Of a stretch of 64,000 nt of DNA, positions 1 to 64,000 are shown piece by piece. Within the stretch, counting starts at the first letter, position 1. Each line of letters starts with the position of its first letter. The notes beneath the pieces were generated by a model. That model saw nothing but the letters and a program-made list of their open reading frames with translations, did not search any database and was not told where the DNA came from. This stretch comes from Catajapyx aquilonaris (lineage: Eukaryota), in NCBI GenBank assembly GCA_000934665.2, contig KZ538347.1, forward strand, positions 1 to 64,000. The letters are read 5' to 3'. A program made the translations under genes and the position numbers.

Positions 1-440
1 CCCTGCGTACGGCCTTGGTTTGCATGTATATATCTTTTGTTACCTACCCAGAAGCAGAAGTGATTAAGTCCGTTTTTCTCCAAATTGAGTTTCAGGCTTT
101 TTTGTGATCCTATTGTATGGTACTATTTTACGGAAAAATATTTCACGCGGCAAAGGAACGCATGTTAGTGTTCTCCACATCATATCATCCATGACATAGC
201 CGAACTTCCAAAGCAGAAGTTGCTAAGTACTATTTATCAGGGCAAAAATGGCTAAGTCAAAAAATGACTTAATCACTTTTGCTTCTGGATGCTTCAATTA
301 AACAGGGTTTTTTACGTTACCCCGTGATAAGGCTTAACCTTTTTAGGGGGGTGGGATACCACCATTTTCACTCCTTAACTTCATACACCAGTGCGAGACA
401 AGGATGTAGGGTAGGGATAGGGATTTTTTGGGAAGGTAAC

Positions 441-1107
441 TGTGATAGGAGAAAAAGGAGATACTGGGTGGAAGCATAGTAAGCACTGAGTCACCGCCAC
501 GAGGTCTATGATGCAGGCAACACTCACAAGATGAGAACATGAGGTTCCCAGGAGATAGAGCAAGTGACATAATTATGAGCCCAAGTCATGAGGGGCACAA
601 GTCATCATGATGAGAACTATGAACAATTGAACATATAGCAATCAGACAAGATGAGAGATTGGGAAAAAAGAAAAGAGAAGGGCAGTCAGGACGGAGAGAG
701 GACCGGGGGCAGTCGATCCAGGCTGACCGGGAAGTTCGAGAGTTGGACAGCGATTGACCCGCAGGAGGTCAACGAGGACCCAGCAGAGGACCAACTAGGC
801 ATCAGGAGTAACACAGTGAGTAGAGGGAGCATACAGCAGAGAACCGGGGATATACAGTGTACCTACCAGGAACCGTAGTGTAGCGTAGCCCACTTGTAAG
901 TAAATCTGTGCAGCAAATAAAAGTATGGAAAGCAGTCCAAGCCAAGTTGATTCCACTACCCAGGAGTGCCCCTAACCCTTCCCGGGTCCGGCACCTTACC
1001 TCGCCTCCCAGTGCAAAAGTCAAAATAAGGATTAGACTTAAATTCCAAAGGGGGGTCGTTCCCCCCCTTGCCCCCACTCTTGGATCCGACCCTAGATGAT
1101 TGTCACT
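441..1107 (+). mobile_element. Possible related, decayed LTR
   Basis: Starts TGTGAT and ends TTGTCAC. An AATAAA at ~916 is followed by cccctaacccttcccgggtccggcacc, similar to ccccttgacctctcggggtccgggtacc at the same relative position in the 3078-4117 element. Confidence 0.3.
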
Positions 1108-1989
1108 GAATAAAACATCATCAAATGATTCCAAGGGCAGAATCAACTTTTTAGCCGTTGGTAAAACATGGCCCAAATTAAAAGGTCGATTGCGGCTAAA
1201 CGGCTGAGCCGATTTTGACGGACCAAACACCATTCGACGCGGCCTTTAATGCTCTTTAGAATTGTTGAGAGTAAAACCTTCGGTAGGCTGCGTAGTTTAG
1301 GAGTTATAAGCGAAAAACTACAAAAAGGGAGAAAATTTCGCCGTTTTTTGACTCCCAACACTTACGCAGAAGTCAGAATCCGTCGCAAACTCACAGGACT
1401 CTTATTTGGGACCCCCTAAAGGTATTAACACACTTTCCAGCTTTGGACGATTTTTCGGGAAGCATATGTCTAATTTGCCTGGACTAATAACTTACGTACC
1501 GGTAGTAATTATTTCGAGGTAAAAAAAAAAAAACGGTATTTTCTTGTTCATGAAAGCAACACCACGCCGTTAAATCAAATGTCAAGGGGATTAGCGTGGG
1601 CGATTTGGTGATTTTATACACGCCCCGCCGCGCCGCAAGAAATTAGTATGTGGGATGGCCCATACTGCCATACACGGTAAGTTAATAAGTAGTGGTAAGC
1701 TTATATAACTTATTCTAGAATATTATTCCAGCAAGTCAGCCAGAGGATAGTGATGGACTCGGGAGGTGTGGCCCAGACGGAACCGGAGGTGGAGATGAGG
1801 GACGGATTGTCGTTCATTCCGCAGGGGACTTGAATCCTCCTGTTGGGAAGCCGATGGATCATCGTGACCGACATTCCCTTTGAACCTTACCATGTTATAC
1901 GGTGAACAGCCAATTTCGGAGCATTCGATAAATTTTTGAGAAAGGAAGGGGCACAAATAGGTAATTCCACCGGAACAAACAAGGGAAAG

Positions 1990-2437
1990 AGCTAATTAAG
2001 TATTTAGAATTAAAAGAGAGGAACCACTTGCTAAACGAGACGCGTATAGACTTGAAGGAATGTTAGCGGGATTGACAGAATCTTTCACGATCAGGAGTCC
2101 GGGCGCAGTCGCCGAGGGCTAATTTTGGATGTTTGGCACAGTAGATGATGCAGACTTAACATGAATTAACGATAAAATTAAAGAATTGGGTCAGAGCAAT
2201 GACGACATGTTGCATTTGATGGAAAAGCAAACCAGCTGAATGGGGGAAAATTAATGAACATGTCGTAAGAAACGCAAGACAGATGACTAAAGACTTGGCG
2301 GTTTGCCTAACATCACTGGCACACAGAATGTGGAGAATGGGTTTACATAAAGGACAACATCATGTTCATTGGGACTATTGACACATATTTGAGAGAGATA
2401 GAGTCAGCTTTAGCACAGTTTCACACTCATCTGACAC
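1990..2437 (+). pseudogene. Degenerate env (baculovirus-F-like / errantivirus-type fusion protein) fragment of an LTR retroelement
   Basis: Translation gives GRSRR-GLI (furin-site-like RxRR at 2104-2115). After a frameshift or deletion it reads WMFGTVDDADLT*INDKIKELGQSNDDMLHLMEKQTS, resembling the F-protein fusion-peptide pattern RxxR-GL...LFGTxDxxD plus a heptad. Contains stops and frameshifts. Confidence 0.6.
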
Positions 2438-3077
2438 CATCCTGCTTGTACCATGCTTGTACGCAACAATGAAGAGGCTCCATGGGACAGAAGAGATGTG
2501 CGAACACTCGTCCAAAAGCAAGGTGCGGTCATCCTGTGGTCATTGTACTGTAGTTGATGCGGTCAGTTTGTCATGCCAATAACTATAGTGTGTTATGTGT
2601 AATCTCGCCTTGATTAAAGCGCCCCAACGGGTCCGGCGCCGAACCTACCCCAATTCCTAATCCCAACCCTAATCCTAATTAAATCCCTAATCTGACCATC
2701 TGTCAAAGTACGATTGTCTTCACATAGACCTAGGCCCACTCATTTTTCCCTCTTCGTCATAGATGATGCCCACCATTGAAGTGGCTTTTTTTCCTTACCC
2801 TATAGTGTAATAAGATAATTAGTCATTAGAATCATCATAATTTTCATAATTTATTCTGCAGCCAAAGAAAAGGGATAAGATTCAGCCGGTCATCACCGTG
2901 GAAGCCGCATCCGCTGCAGCCGACATATCCGCAGTCTCAGCAGCAACTTGAGCAGCTGCAGTTTCCGCATCATCAATACATCCCAAGCCCGTAGGCTATA
3001 CGATGATGTTGTGTCATCCCTAATATCTTGTGACGCTATACCGGAAGGTCCTACGATCCTGAATAAGAAGAGGACCT

Positions 3078-4117
3078 TGTGACACGGTATGAAAGGGAGC
3101 CAAATAGACAGACAACAGGAGAGATGGTCCAGTCATGCAGTAGCAGTAAGGCCGTCACAGGGGCAGAATCGGACTATATAAAGTGAGTATGGAGCAATGG
3201 AGGGTTAATAATAATTCGTTTTGGGCAAAAGCAGGCTTGTAAGTTACATTTAAGATAATCCAAATATCCGTTTCAGAATTTTTTTTTACAATGACGGAAG
3301 TAAGCAGCATGCCCAGCCAAGGAATACTAAGATGGCAGTAAGAATGAGCTTGTGTACCGCCTACGTCATCAGGGCGCCTCTTCTGGCTTGCATTGCGGAA
3401 TTCCATCGTTTATTGGTGAATATTGTTGGGAATATGACGGAAGTTGGGAAGATATATGGCAGTTTGCAGACACGGACTAAAGGATGACGTCAGGACGGAA
3501 CTACAATATATACTATGTACACAAACCCCAGTTCAATCCATGAAGCAGTCCGTATTGCGTTTGAGCCTTTGAGCCAAGATACGACCAGAGGAGAAGCTGC
3601 GAGACGGCCTGGCACGTCCGAAGTGATTTCAGTGTCAACAGCCAGCAATAGAGCCGGAGCTCAATTCGGCTACAGTTCCGGTGTGAGACGCGGACGGGAG
3701 TGTACGAGTGATACAGTGGGTGACTCTGTGCAATACACCAAGGAGACCAGCACTACCCAGCGGCGACCCAGAGACGGCCCCCGGCCCCCAACCAAGGAAG
3801 ACAGCTCGAGTACTGGGCTACTGGCTACTGGGTGAGTGGAAGGCACGACTGCATCTAAAGGGGGTTGTCCCATATTGTTGCGCCGCCTGGTTCGCTGCCC
3901 GAGGCACCATATACCTAGTGTACCTAGTGTACCCCTGTGTCAATGCGCCCCTATACCACAATAAATTAGTTAGAACCTTATTGTCAGTTGTTGGTAGCCC
4001 GTACCCCCCTTGACCTCTCGGGGTCCGGGTACCGCCCTACGTAACCATCCCAACATTCCTCCTTCGTCTCCACCCCGGTCCTTCCCCCGGACCCACCTTC
4101 CCCAGTGTCACGTCACA
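3078..4117 (+). mobile_element. Putative LTR (~1 kb)
   Basis: TGTGAC...GTCACA inverted termini, preceded by purine-rich GAATAAGAAGAGGA (PPT-like). Internal TATA-like motif at ~3506 and AATAAA at ~3960. Flanked by env fragments. No TSD found; an alternative start at 3029 (TGTGACG) is possible. Confidence 0.45.
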
Positions 4118-4224
4118 GAAGTAAATTAAGCACGTTTAGTACTAACGCCAATATTGTGTACTTCATTTTGTTTTGTACTCAATAGTAGGGTGATGTAGAG
4201 ATAATTATTAACAGATTCGTCAGC

Positions 4225-4400
4225 TATTTTGTCATTGTTTATTTTTTATGTTCATTATAATTGCTTATTTTTTATTTTATTTTCGTTTTTTCGTTTATTT
4301 TCATTTGTTTTTTATTTTGTCATTTTTTATTCGTGCTTTATATTTTGTCATTTTTTATTCACGTTTTTTATTTTGTCATTTTTTAAATTATTTTGTCATA
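4225..4400. repeat. T-rich degenerate minisatellite (recurring ttttgtcattttttattc core)
   Basis: Repeated ttttgtcatt units are visible directly. Confidence 0.7.
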
Positions 4401-4419
4401 AAGTTAACGATCACACGAT

Positions 4420-4835
4420 ACGGAACACTAGACTGAACAACCGACCGGCCAATGTTACAAAGGACTTGACAATTTCACTGTCACACTGGGCCAAAGCAGC
4501 CAAAGTGTGGGGACTGAATTCGATAAGCTGGAGGATAACATTATCAGCTCTGGCCCAGTGTCACACGGACATGACACAACTAATACATTCCCTTGATGTA
4601 ATAGCAATTATTGGTAAATTAAGCCCGTATTTAATCAGCCCACCAGAATTGTTCAGAACACTTGAAAGATATAAAAGAAAGGTTGCCCCGCCAGCTAAGT
4701 TCTGTCATTCCAACCACAGGAGATTTTCTGTACCAATACTACCAATGAGCGAGTGTGCACCCGGAGACAACAAAAGAAGGGCTGAGATTATTTATTGAAC
4801 TACCGCTAGAGTTCTCGAACATTTGAATTATATAA
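4420..4835 (+). pseudogene. Second degenerate env/F-like fragment
   Basis: VTKDLTISLSHWA...SALAQCHTDMTQL...GKLSPYLISPPELFRTL, then in a shifted frame LYQYYQ*ASV...GLRLFIELPL...FELYK. Overlaps and resembles the first fragment (MTKDLAVCLTSLA...SALAQFHTHLT). Confidence 0.55.
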
Positions 4836-5234
4836 GTAATGGCATGGTAAATTATAATTTTGATGTGTTCATACTCTGTACTCTTTTGAATGGCAATAAT
4901 ATTGAATTACTTGAATTTTCAAAAACATTTTCCTTATTTTCAGGCGCAACAATCAATATGTTTTTACACATTGTTGTCGAACTTTAAATCCGTGGCGTGC
5001 ACGTTTTTCCAAGCAACAGCCTCTATCATCCGATGAAATGTGAGCTCATTTTAAAATATTCTAACATTATCACCGACCGTTTTAAAGAAGGTATCCTATG
5101 AGTTTAAATCTGTTAACATATACAACTGTATATAAGTCTTGGAACATACTGTTGCCAAATACCGTAAAGCAACAAATGCACAGCACCCTCTATGTGCCTG
5201 CAAAACATGTTCTTTAAAAAATCAGAAAATAACG

Positions 5235-8200
5235 CCACAAAGTTCATCTTCATATCTTTATTGTCCTGAAATAGTTTGCAGGTTCCCTGTTTATAAAAAA
5301 ATAAATAAAGAAATAAAAGGTACGGAAGGGGATGTACTCTGCTGTATCCCGTCGCTTCACATCTTCAGGCTGTGGAGCAATGACTTCCTTGAGCAAATTG
5401 AAAAATACTACTGTACTGATACTGTACAAGAGACGAATGAAAAAAAAAGAGACTGTGTCCACTTCAATGTGACAGACCAGAAAGTGGAAGATGGAACTGA
5501 AAATTCTTTTTAAAAAACGGAGGCTCTAGAGATGTACAATACAAGAGTGAGAAAAAGGTCTGAGTTTTGCCTTGACAAGAAAAAAATTATAAAAACAGAC
5601 AGCCAGAGTGACAGAGAGGGCAGAGAATGGAAACAAATAAAAGGCCTTGTGGCAGAAATTAGGGGAGCCCAACTTTTTTTTTTCTTTTGACCTCCCACCC
5701 TTCCAATCGAAATGTTGTTTTGATACTACTGCAAGGCTCCCCTCATTTCCGCAAAAGGATGATGGGCTTTTCTCTTTAGGTCCCACTAGTTTGTGTTTCG
5801 TTTAATCCATCCATCCATACAATGAGAGGTTACAGCGTGGAAAGCAAGAAGAAAAACGATAATAATAAGTGGTAATAATAAAGAAGAGTGTGTAGTCTTT
5901 TTTTATATATATACCTTTTGTTATCAGGGGAGAAATGTAATTTTTTTTTTTTAAAAAAAGAAAGAAATTAAACTATTTTTTGAGAGGGTGTGCTTGCTGT
6001 GCTAAAATCTCTCTCTCTCCTAATTGTCGTACGTACGTTTTTCTTGTTACGTTAAAGGCGCAACTACCAAAGGTTGTCACAGCGACATATCTTTGCAAAT
6101 GTTTTTTTTGGCAACATGCCTCTAAGATTCTGCACTACTCCCTGAACTAAAAGGGAGTTGGTCGAGTCTCAACAACAATAAAAAAAAGGACTCATCCACA
6201 TCTATGTACAAGCACATGGCCATCGCAAAAATTCCTATTTCTTACCGCCTGCTATGCAAATAAAAGGGAGAAAATATGTTTGCAATACTTGTTACAATAC
6301 TGGCCAAGTACACTACAGGATATCAGGCGAGCGAAGAAAAGAAATTGTAATTTTTGCGAGGGCGTACAGTCCCACAAAAAATCGAAAGCATTTTCTGTCA
6401 GTGGCAGGGAAAGATTTTTTAAAAACTAAGAATTAGACACACAAAAAAACTGTCAGATGGAAAAAATAAACAAGAACAGACGGATTCTTCTCAAAAAGGG
6501 GGAGGGTTGATTAACAGGTGGGAAGAAGCTGTAAGAGAAGAATTGCAAAAAGGGACACTCAATAATAAAAGCCAACAGCCACAAAGTTTCTGTGGGCAGT
6601 GTGAAGAACGAGAGACAAAGAATGCAAGTGCTACACATAGCAAGAGATTATAAAGATCATCTAGCGCCTACAAACGACCAGAGTGGCAACGACATAACTG
6701 TTCAGAAGGAAAAAACGGGTGGAAAAAACAGGCAATTTTTTTCCCCTTTTTTTGTGTGTTTAAAAAGGTGCCAACTACCCAACTACATAATGGAAGAAGC
6801 TCGAAAAAGTTTTTTTTTTTTGTTTTTGTGGATGGCAGTTCACCTACACAGTTTTTTTTTTCTCCTTAAAAAAATTCGTCTTAAAAGTGTAGGCAAGAAA
6901 AAAAAAAGTTGGGTGATTGACAATAAAGTCTCTGGGACCCCTTCATCAATACCTTGTATATACGTTTTTATTACAAAAATGGAGTATCTGAAGTTTTCAA
7001 TGCAGTTCTTTAAATTTGTGATATATATTTTTTTTCAAACTCTCTTCTTCTTCTTTTTTTTCGTGGTTTGTATTTTTTAAAACCCCAGTCTAAACGCCTC
7101 ACGTGATGTGTTCACCTTATCATGTCTCTCTCTTTGTAACAAAGAAAATACACGTTTGGAAAGTTAACACACGAAAGGCTGGGTCATCAGCTCCGAATGC
7201 ACCTCCAAAAAAAAACAAATATATCCAAGGGAGGAATAGAACTCGAAAAAGGGAAATTTGAACAAACAGAAACAGTACAAAAGGGGTCACGTGACATCCA
7301 CAATATTCGAACTGACACCCAACCCTCCAACACACCTTCCCTGGTTGGCAGAAAGGCACGGTTTTCATGGTTTTTTTTTTGTCTCTTCAACTGTCACACA
7401 CCATTTGCATTGCGACACTTTGGCAGAGGTTTTTTTTTACTTTACAAAAATCAGAAAAGAAGCGTCACGTTTAACTTAATGAGATTCCTGCCAAAGTGCG
7501 GCAAGAAAGGTGGACGCTCACCCTCTTTATTTGTTGTATTGTGTCCAAATGAGGCGTTAGAACCAGAACTTTTTTTTGGTGGGTACTCTTTTTTTTTTCT
7601 TATCTTTTCCTGTTTTGGAGTTTTTGACAACACACTATGTCTATGATACCTTAGCTTTGATCCCTTAGGTATAAGCAAGAGGCACAAGGTATACAATACA
7701 GTTTTACATGAGGGCCTTTTTCTCAAGTGATCATACTGGTTACAGTTTCTTATAACAAAATAGGTACATAATCTTCATGTTTCACAATACCGTTTCATCT
7801 GTATTTCTTATAATGTTAAATTTAAATAAATCTGCCCTTTGTTTTTTTTTTTAAAATCATCTTCACATTTCAAACTCTCTCTCTCTCTATCTCCCCCTTT
7901 TTTTCACGTTGATATTGGCGTTTGTGATTCTGACAACAACAGGATGAAGATATGACAACGAGAGTGACTTATCACAATCATCGGTTCGGCGGCGACGGCT
8001 GCTTTGCAAACAACTATTATTTTTTTCCCCTTTCCCTGTAATGCATTTTCACATTTCGCATAGGAAAAAAGAAAGGGAACTGGAGAAAAATTGGAATCAC
8101 GACAATGAGAACAAGTGGTTTTTTTAAAAACTTGAGAAAGAGGACCGAGGATCAGCAAGAACGAACAGAAAATGACAACGGAAAAGAGAATCAAGGAGAA

Positions 8201-11200
8201 CCGGGTGGCATCACCAAAAAGTCGTCCTAAGGCTAAACACCTAAGACAAAAAGAGTGCCTTGAGAAAAAAGCAGTCCAATTGTTACGAAATGGACCCATC
8301 AAAAAAAAAGAGAGATAAAAAAGAGATGTATTAGGAAGAGTGGAAGTGTCTATAGCATTTTAAATGTCAAAAGCTGCATAATATGCTCAGGAGGGAAGAA
8401 GGATTAAAAAAAAACACATTGCAAAAATTATAGGTTAAATTTTAAATAAAGAAAGGACGGCGGGTATTTTTCTACATTTTTCTTGATGTCTCGCTCTTAA
8501 TATCAATGATTTTTCTTTGTAATATTTGTAATATATATACTTTTTGGCGGAGCCGTGTACAAGCCCAAGGAGCATTGAAAAAGGCACATTGAGACTCCTT
8601 CCTGTGTGGTAGAGTCACATTGACTGTGCAAAGGATTGTCACGAGAGGAATCTGACAAGTTTCTCCTGAACAAAAAAAAAATGGGGAACATAATCCGGTT
8701 ACTTTTCCGGGTTGTGTCCAGGACAAAAAACTCTTTGCTTTGATATGCATTCCTTCCGGTCCCAAATGTTACATTCTGCCTTAAAAAATCGCCTCCGACA
8801 TTTGAACATCACTTTTTTAACTGTAATGCAACTAAACTACGTTGGTCTTTGAATCATGTCAATAAAGAGACAGGTGAAGATAAAGAAGAGCACCATTGTT
8901 ACCCTGATGACCTGTGCATTACTGATAAAATCCACAGATATGTACGAGTTGCGGTGGAGACAATCCAAAAAACATGAGTATCCGGATTTCCAGGACGAAT
9001 AAAAGTCAGCTTCCTCGTTCCAATCCTGATATGTTTAGTATCTCTCTCTTTTTTTTCCATCATTTAAAATATTCCAGCTGGGAAAGTTGAAATGGGGGTC
9101 AGGATATTTTTGGCAAATTTTTAAAGGTTTAAAAAGATTGGGGGGGGGGGGGGANATTTACCCCGCCATTATTTTTTCTCTCAAAAAACCTCACACACAT
9201 TTTGGTTAAAAAGAGTTTTCCAAAGAAGTTGTTGTGATTGTCATTTACTGTTGGGATTAGTTGGTTTTTTTTCCAGTTAAAAAAAAAAAAAAAATGGGTA
9301 GCGCGGTTGGGGTCGGAGGGGTTGGGAGTAGGGGCACAGATTATTTTTAAAGCTATGCTGACAATACTGATGTTGAACATAATACATATGAAGCGTAAAG
9401 TGGACAAAAAATACTCAAAAGAACCAAACAGCAAAGGGCAGGGGGTTTTTTGCAAGGAAAACGAATAATTTTGCAGTCGTTTCTTTTTTCTTTTGTTTAG
9501 CCTTTTGTTCGCACTCCCGCTTCCAACTGATCTTGCCGCACTGCCAACAATAGTTAGGTTTTAAAAAAATAGCTTGTTACAATAGTTAATAATGAATAGG
9601 CATAATACTGACCTTCCAGTGCCCCACTTAGAAAATTACATGTTTAAACTCCTCAGATCATGCCTGCTTAGGAAGATTCATTTAACGTTTTTGGCGCCAC
9701 TGGAAAGGCCACAATATTTTTTTTTTAAACTGGTTTGTAATACTACCGAAAAAATGTCAAAAGCTGGCAATTTTTACTCAAGAAAAAATAGGGGGGGTAT
9801 GGAAGAGAAATACTTGGTTTTCTTTCTATACGAGTAAAAACCAATATCTTACACCAGATTCTACTCCCCTGTGCAAGAAAAAAACATGTCGTGCTCTCTG
9901 CAGTTTTAAAACTTATAAACAAGGATAAATAATATAAAATAAGAAATATTTCCTCTCATGGAATAGGCTACAGACACAATTAGAGTACAGTAAAAAGGGA
10001 TTTGGTAAAAATTGTACGAGTCATACACTACAAAGTTATGGTAGTACTTTAACCCGCTCCCTGTGTTGTGTATGTGTTTTGATAACAAGGTGAGTCAAAA
10101 GTCCGAGGCAAACTGATACTTCGAGACGCATGGTCTTAAAGCACAGTTTAAACTTCTTTTTAACTATTAAAAAAATGGGATCTCTTCTGACTGACCTTGT
10201 CTGGTATTTCCATGTGAATGTGTGTGCATGTGTAGTGTAATGTATGTGACCAAACGCACCCTGATTTTCCAAACAGCACATCATGGCATGAGAGAACAAC
10301 CAAAGCGGGCTACTGGAAAATTGCTCTATAAACCTCAATTGGAATGGCAAGAATAACGAAAAAAAAATATTCATCTTATATCCCAGGTAGGTTAAACACA
10401 GTTGTTTTTTTTTCTTGCAAAATTTTTTCCCATTTTGTAGTTTTTTGCCACCTCCTGATAAAAAATCTTTGTGGAGGAGATTTGGGAGGGTTCAGACGGA
10501 CAAAATACTGCAACATACACAACATTTGGCTCTAAAAAAAAAATCCTCGGAGGAAAAAAAGAAACCATAAAAAATTCCCACTTCAACTTTGAAATAACAC
10601 AGCATCTTCTATGATACATCTAGCTCTTTTTTTTTCTCCCTAAGGTTTCTAAGAAGCAAATGCAAAAATAGATTATATTCAAAAAGTAGAATGGGGAAGG
10701 GGGGAGGCTTATAGGTGGGAGGGAAGATAAAACCAATAGAGTAATTAAATTAACTCCCATCAAGAATCTATGGGTTCCAAAAATAGCGAGTCATCGACCT
10801 CAAAACTGTGATAGAGGGAATCCATGATTTTTTTTTAAATATTGGGGGGGATAGTTTTTTTTTTTAAACAGGGGGAATTGGTTGGATTGATTGATTGGTA
10901 TGTATCAAAGGCAAAAGTCTAAAAATTGACCAAGGGCCAGTTCCATGACTAACCGCACTACCTAAATGTATCCTAGCGATGCTTTTTTTTTTTGTCACTT
11001 TTAAAAAACGCTGTTATAATACCCTCAATCTCGCTCAAAAAGCACGTTCGCCCCCGAAAAAGAGAACACTTAAAACGACACCTGTTATGTAAAAAGAGCT
11101 ATCATGAAAATAGGAAAATGCATTCAGAAACAACTTAGTTTTCTTCTTTTTTTCCGAGTGAGATTATGCAATGCCCTTTTTTTTTGAAAAAATTGTCCAT

Positions 11201-11651
11201 TTCTTCAGTGTCTTCTGGCATCCTTTCATTTTTGTTTTCTCTTGAGATGAAAAACCACGTTGTGCACACAGAATATTTTCATCTCCAATTCCAGATTTAC
11301 CCCCAGTTCATTTCGCTCGCAACAATTGGCATTGGAACACGGTGTCCGCATATACATTTAAAAAAAAATGGATATAACACAACAAGAGAAACAAAACTCT
11401 TGAATCCATCACCCGCACGTGTTTTGTGAAGTCTCCTCTCTTTCTTGGAACAATATTATTCTCCATGATTTTTTGCACATGTTCGGTTGCCACTTGATTA
11501 CTTTTTTTTTTTGTCTCCCAAAGCTACACTATACAGTCCATCCCTGATTGGTGATTTAAACCAATGATAAAATTGTGGGCAGGGAGAGAAGTCTCTTCCT
11601 TCTTTCTCTCGCTCAGTCCTCCTTCTTTTGCATTTTAAAAAAATTGGTGAT
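5235..11651 (-). other. Putative long U-rich 3'UTR of PTB (4.1-6.4 kb, alternative polyadenylation)
   Basis: AT-rich, with U-runs and CU tracts on the minus strand and no convincing coding exons. By eye, the first canonical AATAAA after the stop is at 7526-7531, with others at 6967-6972 and 5257-5262. Confidence 0.6.
5257..5262 (-). terminator. Candidate distal polyadenylation signal AATAAA
   Basis: tttatt on the + strand, followed on the minus strand by a GU/U-rich element (ctttgtggcgttattttctgatttt). Lies near where UTR-like sequence gives way to TE remnants. Confidence 0.5.
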
Positions 11652-11720
11652 TTAGATGGTGGACTTGGAGAAGGACACCCGCAAATGGTTTGATTCACTA
11701 AGCTGGTAGTTGTGCATTTT
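11652..11720 (-). CDS. PTBP1: PTB terminal coding exon: [22 protein letters not shown]
   Basis: acttgcag|AAA ... ATC TAA; canonical PTB C-terminus [11 protein letters not shown]. Confidence 0.97.
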   Translation of the reverse strand, partial: KMHNYQLSESNHLRVSFSKSTI

Positions 11721-14700
11721 CTGCAAGTAACGACACAAATAATGCCACTTAGTAACAGACAAATCACAAATTAGTTCAGAGAAAATCATCTCGTAAACTT
11801 ACAATAAGAGCCATCACAGCATCTTCTACCACTGGTAGTTGGATGAGAGCCATCTTCCTGTCCTTGCTACAATTTAAAAAATAAAAATAAAACAGATTAA
11901 CTTGAAAAGTTGACACCAACATAAGCAGGCCGACAACAATTCTACTCACGGGAAGAACTTGAAGGCCTTCACCATGAACCCAATCTTGGTGAAGGCATCT
12001 TTAATCTCTTCCTCGGCAACCGTGGGTCTGAAATAACAACAAGTGAGTTAGCCCAAGCATGAGACGAAGCAGCAAGCAACAAAACCAACTACTAACGGAA
12101 TGTTGGACAAGTGCAAGGTCGCAGATGGTGGATAGATGTTCTGGTAGTTCTTGCTGCCTGGCTTCTTGAAACGGTGGAGGTTGGAGTTGGCATAGTCTTT
12201 GGTGAGGCCCGCATCCGGCTGGCCTTCCTTGGGCAGTTGGACCGTTTGGTGCTTAGAGGGCATCACTCGGATCTGCTTGCCAAACACCTTCAGCTTGTCC
12301 AGGTGAGTCATAGCTGAACGAAACCGAAATAAAACATTACATTTCCCCTAAAATGCCATGAAACCTTCCCAATAATTTAACGCTACTTACCAAGATGTGC
12401 TTGATGAGGTTCGGACATCTGCACTAGGGCACTGTCCTTCTTGTTAAAGAGAATCTTCACCCGTTGTACATCACCATATACTCCTGCGTATGGAAGAATC
12501 ACAGTAGATCCCTTACTTTTTCTTTTGCTTCCTAACCACAACTTATAAACACTTATGATACACCAAACCCTGAAAGTTTCCGACTCCTAGTAAAACAATA
12601 CTATCTACTAAATCCCAAACTTTCTTTCTTTCTTTCTTTCATTTTTTGTTGTTGTTTGAAAAGTGAAATGGGATATGGAAAAAGACAATGGGAAGAATGT
12701 GTAAAAAAAAGCTGGACTGACATAGCTTTGAATATACACATAACTGTATGGGACATAACACTTCCCTCTTTAAAAGGGATTTTTTTTAAAGGGGGGGGGG
12801 GAGAAAAACTACGGTAGATCGTCTGGAGATTCAAGTTTTGGTCTGTGGGCTAAAAATGTCTTGCTCGGTTCTGAATCAGTGAGAAAAAACAGGCAAGCAC
12901 TCTTCCCGTTCGGGAAAAAAAAAATGATAATAATTACACACCTAAGCCCAGCCACAGTCTCGAATCTGGTGACTCCCAAAGCTCAATAAGCCACATGCAG
13001 TAAATGTGAACGAGAAAAAAAAAAATCCTAGTCATATCAATAGTTACATTGACCTTTTTCTCGATGCCCAGTCAAACAATGAACACACACACACACTACT
13101 TAACATGTCAAGTATCACGTCTCAAAGCAAAACAAAATTAAAAATGACTGCATACAAGTAGGACTGAGGATCAAACAAAATTTGACAATTAAGCAGCTGC
13201 TCAATGTACGACACTGTCTGCAAGAGTTCTATAATATAAAGAAAGAAACACACGGGCCTTTGGTTTCATGAGCAACGGCTGTAATACTGTATAGATTTTA
13301 AAATAACGCACAACATACCAACGACCAATGATGGTCAAAAAACGAGAACAAAATGAATAAAAAAAACGCAAAAAAATAAACAATGTAATAAGTAAGTAAG
13401 TAAGTAAATAAGTAAAGAGAAAAAGACTTTGTGCATAACGTACCAAAAAGGGTAAAGAGAGCGTCAGGCGTGACCATCTACACGGTGGGAAGTGAGAGAG
13501 GGCACGACAGCAGAAGTTGGATTGTATTTTTGCGCCAGAGAAGAAGAGCAGGGGTGACGGAGAGTGGAGGTCCGAGAGTTTTGCGACCGCCAGCAGAGTG
13601 GAGGAGTTGTGTGGAAAAAAAGGAAAAAAAAAAAAAAACAGGAAAAAACATTACACTCTCAGCTGATCAATGGACACACAAGCTAGTCTCAAACCACAGA
13701 TCCTAATCTCCCTGATTTGCAAAACCGATTTCCCCCCCATACTTGTTACGATCAAATCGAATCATACCCCAAATTTCAAATCAACCCCACATTTACTTTA
13801 GAATTAATCCCTCCCAAAAAAAATGTCAGGAGTGTGAATGCAGCACACTCTTAGTTTTCTTTTTTCTTTTTTAATGGTTAAAAGATGTACACAAAAATAA
13901 TAACGTAAAAGAACAGCTGTAAAAACACACAAGCAGCACCCTACTTCTGCCTGCAACTACTGACTGAAAAGAAACAGTGACAGCGATTAGTATGGAAGTG
14001 GCAAATAGAAGGGAAAGACTTGGCCTGGCCATGAAGGATCACACTCCATTGTAAAATGTATTAACAAGAAGAAAAAAAATTATATAATGGAATGAATAAA
14101 ACAAAAGCACTAACATATGTCAAAAAATAAATAAAATAAAAAGAGTAACATCTACAAGCCCTGGGTTGGAAGGGCAAAAAGGGAACAAGTACGATGGCAC
14201 AGGAAAAGCGAAACTTAGACAGAGAATAAAAAAATGGCAGGGATCAGGCGAAAAGACCAGATGCCAAACTGACTTTCAATTTAAAAGTTGAAGTGCCGTT
14301 ATGTTATTCGGCCGTTATTGTTTCTGAGCTAGGAGTTATCCACGTGGAAAATGTCTACAAACAACGTAAAATTCCCGAAATCAACCCAGGCCTTTACAGG
14401 TCAGAATGTAATATGTCCACCGCACTCTGCAGTACAGTAGCATGCCCTGCTTTGCTAACTCACCAATGTAAACATGCTACTGTACAATGCTGGAAAACTT
14501 TTCACCATCGTTTGAGGCTGGTTGCGAATTCATTACGCACAACAATTTCAGGCCGGCATTTTGGCCAAATAAAAAATCAACAAGCTCGAGAGCACACGAT
14601 AAATTTACACAATGTAATTTGCTGACGAAAACCAGAAAGCCTCGTCTGGCAATAAAACAAAATTTTAAGTGGACATACACAATTAAAAACCAGCAATCAC

Positions 14701-17700
14701 TCTGCAAACCCCGTAAGAGTGACCACATTACAACAGAAGTGTTGACCCCTCATTTAACATGTAGCCAAGTGATGCTCCTTGATTGCACCATTTAAGTCGC
14801 CAAGTGATGGCATGCATTCAAGGAGCTAAACATGCAAATAATAATAACGATGGCTAAGGTCACTCGCTATAAATCTGCTGGGGTAAAAACGGTTGCACAA
14901 AATTATGGGAAAATATATCAATTATGGTAAGAACAAAAACGCACCTCCTCGTTGAGGTTGGTGACCAAAAGGACACACCCCGCCTGAGGTTGACCTGGAA
15001 GCCGAAGTCCTGCTGCTCCGAGGGCAGTGGTGGCGGCGGTGCCCGGAAGAGGAAATCCCGCCAGGGGCATCCCTGCTGCTGGAAGCATAGGGGCCAAGGG
15101 GGTCAAAGGGTCACAGGGGGGTAGGATAAGTGTGAAGGAGACAGGGTCGTAAGGTGAATCGAGAGAGATGGAGAGAAAGAAAAAAAATTGGGTATTGACA
15201 CTTGGTGTTTGAACAGTGGAGAATTGTCATGCTGACAGTTCTCATCTCTATGACACGACATGGCTCACACATCGAGAAACGTCGCGAAGGGGAAAATAAT
15301 GCAACTAGGCTCTAGGAGCTAAAAAAAATAAAGGAGCTCCCCATTTTATAGTGTGCCTGGAAATAAGAGTTTTTTTTTTGGCGGCCACTTATCCCCCTTT
15401 GTCCATCGTTCCAATGTAAGCGGCTTTTCTAACGTCCACAGCACCCAAAATCTTGAACCAAAGCTTACAGTAGTTTCATGCAATAGGTATGTTATGAAAG
15501 GAAAGGATGCCTGTTGGAGTATTGCAATATTATTGTCGTCCATATTTACCTATGGTACTGAAGACGTAGACTAACGGTCCTGCTTTTCCCAACAGCATGT
15601 AAACAGTTTAATTGGGAATTAATAAAACTTGAGCAGTTGTTGGCTACAGCGACAAAATTGTTAACGCCCACAAAGTCATTTATCGGAACATGAACAGTGA
15701 GTTTGAAAAAATGAGCAAGAGAAGAGTGGCTGTGATATGCAATGAGTAGCAAAAAAAAATAATTGTCGGAGCACATTTCCTCCTCCAGGCATGAACTTAC
15801 AATGTGTGAATATGCAAAACATTGCACACACTTTATCTCACGTCCTTTCCACCAAAAAGAGTTATATCCTAAATAATCCAAACATTTTTTTTGCAGGGGA
15901 GCTTGAAAAGGGGGCGGGGGAGGTTCCAAAAACCAAAAGACCAGGAAACAGAGCAACAGTAAAAGATAATGAGATAGAGAGAGTGAGTGAGAGGGAGATA
16001 GATAAAAAACTGTACACGGTAAATGCACAGGAACAGACGGGTAGAGAGAGAAAAATTCCAATCGCGCCAGGAAAAATAATAATGGAACTTGCGGTCCCAC
16101 GTTTTATCGCTAGGACCCCCACAAAAAAAAATTCAAAGTCGACTCTTTTTATTTTTCCCACATCCAGCAAACAAAAGGCCAACGCCACCAGAAGAGGAGG
16201 GCAGGGGGAGGGCGGGTTTAGAGAAGAGTTTGACCACTGGAGACATGGCCCAAAAAATTTGAGGCAGAAGAGCAAGAGCGAGATTGAAATAAATGCAGTT
16301 TGATAACTTTTTAATGCTTGAGAGGGGGGAGGGTAGAGACCAAGAGATGTTTTGAGGGTTTGTTGATTTTCAGAGGTAGATTAGTGCCTACCTCCCACAG
16401 TAGTTGAGCCGTACGGGGCTGTTAGAGGTGAGCCGAGCCCATGCATGGCAGCAAACGGGGAAGCCAGCACTCCGGGGCCACCTATCGAGGCACCAGAACC
16501 ATCAACTTCCTCTACTCCCATCGGGTCAAACGTCAACATCAAAATAAATAAAAGTGTCACATCCTTTGGCTCAGGGTACAGCTCGATACAAATCTCTGAC
16601 TCTCACTCACTCACTTCAGTAGCCTACCTAATCCCACACGGCTACAATGAGTGTGTCATACAAGGACTCGAGTCCAGCCAATGGCGACATTCTATACTGT
16701 ACTACAGGGTGGTGCGCAATACCTGACGTTACGGCAACAACAAATGTTTATAACAATCGTTAACATTAACAGAGATTGTAACGACTCACACCTTTCTGTT
16801 TCATTACAAAGGCCATCCTTTTTATTGGCAATATTGAAAGTGTCATAATCACTGCTATTAAAGGCGACACTTTGCTCTTCCACTACATTCAGTTAAAAAA
16901 AATACTGTGCCATAAAGCAGTATACTGCGGACCACACTGCAAATGAGACAGTATACCAATTGGGAGGAAAAGTAGCTCTCAAAAACTTATCCATGCGAAC
17001 AGATGGTGCCGCTCACATGGCCCATTACCAGTGTAACAAGCTGAATTTTAGCTATACGTGACATTAGCAGTGTTTTGTGTGGCGATTATCGTAATGCAAC
17101 TGTCTGCAGCTAATTACAACTAGAAATGTCTTGTGAGGGCCCCATCAGTCCGTGACACCGACAAGACTTGAGGGCGACATCTTCAGCTTCCAACTGGCGA
17201 ATTGAGACAAAGTATGGCCTTCGGGCCTTGTCCTTACCCGACATGCCTCCAAGCGCAAGGGCAGAGTCCAGTGCCGGGTCTCCAGTGGGCAGGTTTGGGT
17301 TTGTGTAGTCTCTGCTCTTGTCATTGTTGTACTTGACATTGAGGCTGGACAACTTGGAGTACTCGATGCGCAGCGTACAGCAGGCATTGTAGATGTTTTG
17401 GCTATCCAGAGACTGCAAAATGAGAGGAAGCATGTGAAGGGGAGGCCGCTCTCTTCAGAGGCTCAACTTTTCAGAGCTTCAAAACTGGCTCCTGATGAAA
17501 TACCTCCGGACTTAGACGGCTTCAAAATTAATAAGTTCGCTAAGAAGAGGATACTACTCGATGGGAGGGCTTACGTTTGAGAAGTTATCACCTCAACATT
17601 TCCCTTTTGTTCTCGCAACGAAATTTCATTAATGGAAGAGTTTCTGAGGACTTGTCAAAGACTTACAGCATCTCATGTCAAACAGGGTTCATAATTATTG

Positions 17701-20700
17701 TCGGCTTATTAAAAACTTTGCCAGGGAGCACCCTAAGAAAATGCAGCAGCAGATGAGGGGGTCTACACGATTAAGCCCTTTGTTACACAGAACACACCTT
17801 TTCTGGGGAGAGAGAAAAAAAATGGGTGCTGCACAGGCCAGATTCTTCAGGAGCAGGGCAGGTCAATATTTAACATACAAGTGCATTAATCACCCCTCCC
17901 TGGCAGCAGTTGCCAGGACGAGGTGTCGGATGTTTGGCGTCCATAATTATTCATGTCACAGTTTGTTGTAACAGGCTTATTGAACCTCCCCTCACCCCTT
18001 GCTTTTCCAACAATCTCTGTGGTTAAGTGTCTGGCTTAGGTGGACACCAGTCTAGACTACAGCCACCGGGATCAACCCATCCACCCCCGCAGGGAAAGCA
18101 AATCAAGCCAGTAAGTGGATTCCGCCAGAGCAAAACTTGATTTGCGGCATCACAGAAACTAGATTTGTAGCGATGCAAAATTGCTCCCATGCAGTATACA
18201 TTTCGCTTTAAATGGAGAGGGGCATGTGATCTTCCGGACTGGCATGCCCCAAAATCAGCTCCGGATCAGATTCGATTTGCTCCTTGTGTTAACACGCACA
18301 CCGGCTACCAGCCAGGTAATTGTGCCTCCGTTTATCCTAAGGGCTCACCGGACATTTGCTCTATAAACACTCTTTTCTCTCTTTTTCTATTTCCTCTTTT
18401 TTTCCCCAGTCGCTCGCAGCCTCATCCTCCAAAGTTCCAGGAACTTTGCAATTGACCATAGCAGTGACCGCTCAATTTGCTTGGGGCCTATGGGACCCCT
18501 CCTGGAGAAGCTGCTTCTCCTCCCATAAATAACGTTAGTGTCCCAACTAAGTTTCTACGGGCATTCCGAGGGACTAAAGGGATCTCTTCTCTAAAGGTAA
18601 AACGCCAGAGCTCCATCTTACTTTAACCGGCTCTGGAATAGTGTGGCCCAAAAGCTGGGAAAATCGGGGGGCGAAAATTGGGGATCGAACCGGAACGTTC
18701 TGGTCATGATATTAAACCGTAACTTATCTGGAAACCGATTTTTATATGATGTTACTAAATAAAAAAACTAGAAAAACCCTCGCTTCGATCACCAGGTGCG
18801 GATGTGGGGAGCGATGTAGACCCTCCGGCAGACAGCGAACGGATAGTTCCTCTTCGCACCCACCAGAGGCGCTGCCTACACCCCATTGCGCATGCGCAGA
18901 ACGGGGGCCAATCAGAAGCGTCGCGGTAACACTACATGGCGGACCAATCAGAAGGCATAATAACCATACAACATGAATAGGATATTAATATCATAAATTA
19001 CTCGAAGCAGCCCCAAGATGGCGCGACTGGCCCTTTCTCCGGCAACATTCTCAAAAATAATCCCTGGTCATTAATAGGATTTTTATCTACGTCCTGTGCA
19101 CACACAAAATCCGCCTGCATAGTGCATTGCTGGATCTACAGTCACTAAATTAAGAACTTCTCCCGGTGGTCCATGTAATTTTTTAATGCCAGGCTAGTGG
19201 CATGGAAAAGCAGTCCCCCCCGATTCTCTCATACAAGTTTCATTGGTGGATGGCGTCCTGGTGCAACAACTGAATTAACCCCCCCCACCAGCTGCAGACA
19301 AGTCCTGCACGTGCATGTCATGTGTGGTATCCTGACAGTACACTGCATGGTATTTTTGGGCAAAGTTTTACAACAGAAAAAGAGAGAGGTGTAAATGAGT
19401 ATGGATTTGGGCCTGGTACGAAGGTCGTGATTGGTCTGGCGACCGGAAGAGCTGCGGTCAACATGGCCACGTCCGCAGGCTTTTGTCCCCGGCCACCTAT
19501 TTCCATAGCGGCTCCTCTGGTTGGCCGCAGGTGAAAACATCGATGCAGCTCGATGCCCAGGTCAAAAACATGCCATATGTGTGCCCGGAGGGGGGGGGGT
19601 AGATGTCATCCCGGTTCAATTGGGGGTGCTTTTTAGACGGTTGAACGCAGACGCCATTTTGTTTTAAGCGGGTCAACAAAATGGCGTCGCTTCCGGTTAT
19701 GAACAGTATGATGTCATTTCCTGGCATAAACAAGATGGCGTCATTTCCGGTTTATGAACAAAAATGGCTTCTGTCTCTCTCGGACCAAGTTTGCCTTCTC
19801 ATTTCCCTCCCAGAAAATGAACAAATGCGATTAGCGAGGGCCCTAATAGGCCACTGCGCTCCGACTAATGAAGATGGCTGTGCAAGGCTGCTGTCACCTC
19901 GCCCCGCTTAGAGAGCTCCCAAACCCTTAAAATTTTAAAAAGAAGAAAAGAGAGAGAGGGGGGGATTAAAAATGGGCCAAATTTCTAAAGTCCGGCAATC
20001 TACATGAAACCATTGTTTAGCGACTGCACCTGAGAGAATGGAGGCAGCAATTAATTGCCCAGGCTGCACCAAAAGAGGCGACCGATATTATTAATAATAG
20101 CCACCCCCCCCCCTCTCAAAAATGCCTTATTGAGCCCGCAGCTGCTGGCTGCAAGTGACCCCGCTAATTACGAATTAATTAAAAAACCTGCGCCTCTCAT
20201 TTTCTTCATTCAGACAGCTTGTCCACCCAATGATTGTCAAATTATTAATTTGCCGCCTTCATTAATTCCGACCAAGAATGTTCTCCCCAGCATTCAAAGG
20301 CAACTAATCAGCACGCATGTACAGGGTGATGCCCCAGCAATCAGCCTTTTGTCTATTACCCTGTACTTGAGCCCTCTTTTTTTCAAAAATAATATTTTTC
20401 CAATTTGCGATTGGAACACGGCAGGTTTCCGTGTCCAATTGGCGAAGAAACCAAATAAAACCAACTCACCAATTTGGCCGCCTGCGCCGTGACCACGTCC
20501 GGGTACTGGATCAAGGCTTGGAATGTGTCTGGAAATAAAAGCAGATGATACATGAGGTGGGAACACGTCAGCCTTGTCACTCTGACCATCCCCTCCTCTC
20601 CCCCCCAAAAAAGGCAGTGAGGGGAAAGTCCGTCCCGACCGCCTTTAATGGCCGCTCATAAAATCGCCCCTGGTCATCAAACCCCCTTCCCCCTGTTTTA

Positions 20701-23700
20701 CATGATTATCCCACGCATAATGAATGAGCTCTCGCAGCAACTAAACTTTCTGTCCTTTTTTTGCCATCCGCCCTTCAAACCGAAAAGAATTTTCAGGTGA
20801 AAAAGCCCCTGGCCTCGAGTGCAAAATTGGGGCAATTCCGACCCCCCCTTTCGATATCGATACTGTCATCTTTCTTCATTAGCAAACCTGGGGATTAATA
20901 GGAAATGTGATTACATTAAGGCTTGATGATGATGGGGGAGGAAAAGCGGAATGAAATTGGGTGGCTAAGTTCAGGGTTGAAAAAAGCTGGGGGTCAAATT
21001 GGCACGAACTGGTCTTGGTACAGTGTGAACGGGTCAGTCCGGGACTTCGTTCGTCCGGACTTCAGTCTCGGTGTATACGAATGGCTTCATAAGTGACTAA
21101 CCCCTCTGGTCCATGCCACTAATCAAATCAAGTCGGTTTTATTCGTGTCATCAAGCGAGTCTGCGGGCTTGTCAATCAGAATTTTCGGGGGTAGGACCCG
21201 GGCTATAAATCCTGCGATGCTTCCCCTCCCCCGCACAGTAGGGCACAAAAGGGGCTTAAGCCTGCATGAATGGTCTGGCGTGTTTGCGACGATGAGGCCC
21301 CCCTCCATCAAAACAGGCCTCTTTTGTCATGCGATTTGTTTTCCGGGGGTTTGAGCCCCCGGAAAACAGGCCTCTCTCCAACCCCCTTAATTAATCCTAC
21401 CCACACACCCAGCAGATGATGAATACCTGGGTCCCCCCCAAATGTATATCATCGTGACCAGGAGGCATCATCAAGCGATTTTGGACAATACCTTAAGACG
21501 TGGCAACCGCCCCCATTCAAACGGGGCTAGTGCATTCAACGCTTTGTTCGCCATAAGTCTATCGGCACCTACCAGACTATCGAATCCGGGGCCCTTTTCC
21601 GGCCACATAAATCAAGGGGGGGTTCTCAAAAGGTCGGATTAGTTCAGGGGGGGGGGGGAGAGTAATCACTCTGGGAGTAAAAAGTGCAAACCTGGCACAG
21701 TCGAGACTTGGATTCGCTCCGGACAAATACGGGGGAAGGGACTGGACCTATCCGGAGAAGGTCACCCCCCAAAAACGATATGTTATCCTGAACCTCAAGG
21801 GTGCCCAATGCAATTTCAGCATGAAACCTTAGCATTTCTCACAGAGTTAAGGTCACATGTGTCAGCACTCTAGGAAAACTAATCAGCCAATATTGTTGAC
21901 CCTAGTGCGTTTTCCAAATTATTTCTGACATGCTCACTTGTCATAATAAAACATGCATTATAGCTTGCTGTAAACACATGGCGAACAGTTTTGCTCCTGA
22001 AAGTTTTACTTCCAATTGGACGGGGGTGCTGTTGCATACCGTGCAGGATGAAACGACTCACATTTTACACAACTTCAGATGGTGGCGGACAGCAGTACAG
22101 TAACATAATTTACTAAGCAGGTTAAGTGTTGTGTTGTGAGTGTCAAAAAGTACCGTTTAGGACCACGTCGCGATTGAAAAGAAATCGTCAATAAAGTGAA
22201 CTGAGATACTCACTGTTTTTGGTGAAGGTGACGATCTTGAGCACTTTTCCGACGCGTGAGAAGATCTGGAAAGAAAAAGGAGAAGACATTTCCGGTGAGA
22301 AGAACAGTTTCCAATATTGAGGGTTACACACACACACAAAAAAAGATGGTGGTAGCAAAAGGGTAGGGTTTTTTTTTTTTTTTTTTTTTCCAAAGGTGGC
22401 GTATGCGCCATAAAAGCAAGGCAAGAGGCCGTAACGCTCCACTTTTATTCCTTTACAACCTGGTCTCGATGCCTCCACTGCATAGCACAGGAAGCACCAT
22501 TCGTGACGTATCGTATTCCACCAGACTACGCCAATTGCTTCGTACTTTTTGGACCATTCCCACACTTCCTCCCAGGGCCATGCATATAGATTACTCTATT
22601 TTATTCGCCAAGTAATCACATTTTCCCCCCTCCCCTTACTCGTAGCTCTAAATTAAGCAAAACTAGTGTATACTTGCATAATCCACATAATATGTGAAAT
22701 GCGGATACATGCACCCAGCACATGACTGTCAGGCTTTGATCAAAATGGCCCTCGGACAATGTACGTGCAGCAAACAAGCTACAAATATATCCCCGGCAAA
22801 AGTAAATATTAAAAGCATAATCACAACCCATTGATTTCAACGAGTTCAACAAATACACACCCGGCAGGACCGTTACATTAATCCAGGGCCCATTAAAATT
22901 TATAATTGCGAACCTTCTCCCTACGGGGCTCAAGTTTTGAACATGAAACTCCGGCTGTACCCGGGTAATTTCTCCTAGAAAATAGCTAGAGCCCATCTCG
23001 TGCGAAATAAAGTAACATGAATTGGGGAAAAGAATAAGTCTCCTAATGAGGCCTCTCCAAAGTGGAATTTGCTTCGGGTAGCTGGAGGCAAGTAGGAGAG
23101 AATTCCTACATTAAAAAGAAAAAGAAAGATAGATAGATAGAGTGAGTTACCCTGGCCTTTTCTTTTGTCTTTGGCTGCAAGGAACGTCAGCACGACGACG
23201 ACAAACAGTTACAAGCTCTCCTCATAGTCGACTCCCCATCTCACTAAGACGAGTCGGAGAAAGAAAGAAAAAAAATGCCAGGGAATCGACAAGGAAGTCT
23301 CACGAGACAAGACGAAGACGTATAAAACAAGAGTAAGGGCCGGAAAGAGAAAAAATCATAATTAGCTTTCCTGGATCCCCGTCGCCTCGAGCTCAGCACT
23401 GACGTGAATGCAATTTAAAAAATAGGGATGTCCACGGAAGAAACAGAGGAAGGAAAAACTGTGGAGGCCTAAGATTAGGAAAATCATCGTTAAAGTCTGC
23501 TTTAAAACTGCAATTAAGAATGCCAATTACACGTGCAGTAATGGAAGTGCCAAATTTACAAATGAGCATTACGTCGTGAAGGACGTTAATTTATGGCAAC
23601 ACGGTTCAGCGAAATTCAGCCTAAACCAGTCACTGCCGATGTGTCGGTTTTTTTCACACACATGAATTGCTATTCAATAATAATACTCGATATCGATTTG

Positions 23701-26700
23701 CGATACAGAAATCCCTGATATCTCACAGCCGCAGTGCATGGCGTGTCCTGCCATAAAATCGCCTGAACTTTGAGAGAATTAGCCTTTAAAATGGGGGAAG
23801 CTCTTAAAATCCTCGGGGTCTCCTTGCTCTACTTGTTCAGGTCACCTTTTTCGGGCCAAGTTTTTTTTCTTTCTTTCTTCCAGTTAGGGAGAGGCCCCCT
23901 TGGGTAAAGAGAAGCAGCGCCATTTGGCGCCTGGAAATTAACCGTCATTATCCCGCAGCAATTAGCCGGGTGCGATTCCTCAAGTTGGGATGAATAATTG
24001 CCACGTCTTTTCAGTGCCTGGAGAGAGCAATCACGCGTCTGTAGCGAAACCTGCACAAAAGGGAGGGGGGCCCGTTTTCCCCTGATGGGGTATAGTGGAT
24101 GGATAGGCTTCCTTTTCACGTATGTGGAGCTTAGCCTGCTTTTGGCCGAGGCTTGCCCGGGTTTCCATTTCCCCCCCTCCCACTCTCCAAACTACCCCCC
24201 GTCCCCCCTCCTCTCACCGCTAAATGAAATTCCTGGGAGGTATTTGTGCTTTCAGCCTTTTGTTTTTACGCCCCGCTTTGCAGGCTTCTCCGCACCCACC
24301 CAAACCCTCGACACTCACTGGGAAGCCCACCTTTTTGAAGAGGGGACAGCAGGAGGTTTGGAGGTTGACCAGAACAGGAACAGAGAGAAAAAAAAAGAGA
24401 TTGTCACTTCCAGACATGGTGGAAAGGATTCTCAGCATTTCTCGCCCCGATAGACTCTCTTTTCGCCTGATTTAATGCCAGCTAATTTCATGCCCCATCT
24501 AGGAGTGGACCACTGAGTGGCCCTACCAGTAGACGAAGCTACCCCCGGCGTAGCTCTTGGGGTCACGGGAGAAACTCACCATCACGTGCTTCGTTTCTGT
24601 CTCCATCAGTCCCACCTTTGTGTCTTCTGACAGCCACAGTTTGGCTACTTCCTAATAAACCTAAGATACACTTGCAAAAAAGGTAAAACCGTCCTGTTTC
24701 TTAGCCTGCCATAAATAATTAGAAGTACTACTAAGCATCAACAAGCTCATTTTCCAAATAGTGTCTGCTCTTATCGGTCCCCCACTAAAATGCCCGACAG
24801 CAAGCCGAGTGAGGAAGAGAGAGAGAAAAAAAAGCATGCTCGCAAAACTCCGAAGCCCAAATGATCACCCTTTCCCCTCCTCCTAATTCGGCAGGGCCCA
24901 ACACAGCTCTGCCATCAATGGGCCCATGTCTGGCCCATTTGGAGGGGGGGCGCACCGAGAGAAAGTAGACAACATGATTCGTCCCCTGAATCAACCAGGG
25001 AAATACCCGTACCATCGTCAGTCGGGAGAGCAGCCCTCCCCCAAAAAAGGGGGTGGGTGTGGGTCTAATCCTATGCCAAAACTAACAGATTCGCAACGTG
25101 CATTCCATGTTCTGCCATGCTGACGTCCGGCTAACATTTTTTTTGGGGGAGTTCCGACTCCGAGACTGCGGGAAATGAAAATTCACTCGCATGCCATTGG
25201 CAATGATTTTTATGCGGGGGTCTGGATTAATTTTACCACTCCCCGGCTTCAACCGTACTGGGCGATTACGGGCCACAGCAGTGATCTCTGGATCAGGTAA
25301 CTGCCAGGTATAAAAACTAGGCAACTGTATTATTCAAATGCGTAATGGATTTCACTGCACGCTGACAACGCATCTGGGGTTTTTTTTTGGGTGGGGCAGG
25401 AGCAACGGTCACACTATTAAGCTGCAGTTTTGATATGCAAGCCAAGTTGCACGAATGCATAAAATATCCACAATGCATGCAATTGAATCGATACGGTTTA
25501 TTAGGAAGGAGCCAAAGCAAGTAACTGGCTATAAAAAGATACAAAGATGGGACAGATGGAGAAAGAAACGAACACAGTTGACCAACCCTGTTAAAATTTC
25601 TGAGCAACAATCTAGTAGAATTATCTATGAAAACGATTTAATTAAGGGCGAAGGTAGGTGGGGGGTGGGGATGGTGTGCGTTTCATTAAGATAATCGATA
25701 GAACAAATTGGCGCAGGGCCTATGGCAGGCCACAAAGCAAACGAAGGCGGACCAAGTTTTGGTTGGCACGTGTAAACAGCTCACGTGCTGCCTAACCAAG
25801 CGGGCGTCTTGGTAGTAAATTCGCTGGCTGAGCAGAAGACACTAGAGAGCCCACGTCTCCTTAATTGGAGCCAACATTATCTGGCGGCACAGGCTCGTTC
25901 CTCCAACACAAGCCTCAGCACAGCAGAGACAAGAGAAGGAAGGAACATTGAGTATGCTGCTGGTAACCTTCCCAACAATCGATGGGGTTTGAGTGTGAGT
26001 GTGTGTGTGTCCGGACTAATGGTCGACTCGGACACAAGCACCATTTGCGGGATTACAAGTGCCGTTCGGATCCTTTTCCCAAACGCCTTCAGTTCGGTTC
26101 CCCGGATTATAATCTAATCCCCAAACTGCCCCCGTGCTCCAATTTACACCGGATCCGTGCTGGCCCTCGCTTAAAAAAAAGGAGACCCGGGGAACAATAA
26201 TAGCACCGATTATAATCCGGTTGGGCATTGGCAGCATTGGGCTTAAAGGTAGGAAGGATTCTTCCTTTCATCACTGGAAGGGATGGAATCAACAGGTGGC
26301 TTTAAGATGGTGGGCGGGAAACCGGAAAAGGCTCTTGGAGACCTGCACGTACTCTCTTTTTTTTCTCTACTTCTCACCCCCCCTTTGCTCCTATCCGGAG
26401 TCTGAGAAACCTGAGACACATACGGGCTCCGATCTCTAGAGAGGCGAAAAAGCCGCCTCTAGAATCATAAGGTGTGAAGGGGCCAAAAAAAAAAAATCAA
26501 TCCCGGATAATTCGAGTGGGCGAATAAAACGGACCCAAGTGGCTATCACCTACACGGCCGCAGGAAATTAATAGACGCCAGGAAATAAGGCTTCGGATCT
26601 TAACAAGGTCCGAAAAGTTTGTGGGAGAAGACTCGCAAGTGTAGCGCCAATTTCGCCAAACAGTACCTTTTGAACTATAACTATTGCTATATCAACACAT

Positions 26701-29700
26701 ATGAAGGGCTAGGGAGAAAAAATGTGTTAACCGTCATTTCACTGGACGTTAACATATTGTTCTCCCAAGCCCTTCGTATATAAGTACTTGATCATATCAG
26801 AGGTCGAAATATTCAGATGTAAAGGTGCAATTTGCACTCCAAATACACACGTTCTGTTTGGAAATAACTTGATTGGTTGCACGTCAAAATTATTATTTGC
26901 TTTCCAAAGTGACCCATGGAGTGCAAAGTTTGCACCCCAGTTGGTCCTGTTTTTTTATAAACATAGCTAAACCCAATAATTAAACATTCCAAATAATTTG
27001 CACTCCAGATGAAAGTTTCGAGTGCAAAATTTGCATAGCCCCCCCCCCCCCCAAAAAAAAACAACAACTTAAGATTCGACCCCTGTGATATGTATAGAGG
27101 AGTCAGGCCAAATGATTACACAAAATGTTGTCCTTACCTGATAGAGCACGTCGAGGGTGACAGGATAGACCATGTGCTCTATGATTACACGAAGAACTGT
27201 GTTGGGCCCGCCCTGAGTTTCGGTTTGTCCCACGAGGGCTTGCGCCGCCTGCAGCGCCGCCTGAGCCGATGCGTTCTGTAACAAAAACACAAAAAAAAAA
27301 ATTAGTACAAATAGTCACCCCCCAAAAAATGGAGCAAAAGTAGGCGATCCTATTCCCAGAGCATATATAGCAGGCCAGTGTATGCACAAATATGACCAAA
27401 TATTACTTCCGGGCACTCCACTTAACTGTCCTTCGGCTCCTGCCCTGCCTGCCTGATTCTCTCCCCTGCCCGTGTCCAAATTCCATTACTTCGGCCCCAA
27501 TGCTGTTTCAAAAAATAACCGCCCCAGCTGGAAAATTGGATTAGGCCACCGAGCTCTTGTGCGGCGGCAATTGTTCGGCGGAATTGGCCAGAACCGCCCC
27601 CCCCCCCCTTCCCCCATCCCTCCCAGCATCCCCACTTCTCCCCTCCAGCAGCAGCAGCAGGGTCCAGATAAGCCGCAGCTTCTGAGAGGTCTTGCACCAG
27701 CACGGATAGCCTTTTCTCCTTTGCAAAACCCTGCACTGCAGTGGACACCCGCAGTCCATGCAAAACGGCTCGCTTTTGGTTATAAAAGAGGGGGACACCT
27801 ACTTTTGGCACTTTCCGTTTGCCTTTTAATCCATCAATGGCGGACACTGATTCCTAGCTAATAAGATTATGCGACCAACATGGGCGAGTGCGCGGTCGGT
27901 CGCAAAAAAAAAGTGCGCTCAATTCACATTAGGGACAGAGGAAAACTATCCTCTTTGCATCTCTCTAAGCAATATTGCATTTTTATGCACTTTTTTGCAA
28001 TTCGGATTTTCGGCACTTAGATATGTACGCTGGATGAGTGGACGTGGGCAATGGGTTGAAATTTTCGACGTTGGTAGAGTGCCACTCTTACTTGGCCACA
28101 ATTGACAGGCGGACAGGTGAAACGGTTCAGCCCACGCACTCGGTCGTGTACGGCTGTCACGACCCACAGAAAGACGAAAATGCAATGGTGTGAATCGGAC
28201 ATATCAAGCTCTAATCACAACGGGTAATATTCAGAAACAAGGACTAGCTCTGAGGGGGGCTTCAAGTCCGTCGATATACGCTCTAAATGCAGTGTTTACT
28301 CTTTCCCGACAGCATTACAAAGACGAGAGAGAGAGAGACAGAAAAAAAAACCCTGAGCTAAAGGTCCGTAGGGTTTGTTCCTGGTCTCGGCCGCTGGGGT
28401 CACACGCAACACAAAAGGAAAACTGGGGCCGTCCAGCCCAGGTCTCCTTTCCTCCGATCCATCAAAGTGACGTTGAGACAAGAGCACACCCCACCCACTT
28501 AATCAGGTAGAAGGAGAGGTCCCCAAGGGCACCCTAACTTACGACTCGACATTGTCCGGAAGAGAGGCCGCTCTCTCTTCCCCTACTATACACACAGCAT
28601 GGCGCATTGCTCAAGTCCATCAGTGGTACAAGAAGGTCGCATAGTGAATTTTTTTTAAAAAAAATAAGAAAAAAAGCTGCTGATCATTACCAGTAAGTAA
28701 GCAACGATGAGTGTTCGACACCAACTCATATTGCATGTAGCTACATCTTAATGTCTTGGTCAGTGCACCACCCTGTACAAGGTGTATAGTGCAAAACACT
28801 CTGGTTGCCAGGCCTCGGTTTCTAGCTACGCCTCGTTAGCTGCCTTCCTTGGCTCGCACCGCAAGGAGGGCCATAAATCCGGGCCTCCATTTAATTAATT
28901 GAAAGAGCGGAATGCGCGTCGCACCCCCTCTACACACATTACATACTTTTAAAAAAACAAAAAAAACAGGAGGTCACGGAGGGCAAGAGGATGTGGTTCA
29001 GAATCTTTTCAAAGTTAGAGGCAAGTTCGACATACTTTTGGGTCTTGCTTCGTAATTAAGGTAGGCCTGTTTTTTTGAGGGGGGTGTAAGTAAATCCTCG
29101 TTTAACAGCTCCTCTTGGGCATTAAGTGGCTCTGGGAAGGAATGGGGTGGAGGCAGCTCTAAAACGAATGCGCGTGCCGCTCCTTTCCTTTATTGCCAGA
29201 CGAATGTCAGAGAAATTAACACAGTTGTCACGTCCTTAACCCCCCCACTGCCGCTCCCGGATTTATCCCACCTTAACTAGTCAGACTCCTCCTAGGGCTT
29301 AATACCTTCCCGTTTTTCTAAACCTGGGATTCATCCTGACAGCCAGGCCACCGCAGGATTGTTCGCTGCACTGCATAACCGACAGGATCAAGGAGAAGGT
29401 ATACCCAACGTGTCATCCCCAGCAAAAAAAGTCGCTTCATCACACCCAAAGCACAGAATTACATTGAAATTTGACAACGGACCTCGTTCCAAGTCAAATA
29501 ACGAACCACCCACCAATTTCCCCCCGTCTTCTTCCAATCACCGCATAATGCCACCCTTCCCTTTTTCCCAAGCTTCAATTTGTCCCATCGCGACTCTTTA
29601 TTACCATCAAGCTGCCAAAAGGCACCCGGGAGTGAATTTCAAGCTTTTTTTTCTCTCCCCCCACCCCACCCCCACCAAAACCCTCTCTCCATCTATTTTT

Positions 29701-32700
29701 TTTCTTCTTTTCTTCTTTCTGTCCTCACACAGTTCGTTCTTATTCCAGTCAGAACCTCCCAAGCCCGATTGGTCGCAAGTTTTGAGCCTCCCCCCTCCAA
29801 GCACCAACTCTTTCCACCCAGCTCACAACCATCAGGACTCGAAATTACTATTTGGGAACGTCATCCTGAACCCCGAGTAATCCGCAACCGGTGTCAAATT
29901 AGAGGAGTTGCACTGACTTTCCCGCCCGATTTCGAACAGGTCACTTCAAATCCTCTTACAGGGCTTTGTGCAGCCTCTTTCATTACGGACTTCATATGTT
30001 GCAACCTTTTTTTTGGAAAAAAAGGAGGTCAGAGAGTCAGAACCGCACGGTATGATTATACCGGATTAAACGGAAAAGTGATCCTTTCCCCTCCCCAACA
30101 TTTTTCCGGGGTTTTTTTTGCGGTGAATGATCCGGGTGGGTTCTAAAACCTTGCCTCAACAAGAGGTCTACAGCATCTCGAGTTCTATTAGCATAACGAA
30201 GGGCTGGAGGGAACGGAAGCTGGCCTCTAATCCGCAATGGTAGCCATGCGTCTTAAGAGTTAATTCCAACCCACTTTACACTCCGATCCCTATAGAAATT
30301 AAGTGCCGGAGTTAACGAATCCGGGGGCCTGCAGGAGGCTCCTTCCCGCCTCAATCAAAAGCCCGAGGACCCCAACGGCAAACAAAACCTCGACCCAGGG
30401 AGAGTTTCCCTCCGCCCCCGTTTTCCGGACTTAATTACGGAAAGGATTTTAAGTATCACTTGAGGTGGGATCCTCGTTAGCTATTCTTCGCTACAAGNTG
30501 ACAAACAAACCGGATTTTTGTGTTTGTAAAAAGCTATTCAATCACTATAATGCAACGATGATGATGATGTGTGACAATCATGGGTGGAATTTTCCTGTCA
30601 CTGATAGTTACTGCTAACTCACATTGTTAAGGTAATTTCCATGGAAGTCCCAACGCGATTCACAAACAATATGGCCTTCACCACCGCAGACCGCAGGCCT
30701 AGAAATAAGCGAGCGGTTTCCTATAGTCTGATTTTTTAAAAGGCTATTGAAACTGCCAGATTTTACTCAAATATGTTGTGACAAACCCGATAAATTAGAG
30801 CAATATAGGATGAGCTGGGGGTATAAGGCTATAACAGGGTGTGCCAGTAGTACCACAGGAAATTGGCTGGACTATGTATACTGTATACATTAATTGGGTT
30901 AACAAATCCGAGTTTGAAATTGCGCAGATTCCCCTGTCGTAGTAACCTCATTTTAAAACGCCACAACTCAATTCGGGCAACTCTGTAGGTTCATCCCAGG
31001 TGGACCGCTGGCATGTCCGAAACATGAAGGATCCCTGATTAGCCTTGAGGACAAGTTTACCATTGGGATACGGTTAATTTTCTAAAAACAATTACCGGGG
31101 GGAGGGGGGGGGGGACAAGAAAGTGAATCTACAGTGCTTATTACCGTGATACTAGAGGACTGGATTGGCATCCATGAGAATTAGTGTCACGATGGCCTGA
31201 AACCTACTGCCAAAATGTTCCTCTTCTGTCTGTTTTTTTGTGTATATAAACAGGGGAAGGGGGCGACTATCACAAGACAGGACGTGTTAGTTGATCCCCT
31301 CCCCCCCAACTGAACCGAGGGGGTGTGTATCAGACCCCAGCTCATGAATAGGGGAAAACCTGCTGTTTTTGTATAATGAATCCCGGGGCTTGATTCATGG
31401 AAATAAATAATTGATGGCGCTTGGGAACCCTCGCTGACTAGCCAGATTTCGCGATTGCATTATCGTTGTGACAGCCCGATTAGGATTAGCCAGGGTTAGA
31501 TCATTGGCTAGCACACTGCTGGTGGCGACACACGGCTGTTAATGGACGAATACTTATTTCACACCCTGTTGCCACCTCCACTTTTTTTATTATGGTTCAT
31601 TCCGAGATGTTAATCACGGTTTGCATCTAACAGTATAACAAGGTGAATTTTTGGCACGTCGCAACTGCTGAAATTTCATGATCGCCCTTGCTGCTACAGG
31701 GGGGGCCTTATTAAAAATCAATTACATCCCCTCAATGTAACCATATATCAGGATCCCTCGGCAAGAAATTTGACGCCATGGACTTAATAAGGGAAGGAAA
31801 GCCCCCTCTCCCACCTCCCTCCAATATCACCCCCTACTGGCGCAGAAGCAATCATCCTAATGAAAAAAGCAATTTTGAGGTCTGAGACATGGCGCGGATG
31901 GAAAAACAAGGCTCGGGAAGCAGAGGACGGCCATGATCTGAAGAAGGATGGAAAGAAGGAAAGGATAGGGGTGAATCCCACCGTCACTTTCAAGCTCGAC
32001 TAACCAACCACCCTTTTCCCCCCCTCTTCCATCCCAAGACAAGACGCAAATGAGCTTCCGGAGACAGCCAATCCGCCTTCGTCACCATCGACTCCCAGCA
32101 GGCAATGAAAGTGATTTTAAGACAGACAAAAGCGAAAATCACACACACACGTCTCAAAGGAAAATTGGGCATTTCTTGAGGTCTTCTTGTTGGCGCCATC
32201 AATAATGGAGATGCGGCAAAAGCACAGGCTTATATCCTCCGGGCCTGGGCTACAACATTTAGCGGTCCCGAGAGAGGTCACCATATGATGAGAAAGTATC
32301 ACTCCCCTTAATCTCCACTGCATTATGCACATCAAAGGTTTCCGCATGATCCTTCCATACATCCTTAATTAATTAACTGTGCAGCTTGTTAATTCCCACT
32401 GGCTCTCAGGGCCCGCCAAATGGCTTTTTCAAGCACAAGCGAGGCTCTATGCAGGGGGGTAATTCTCTCGCCCGAAAATAAGAGGCAGGCCCGCCCCCTC
32501 TCTCTCTCAAAAAAAATTTTTTTTTACAGAGTACAGGGCCCCTCCTCTTGTCCAAATTAATCTGCTAGCCTTCATCGAGATGCCCTCAATTATACACAGG
32601 CCTGATTGTTCGACACCTTGTTGATGGGAAAATTCGGCATATTTCCGCTGCATACGAAATCTGCAATATTAACGGCTAGAAATTTGCGGTCAATTCCTGA

Positions 32701-35700
32701 GTTCGATTCCCGGATCGGACGTTTCATGAATCTGTCTCTTTAAGGGCCTGAAATGGCCTTAGTTGCCTCGGCATAAACCAAACCACACCCTGGCAGATTA
32801 CAAGGCGCACATGCCATCCACCAGCACACGTTTGTCATTAGCCGCCCACATATACGTGACATGTAATCGTTGTTGGTCTCCATGTCAAGGTCCATCAATG
32901 CGAGATTAGGTGACGAGGTTGGCCGGGCCACGAAGTTTGTGTGAGGGGGGAAGGGGAAGGAGGAGAGGGTTTTTTTGGGGGGTTGCCTGGAGTCGGAAAA
33001 ACACGACCAGTCACGCACGCCTCATTTGAATAATCGACGTTTCTGACGGTCTCGTTAGCCCAACGAAGAAGCCGGTCCCTTGTTTACACGTCAACAAAGC
33101 CCCCTCCTATAGCTGCTCTCTATTTTGGCCTCGTCCACCCAGTGGTGGACTGCAAATGGACGGAAACACCCTGTACTAAGAACCAGATTTATCCAGATTC
33201 ATACTTGCACCATTGAAGTGCATATAGAGTGCGACCAATTTTGAGGAGCCTCCCCAATCCTTGGCCTGCTTAGCCGTGTCTGGCGGTACGAGGATTGAAT
33301 AATTTCATTGCCGAGTGATTTCCTTCCCTCGTCCTTTCAGTGGCTGCCGAAACACAAAAGGCGAAGCGACCCAACTTGGGGCCCCATACATCCACGTCAG
33401 CCGGTTACAAAAAGGAACAGTAATTCCGGGCCTGTTACGCAACCGGGCTGCCTCCATCTCTCTCTCAGCCTGAAGCAGCAGCAGCGTTCATAACCAAAAT
33501 GAACCCGGCGGGCCAATTATTACGACCTTCTTCTACGAAGATAACAGCATGGCAAGTGCCACAGAGAGGCAGCCGTAACAGAAAGAGATGATTTCCCAAT
33601 ATTCCATCCCCCTCCTACTTCTCTCTTGCCTTGCTCGGCAAACTCATTCCAACTTGTACCACCCCCGGTTCATGCTGGAAGGAGACTAATTTCCAGACGT
33701 TTCTCTTGTTCCCCAAACTGCATGCGAGCTTTTGGGATCGCGACTCTAGACATGCTCCAGACACTAGATTCTGTGATTTAGTCTCCCTATAGAGTTGGCT
33801 CATAAGCTGCTGGGGAACAATTTCGTATTGGACTGGCCAAACGGACTGTCCAATTATGCAACTGATAAGCATCACTTACCGCGTTGGAGTGCGTCTGGTC
33901 CGTCTTGAGCTCTTTGTGGTTGGAAAACTGCACGTAGACGGACCGTCCTCGAAGCTGGGCCACACAGTTGGTGAAATAGTTGACCATGGTGGTGGCCGCT
34001 GCCTCGTCAGCCATCTCCAGAAAAGCCTGCAAAGGACAGGGAAAAAATAAGGTATATATATATAGAGAGAGAGCTGGGAGAAAGAGAGAGGGGGAGGGGG
34101 GGAACGTAAGTCACTTTTTCCCTCTAGAGACCTCTTGAGTTGACTCCACATATAAGCCAGGGCCACGGTTTTCAATTCCTGGCCACAGATCCTTCTCTTC
34201 CATTTGATCCGAGCGGGCCTCCCGGGACCCTTGGCCTTTTTGGCCTTTCTCAACAGACGCCAGCTTCCATTTTGTCCGCTGCTAGCCACTCGATCTGACG
34301 GCCACTTAGCAACTTTATTGACCCTTGCGATTCCGGCTGCCCTCAATCGCCTCACTCCGGACCCTCCTCTCGAGGCCCCCGCCGAAAAATCCGGACGATT
34401 CAAATTAGCCTCGAAAAACGTGACGGAAGTTGTCCTTGCTGTATAGGCTCTCCTTTTTTTGCGTGTGTATTTTTGCTCTGGGGCACTTTACAGGGCAATT
34501 CACGTAGGATCTCATCCTTCCAATAAAGCTCACTCTTCTAAGGCTTTCGGGACACGAGACGAATTTTTAAAAAGTCCCCTTCCCCGTCAGTGCAAATAGC
34601 TCTAATAACCGGGCTCCACTCGGAGGCCAAGGAGGCCCCCCCAAAAACGTGCCTTTTGGCCCGAAGGGAAAAAAAAGGGAACCAGGGTGGGGCTCATCAT
34701 CCCAATTGCAAGGAAAAGCCTTCTTACATGCACCTTTTTTTTCTTCTTTCCGTGAGAACACCATCTTTACGCTCTAGTCCTATACAAAGCGGGCCATTAG
34801 AAAAATTGCAGGGGGGGGGGGGTATTGTTGGCGCAATTCATTACGGCGCGGTCAGAGGCTGCGTTTCCTTTTCAGGGCATGAAAATGTCCCCTCTGCCCA
34901 ATTTTGCCAATGACTCCCTGTGACTAAGCCCTTTTGTGTTGCGGGGGGGCACCTACAGGCATCTTGTCTAGAGAAAAGGCATTGCAGTTTTTTGTTTGCC
35001 ACCGGCCATTCGAAGCTGCAAACTATCGATTCTCCTTTTTAGGTCCACTAGCTCACACACACACACACGCCGTCCCCTCTTTTGTCCTCAGGTTTCACCC
35101 TCACTATGTGCCCCCCATCGACGCCCTAAAAACGCTCATGTTTCAGAGGAATTGAATGGATGCTGCTTGTCCGGATTTAATTAACCTTGCAGTCGGAAGG
35201 TGAAGAATGTGGAAGAGCAAGTCGAGGAATATCTCACAATGCAATTTGGGGCACTGCCGCCGCCGCCGCTCTGGCTCGGCGAAAATGAGACATATTGCCA
35301 ACTTGTGCACCAGCTGTGAAGAGTACAGCTCAGTAATTCGCAGATTTTTTTTTTTTAGGGGGGGTGGGGGAATAAAACTCGAACATCTAGCTTCCCATAC
35401 TTTTGGTTGGAGCCCGCTGAAAAGTTTGTCTCTTCCCATATATAGAGTCGCATTCCGACGTTGATTGCGAGGTCGACTGACGAAAACGCCTTCGCACTAT
35501 GAATAATTGGAATTAAAAGTTCAAATGGTAAAGTCTCGTGGGGCTTCTACAGCGTTGCACTTCTGGGCTTACAAGATTGATAAGCTCTCTGCCGAATGTG
35601 ACTGACGCGTATAATTACATCCGTATATTATTACAGAGGATTGCAGTCAGCCCTAGAGACTGTCCCAAGGTATACGTCCCAAGTGAATTAAGCTATTCAC

Positions 35701-38700
35701 AAAAGAGGTAAACCTCTCCAACTGTACTCTGGCAGGTACAACCAGTGCTGCACAGCATTACAGGTTCTCCATTGGAAAATTTAAGCCTCAGAAGCTCGTA
35801 GCTCATTACTTGAGAAGGAAGGAAAGGTATATATAGACATATATAAAAAATCTCTTAACAAAGTCGAATTGGGGAGGGAGGGCTTCCAGGGCTCTGCTTT
35901 TAATCGTTTCAAGTGCTTAGGAGCGGCATGGGAAATGAAGGGCCTTCGACTTAGAGCCGGCACAACAAGTCATTTGGGGCGAAAAGAACTCCTTGGCCCC
36001 AACCCTCTTCCTCTTCCCCCCAGCCCCTTATTCCTCTCTTGCTGCAACGTTTAGGGGCCTTCCAAGAGCCCTCCATGTCTCCCGGGACCACCTAGAAGCC
36101 AACTTTTCCACGGGACAAGCCGATTTTCCTTCAGACCTCTTTTGCTATTAGCCCATAGTCACAGGGCACACTACTTTACTCCAAGCCATTTTCGGCCTGA
36201 GTAGGTCGGCACATGACTCAAAGCGACTGCTCGGCCGAGTGGAATTTCAGGGGGGAGGCAAAAATATATATATAAAATGAGCTCGTCACTTAAGCCACTT
36301 TTCCTCCAGTAAGTAGACTGCTTCTCAGGAAGAAAAAAAAAAATCCTTCCTCCTCCCACATCCAATCTTCCTTCTGCTTTATTTAGTGCTGCGTACAGCT
36401 TGCTAACGATACCAGCAAATCGGCGCCAACCACGCAAATTGGACGCAAAAGCGTGGAGTCGGATTTTCCGGCCCATTAAATGAGCCTGCACGACTTGGGA
36501 TGCAAGTTTGGAAATTCTCAGACGCTTCCCTCCAAATGCTGCCAGAAGAAAGAACCGAGAGAGAGAGAGATAGAAAAAAAACCGTCATTTAAGTACCACG
36601 GTTGCGTCCTTGTATTATCCTCCCAGTCGCGTGCAAAAACCGTCTCTTTTTTTTCGTTATTTACTCCGCTCCCTTGTTGCCTACTTGCAAACATGGGTAT
36701 TGACATTTAGCAGGTCCCAATTCGTACATTCATGGGCAGGCCTTCATGCAAAATTCAGGTCCCAATTGTGGTTTTCTTCGGTCCCGCGGCCTGCCCTCCG
36801 CATGTATCTTCCGGACAGACGTCTAGTAACATGCATGGGTAGGAGGGGTTGGCTTATTCCCTGTGGTCCAATCACATCCGCAACCAGCAATCACTCGCAA
36901 TTGATCAAGCCCATACGAGAACCTCCCCCCCCCCCCTCAAACTAACCCTCCCAACATATTCAGCGGCAATCGTCCAGCGGCACGCAAGCCGTGGATGTAA
37001 AAGCATCCGAGCAGCAAAGGTGAAGTACTTCAAAGGCCTGCAAATACCACCCTAACATTTCCAGCTCACAAATATTAGCTCCTCCTTCCGACCATTCCAC
37101 GCCAAACATCCCCCAACTTAGTAGTAAAACTTACACAGGGTGAGTCACAACTCAATACATTTTACCGAAGTTCTTCCTCACCCTGTGCTGCTGTGCAGTT
37201 CCCAATATGTATACAGCAGACCCTTTCTACTCTTCTTTTTTTTCAATTTCCCGAGCTACTTCTTGCTCTTTTGTAGCAGATGTATACTCTGTTCAATGAT
37301 GTTGTCGTCTTTATATTTCAAACCCACTCCTTTCTCCACCTGTTCTCTTCCTGTAGGACGCAACAACAACAGTCTTCCAATTTCGGGATCTGCTGATTAA
37401 CTTTTGTCATTTCCAGTCTCCCGCCTAGGCTTTGAGTCGCAGCGCACTATTTTCCATCGGGGAGGGAGGCAGCCCGTCACTTTATTAAATTGTGACCATA
37501 TATAGGAATATGCACAATGCAACTGACAGTGCTGGGATCAGATATCAGTTTTCTGTTGCAATAAGGCGTCACCAATATAGTGTCATGTCACGCAACAGAA
37601 GTTTCGTCAAAAAATCACGAGTGCTGCATCGAACACGCCCCTCCCAAATTGTTCCAGAGACCACCCTTCCTCTTCTTTTTTGAACAAGTTTCGCACACTA
37701 TCGTGACCTGAACCGCATTCCCTGTAAGCTGGCCCAACAGATAGACCCCCTACAGGCTTCCTGTCACAAGCAGAAAGAAGAGGCTCAGGCTGCCTTCATT
37801 TTCTTCCGTCTCTCTTCCCTCTCTCCCCCCACCCATCCCACCCTCCCCTCCGTTCCATTCTTCTCCTCCAGATCAAAGGGATAGAAAGGAAGACATTGAA
37901 AGCTTCTGGAGCGAGTTGCTCACTAACAAGGCACGTAATGGCATCGGCAGCAGACGAAATGGGGACGGAACAGACCTCCAGATTACTCCAATCGAGCCCA
38001 CCACCTCCAACCAACCAACCACCCCCTATCCTTGCTTCGTAATGTGTAACATTCTCACAAGTGTTGCAACAAAGAGCCACAAATTTTATTCCGAAACCTT
38101 ACCCTCAAATTACCCGCAGAAGGAAATGCGCACGCACCTTTTTTCCCCCTCTGTTTTCATGTATTTTAACAAAAATATATCTGCCGGAATAAAATGCCTT
38201 GGAAAAAGATGACGTCGTCGTTTTACTGGAATGGAGAGCAAAAGAACAGAGGTGGAAACGAACCAGAGAACGAAGAGGAGGGGGGCGTCAGTCCGAAGAG
38301 ACCATATTAATTATTCAGGGGCATCCGAGCCCTGAATTATTAATATTTTCTGCGCCTGTCGACTACCCGGCAGAGGGATCCGTTTTCAAGTTGCGACATT
38401 CCTGGAAACACATGGGAACCAGGCCCAGATTGAGAAGACACGAGACGGTCGTTTTCCATAGGAAGAAGAAGGGGAGAGAAAAGGAGAAGATGGAAGGAGA
38501 AGAACAGAAGGTGCACTTCACCCTCCTTCTTCCTTCTCATTTTTTCTTCTTCTTATACGTCCTTGGCAATCGTTTTGAGGCGTAATGTTCGTCGGCACGC
38601 AAGACTAGCTGGAGCAGCTGGAAAAAGGAAAGAGAGGCAGAGACCTGGAAATTCCAGTAGAGGGGGGGCCAGAGAGATCCAGACAATGGAATCCGATTCT

Positions 38701-41700
38701 GGACCAAGGTGTGAGACTTCGTCGTCGGCCACTTGGCACATTTGGCCGCTCGAGCGACGACTCTGACAACCTAGTCCTCTCGAATACTATTTCCAGTCGA
38801 CAAAATTGAACCTTGGAACCGGGGGGGTCCACTTTATACACGGAGATGCATTCAAATCCCTTCCGATCCGAAAGTGCACCGATACTGGGTACCTTATCCC
38901 GTATAAAAGACAGTGTCTGGAACAACTGCATTAAATAATTCAAAAAAGGAAGTAAATATTAACGATTACTATATGCACAATGTTTACAGATAGTTTCCCC
39001 ATCAATAATGTGTGCTTTGGGAATAAAGTTTCAGGCTCATCTTCTATAATTCAAGGGAGAAATTTTTTGGAGTAACTGTCTCCATCGGTGTTGGTAAAAT
39101 GCATAAGAAATTGATAAAACCCGCAAGTCAACCTCTGAATTCACACGGTTCTATATAACGCTGTCAGAATGAACTTGATTGCGCGAGAGAGAGAGAAAAA
39201 AAAGGGCGTAGTAGTTTCCGCTAGTACTCGCGCAGAAATTAAAACTAAAAGTAATTGTCTGCGAAATAATGCCTCACATTTCCATTACAATTCTCTCCGT
39301 CCCTCTCTCGAACTTACACATTCAAGCGTCGCATAAAAGCACTTTATGAGCAGTGGCCATACAAACAAAATGAAAAGCGAAAATAACCTGTCCCGCCCCC
39401 TTCTATACTTTTTTTTTTTAATACCCCGGGAAGTCTCCATTTCCCTTTAGCGCGTGGCCTCCGGGACTTTAGCCAGCCAGATCCAGCAACAATGTCGCCA
39501 ATTATTAACAATGCACCGAGTAAACACAACTGAAAACAAAAGGCAGGGGAGTAGAGGCAAAGGTCTCAAAGCGACTCTTGTCATCCTTTCCGTCTGAAAA
39601 TATGGTAATCAGTGTCCCTCACAAGCTCTCATGGGGGAAAGTTGAAGGGAACACACTCGTAAAAAAACAAAAAACAGAGTTAATTCGTTTTACACGTGCA
39701 GGCAAACCGCAAAAATTATTTAAGTCTCAACTTTTCGGGTCGATGTGACACGTGCTTCGTGAATGCATAATTTCGCTGTATTGTACGCCCAAACCAATAC
39801 TTCTATAGGATGTGAAGAACCCTACAAGTTTCTCCCCGAAGTAGTAATTGAGAACCGGATTAAAATTATCCGATAACCTGAAGTGGTTATGCAACTAATG
39901 AAACAGCTACGTAGAAGTTTGCAACTTTGGAGATCAACCTATATAGAGCCTATTTATATATATATTTAAAAAAACTGCTGTCAGGATTGGAACGGTTCAA
40001 TTTTTGCGACGTGACGTCAGGGACCCGCTTTGAGCCCGGATTTAAGACAGGGGCTTGGCTGCGTAACCGATTTTTTTCCCCCCACTGTGCAAACCTCCGG
40101 TTGAACCACGGCCCGATCCATCCGAAACCCAACCAATTAACTCTCCATTTCCTGGACCCCTTTAGAAAAATGTAGCCTCGAGGAAGGAAGAGACCCGCTG
40201 GATAGATATAGATAGATAGACAGAGAAAAAAAATACATGGGAGGGGAGGACATGTTGGCATACTCCAAAAACTGCCGTCGGCCAAAACCATTTAAATCAA
40301 GTCAATTGCAGATACACCCCGCAGTATTTGCCGGAAATGGAAAAAAAACGGGGGGATGGGAGAGGGGGGTGGGCCCCGGAAGCCAACATCAGTCTATTTT
40401 CAATTAACATGAATTTTTATCCCAAATCATCGATTCATGCCAAAAACTAGCGGTTTGGATCAATCTAGAAACTGGAAAAAAAACGTGACATTTTTTTTCC
40501 CTCGCTTCGGGGGGGAAAAAAGCAACAGAAAATCTGATGGGGGGGGGGGCGCAATTCTTGCACATTGCGAGGCAAATATTGACTCTCTCTGCGAATACTA
40601 AATACCGGGTGGCCGACTCAATTTCCGGGCTTTTCTAACGAGACGGTGGGTGGCAAGTAGAGAGTTTGCTGTCACTCGTGATTATATACCGGGGACAGCA
40701 GGGGGACGGGGGGGAAAAGCGGCACCTAACATCCCCAACAAACACTGACGTCATATAGGAAGGGGGGGAGACTCCCCATAGGGACCGGGGGGGATGTGTT
40801 TGGGGAGAGGCGGGGAAGCGATACACATTCCATATCAATATGGAAATGGCGCGTGTAATGTGAATCCAGCGAGCGAGGAAGGAATGCCGGACTGTTGCAT
40901 TCCCATCAGATCTTCTCCCTGGTGGAATCCGGTGAATTATTTCCCAAAGTATTGCAGGCATTGTGTGCGCCCCTCGGATCAAATGAAGAAATAGTTTCCG
41001 GCTATGCCAATCTGGGGGGAGGCTTTCAAATATTAAAATAAAATGCGTGGATGGCACCCCCTAGATGACATTGTTGGGCCCCGGAGTTTGCGCAAGTACG
41101 TGAAATGGCATGAGCGCGTTGTGACAAATGATTAGAACTGTACGACAGTATGACATGGCGTTTCTCACGGGGAATATTGTGGCTATGCAAGAATGAAATG
41201 CACTTCATTTATGCATGTAGTTGGAGAACCCTGCACTTATTAACGGACCAAGATGCGAATTCTTACAAGCGTACAGTGCTCGTCTATATATAAATGGAAA
41301 GGTCGCATTTTCCGCTCCGTCTCTCCAGATAACATCCAATCCACGTGTACCGATTGCGACAGGTTGTCAACCGGTTAAATTTGCTTATCCATCTGGATTT
41401 TCGCAGATTCCTTCCTCCCAATTTTCACCTCCGAAAGTGTGCAGATTCCCGGAGCGATACCCCCGTATAGATTAATTTTTAACGCCTGTTACACCGCATC
41501 GTTCGCACATGCAAGTGAGCCATAAACGTCACTTTTATATATATAAAAAAAGTTGCCAAAAACTGTACAGGAGGGCCATTGTTGCTGGCAGCGATGGAGA
41601 ACCTCGGCAACAAAATTTCCCTAGCCCCAGCGCCTCCTAATCAATTTTCTAGGCACGTGAGCTCGCGTCAACATCATTTAGTCTCCCCAAAAGTGCGGAG

Positions 41701-44700
41701 CTTCATAGTCCAAAAAAGACAGTCCAAAGAACACAAAAGAAGCGGGCGCTTCCTCCTCTTTTTTTTTTTACCCGCCTTCCTTTTCTTTTCTTTACCCTCG
41801 AAATGAGACCAGAGTCCTCCCTTCTTCTCTTTTTTTTTTGAGGCGGAGGTGGTTTCATTCAATCATCGGCGAGTCATCCATCACTCGAGTGACAACAACC
41901 CCGACATAATTGGACGTTCCTGCGCCTCGGTGGTCCTTTTTCATTATACACACCTCGCTCCGTTCCTGCAAACTGCCGCAAATTACCTCCGCCATAACTG
42001 ACACCCCCTCAGACCTCCCTCCGGAAAAAAAAAATCCGGACCACCTATTTTTTCCGCAGTTCCGACTCTGTCCAAATCGGGGACAAGCGACATCCGAACA
42101 CGGGGGCGTTTTATGCTCTAGCTCAAAAAAAAAAAAAAAAACCGGGCAACAGGTCATTCCAAAATGTGCGGATTGTTTCGCCCGGATGTGACCTGGCGAA
42201 ATGACCTCTCGATCCGTCTTCCGGGGGGCCGCCTTTGTGGTGTCCATATCAAGCTGTCAACATCCTCGAGTAATCCGTCCTCCGGAATAAGATGATAACA
42301 CCCTTATATGCTAAGAGGCTGCGGTCGTGGGCTTGGCGCTCCGGCTTTTAATCTCCCCCCTTTCCATCCTTCCTATCCGGGACACAGGTGAAATCCGGAG
42401 CCTGCCACTCTCTTCCTTGAAAAGAGGAGTCCGTGGAGACGAGCTGGTTGCCTTGATCTGCAGGATTTAATTTGCGGAGGCCCCGGATAAACCCTTCCCC
42501 CCCTTCCTTTCTAAAGAGATCCTTTGGGCTCGCTCCATCTTGTCCCAGATTCTCCAAAACCCAAATGCGACCTTACATTTCTCACCTTTAGTCACACCCG
42601 TCTCCAGCCAGATAAGCTCCCTTCAGTCATGCCATAGCGACATTGGATTGCTTCATGACGTCAAAATGAAATCTCTGCCCATATTATAGTCCAACAATGC
42701 TTTTGAGTTGGGCCAAGTGCATCCTATTGCATATATAGGTTCTTTTTTTTCCGGGTTGTGATGAAGCGGGCGTTTTCGCCCCGGGGTCCTAATTACAGCC
42801 GACGGGCGTATCAGAAACTTTTTAATTTGCAGACGAAATCCTCTCGATTCCTCCTGAATCATTCTTCCCCGCGGATCCATTTTTCATCTGGGTGCTCTCT
42901 CGGGGCTTACGGCCGCGGCTTTTCTTCCCTGCCTCCCCTTTGCTATTGACTCCGGAGAGCAAATTCTGCAGCGTCCTGTTCATCATTTCCAGTGGAACTA
43001 GATCAAAACTTCTGCTGCCCCTTTTTATATATACCTACCAACCACATTAAACCGCGCGCTTTTTTTTTTTTTTTTTTTTTGGTGGGCCAACAAGCAGTAC
43101 AGCTGATTGGGAAAAAAAAGAAGTTTTGACTGAAAAGGGAGCCAATCTCGTGCTTTTGCAGCAGAAGGTTTCTTGTGGCAAAAGCGGCGCAATGAGCCGG
43201 AAAGCAGTGGTGGAAAGGGCGCACTTTGCATTTCGCATGGTAAACTGTTGTTCGATGCATTATTTATTGGGGTTGCGGAGAAGCGGGATCCTAAGCCAAA
43301 CCTGGCAGATTCCCAGGCTAAAGTGTCTCGCAGGTGAGGTCACATCGGCTTACAGATCGCAGGCACCACTTAGCCTCGATGTACTGTGCCTGACAAAAAC
43401 GAGTGGACACCAAATATACTTATTCAGAGCCAACAATACATATTATTGGACTGCAGTTTTGCAGTGTATAGGTCTCCAATAGTCGTGGCCGCAGGTTTTT
43501 TTTTTTTTCCTGCGGTTGCAGCACCTTCCGTCAGAACCCACATCGATCCCAACGTCAGAGGGACAAAGAGAGAAATTAACCAGTAATGCAATTAACGCAG
43601 AGTACATTATTGGGCAACTGCGGCCAATTTAAAAATTAAAACACAGTGCGCAGTGTTTTCCATTTAGTATATAGGGTGGCATAATTATCACAGAGTGGGT
43701 TCGAACCTGGGACCCACAACCCCCGAAAATCCTTATTCCCTGCGAAATTCCTTTTCCCAATTCACGCCAGAATAATACGCCTCCAAAAGAGGAACAAAGG
43801 GAAAAGCAGGCTCTTTACTGGTCACGTCTTGGGGCCGGCTTAAAATGAACTCAATAAAGAACTGCAGAGGAGGGAGGGGGGTGGCATAAAAAAGTTGAGG
43901 AGGGGGGGGGGTAAGAAAAGGAATCCCTTCCTTTTTGCCAACTTGGCATGTGAATGCCAGCGATTAAATGGGAAGTGGCATTTCCAACTCAAAGGAAAAG
44001 GAGCCGCTGACACATTAGGAGCCGAGGGTATATAGGAAAAAAAAGAAGGATCTCCCCCCGCCATGTCCCTCCGCCTCCTATTGTCAACCGCGGCCCAATT
44101 AAATTTGAATAACAATGCAATCATCTACCTGGTCGTCAATCTTACTGCAGCTGACTCTTATCGCGCCCGCATTTTCGGTTCGTCACCCTCCAAAAATAAA
44201 ACATAAGCTTCTCCGGAATAAAACCTTAGTGACACCGCCTTGACACCAAGTGTCCACACAGGCAGACGTGCAGCTCAAGCCTCCATTTCTCCGCCAGTTG
44301 GTATATAGGACTCGGGCTCCGTTTCTCTAGTAATCCCACTTGAAATATGCACAACCGGTGCCATTTGGTCTCCCGCGCTCCCAGGTCAACAAAGGTGGTC
44401 ACAAAACTTCTGCAGTCGCCCTCGTTCAGCCGGCTAAGACGAGCCGCCCGAGATACATTATGTAAGAGACCCCATCCGGTGATGCCAACTCCGCCAGGAC
44501 ATTTACTTGCTCAGACCGATATGTCCCCAACAGAGGAGGATGTCGGACGTGAAACAAGTGGAAGCACCTCGGGAGAATTGAGAAACTACAGCCGTGCTGC
44601 TTTCCTTAAACTTCTTTTATATACGTAATTCAAGGCCTGAATTCTATTTTCTTATTAAGAAAAGTCGCCATTTAGGCACATTTAAAAAATAATTGTACGT

Positions 44701-47700
44701 TTGAAACATTGACGTAAAGTGCAACATTGTAAACAGGTAGGCCAACATTATTTGAATGAAGCTACTCCCGGCAGACTCGCGGGAGGAGCTATAAAATATT
44801 GCAGCAAATATCCTGCGGGAATAATATTCGCCGCCTTTCTTCTATATTTAATGCATCGCAGGATTTTGAACGTCAGGATTTCATGCGAGTAATTTCCTCC
44901 CGTAATCCTTCCTTTCTGAGGTAATCGCCGGCTCAGGCCAGTAACAGCGGCTAAAGGCATAAAGAAGGTCGCTAAAAATTAAACTTCACTTAGAGTTTAC
45001 ACGGCTCCAGCCAGAAACGGCAGCCCAAGATTATTTTCCAGAAAGTCAGCGGGATTATCCGGATCCCCCCGTCGTTAAGTGAGCTAAGTGTGGGACTTTA
45101 ATATGCTCTCCGGCAGAGAAACACGATAATTAATACAGCTGGAGTCCGACCACAACATCGATTTCCCCACCCACCTCTTTTCCGGAGCAATAATTTATTG
45201 TTCTTAAGCAAGTCCCGGAGTCGTAAAAGGAGCAGGAATTCGGCTCGTTTAGGGAAGAGTATATAGGGATGGTGGGGGAAAGGGGGGGGGGGGTTCCTCG
45301 GAATCTCTCTCAAACTCCGGGGGGCTGCTGGACCTGATCTTTTGGCTGCCTTTATCTGCGCCACTAACTCGTCCGGGGGAAACCGGAAACTTTACGGGCA
45401 GATTAGGAAATATGAAGGCACCCGGAATTAGTGTGTGCACAGCTTCCAATGAAACGTCTTGCGAAGGGTTTTGTTCGAGAGGCCCCCGAGATGAAAAGGC
45501 TGCTCAATATGATGGCGGCAAACTTAGTTGACTACTTCATCTCGCCGCCGCTATGGCAGAAAAGCGGATTTAAGTACTGCCGCTGCTGCCTCCGACAAGA
45601 AGTAATATGAAAGCAGATCCTAATAGAATTCTCTCAGGGATCCCCCAAGCTTCACTGTTGCGTCTGGCCGACTTTCGTCTTTTGAGCAGCACTTTCCGCC
45701 ACCTTCCTAAAAACACCGGAGGATGAAATTAATTTCTCAACCTGAGCTCACCAAGGGCATTACTCAAGCGCGCCTCACCAGGTGGCAGTCGAAACTTGAC
45801 ACAACCAAAAGGGCAAAAAGCAAGCACAGCAGGGTGGAGCCACAGAGACGTCCTCGTAACTAAATTATTGCCGTCACACATCTGGACAGGTACGCGTGTG
45901 TAATTCAATATTTGCGACTGCCTGCCTTTTTCATGCCGCGTTTTGGGTCATGCTGCTCTCTCAACTTTTTCATTCTTACTTTTTTTAAATGCTTGTATTC
46001 ATTAGTATTCCCACAGTGAGCAGTTGGTACACGAGCCTGCCTGGAAACATTTCTTGCAATAGTTACTGTGGAGTCGTTTCTATCGGGCACGTGCATTGCG
46101 ACTCTGTCACCATGTAGCAGTATCCAGCGAGAGTCAGTAACCCGACAAGCGCCAGGCCCTGAAATCCTCATTTGGGCTGGCAGCCATATGTTTGTATCGG
46201 CCGCATAACGAAGCTCTAATGGAGCAAAGAGCTGCCCACTCCGACTCTTTTGTATTCCTCTGCTGGGGCTTGCCGGTACAATCGGCGGCCATTGTGCCTT
46301 CCTCTATGGGAATAGGCCACCTCTGGGGTATTGATCTGCACCGGCTCTATTACTCCCCTCCGCACTCTCATTTGTACCTCCCCAACTTCATATATGTATT
46401 ATTATATAATATTCCTCGCTTCTTTTTTTCTTTCCAAGGCCTATCAGCCACATCGTCTATTCCTCAATTTACAACCTTAATGCCTATTTATCCGGTGCTC
46501 CGTTTCCTGATAAGCGAATTCAAACGCGTCGCCCGTTATTTTAGCAGAAAAAGTCGCCACACAAGGCTGCGAAAGGGAGAAAAAAAAATCCATCCATTTT
46601 CGCCTCGGGGAACAAAAATCACGAAGTCTCCATTTGAGGGGGGGTGTGGAGTGATATGATTTGGCGAAGGAAATCCAAGCGGCATTTTCTCTCCTTTCTT
46701 CTTCTCTGCTCCATCCCCCCTCCTCCCCGGTTTCAGACTCTCCCCCAACTCCCACCTCAAAAGCGTAACCGTCTTCGTTACCATTCCGGGCGTGTGTGCA
46801 AACTTTGTCGGCAAATGTCCGTCAGGTCATGGGGCGTGAAAGCAGGGCGTGCCTTTTTTTTATATCCATCGGAGAGAGAAAAGTCCTGATAATGGCAGCC
46901 AGGGTTATATGTACATGATGGACTAGCTGTTGGATCTGGAAATCGAGTCTGTTTCCGTCCTTCGAAAAAACCGATTAACACTGGGGTTGAGGCAGAAAAC
47001 CGAGTGATTTTAATTACTACTGGCAGGTAATGAAAAAAACTATTTCTGGAACGACCGCGACAACTCGGTTTATGACATTTTTTCGCGGAAAAATATATAC
47101 ACTGTGTCCTTAATTAGCTTTTAGCATATATAATCCCTGCGGATGGGGCGGCCTTTAATCCGGGTTTTTGTAAATATCAATATTCGGATCAATTCTGCAT
47201 TTTGGGTTGGCACTCCTGAACCCATCAACCCACAAGGCTTCAACATCTGAAGGTGATCAATTTTCTGAACCAATTCAGCATCCACTTTTAGAATATTAAT
47301 CAGCTACAAATATTAATTAACAGGTGACTGCCTCAGTATCACAACGTTTCTTATGGGAAGCAATCAATATGATCTACACTATAGCAGGAATTGTGCAACA
47401 TTTTCGTATTAAATATTCTCGAGAAATCAGTCGTTTCGCTACATGCAATTTTTTGAGGGGCAAAAATATAACTAGAGCTAGAGCACACATCGCTCATATG
47501 TGGAAAAAAGGTTTCTTACTGTAGCCTGCTTGTATCGGAAACGGTTTGTACAGCTATCCCCTTATGACGTTTTTCTGGTTTTTAACTGTAAACTCTCCTG
47601 CATAATTCCTGGCTGTTTGCAAAACGTGCCGGACATACCGCCCGAGGGAGAAGTGAAGCAGCAAAACAGCATGGAGGTAGTGGCGTATAGGGGGGGGGAA

Positions 47701-50700
47701 AGGATTTTTTTTTTTTCTGTTTGAAAAGTTAAGGGAATTTGGCGGGAGAGGGGGGGGGGGCTTGCAAAGTCGAGTCCTATTGAAAACAAAAGCGGAAGCC
47801 TTTTGGCTGGCATAGCAGATGCGATCTGGTTCCGGAGAAAGGTTCCTGAATAATTCGTGCGGAGGAGTCTGCATGGACGTGTGCGCCTGCTCGGCGGATA
47901 GGCCCAAACTGCAACTTTTGGCCCAAGTGCTGCTGCCTCCCTGCCACAGATAGGCTCAATTATTCACCAACCAAGAGGGCGGCGCCGCCCGACATTGCAA
48001 CTCAACTTGGCACGACCTCATTTCCGCCTCTGTTTCACTCCGCAAGACAGAATTCCTCCAGATAACTTCAACCCAGCCTCTTTTTCCTCTCTCTCGCCTT
48101 CCACACCTCAACTTTACTTCTTTTCCTCCCCCTTTTTTCTCCTGTTGGGGACGATTGCGAAAAGGGGGACAAACCCACCCAACAAGTGAAACCATGTTGT
48201 CAAAAAAAAAGTTCAACAAAAATCGCTACTTTCCCCATATGCAAACAAGCGGTCACTGAAGCGCGGTATTCCAAACAGGCCTATGGGCGTTTAGGGGTCA
48301 GCGTATTCGCAATGTGAAGACACATGAATATTTACAAACTCTGCCCAGCGAAGGGGGCGGTCGCAGGAAATATTTTTACTGCATGTAATATGCCGCAACA
48401 ACGTCCTGGAGGGATTGAAAAGTACATGTTTGTGCAGAGGGGTACCCTTGGCAAAATGAGTGGTCGATAAAAGAGCAGCTAATGCAACTGTTTAGAAACA
48501 TTCTTGAGTTAATTTTATATCCATCACTGCACAGTACCTTCGACTGGTGTACTTGTATCAAAATGGTAAAATTTCCATCACACTGTCGTAGAAACACACT
48601 GTTATTGGACGCTTGGCTGTGTTTGCTCCAGAGCGAGATGCTTCAGACTTTTGGTAAGGTAGATCCAGTAATTATCGAAAAACTGAATTGCGCCACTGGA
48701 TACACACCCTCCGACCTTAAGCTCTATGCAGTTGAAACCAAACCCACAGCAGTGCGCAAAAAAAAAAAAACCTATGTCCCAGGGGAAGTAGTGACCAGTG
48801 ATGTCCCTGGGGCGACGCAATGCGGTATGGGACGCCCCACAAGGGCCGTGGCCTGCGGGGGCCAACAAGCCCACAGGCCAACCCCGGGGCCTGTCCAGGA
48901 TCGGAGGGAGGTTGAAATTCATGTCCTCGTAAGCCCAAACTCGACACAGACCAACAACCCCCCCTTCCAAACCCACCCCCCTACACCTCGCTTGCAAAAT
49001 CAAATTACAGTCGCGTACTATCTGACAGCAACATCGACTCGCTGCAACCATAGTAAATATTTACTTCCGGAGCCATCTGCCGATACGGACCTCATATTAA
49101 TTAATCTGCCGAGACGTTTCCACATGCACGCCGCTTTTCACTATTTTTTTTTTTAGTTGGCGAATATTCGAGCAGATGACACCGTATGTCCATGCAGAAA
49201 AGGGCACATATTTTTCGCAATTTTTCATTAGCTCCTCTAATGCCCCAGTCTTAGAATCCGGAGTGATGGTCGCTCAACAGCCAAGAGTGAAACGCGTGCG
49301 AACCACTCTTATAATTAGTTCCCATAATTAGCGCCACTAGCTGCCACTCCCGAAACTGCGCCATTTGCACGGTCCTAACCCCCCCCCCCCCTTTCCACTC
49401 TTTTTACACATCGCATCGCTGGCGATACACTTTCCCGTGGAAGAGCAGTCTGAAAAATCACCAGTCGATTCTCCCCCAATTGCGGGCGGCGGTCAAATGA
49501 AGCACCGCTGCCCCTAAGAACCATTGTTCTTTTTTTTGCACCATCCGAAACCCCGACTCCAATTAAATTGATTTATCACGATGCTCTCCGCCTAATCACG
49601 CTCGCCTGGTTATATATTTTTTTGTTAACTAGCACATGTCTGTTCCCTCCGGCCGCATAATGAGGCAACGACTTGCGAATTTATTAGCGTGCCAATTTGC
49701 TGTCCAATAACTATATGTACGCCTCATAAGTGTATCTAGGCGAGGCGACGTTTCGACCCAACAAGGAACGGAGCATGCTGAGGCAGGGCTGGAGCCATTT
49801 CCATACTCATTTGTGTCCTAATAGGCCCAGCGCGTCCCTGACCTCCCCTGGTTCTTCCTAATTGATTCGCCAACTTCTCTCGGATTGTTCGATACCCCTT
49901 CTAGAGAGCTGCGATTTTATGTGCAGTTTTTTTCCCGCCAAACTCGTGCAAAAAAAAATAAAGACGAGCGAGAGAGAGAGAGAGAGAGAGAGAAAAAAAC
50001 ATCTATCCTTCGGAGAGATAACCCGTCTCTTTGAGTACAAGACCACTTTATTATCCGAGAGCGGTTTATCGCCGATTACTCCCTGCGATGATGACGTTCT
50101 AAAACAATAACGAGTGGAAGAGTTCCATTGTTTTACGGCCCGAAACATGAGCTTATATCGCCAGACATTGTGTAAAGACAGGTTATCCTGGGGATAAATC
50201 GCTCCCACTTCTTTTATGGTCTCCAGTTCTCTCTTCTCTTGGTATATGGCAATCTAGTCCGGCTCTGACAAAATATGGCGGCTGGCACCTTGGCGTGTAT
50301 GCGAATATAATTCGCAACTCTTTTGTAATCGCGGAGAAAAGGCGGGCATGGTTGGCGTCCCCAAGGTCCCATCCATAGCCAAGCAGAAAGGCAGGCGGAA
50401 TGGGCTGGCGAAAGGCCTGGCTCTTCTCCTGCACCTTAAGAGCGCCAGGAGGGAAAAGAGGAGAAGAGGCGGAGGAGGAGGAGGAGGCAAGAAGAGGCCC
50501 GATTCCATTAGCATGTCATTTGTCCCCGTGATGATGTCAGGAGGGTGGTGGTGGGGGGGTGCAGAAGAGGGCCCCCGAGGTGCCCCCGGCGCTCCTAGAA
50601 ATGGCGACGCTTTAATCATCACCCGCTGGGGGTTCCCTTCGCAAACGACTAATCCTGCTGCTGACGTTGGCTCACAACAAACTTGGATGCCAAAGGTAAC

Positions 50701-53700
50701 ATCACACGCCAGCAGACAACATTTTAAAAGCCTATCGCACCATCCGTTACAAATGGACCTAAGAGGCTGAACCAATAAGGAATGTGTCGGCAGCACTGAA
50801 TAAGGTGGGACCCAGTCCGGCTGAGCAGGTGCATGTGACACACCTTAGAATGGGGTCGATGTGACCCTTGCAACGTTAGTCATCCTAGTTGATCATCCCG
50901 GGCTTGGGAAATGAGCATCACTGGCGTTTTCGCAAGCCAAATTTACACCAGGCACTTTCCTGCTGCTGGAGCGATTCAGTTTAATCTCCCGCGAAATTGA
51001 GTGACGGCTTGCTTTCCTCCTTTTGCAGCCGTCTCAATTAAGCGCCAGTAATGGATTGAATATTAGGCCTAAGAATAAACGCCGCTCCATATATATACAC
51101 ACTAGGATGCTTCATCCCTGGGATTAAGCCATGGGGGGGATGGCAGCAGGGCCAAGAGGGAGAGAGAGAGAGGAATTGTTGTGGAAGTGGCCGAAATTCC
51201 GATAGCACTTTAAAGGATGGGGAGAGGGGGGTAAAGAGACAAGAGGAGGGATTCGTCGTCGTTTCTTAAGCGTCACGTTTCCTCCGACGCCAATTCCCCC
51301 GCCTCACCAAATCCACCATCTGCCGAGCTAATTTCTTCTGACAGCCCGGAATGTCTTCACTGCAGCTTTTGCATGCAAATTTGTACATTACGCAGGCATT
51401 AACACGTCCGCCCTGCTATCCAGACTCGCTCTAAGTGATTTTGTGGCAACCCCAACCCACTGCTCGCGACGACACTCACTAATCTTACTCCAAAAATTAA
51501 GGACAGCCGGTCTATATATACAGGAACAGAAAGACTCATACCTCATACAAGGTGTCTCAAACAGCACTTTCATATATGCACTGTGCAGTTATTTCCAGGG
51601 CTATTCCAGGAAGGAATTTATTAACAACTCTCAAAGGTGTGGAAGTGTGTTAAGTAGCCCGGACAAACATACATAGATACATACTAACAAACTTTGTTGT
51701 TTGTAAGTGTGTAAGCTTATTCCCAATTTTTCAGTCCAGTTCAGAAGGAATAGCTTGGCTTGTAGGTATAGCACTTATGAAAGTTGCATATCTACAGAGG
51801 ATAAAGTCAGCCTTGGTGTTTGGGGGCGGACGACGTGAAAGAAAAACACGGTGGCTCCAAGGACATAGGGACTATCTCCCATGACATTGGGAAGTGGTCC
51901 AACAGCCCAAAAATTTTTGGCACGTGAAAGCGTCAAGCCTTTCCATCAATGGCCAAATGGACTCCCTAAAGTCCATTACGTCTGCCGAGAGGGGGAGGGG
52001 AGGTGTGTGTGGAGGGGGGGGGGGGGTGACACGCCAACGGTTCCAGCCGAAAAGTCAGCCACTCTCTCTCCCCCTATCCCCCAAGCCTCACATTTCCATG
52101 CTCCAATATCTACAGACAAAAGCTTCCCTCCTGGTCTTCAATATCAGCCTCGTCCTAGCGTGGCCACACATCCCTATGCCAATTTCCACTGGGACGGATC
52201 CTCTCTTCTTTTTTTTGTCACCCTGACTCCTCCCCATCCTCCCCCCTTCTTTATTGCAACTCAAATACTACCCGAAAATGGGAAGTGGGGGAGAGAGACA
52301 CCCCCCCTCCATGCATTAACTTCTGCAAGAATGCACACACCCGTTCCGCTTATTGCTTGGAATATTTCCGGTGAGCTCCGTCTCTCTCTATATTTTTTTC
52401 CACGTCTTTTTTTTTTTTTCCGTGGCAGCTACCCTGTAGCGACTATAGGTGGAATGAGGATGAAAAAGCCTGTCCGCAGAAATTTAAATACGAAGATAAA
52501 AGTTGAGGCTTTGGACCAAGCACTGGGGCTGGTGCGGGGCACACTCTCTCGAAACGTTATTACTCCGCTTCGACTGCCCCGGGCAACCTACAGGTTAGAT
52601 CAGCAATGTACAGTACATGCTAATGCCCTCCTCCGTACCAATGCGGTACCGGTTAATTACTCGTGTCAGTTCAGAGAAGGGGGGAAGGGGGAGGCAAATT
52701 ATTTCCTATACAGATTCCAATAAATTCCTGTAGGCCTCAATTTTCCTCTAAAATTTTCCACGTTCATGAAGGCAATAATTTTTCGCTTCCAACAGCTGAC
52801 CCGAATTCGCTTGGTATTTTGCCATGGATTTTTTTTTCCGACGTGTCTGTGCAGCACCTGGGCATCCGGAGTCATGCCCTAAATTGCAGTACTATCGGCC
52901 GAATATTACTGCAGACAAGTGCTTTATCCTATTATGACGCTACATTACGTTGACAGCATTGCTGCGTCGGTGTGCAAAATTGCCAATGCGACGTATACAC
53001 GGGCGCTAGCGCAGTTGTCCGCAATATGTGCCCTGCATGCAATGTTCACTGTACAAACGCTAAGAAGGTTTCACATGCCCGCAAAAGTGCATTATTGCAA
53101 CGTCGCAAAAAAAAGAGGCCAGGAATTGATGTTATTGATGCAGACACTGCAAAGGGTTCCCAATGCAAAAATCGACCTTCGGGCCAGGAAAGGGGCTTGG
53201 ATGAAGAAGAAAAAAATAACGCAATTCCGGGGCTAGTCTCAGGGGAGTCCTTTGGTTTCATTCGAGTCCATAGTGAGCTGAGATGTATTCCAAGACTTTT
53301 CTATATATGAAGGGCTTCTCTGTTAATGAAGGTCTTCTTACCTGGTTCTTGCCCTTGAGGACGAGGACATTGGTGACCCTGCCGAAGGGGATGCCCAGGT
53401 GGATGATCTCCGCCTCCGTCACATCGTTGGGGATGTTCCGGATGTGGATCACCTTCGACGGCTTGCTTCCGTTCGTGTTTTTAGGTTCCAGCTTCACCTG
53501 TAAACATTGGCTGAAGTTAGTACACATCATGGTGGGCTTACACTGCAAAAAAACAAACATCGAATCACGCGTCCTGCACGTTGTTCACTTTTTACTGTCA
53601 GGAATGTCATCAGACGTCGGGCCAGGAATGCCTACCTGAATTTACTGAAGCCAATATTTTTTCCACGTCAGACATCAGAAGTGACGGACTGTCTCCAACC

Positions 53701-56700
53701 ACAACAACAACACCGCAATACCTCAACGCGCTTGTTTTTCACCCGCGTATTCATATAACTGTCCGTTTGCAGGTTTTAGCTTAAGAGCCCAATCATAACC
53801 CTGCAGCCGGACGTGCCAGTCATAAAAAGATGTACAGTACAACGCCCGCGAGCCCAGATAATAAAACCCTAGCTGAAAAGAATCCGATGCAAGTACCAGT
53901 TCCCTCCGGTCTATTCCTGCCTCCCGGAAGCTTCTCGTCAAGAACTCCCATTTCCCCGTACGCTGGTTGACGTCAAAAAGCAAGGTGGAAGCCAAGTTGC
54001 ACCACACTGCACCCGGTGAGATCAAGGCTAATTCGGGAAAGTCCCAAAACAAGCCAAACGCCATTCAAGCTTTAGTCGGCTTGGCTCCAGGCCCAAGTCT
54101 CCCCAAAAAGTAGACTGGTGGTCAGTGTTTCTTGCGACCGAAATTTTGACCGATAGTGCAGCATTCTTCCACTTTTTTTTTCACCCCGCAGGTCCAGCCA
54201 CAACAACTAAAAAGGTGGCTGCATTATGTTATTTGGCTGATGTCGGTTCCGGATTAGAGAATGACTGATGGGATTGCACTTTGCATTACTTTCCCATGGC
54301 CGCGGTCCTCCCCATGGGTCTTTCCCCATAACATGAAATGAAATTCAAAGTTGGCAGCGGTCCAGCCCCAGGTCCGCCATTCACTGCCCTGAATGAAACG
54401 ATAGCTCCCACTTCCTCCCTGCAGTGCAAAATTATTATGACGGCAAAAGAGAAATAGATGTTCATTCATTTAGGGGAAACGCCAGATCCACTCAACTACA
54501 GTGGGTCCCAAAATAACAAGGAAGAGGGGGCCCATGCATCAGAAATGAATCTGGGAACCCAGCTTCAGCGAACGTGACCAGACCAGCCAATGACCGGATA
54601 ATTAGACGCCGGACTTTCCCAAAATTAACTCCGGACCACAACGCAACTGGACAGTTTCCTGTTGCGTCCCTCCTCATCTTTTCGCTCCCCCTCCTCCCTC
54701 CCTTAAAAAAAAAAAAGCCAGTGGGATTTTGGCCAAGGAAAAGGCAGCTCTGAACCCGTATTAAAGATGCTCGTCATGGGGTCCGGATTTTGTGGATTCC
54801 GGTCACGAGCGTTAATTCAAGCCACCTCGGCCTGCCAACTAATCCCGTTTTCTGTCGATTCCGCCGACTACTTGCCATGGTTCTGATCGCTGTCCGTCTG
54901 CACAGGTACAGTGATTTTTTTTTTTTCATTCCAAGGGGCGGGGGCGGGGATGCTAATTCGCAGCCTTCAGACATAAGATGTCGCCCTGGATATGAAAAAA
55001 AAGAAGGAAAAGGCGGGGGAGGGTCCGCAGGGAAAGGCTCTGTATAAACAGAGTCGAGTTTTAACAGGGCGGAATCAAGTCCTCATGAATAGTCATGGCG
55101 GCAGCAGGGATCCTCCTGGAGGTAGATGACTAGGTGGATGGTGGGTGGGGGGGAGGAGGAAGGGACCATTACCCCCAACGTGCCATAATTATCCATTCAA
55201 CCTGCAGCAGCAGCCGTTCGGCATCGGTGGGGCTCATTCGCCCACTTTTGCTGCTTCGTTTTTGCATAATTTCCCGAGGGTTTTCGACGGAGCGAAATCG
55301 CTCTCAGGTCCGTCGGGGGATGGGGGGGGGGGGGGGGNGGGGGGGGGGCCCTCTTCGATCCCCCTTCGATTCTGACCTCTTCTCTCATAAAAAAAAGTAC
55401 AAAAATTTTGGCCGGTTGGAGGGAAGGGAGGTCGACTCTCTCCCACGTGACTTTTCACTTTTCCCCACATTGTGAGCCTGAAAATTATCCGTAGAGACAC
55501 GCCCCTCCGATTCGCCTATGCGCAGTTTGCGACCGAAAAACTATCAGCGATTCCCATCTGGATTGGTTCAAATCCATTCGCCGGAGCATACTTTCGGCTC
55601 AAACCCGAACGGTTCTGTTGAATGGATTTACGCGTAATTTTGATTCATTATTAAAAATCAGTTTCCTTATCAAAGTATTCAGGCCGGTTCAACCTCAACA
55701 TACTAATAATGACAAAAAAAATACCCCTCGTCATCAATTACACACAGTAATTAGACCAGATACTATAAACTGAAGCCAAATTGTTCCCTCAGGGCCACAG
55801 AGTTCACTCAATAATAAAGAGCTACAGTTCAACTTAAATGATTACAGAACAGAGCTGCAATAGCCAATCGCAATCGACAGTTGTAATAATGACATGTTGA
55901 TCGCATGTTATTGTGGGATGAACATCTGCAGTGGAAACTAATGATCTGCCCTAACGCCTTTCCCAATTGCAATCCGAGTTACAGGGCTTGAAAGCCCATC
56001 TCTTCCTCATGCCCCGGCCAAAAATTATCAGCGAGCTATCCCAACCTGGGTTACACGAGAGAAATCTTCGCCTCCCACCCTTCTCTCTTCCTCCCAGGCC
56101 CAGTTTTAGAGTCCAAGGGCTCAATTTGACTGCCTCCCCGGCGCTTTTATTAACTAATTGCTGGTCCGGGTGAACCCTGATGTCTTCTTTTACGGCGCAG
56201 AAGTACGAGGTAATCGCTCCTAAATGCAAGTTGAAAAGACCGTCCCTGGCCCTATTTCCACCGGCACCCTGATGAATTATTGCAGGCTTCCAGGTCCAGG
56301 TGAGCGCCTTTCAAATGGGAGAAAAAAAAAGAGAGAAGCAACTCTGCGCAAAACTGCGATCCCCATAAAACCTGGGGAGCCCAACACGCCACTAACTGAA
56401 ATAAGTGCGCATCTGTTTTGCACCCTTTGCAGTCATCAGTCACTTCAGCAGGGCCCTGCCTGCAACAATCGCTCCGTCACAAAAGGAGCCGAAGCGACAG
56501 GCCCTAAAACGTAAACAAGCCGGAGGGGTGATGCATGGCGCCCCATTAGGTTTCATAATTGGAATCGGGGAAAGCCCGGGCCATTTACCAATGTCATTCC
56601 CTCACACCCACCCCTCTGGACCCCAAAAGCGCCCAACAGACACCCAATCCAGGTAGTTATCCCCAGCCAGAGTATAGGTTAGGTTAGTCCAAAAGTGGAA

Positions 56701-59700
56701 TATTATACGTCATACACATTCGGAATATAAATTCATGTTTGTCCTGGCATCGAGCAACAAGGTGGTGGTGTCAAACTCACAGATTTCCTGTAGGTGTTTA
56801 GCGGGTCAAGAGGCGCGCCTTGTCTGGCCGTAAACGTCGGCGTAACTTGTCCGCACACATCCAGGCCCTCCCCAAATAAGTGCCGGGCCGGTGTCTCCGG
56901 AGACCATAACACAATTGGGATCCTCTCGTTCCTCTCTCCGGGCCTTCCCCATTCCTCACCCCGGAGAGAAGAAAAAGAGGCGCCGGCGCCCATGAAAAGA
57001 GAGCAGCCCAGGCTCCGGAGCCTTGATTTGTGGAATCATCCCTCCCCACCAAAGTCTCCGCCTTGTTTCATTTGCGGGGGGGCCTCAAGATGCCCCGAGG
57101 AAATCGCCGGGGGATATAAAACCAGGGCGCCATAACTCTCCAGGACGGACGCCCCAACCCAACACCTGAAACCTCCATCAAGAGTGGGGGGGAGCCTCCA
57201 CCCCGAAGAAAATGGCTAGCTTGCTGGAGAGAAGAGGGGAGGGGGGGATGCTGTGGAGGATCACCACTCCCAGACACCCGACCTGATTTATTACCACCCT
57301 ACACTCCAGGATTAACTTCCTTAATCGGAAACCCAACTAGTTGCACTTATTCTCCCTCGTGGTTCATATCGCGTTTCGAACCGGAATCGCCGCCCAGATG
57401 GGGGCCTTCAAAGCAATAATGCTGCACATGCACTGATATATCAATCTGAAAGTTTGTCGGTATGTATGTCACGGCTACCTAACCCACTTCCGGACTATTG
57501 AGCACGCTGAAACTTTGCACACTGACGTCTTACGTGCTTGGTAACTTTCCTCTAATAATAATTTACAAAGCGTCAGTTTCTTCGGAGGATAAGCTATCTT
57601 CGGCAGAGGTGTAACTCATGTCGATAGCGAGCAAAAGGTGGGCGCGTATCACTCGGAATAATAGTTGGATGCCTCGAAGCGTGGCCCATTTTCTTTCCCC
57701 GCATTTTTCTCTTTTCGCTTCCACCGCACCGGGGAGAAGCGGCAGAAATTACACGGGCGATTAGGGCGGTTAAAGTAATCATCGGCGAGTTTCTTTTTTT
57801 CCCTTCTTGTGTTGCGCGAAAAAGGAAGTAGAAGGAAGGCAGCACTAGGGGAGAGAGAGAGAGAGAGGACCAGCTTCCCGGAGACCGTAAATTTATTCCC
57901 TCCTGATATGAAGCCGCGGGACTAAGGCGATGCCCGCTTAGACGAATGACGTTTACGAGCCTCTGCGGGATAGTTAGGGCTGGATGCCGACAGCTGGGGC
58001 CTGCTTTTTTCTTCTTCTTTTCCAACGCAGAACACCAGCAATAGCCGGCTGAAAACATATCTCCGCCTCTAATGTTAGGTCACCAGTGCGTGCGAGCTCA
58101 GCCTTCTGAGAAGATGGCAATCGTGTCTAGTCAGCAACTGATTCGGTTTGTGACCTACAAAGTGTTGCCATATGTGTGTACGAAGCTGAAACACACTCCA
58201 TCACGTCGAGTCACCTGACAGGTCTCGTCGGTCTCGAGGCCGCGGACAAAAGGCGTCGACGACCCTATAAACGAAGCCTTCCATTTCATCCCCTTCAGGT
58301 CTCCTTGAAAGCATCCGTCCCACCTTTTAAAAATATTGCGCCTAATGCCCCTCCCTCCCTCAACCTTCGATTTCTCTCGTAACCCAATTGACCCCGGGTC
58401 TCCGTTTCTTTTTTTTTTTCCCCACCGGCTTTTAACCTCCATATGGAAAATTGCAATTCCCGCAACCAACCCTGCCGCACAGCAAGCGGAGTAATGTCAC
58501 AGGCGGAGTCCCGCGGTTTGAAATATCTGCCGACAGCGCGCCTCTGATGAAATAAACCAGGGGGGTCGGCACCAACGGTACCTATACCGACACATCTCCA
58601 GGCATTTTTCAAACAAGTAATCCTCAGTACACACACACAGAGAGTGTGCTGGGGAGAGATACGGTGTCGCCAAATCCGGGGTGTCAAATATTCGCGACAT
58701 TCCCACCCACAGAGAAAGAAAGTCGCTCAGACAATATTCGCCTGCTGGAGTGATAAATACCAGAGTCTAACACCCTCTGAAAACCTATCACAGCTGGTTA
58801 TTTCGGGTTGGTGCGTATATTTTTGCTTTAAAAAAAATCCGGCCGGCGTCTGGCAATTTTGGAAATGATTCAAGCACCAACACGGTTTTCCCACCCCTCC
58901 CTTTGCCCCCCCCCCCCCCCCCCCCNACCATTTCAAAGACAAACCCAGGCCAAACATTTGCCCTCTGCAAATACACGTCTCACTCGTCCAGGAAACCAAA
59001 CATTTTCCGTCAGAGAAACGTGCTTGGTGGACATGGTCAACAAACGATCTCCGGAAAATGGCGGGTCAGGCCTCAGGAGATTCCGGCCCCGAACAACTGA
59101 CGGCAGAGCCGGAAAAAAAAGGACACGCCGAAAAAAAAAGAGTGGTGGTGCTCAGTGCTAAAAACATTGGGTGGACACCTAACCAGCTTCCTTGCCCAAA
59201 CAAGATCTCGTCACGGTGACAGGGATCTTTTTTTCTCATTCTCTCTCTCTCTCTTTCTATCTTCCAAACTACCTTTAAGCTGATCTGAAACATGGGGGCT
59301 GATTTCCGGAACCTGCTACGTGCCCGCCAAAATGCAATTTCGTCAGACGTGACCGGCTCTAATAATTCTTATCCCAGGTCTGGTGTCCAAATATAAAAGA
59401 GGAGCACCTACGCACATGATATTTCAGTGTCCTTCTCTCTCTGATCAGAACCCGAGACAATTCCAGCATCCCATCCGGGTATGTTCGCACAACCCGATCG
59501 ATTGCTCTAATAATTGCTCAGCTAATGAGATCACCGAACAATGTGGTAATAGGCAGATCGGCCATAAAGTAATCGCTAATGCGCGGATTACATATCAAAC
59601 AAGCATTCTCTCCCATTTTATCACCACGGAGAGCAGACCATGCACACACCGTATCTGCCTCCCCGCATTTTTTGTTTTCCGTGTGTACGCGCACATGCTT

Positions 59701-62472
59701 ATGGTGTTATGTTCCGCATCAGGAGAGCATTGAGAGGAAAATTAATAAACCGCCAACACCAGTGCCATTGAGGTCTCAGCCCCTCTCGATCCAGCAACCC
59801 GGCGATCAAGTGATGCGGAGTGGTCAACAGTCCAGGATAAACATTGGGGTTTTTTCCCCATATACCGCAACAAACGCACGTATATGGTCGTGCACCAGCA
59901 GCTGAGACGAAGACAGTATACAGGTTGTCTCTCGAGATGTTCCCGTGTTCCGCCAACCGGGACGCTAAGCAACCGGCCACAATGGCTTTCCTAGTCGTTT
60001 GTGCAGGTCGTCTCATCCACCCCCTTCCTCCCTTCCCTATTCTCGCCCACACAGAGGACTACAACCTGGTTTAATTCGCACCTTCCAAAAAATCATGATG
60101 AGGCCACTCGTCCGGGGGCAATTCCACTCCTCGACCCAGCATGAAATGCAGGGCCCCACGAAGGGAAATCCCCGCAGCCAAAGCCACAGTTATTGCCCCC
60201 CCCCCCCCCCCCCCCCNNNNNNNNNNNNNNNNNNNNNNNNNNNNNNNNNNNNNNNNNNNNNNNNNNNNNNNNNNNNNNNNNNNNNNNNNNNNNNNNNNNN
60301 NNNNNNNNNNNNNNNNNNNNNNNNNNNNNNNNNNNNNNNNNNNNNNGGGGGGGGGGGGACTGAACACAAGGAAACTGTCTGTCTCCGACGCCCATTCTGC
60401 AAAATCCCCCCGACGCCGACGACGCCTTGGTCAATAGCCCGGCGTTCGCACGGTCCGACGCTCCTTCTGGATGCGACGATGCATATCGCGGTGAGCGATT
60501 GTGTCAACAGAGTAATCAAGTCCAGGCCGCGCCGGATCCGCATCGGACTAAAATCTCGCGGACACTCGCCTCTGACTGGTGAATATTTTAGGTATGAGTG
60601 ATTACCTCCAGTTTCTAGACTATACCTTTATTATAACGGAGCAGTCAGGAAATGACGCTGGTCAAAAAATTCGAGGAGTGACTAACTCGAAGGCATTTCC
60701 TGGATCGTGAAAGTTCGCCCATCTGTGGCCGCAAAAACGACTTGCAGCACTTGCAATTACAACGGGCAGGAAACAACCATGCAGGTGCTTCCGACAGGTG
60801 CACCTAAGCAAACTGCTGAAGAAATAACAATTTTTATTGCCCTTTTCCTTTACTCCCACCACCCACTCTGAATATAAAAAGGAAGAGGTGGAACCTGCTA
60901 GTAAATTATTCTGAGCTCCAGAGTCCGAAGACGCCTGGAGTCCAGGCCGCCCCGGATGCAAATCTCTGGAACCAGCCCGGAATATTGTAATGCCCCGAGG
61001 CGCCACAGGCCCCCAAGGTCTGGCCCTCGCTTCCTACTAGTTTACATGGCCCCCTGCACACCTTACACATCGGACCAATCAACTAGGTGCGCCTCCTTCC
61101 GCATCTTAAAAAAAAATAGCGAAGGGGAAAGGAATATACACGTAGAAGAGGACGATAAATCGTAAGGAGGAACACCGCCGAAGTGAGAAATGCGCTTTTC
61201 GAATCTCTACAGCCACCGAATGCTGCTACTCCAGCCAACAGGGGATGGTGATTTATTTCCCCCCGATTCCTCTGCGCCAGGAGGCTATCTTTATCAACAC
61301 TCGTGTCGGCCAAAGTGACCGCAATTAAATGCGACGCATAATTTGAAACAAGAGGCATTGGCGTCAAAGGAAATGGAGCGATTAAAACGGAGCCAAAAGT
61401 GTGCTAATCGTACCTGATTTAGGGCCGGTTTCACCGAGCTCAGCATATTATAAATCCTATAGTTTCTTCTCGAAAAATACTGAGCTCGGTGAAACTGGCC
61501 CTTAGTAACATACATGATCATAAAATAAACCACGAGGCCTTTCTTTCCAACAGTAGAATCATTTTATTTGCTCATTATGAATTTTGTTATGAACGCAACC
61601 GAATGCGCACCTACACTCGCGCAAGTTTATTGTTCCGACACAACAACGTTGCCACAGCTACTCCTCAGGTTAGTTCCAGAGCCTTGGCAACATCGCCAAA
61701 GTCGGCCATGTCGTTATCCCCTCAAGGAAGCAATTTGCGTGAACTGTGTTGCGCACTCGGTTGCGCTCACTTAAAAAATTCATTTACAACTGTCCGTCAA
61801 TTTCAGTTTAATAATATTAACATAAAAATAACGACAGTCTAGGAATGAACTTTCCGGGTCTTTCCTGTCTAAAATTTTCGTCCGGTCTGACCCGCGTTTG
61901 GTAGGAGAAAAAAATTCCCCCTTGGATGGACCTTTAATCCCGATGTCCCCCCCGGAAGACGAGTAGGTTGAGGCCAATCTGGACGTCGATAACCGGACGC
62001 AAGTAGCCCACCCTTGCCTCATCAATTACGTTGGGCTTACGACAGCCCAGCTGCGAACACGGATTTCTTTTCCTCTTTTCCCCCCCTACCATCACTTCCT
62101 TCCCAGATTTTAGGGTTATGGAATAGTCCCGGAGACCGCAGCCGAGCAAAGTGTGCACTTCTCTCTCTCAATGTCACACCATCTCGTTACGGAGCTCCCC
62201 GAGTCCGCAAACGTCATTTCCTCAGATTCCCAGACTCTCCGGACCCGGGTCCGAAAGTTATCTCAAAGTCAGACTTCATTAAAGGGAGGGGGGACCCGGT
62301 GTCAGAATTATGTCTAACTCATCACTTCAGCATGAGTTGAAATTGCGACTGCATGCAGGCAGGTACGTACCTTCTTGGCATGGTTGTTGTTGTCCGTGTG
62401 GTTCGGCTGGGGGCTCATGACAGCGCCGTTGCTGACGGCCCCCGGCTGCGCCAAAAGCTCGTCCGACCCCCG
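11652..62472 (-). CDS. PTBP1: Polypyrimidine tract-binding protein (PTBP1/hephaestus orthologue), multi-exon gene, probably 5'-incomplete; join(62371-62472,53342-53497,33880-34026,27138-27275,22214-22265,20470-20528,17238-17412,16392-16481,14945-15078,13444-13477,12391-12483,12097-12313,11950-12027,11803-11866,11652-11720)
   Basis: 15 exons with GT-AG boundaries and compatible phases splice to one ORF of about 535 aa. Hallmark PTB motifs: [16 protein letters not shown]...[95 protein letters not shown]. Confidence 0.97.
11803..11866 (-). CDS. PTBP1: PTB RRM4 exon (64 nt): [21 protein letters not shown]
   Basis: aattgtag|C ... ATT|gtaagt, phase 2/0; KDRKMALIQ motif. Confidence 0.95.
11950..12027 (-). 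CDS. PTBP1: PTB RRM4 exon (78 nt): [25 protein letters not shown](P)
   Basis: tatttcag|A ... CC|gtgagt, phase 2/2. Confidence 0.95.
12097..12313 (-). CDS. PTBP1: PTB exon, end of RRM3 to start of RRM4 (217 nt): [72 protein letters not shown](P)
   Basis: cgttcag|CT ... CC|gttagt, phase 1/2. Confidence 0.97.
12391..12483 (-). CDS. PTBP1: PTB RRM3 exon (93 nt): [31 protein letters not shown]
   Basis: tacgcag|GA ... CTTG|gtaagt, phase 1/1. Confidence 0.97.
13385..13415. repeat. (TAAG)n tandem repeat just downstream of the 34-nt exon donor
   Basis: gtaataagtaagtaagtaagtaaataagtaaa. Confidence 0.85.
13444..13477 (-). CDS. PTBP1: PTB 34-nt RRM3 exon: [11 protein letters not shown](G)
   Basis: ccaccgtgtag|ATGGTCACGCCTGACGCTCTCTTTACCCTTTTTG|gtacgt. 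Required to keep frame between the phase-0 donor at 14945 and the phase-1 acceptor at 12483. Not visible in the ORF track. Confidence 0.95.
13480..13655 (-). promoter_or_regulatory. AG-exclusion zone / extended pyrimidine tract upstream of the 34-nt exon, with a distant branch-point candidate
   Basis: No AG on the minus strand for ~176 nt. It contains UCUUCUUCUC and CUCUCUC motifs. A GUAAU branch-like motif at ~13650-13654 is followed by a long U tract. Confidence 0.7.
14945..15078 (-). CDS. PTBP1: PTB exon, linker and start of RRM3 (134/131/128 nt): [45 protein letters not shown]
   Basis: Acceptor cttccag|cag|cag, donor GAG|gtgcgt; VLLVTNLN is the first RRM3 strand. Confidence 0.92.
16392..16481 (-). 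CDS. PTBP1: PTB RRM2-RRM3 linker exon (90 nt, symmetric phase 1/1, likely cassette): [30 protein letters not shown]
   Basis: cctcgatag|GT ... GGAG|gtaggc. In frame; the PGVLASPFA peptide resembles the vertebrate PTBP1 exon 9 linker (PGIISASPYA). A second in-frame acceptor gives an exon start at 16511. Confidence 0.8.
17238..17412 (-). CDS. PTBP1: PTB exon, end of RRM2 (175 nt): [58 protein letters not shown]
   Basis: ttttgcag|TCT ... TCGG|gtaagg, phase 0/1; [14 protein letters not shown] motif. Confidence 0.96.
19650..19770. repeat. 14-bp perfect inverted repeat followed by ~3.5 copies of a ~27-28-bp unit (AACAARATGGCGTC...TTCCGG)
   Basis: GACGCCATTTTGTT (19650-19663) pairs with AACAAAATGGCGTC (19675-19688); tandem units follow. 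Confidence 0.75.
20470..20528 (-). CDS. PTBP1: PTB RRM2 exon (59 nt): (N)[19 protein letters not shown]
   Basis: tatttccag|AC ... TTG|gtgagt, phase 1/0. Confidence 0.95.
22214..22265 (-). CDS. PTBP1: PTB RRM2 exon (52 nt): [17 protein letters not shown]
   Basis: ttctttccag|ATC ... AACA|gtgagt, phase 0/1. Confidence 0.95.
27138..27275 (-). CDS. PTBP1: PTB exon, linker and start of RRM2 (138 nt): [46 protein letters not shown]
   Basis: ttgttacag|AAC ... CAG|gtaagg; AQAALQA and YPVTLDVL motifs. Confidence 0.96.
33880..34026 (-). CDS. PTBP1: PTB exon, RRM1 second half (147 nt): [49 protein letters not shown]
   Basis: ctttgcag|GCT ... GCG|gtaagt; conserved [11 protein letters not shown] motif. 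Confidence 0.96.
49970..49993. repeat. (GA)n microsatellite (CU tract in the pre-mRNA)
   Basis: About 12 GA units seen directly. Confidence 0.9.
53342..53497 (-). CDS. PTBP1: PTB exon, RRM1 first half (156 nt): [52 protein letters not shown]
   Basis: tttacag|GTG ... CAG|gtaaga, phase 0/0; RRM1 motif. Confidence 0.96.
60217..60346. other. Assembly gap (130 N)
   Basis: Run of N flanked by poly-C on the left and poly-G on the right. Confidence 0.99.
62371..62472 (-). CDS. PTBP1: PTB N-terminal exon (102 nt): [34 protein letters not shown]
   Basis: Acceptor ttttttccttttgttacag, donor AAG|gtacgt, phase 0/0. RGSDEL matches the PTB N-terminal (K)RGSDEL motif; KK joins VKLE of the next exon to form a basic NLS-like stretch. 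Confidence 0.9.
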
Positions 62473-64000
62473 CTGTAACAAAAGGAAAAAAGAACATCAG
62501 AAGTAAAGAACGGCATCTCCCACCTAGTAGCAAAAATTCAGCATGACAAACGTCGACCCCAAATCGCCGTTTCTGTGATCCCCAACTCTGCCCCTGGTTT
62601 TTTCCAACTCTCTTTTCTCTTTCCCCCTGGAGGAGAAGACAGCAACCCATTTTTCTCACCTTCACGAGGCTTCGGGGAAATCATCTCCCAGGTCCAGATT
62701 GCCCTTCTTTCCCTTAGCCCACACCCGAAATTTCTACAAGCACAACCCCACAACTCGGGGCGCACTTCCGTCTGATTATCTTAATTGCGTCGTGTAATGT
62801 AAGACCGACATCTCATTACACTTAATTCCTATCCTGTCGCACAAGCCAGACCACAAGAATGCGGTCGCAGGGGGGGGGGGGGGCCTTTGATTAAGATGCA
62901 AAGGTATGGTGCTACTGGTGCTACTCTCTAAGACAGAAACCCAGTTTCCATCCATCTATCAGAGTCTATATAGCCAGGGAAGACTCCGCCTATTAATTAC
63001 ACGCCCAACTTGCCAAACCTGGGATAAGTGGTCGCGCCAGATGCAGCAAGGATTCATTCCCTGAAGGACGCATCTGCTCTGTTCCACACCCCCTCTCCAA
63101 GACCTGTCACTGCTTCAACTCTCTCAATCTCCCAAACGACAATGGTGTCCCTAATACCTTCGACTTGCACTTTGATTCAAGTGAACCAAGCCAAGATCGA
63201 TAAACAGGCCAGAATGATAACGGCGACATGGCTCCAATCATTTGTCACCATTCCTCCATCGAGGGTTACTAATGAGATGTGGAAGCCATGAGCGATGGCG
63301 GCTGCACCCCCGTCGCGCTCTATTTTTATACATATCGATACGTCCACCATATACAAAATGGGTCGGATATGACAAGCAATTTTACACTCAGGTTCTTTTT
63401 ATGTGCTGCAACAGCGGATACACTTTTCTATACCATAAGTCCAAAGCTCGCAACCTCAGACCTCGATGTTCAAGGACCAGCAAGTCCTCTCACATCGAAT
63501 GAATATGCCGGAATGGGTAATGATACCATTTGGATTTCCCCCTCTCCACCCTTGCACACACCATACACGCCGCGGGGACGTACTCAAAAGGACTTTTCAG
63601 AGAGAGAAGAGAGGAGGGGGGGTCCACTCGATTTTCCAAGTGCCTCCACCCCCTAGTCGCATTCATCGTAAAATGGACGAGTGTTAAAAGTTTACAGGGC
63701 AGTAGAGGGATACGTGAGTGGAGAATTGGGTGAAGTGTCGCCCACTCTTTGGACCCATCCCCTCCCCCAGCTATCCTTTCCCACTTTGCTCACTTTTCCC
63801 CATCAGGTGTGTACATGTGGCCACTCCGTAATTGCGACTCGTAAAAAGATGATGGGCCGATGTCCTCCAGGGAAATCCCACGCAACTTTTATGCGCCCAT
63901 GTCGACCTCCCCCCATTTTGAGCACCGCCATATCCCGCACTAATGTCACCAATGAATCGACAGAAAAATGGGACCAGCTATATATAATTTTTTTGTCACT

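Follow-up and report, generated by a model that had tools for sequence, protein, structure and literature searches.

We propose that the PTB gene of Catajapyx aquilonaris contains a small exon through which the level of its own product might be limited. This exon (exon 10) is 34 nt long and is probably an orthologue of the switch formed by PTBP1 exon 11 and PTBP2 exon 10 in vertebrates. The complete reading combines a skippable essential exon, nonsense-mediated decay (NMD) of the skipped form and negative feedback by PTB; taken as a whole, it seems to us somewhat on the probable side. Its starting points are direct observations: the gene model and its reading frames, conservation of the exon, of an AG-free zone in front of it and of the stop codon reached upon skipping, and the existence of exon-less transcripts in two other species. 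In textbooks, autoregulation through PTB exon 11 exemplifies the coupling between splicing and decay; it has been studied in vertebrates, where the autoregulatory skipping of PTBP1 exon 11 reportedly leads to NMD.

The 34-nt exon and the product of its skipping

The window (the whole 64-kb stretch of DNA analysed) harbors a single PTB gene. This PTB/hephaestus orthologue is encoded on the minus strand, its 15 exons (Table 1) join into one open frame of 535 codons, and all 14 introns, recomputed from their coordinates, are of the GT-AG type. No start codon of the gene was found within the window. The encoded protein shares 87% identity with insect PTBs over 535 residues, and termite PTB used as a tblastn query recovers every exon. 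The RRM_5 model of Pfam matches exons 11 and 12 (RRM3 part in exon 11, E 2.7e-09). Among 3810 relatives found, the best 120 are all PTB-type proteins, named or unnamed. Arthropod PTB can also be aligned to the human PTBP1 structures of RRM1, RRM2 and RRM3-4, the RRM3-4 peptide without any gap. Judging by these similarities, the host gene is an orthologue of PTB with four RRMs.

Table 1. Position of exons and other features of the PTB gene within the window
Feature	Position	Strand	Remark
Upstream part of the gene (exons 1-8)	15079..62472	-	tblastn and exon joining
Exon 1	62472-62371	-	
Exon 2	53497-53342	-	
Exon 3	34026-33880	-	
Exon 4	27275-27138	-	
Exon 5	22265-22214	-	
Exon 6	20528-20470	-	
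Exon 7	17412-17238	-	
Exon 8	16481-16392	-	
Exon 9, 134 nt	14945..15078	-	complete last codon (GAG GAG), donor GAG/gtgcgt
AG-exclusion zone, 176 nt	13480..13655	-	upstream of exon 10 acceptor
Unbroken pyrimidine tract, 26 nt, mostly U	13613..13638	-	far end of AG-free zone (-161 to -136)
CUCUCUCACUUC block	13489..13500	-	near exon 10 acceptor (-23 to -12); common to cockroach/termite-like loci
Exon 10, 34 nt	13444..13477	-	frame-keeping "essential" exon; acceptor uag, donor G/GUACGU
First 46 nt of intron 10 (GUACGUUAUGCACA...)	13398..13443	-	alignable with cockroach/termite-like loci
Exon 11, 93 nt	12391..12483	-	part of RRM3
Skip-frame TGA	12457..12459	-	last two bases of Val codon and first base of Lys codon, in R-V-K
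Exon 12, 217 nt	12097..12313	-	
Exon 13, 78 nt	11950..12027	-	
Exon 14, 64 nt	11803..11866	-	
Exon 15 (last), coding part	11652..11720	-	normal stop TAA 11654-11652
Inferred 3'UTR	7531..11651	-	no AATAAA/ATTAAA for 4115 nt; first polyadenylation hexamer at 7531

Read from the sequence with recomputed coordinates, exon 10 measures exactly 34 nt, has ...gtgtag in front of it and gtacgt behind it, and codes for 11 residues and the first base of Gly. The size, as well as homology to the vertebrate 34-nt exon, had been claimed in the initial annotation, and both are borne out: no gap is needed to align its peptide with RVTPQSLFILFG, the stretch of human PTBP1 where RRM3 starts and on which the borders of human exon 11 presumably lie. 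The CU-rich interior noted earlier is located in the 3´ half of the exon. The donor had been described as non-consensus; it is weak indeed (TTG/GTACGT agrees with the consensus at 6/9 positions) but not the weakest one, with exon 12 at 5/9 and exon 8 at 6/9.

Because 34 is not a multiple of three, skipping of exon 10 shifts the reading frame. Position 14945 is then joined to 12483 and translation runs through GAG TAT ATG GTG ATG TAC AAC GGG TGA, exactly as first described. The skip-frame TGA is situated 66 nt upstream of the exon 11 donor and 494 nt upstream of the normal stop, and the four junctions claimed to follow it are E11/E12, E12/E13, E13/E14 and E14/E15. To argue from the 66 nt between stop and junction is to apply a rule of vertebrates; exon-junction complexes are reported to be dispensable for NMD in Drosophila (Hansen 2009). 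As for the very long 3'UTR of the earlier description, support comes from the complete absence of AATAAA and ATTAAA in 4115 nt after the stop (9.2 expected; 0/2000 simulations with none), and the length of the normal 3'UTR, apparently about 4 kb, is an indirect estimate derived from this absence. With NMD independent of junctions, as in Drosophila, and a normal 3'UTR that is already about 4 kb long, discrimination between the two isoforms by decay is not straightforward.

The exon, its flanks and its skipping in other loci

It is conservation in other genomes, not the frameshift, that lifts exon 10 above chance. For comparison, 80 metagenome loci were kept. Among them, 13 arthropod-like genomic loci or contigs possess a separate exon of 34 nt bordered by AG and GT, whose sequence takes six distinct forms (cockroach/termite-like, ant-like, water-flea-like and those of the unassigned L069, L075 and L077). 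The alignment of orthologous loci, proposed originally as a check, agrees with a preserved exon size. The flanks may be preserved in short blocks: exon 10 can be aligned with cockroach/termite-like loci for another 13 nt on its upstream side and 46 nt on its downstream side, compared to 2-7 nt for other exons. In termite, the peptide of the 34-nt exon is identical (100%). The gene of L077 is poor in introns and retains those on either side of the 34-nt exon; no intron is found there downstream of the skip stop. At least one lineage has lost the stand-alone cassette: in its genome the segment is fused with the adjoining ones (L034, a 58.5-kb contig, L056, L041 and L035).

Another hallmark of the vertebrate switch, missed in the initial annotation, is the lack of AG dinucleotides over a long stretch in front of exon 10. 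The AG-free zone is the longest among the 15 acceptors of the gene and the second longest of 2910 intronic AG-free gaps. Upstream of the homologous exon in five other loci it extends over 180, 101, 407, 470 and 225 nt, and in 11/11 related loci the 34-nt exon has the longest zone of all measured acceptors (69 to 474 nt, the window included). The corresponding lengths are 381 nt in human PTB exon 11, 438 nt in nPTB exon 10 and 590 nt in Fugu (Gooding 2006). In this respect the conserved zone mirrors the architecture of PTB exon 11 in vertebrates, with its distant branch point, and the 26-nt U-rich tract farthest from exon 10 is the putative polypyrimidine tract belonging to such a branch point. 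A CUCAC with A at -16 might serve as an ordinary branch point for exon 10, which removes the need for a distant one.

The claim of CU-rich flanks stands for pyrimidine content and not for classic PTB motifs. Pyrimidines make up 69% of the 200 nt upstream (top 0.4% of 2303 intronic windows) and 65.5% of the 200 nt downstream (top 1.35% of intronic windows), part of the downstream richness being a (TTAC)8 microsatellite. Upstream of exon 10 we counted five YUCUYY (top 5% of intronic windows) and two UCUU (top 22%), which is no clear enrichment. Two conserved blocks, CUCUCUCACUUC and GCUCUCUU, are rich in CU, the kind of sequence bound by PTB, and the CUCUCUCACUUC block is a candidate PTB site.

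Codon usage lends support to selection that may act on the RNA sequence of exon 10 itself. In related sequences, with relatedness uncorrected, Leu is encoded by CUY in 28/33 cases in exon 10 and 33/119 in exon 12, and third positions are pyrimidines in 147/187 versus 658/1207 cases. The first Leu codon of exon 10 is CUY in each lineage that has Leu at this site. According to Lin and Tarn (2011), PTBP1 exon 11 of the mouse no longer responds to PTB once its CU-rich element is mutated.

The skip frame meets a stop inside exon 11 in 20 of 22 distinct exon 11 sequences of relatives; the two without it are decapod-like (L036 and L040). Preference for the stop-making Val codon was not detectable (GTR 17/22 at the site, 35/56 elsewhere in exon 11), and the out-of-frame tails differ, being EYMVMYNG in the window and VFTEMCIV, AYMATYNA or VCMEMCSV in other loci. 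A search for proteins with a skip-type tail gave four matches, two of full length and two from genomic read-through, none of them genuine.

Skipping itself is visible in two contigs. L015 shares 99.1-99.7% identity with L016, L018, L019 and L020, and L027 shares 99.1-99.4% with L025, yet both lack exactly 34 nt and terminate at the homologous TGA. They are real exon-less spliced transcripts of a water-flea relative (Daphnia is the best named relative of L016, 89%) and of another crustacean-like species. Across 21 near-identical contig pairs, the two 34-nt gaps are the sole frame-shifting coding differences; the remaining two coding differences (90 and 36 nt) are in frame. Contiguous contigs across this region number 2 without the exon and 45 with it, some of the 45 being intronless genomic DNA.

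A model of the switch and its alternatives

When exon 10 is included, RRM3 and RRM4 remain in frame and the mRNA codes for full four-RRM PTB. When it is skipped, eight wrong codons lead to the TGA at 12459-12457, and the resulting unproductive mRNA would most likely be cleared by NMD. The exon looks built for skipping: it is tiny, its UAG acceptor lies behind a purine-broken tract and its donor is GUACGU. The 176-nt AG-free zone and the distant U-rich tract hint at a remote, vertebrate-like branch point, and pyrimidine-rich sequence occurs between this tract and the exon, within the exon and immediately after it. As the most likely mechanism, PTB would bind to these stretches, possibly together with other CU-binding proteins, and so prevent exon definition. 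A high level of PTB would result in less productive PTB mRNA and hence in negative feedback, and we suppose that the switch is active in Catajapyx aquilonaris as well. The autoregulatory switch of the initial annotation is thus sustained as to its PTB orthologue, exon homology, conserved skip-to-stop design and exon-less contigs in two crustacean-type species; its operation would be a matter of the model above.

It could be argued that exon 10 is constitutive, its intron positions merely old and conserved, and the exon-less contigs splicing errors, of the sort made now and then by the spliceosome with tiny exons, with neither regulation nor feedback. The peptide is indeed present in every annotated full-length relative, contigs with the exon prevail by 45 to 2, PTB motifs in the flanks show no clear enrichment, the stop codon is without detectable selection, and the peptide ALFTLF by itself imposes part of the exonic pyrimidine run. 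Errors would, however, hardly be expected to preserve a long AG-free zone in 11/11 loci and in vertebrates, the CUY bias of Leu codons, or flank similarity reaching past the splice sites; nor would they explain why the intron-poor L077 gene keeps introns around this exon. Moreover, the exon-less form was abundant enough for assembly in two species, and other small frame-shifting exons (52, 59 and 64 nt) are never skipped among near-identical contig pairs. We consider plain noise unlikely.

Rather improbable to us is also unproductive splicing that is regulated so as to lower PTB output, for example during differentiation, by a different CU-binding or tissue-specific repressor in place of PTB. 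High-affinity PTB motifs are modest in the flanks of the window gene, and in mouse RBM4, too, is reported to act on these CU-rich elements and cause exon 11 to be skipped (Lin and Tarn 2011). Against this, PTB itself has been proven to repress the homologous vertebrate exon (Spellman 2007; Lin and Tarn 2011), and the two conserved blocks are CU-rich. Finally, a stable exon-less mRNA might encode a truncated PTB that consists of RRM1, RRM2, the linker and 8 new residues and has a separate function. Skipping of PTBP3 exon 2, also 34 nt, reportedly proceeds without NMD (Tan 2015), the L077 gene has no exon junction after the stop, and the normal 3'UTR is long already. Yet the new tail is not conserved and no annotated protein carrying one was found, which makes a protein isoform very improbable. 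Our preferred reading remains the self-limiting switch.

Relation to known systems and age of the switch

Like PTBP1 exon 11, the arthropod exon measures 34 nt, belongs to an orthologous gene, stands where RRM3 begins and leads, upon skipping, to a stop in the next exon; CU-richness of exon and flanks and a long AG-free zone are further points in common. The zone is shorter here (176 nt against 381 nt in human), flank conservation spans tens of bases and forms no ultraconserved-type block, arthropod NMD may dispense with the junction rule, and PTB dependence and NMD are proven in vertebrates alone, the present case being known from sequence. The homologous vertebrate exons are 34 nt long too (Spellman 2007). 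One of them, PTBP2 (nPTB) exon 10, has its 438-nt AG-free zone and a branch point predicted at -389 (Gooding 2006); its skipped form is reported to be an NMD substrate, but it serves cross-regulation between paralogues, by PTBP1 (Spellman 2007). PTBP3/ROD1 exon 2 is likewise 34 nt, frame-shifting and, as reported, repressed by PTBP1/2, with an AG-free zone of 168 nt (Spellman 2007); it differs in its position at the 5´ end of the gene, and its skipped mRNAs are described as escaping NMD and using downstream start codons (Tan 2015).

More tentatively, and inclining slightly towards doubt, we suggest that the self-limiting PTB module (34-nt exon, AG-free zone with distant branch point, CU-rich core) arose before arthropods and vertebrates diverged and is an ancestral bilaterian trait. 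It would then have persisted for over half a billion years, also in the gene of L077, which lost nearly all other introns. This proposal is based on the arthropod loci and on the vertebrate literature; at least one lineage, the one with the fused segment (L034, L056), departs from it. Should the arthropod exon function like its vertebrate counterpart, the switch would be much more ancient than the paralogues that serve cross-regulation with it in vertebrates, and the AG-free, distant-branch-point design would be a conserved part of the mechanism, not a vertebrate oddity. Genetically tractable arthropods (Daphnia, insects) would become models, and the exon would provide a test case for recognition of premature stops in animals whose NMD is junction-independent.

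Titles and abstract openings obtained by a full-text literature search, with most subscription journals outside its scope, do not name an invertebrate version of this exon skip, nor do the portions of related PTB/NMD papers that were covered mention it. New here are the 34-nt exon across arthropod loci, conservation of the AG-free zone, the exon-less contigs and the CUY bias of Leu codons. PTB homologues of Arabidopsis are said to set their own level by NMD-coupled splicing, with both auto- and cross-regulation; the event is reportedly inclusion of a poison exon and not skipping of an essential 34-nt exon, and its structure is not homologous to the arthropod one. A parallel in logic is offered by the non-triplet "essential exons" of C. 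elegans fubl-1 and fubl-3, where an RNA-binding protein is reported to repress its own frame-keeping exon and the skipped form is an NMD substrate (Nat Commun 2026, PMC13247117); these genes belong to an unrelated KH-domain family and were examined by genetics and reporters, the PTB exon by its sequence.

Exon 10 and the consequence of its omission

By tblastn, segments that match termite PTB (P0003) lie on the minus strand of the window between 62475 and 11655, and 15 exons were fixed by coordinates from these segments. Each of the 14 introns has GT-AG borders, and joining the exons yields a single open frame of 535 codons ending with TAA at 11654-11652; the start codon is not among the 15 exons placed in the window. 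Protein identity is 87% to the PTBs of a stick insect, a cockroach and a termite and 84% to those of decapods, which marks the host as an arthropod; exons 11 and 12 have Pfam RRM_5 matches (E 2.7e-09 and 3.3e-09). An arthropod PTB aligns to the solved human PTBP1 RRM3-4 free of gaps through the exon 10 region, where 26-residue stretches stand opposite each other.

All coordinates in the initial annotation were correct, both by reading of the sequence and by recomputation (see table). Without exon 10, eight new codons are followed by a TGA. This stop precedes the exon 11 donor by 66 nt and the normal stop by 494 nt, and four junctions remain downstream of it. The exon 10 donor, described as non-consensus, is indeed weak (6/9 consensus positions), but that of exon 12 is weaker. 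A very long 3'UTR had also been claimed. No AATAAA or ATTAAA occurs in the 4115 nt past the TAA (7531-11651, minus), where 9.2 are expected; such an absence arose in 0/2000 simulations, and the density in the gene's own introns is 4.3 per 4115 nt. A long 3'UTR is therefore likely, and this absence of poly(A) signals suggests a length of at least about 4.1 kb.

Coordinates of the exon 10 region in the window, and related loci with a stand-alone 34-nt exon
Feature	Position	Strand	Basis	Remarks
Exon 9 end	14945	minus	coordinates	GAG GAG
Exon 10	13477-13444	minus	coordinates	34 nt, between ...gtgtag and gtacgt
Exon 11	12483-12391	minus	coordinates	
Skip-frame stop	12459-12457	minus	coordinates	TGA
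L004, L007, L010, L011, L012				34-nt exon; about 97% identity to cockroach and termite proteins
L023				34-nt exon; ant proteins at 93-95% identity
L028, L031, L032, L037				34-nt exon; water-flea-like
L069, L075, L077				34-nt exon

Conservation of the exon and its surroundings

A scan of metagenome contigs with the exon 12 peptide yielded 317 pattern matches, with 180 relatives confirmed; the analysis retained the best 80. Among these 80, 13 genomic loci contain a stand-alone 34-nt exon that is preceded by AG and followed by GT. Eight further genomic loci (L001, L003, L005, L006, L008, L009, L045 and L080) are uninformative on the cassette, the sequence upstream of exon 11 being too short; in their siblings, the introns at this place measure 4.4-6.5 kb. 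Exon 11 borders, inferred from HSP starts, were clean for 11/13 loci (L028 and L037 were left out), and the position of the skip-frame stop is the same in all 11. In 10/11 a GT comes after 93 nt, which puts the stop 66 nt ahead of the exon 11 donor. The remaining locus, L077 (gene at 1404-3480), lacks this donor because exons 11-15 are fused, and no junction follows its skip-frame stop. L077 is intron-poor, residues 14-261 and 363-535 each being contiguous, and it retains an intron on each side of the 34-nt exon (2837-2870). In L075 (1277-2040), the introns beside the 34-nt exon measure about 394 and 335 nt and the other introns about 60-110 nt (tblastn). At least one lineage is without the cassette, since the PTB coding region continues unbroken across exon 10 in genomic DNA of L034 (8825-10423 on a 58.5-kb contig), L056 (whose single intron, of 67 nt, is at the exon 2/3 border), L041 and L035. 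A stop within exon 11 in the skip frame is present in 20/22 distinct sequences and absent from two decapod-like ones. Selection for the Val codon that makes the TGA was not detectable (GTR 17/22 at the site vs 35/56 elsewhere in exon 11).

Upstream of the exon 10 acceptor, 176 nt pass without an AG. None of the gene's other acceptors (15 in all) has so long a zone, and among 2910 AG-free gaps in the gene's introns only one is longer. Zones before the 34-nt exon in five representative loci measure 180, 101, 407, 470 and 225 nt, and the zone exceeds those of all other placeable acceptors in 11/11 loci (1 to 4 acceptors compared per locus); even the shortest, 69 nt in L075, stands against 22 and 17 nt. 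The AG-exclusion zones reported by Gooding et al. 2006 measure 381 nt (human PTB exon 11), 438 nt (nPTB exon 10) and 590 nt (Fugu), all longer than the 176 nt found here. The same authors verified a distant branch point, which lies at -351 beside a U-rich tract. At the far end of the 176-nt zone there is an unbroken, mostly U tract of 26 nt (-161 to -136); a CUCAC with its A at -16 may also provide a branch point nearby.

Both flanks of exon 10 are rich in pyrimidines (upstream 69%, top 0.4% of 2303 intronic 200-nt windows; downstream 65.5%, top 1.35%), with a (TTAC)8 repeat contributing downstream. The initial description of CU-rich flanks thus holds for pyrimidine content, but the usual PTB motifs have no clear enrichment: ranks against intronic windows (YUCUYY top 5%, UCUU top 22%) are not convincing. 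Alignment of exon 10 to a cockroach/termite-like locus continues into the introns for 13 nt on the upstream side and 46 nt on the downstream side; for exons 12 and 13 it continues for only 2-7 nt. Blocks common to the region in the multiple alignment are CUGCUCUUC, CUCUCUCACUUC and GUACGUUAUGCACA. RNA structure around exon 10 was not significant (z -1.7), and no relevant RNA family was found in 11000-16000, where the sole match was a Listeria sRNA model far below threshold (E 0.084).

Within the exon, pyrimidines occupy 147/187 third positions in 17 distinct sequences, vs 658/1207 in exon 12 (Fisher p 1.9e-10, a value that overstates the case because the sequences are related and some codons, Phe and Asp, are forced). 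Leu is encoded by CUC or CUU in 28/33 cases in exon 10 and 33/119 in exon 12, and the first Leu is CUY in all lineages that have Leu there. In mouse exon 11, a CU-rich element is required for the response to PTB and RBM4, according to Lin and Tarn 2011. Overall, the 34-nt exon keeps the frame and has weak borders, and both its long AG-free zone and its CU-rich core are conserved.

Transcripts without the exon and their possible meaning

Among the best 80 loci, many cover the whole coding region without introns and hence derive from spliced RNA. Two such spliced contigs, L015 and L027, miss the exon. Identity to L016, L018, L019 and L020 is 99.1-99.7% for L015, and identity to L025 is 99.1-99.4% for L027; by arithmetic on the alignments, exactly 34 nt are missing in each case, and the absent stretch equals the exon as delimited in water-flea-like genomic loci. 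The best named relative of L016 is Daphnia sinensis (89%), while L027 is 72-75% identical to decapod PTBs. Their frames continue as ...NLNEE-VFTEMCIV-stop (L015) and ...NLEEE-AYMATYNA-stop (L027), both at the homologous TGA. Omission of the exon, which leads to an early stop, occurs in transcripts of two related species.

Among 21 contig pairs of at least 97% identity, four length differences fall into the coding region. Two are these 34-nt deletions; the other two keep the frame, one of 90 nt that equals exon 8 in size and one of 36 nt within the linker. One further difference, the fifth, is located in a 3'UTR. Skipping of any other small frame-shifting exon was not seen among these pairs. 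The in-frame variants of the RRM2-RRM3 linker, found between near-identical spliced contigs (L019 vs L015, L016 and L018; L025 vs L027), are probably ordinary protein-isoform splicing.

That the exon is genuinely skippable in arthropods and serves unproductive splicing is, in our opinion, highly likely. The contiguous loci that run through the region retain it in 45 cases and lack it in two, a minority expected for a substrate of decay and equally for splicing noise around a constitutive conserved exon; we consider the latter explanation unlikely. About as improbable, or slightly more so, is regulated unproductive splicing governed by a factor other than PTB. A stable truncated protein isoform is hardly credible: the out-of-frame tails are not conserved, and a search with the exon-less tail of L015 returned four matches, none of them with the skip tail (two full-length proteins and two gene calls reading exon 9 into the intron). 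P0211 and P0212 were rejected as isoforms, being annotation artefacts on water-flea-like genomic DNA in which exon 9 runs into the intron (...NLNEEVHLICLYF...).

The initial annotation interpreted the exon as a PTB autoregulatory switch, as in PTBP1 exon 11 and PTBP2 exon 10. The exon, the stop upon skipping and the omission in related species support this in part; repression by PTB and decay are extrapolated from vertebrates (Spellman 2007, Gooding et al. 2006, Lin and Tarn 2011). On that model, PTB would bind CU-rich sequence within the exon and in the stretch that separates the exon from a distant branch point, and would block exon definition; the exon-less mRNA would be degraded, and PTB would thereby limit its own level. 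We regard this whole chain as somewhat probable. The decay step is uncertain because Drosophila NMD works without exon-junction complexes (Hansen 2009), the normal 3'UTR already seems to measure about 4 kb, and L077 has no junction after the stop. The exon in the window is probably orthologous to the switch at vertebrate PTB exon 11.

An invertebrate counterpart (this exon or unproductive splicing of PTB) was not found in titles and abstract openings of full-text literature, a scope largely outside subscription journals. The accessible text of a Drosophila hephaestus embryo transcriptome paper has 0 occurrences of 'autoregulat', and that of the Drosophila NMD survey (Hansen 2009) 0 of 'heph' or 'PTB'. 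The switch is likewise unmentioned in the available parts of a PTB review, a plant PTB review, Lareau and Brenner 2015 and a 2026 C. elegans paper on 'essential' non-triplet exons. That no invertebrate counterpart was found within this scope does not mean that none has been published.

Some further features of the gene were observed. Exon 5 (22214-22265, minus) has the second longest AG-free zone of the gene (169 nt) and, with its 52 nt, would likewise shift the frame if skipped; the zone of exon 9 measures 120 nt. Single N's occur in the window at 9155, 30498, 55338 and 58926, and a run of 130 at 60217-60346 lies within intron 1. By eye, a second AG can be made out 30 nt ahead of the acceptor of exon 8 (16481-16513, minus); it would preserve the frame, adding 10 residues, and is a possible alternative acceptor.
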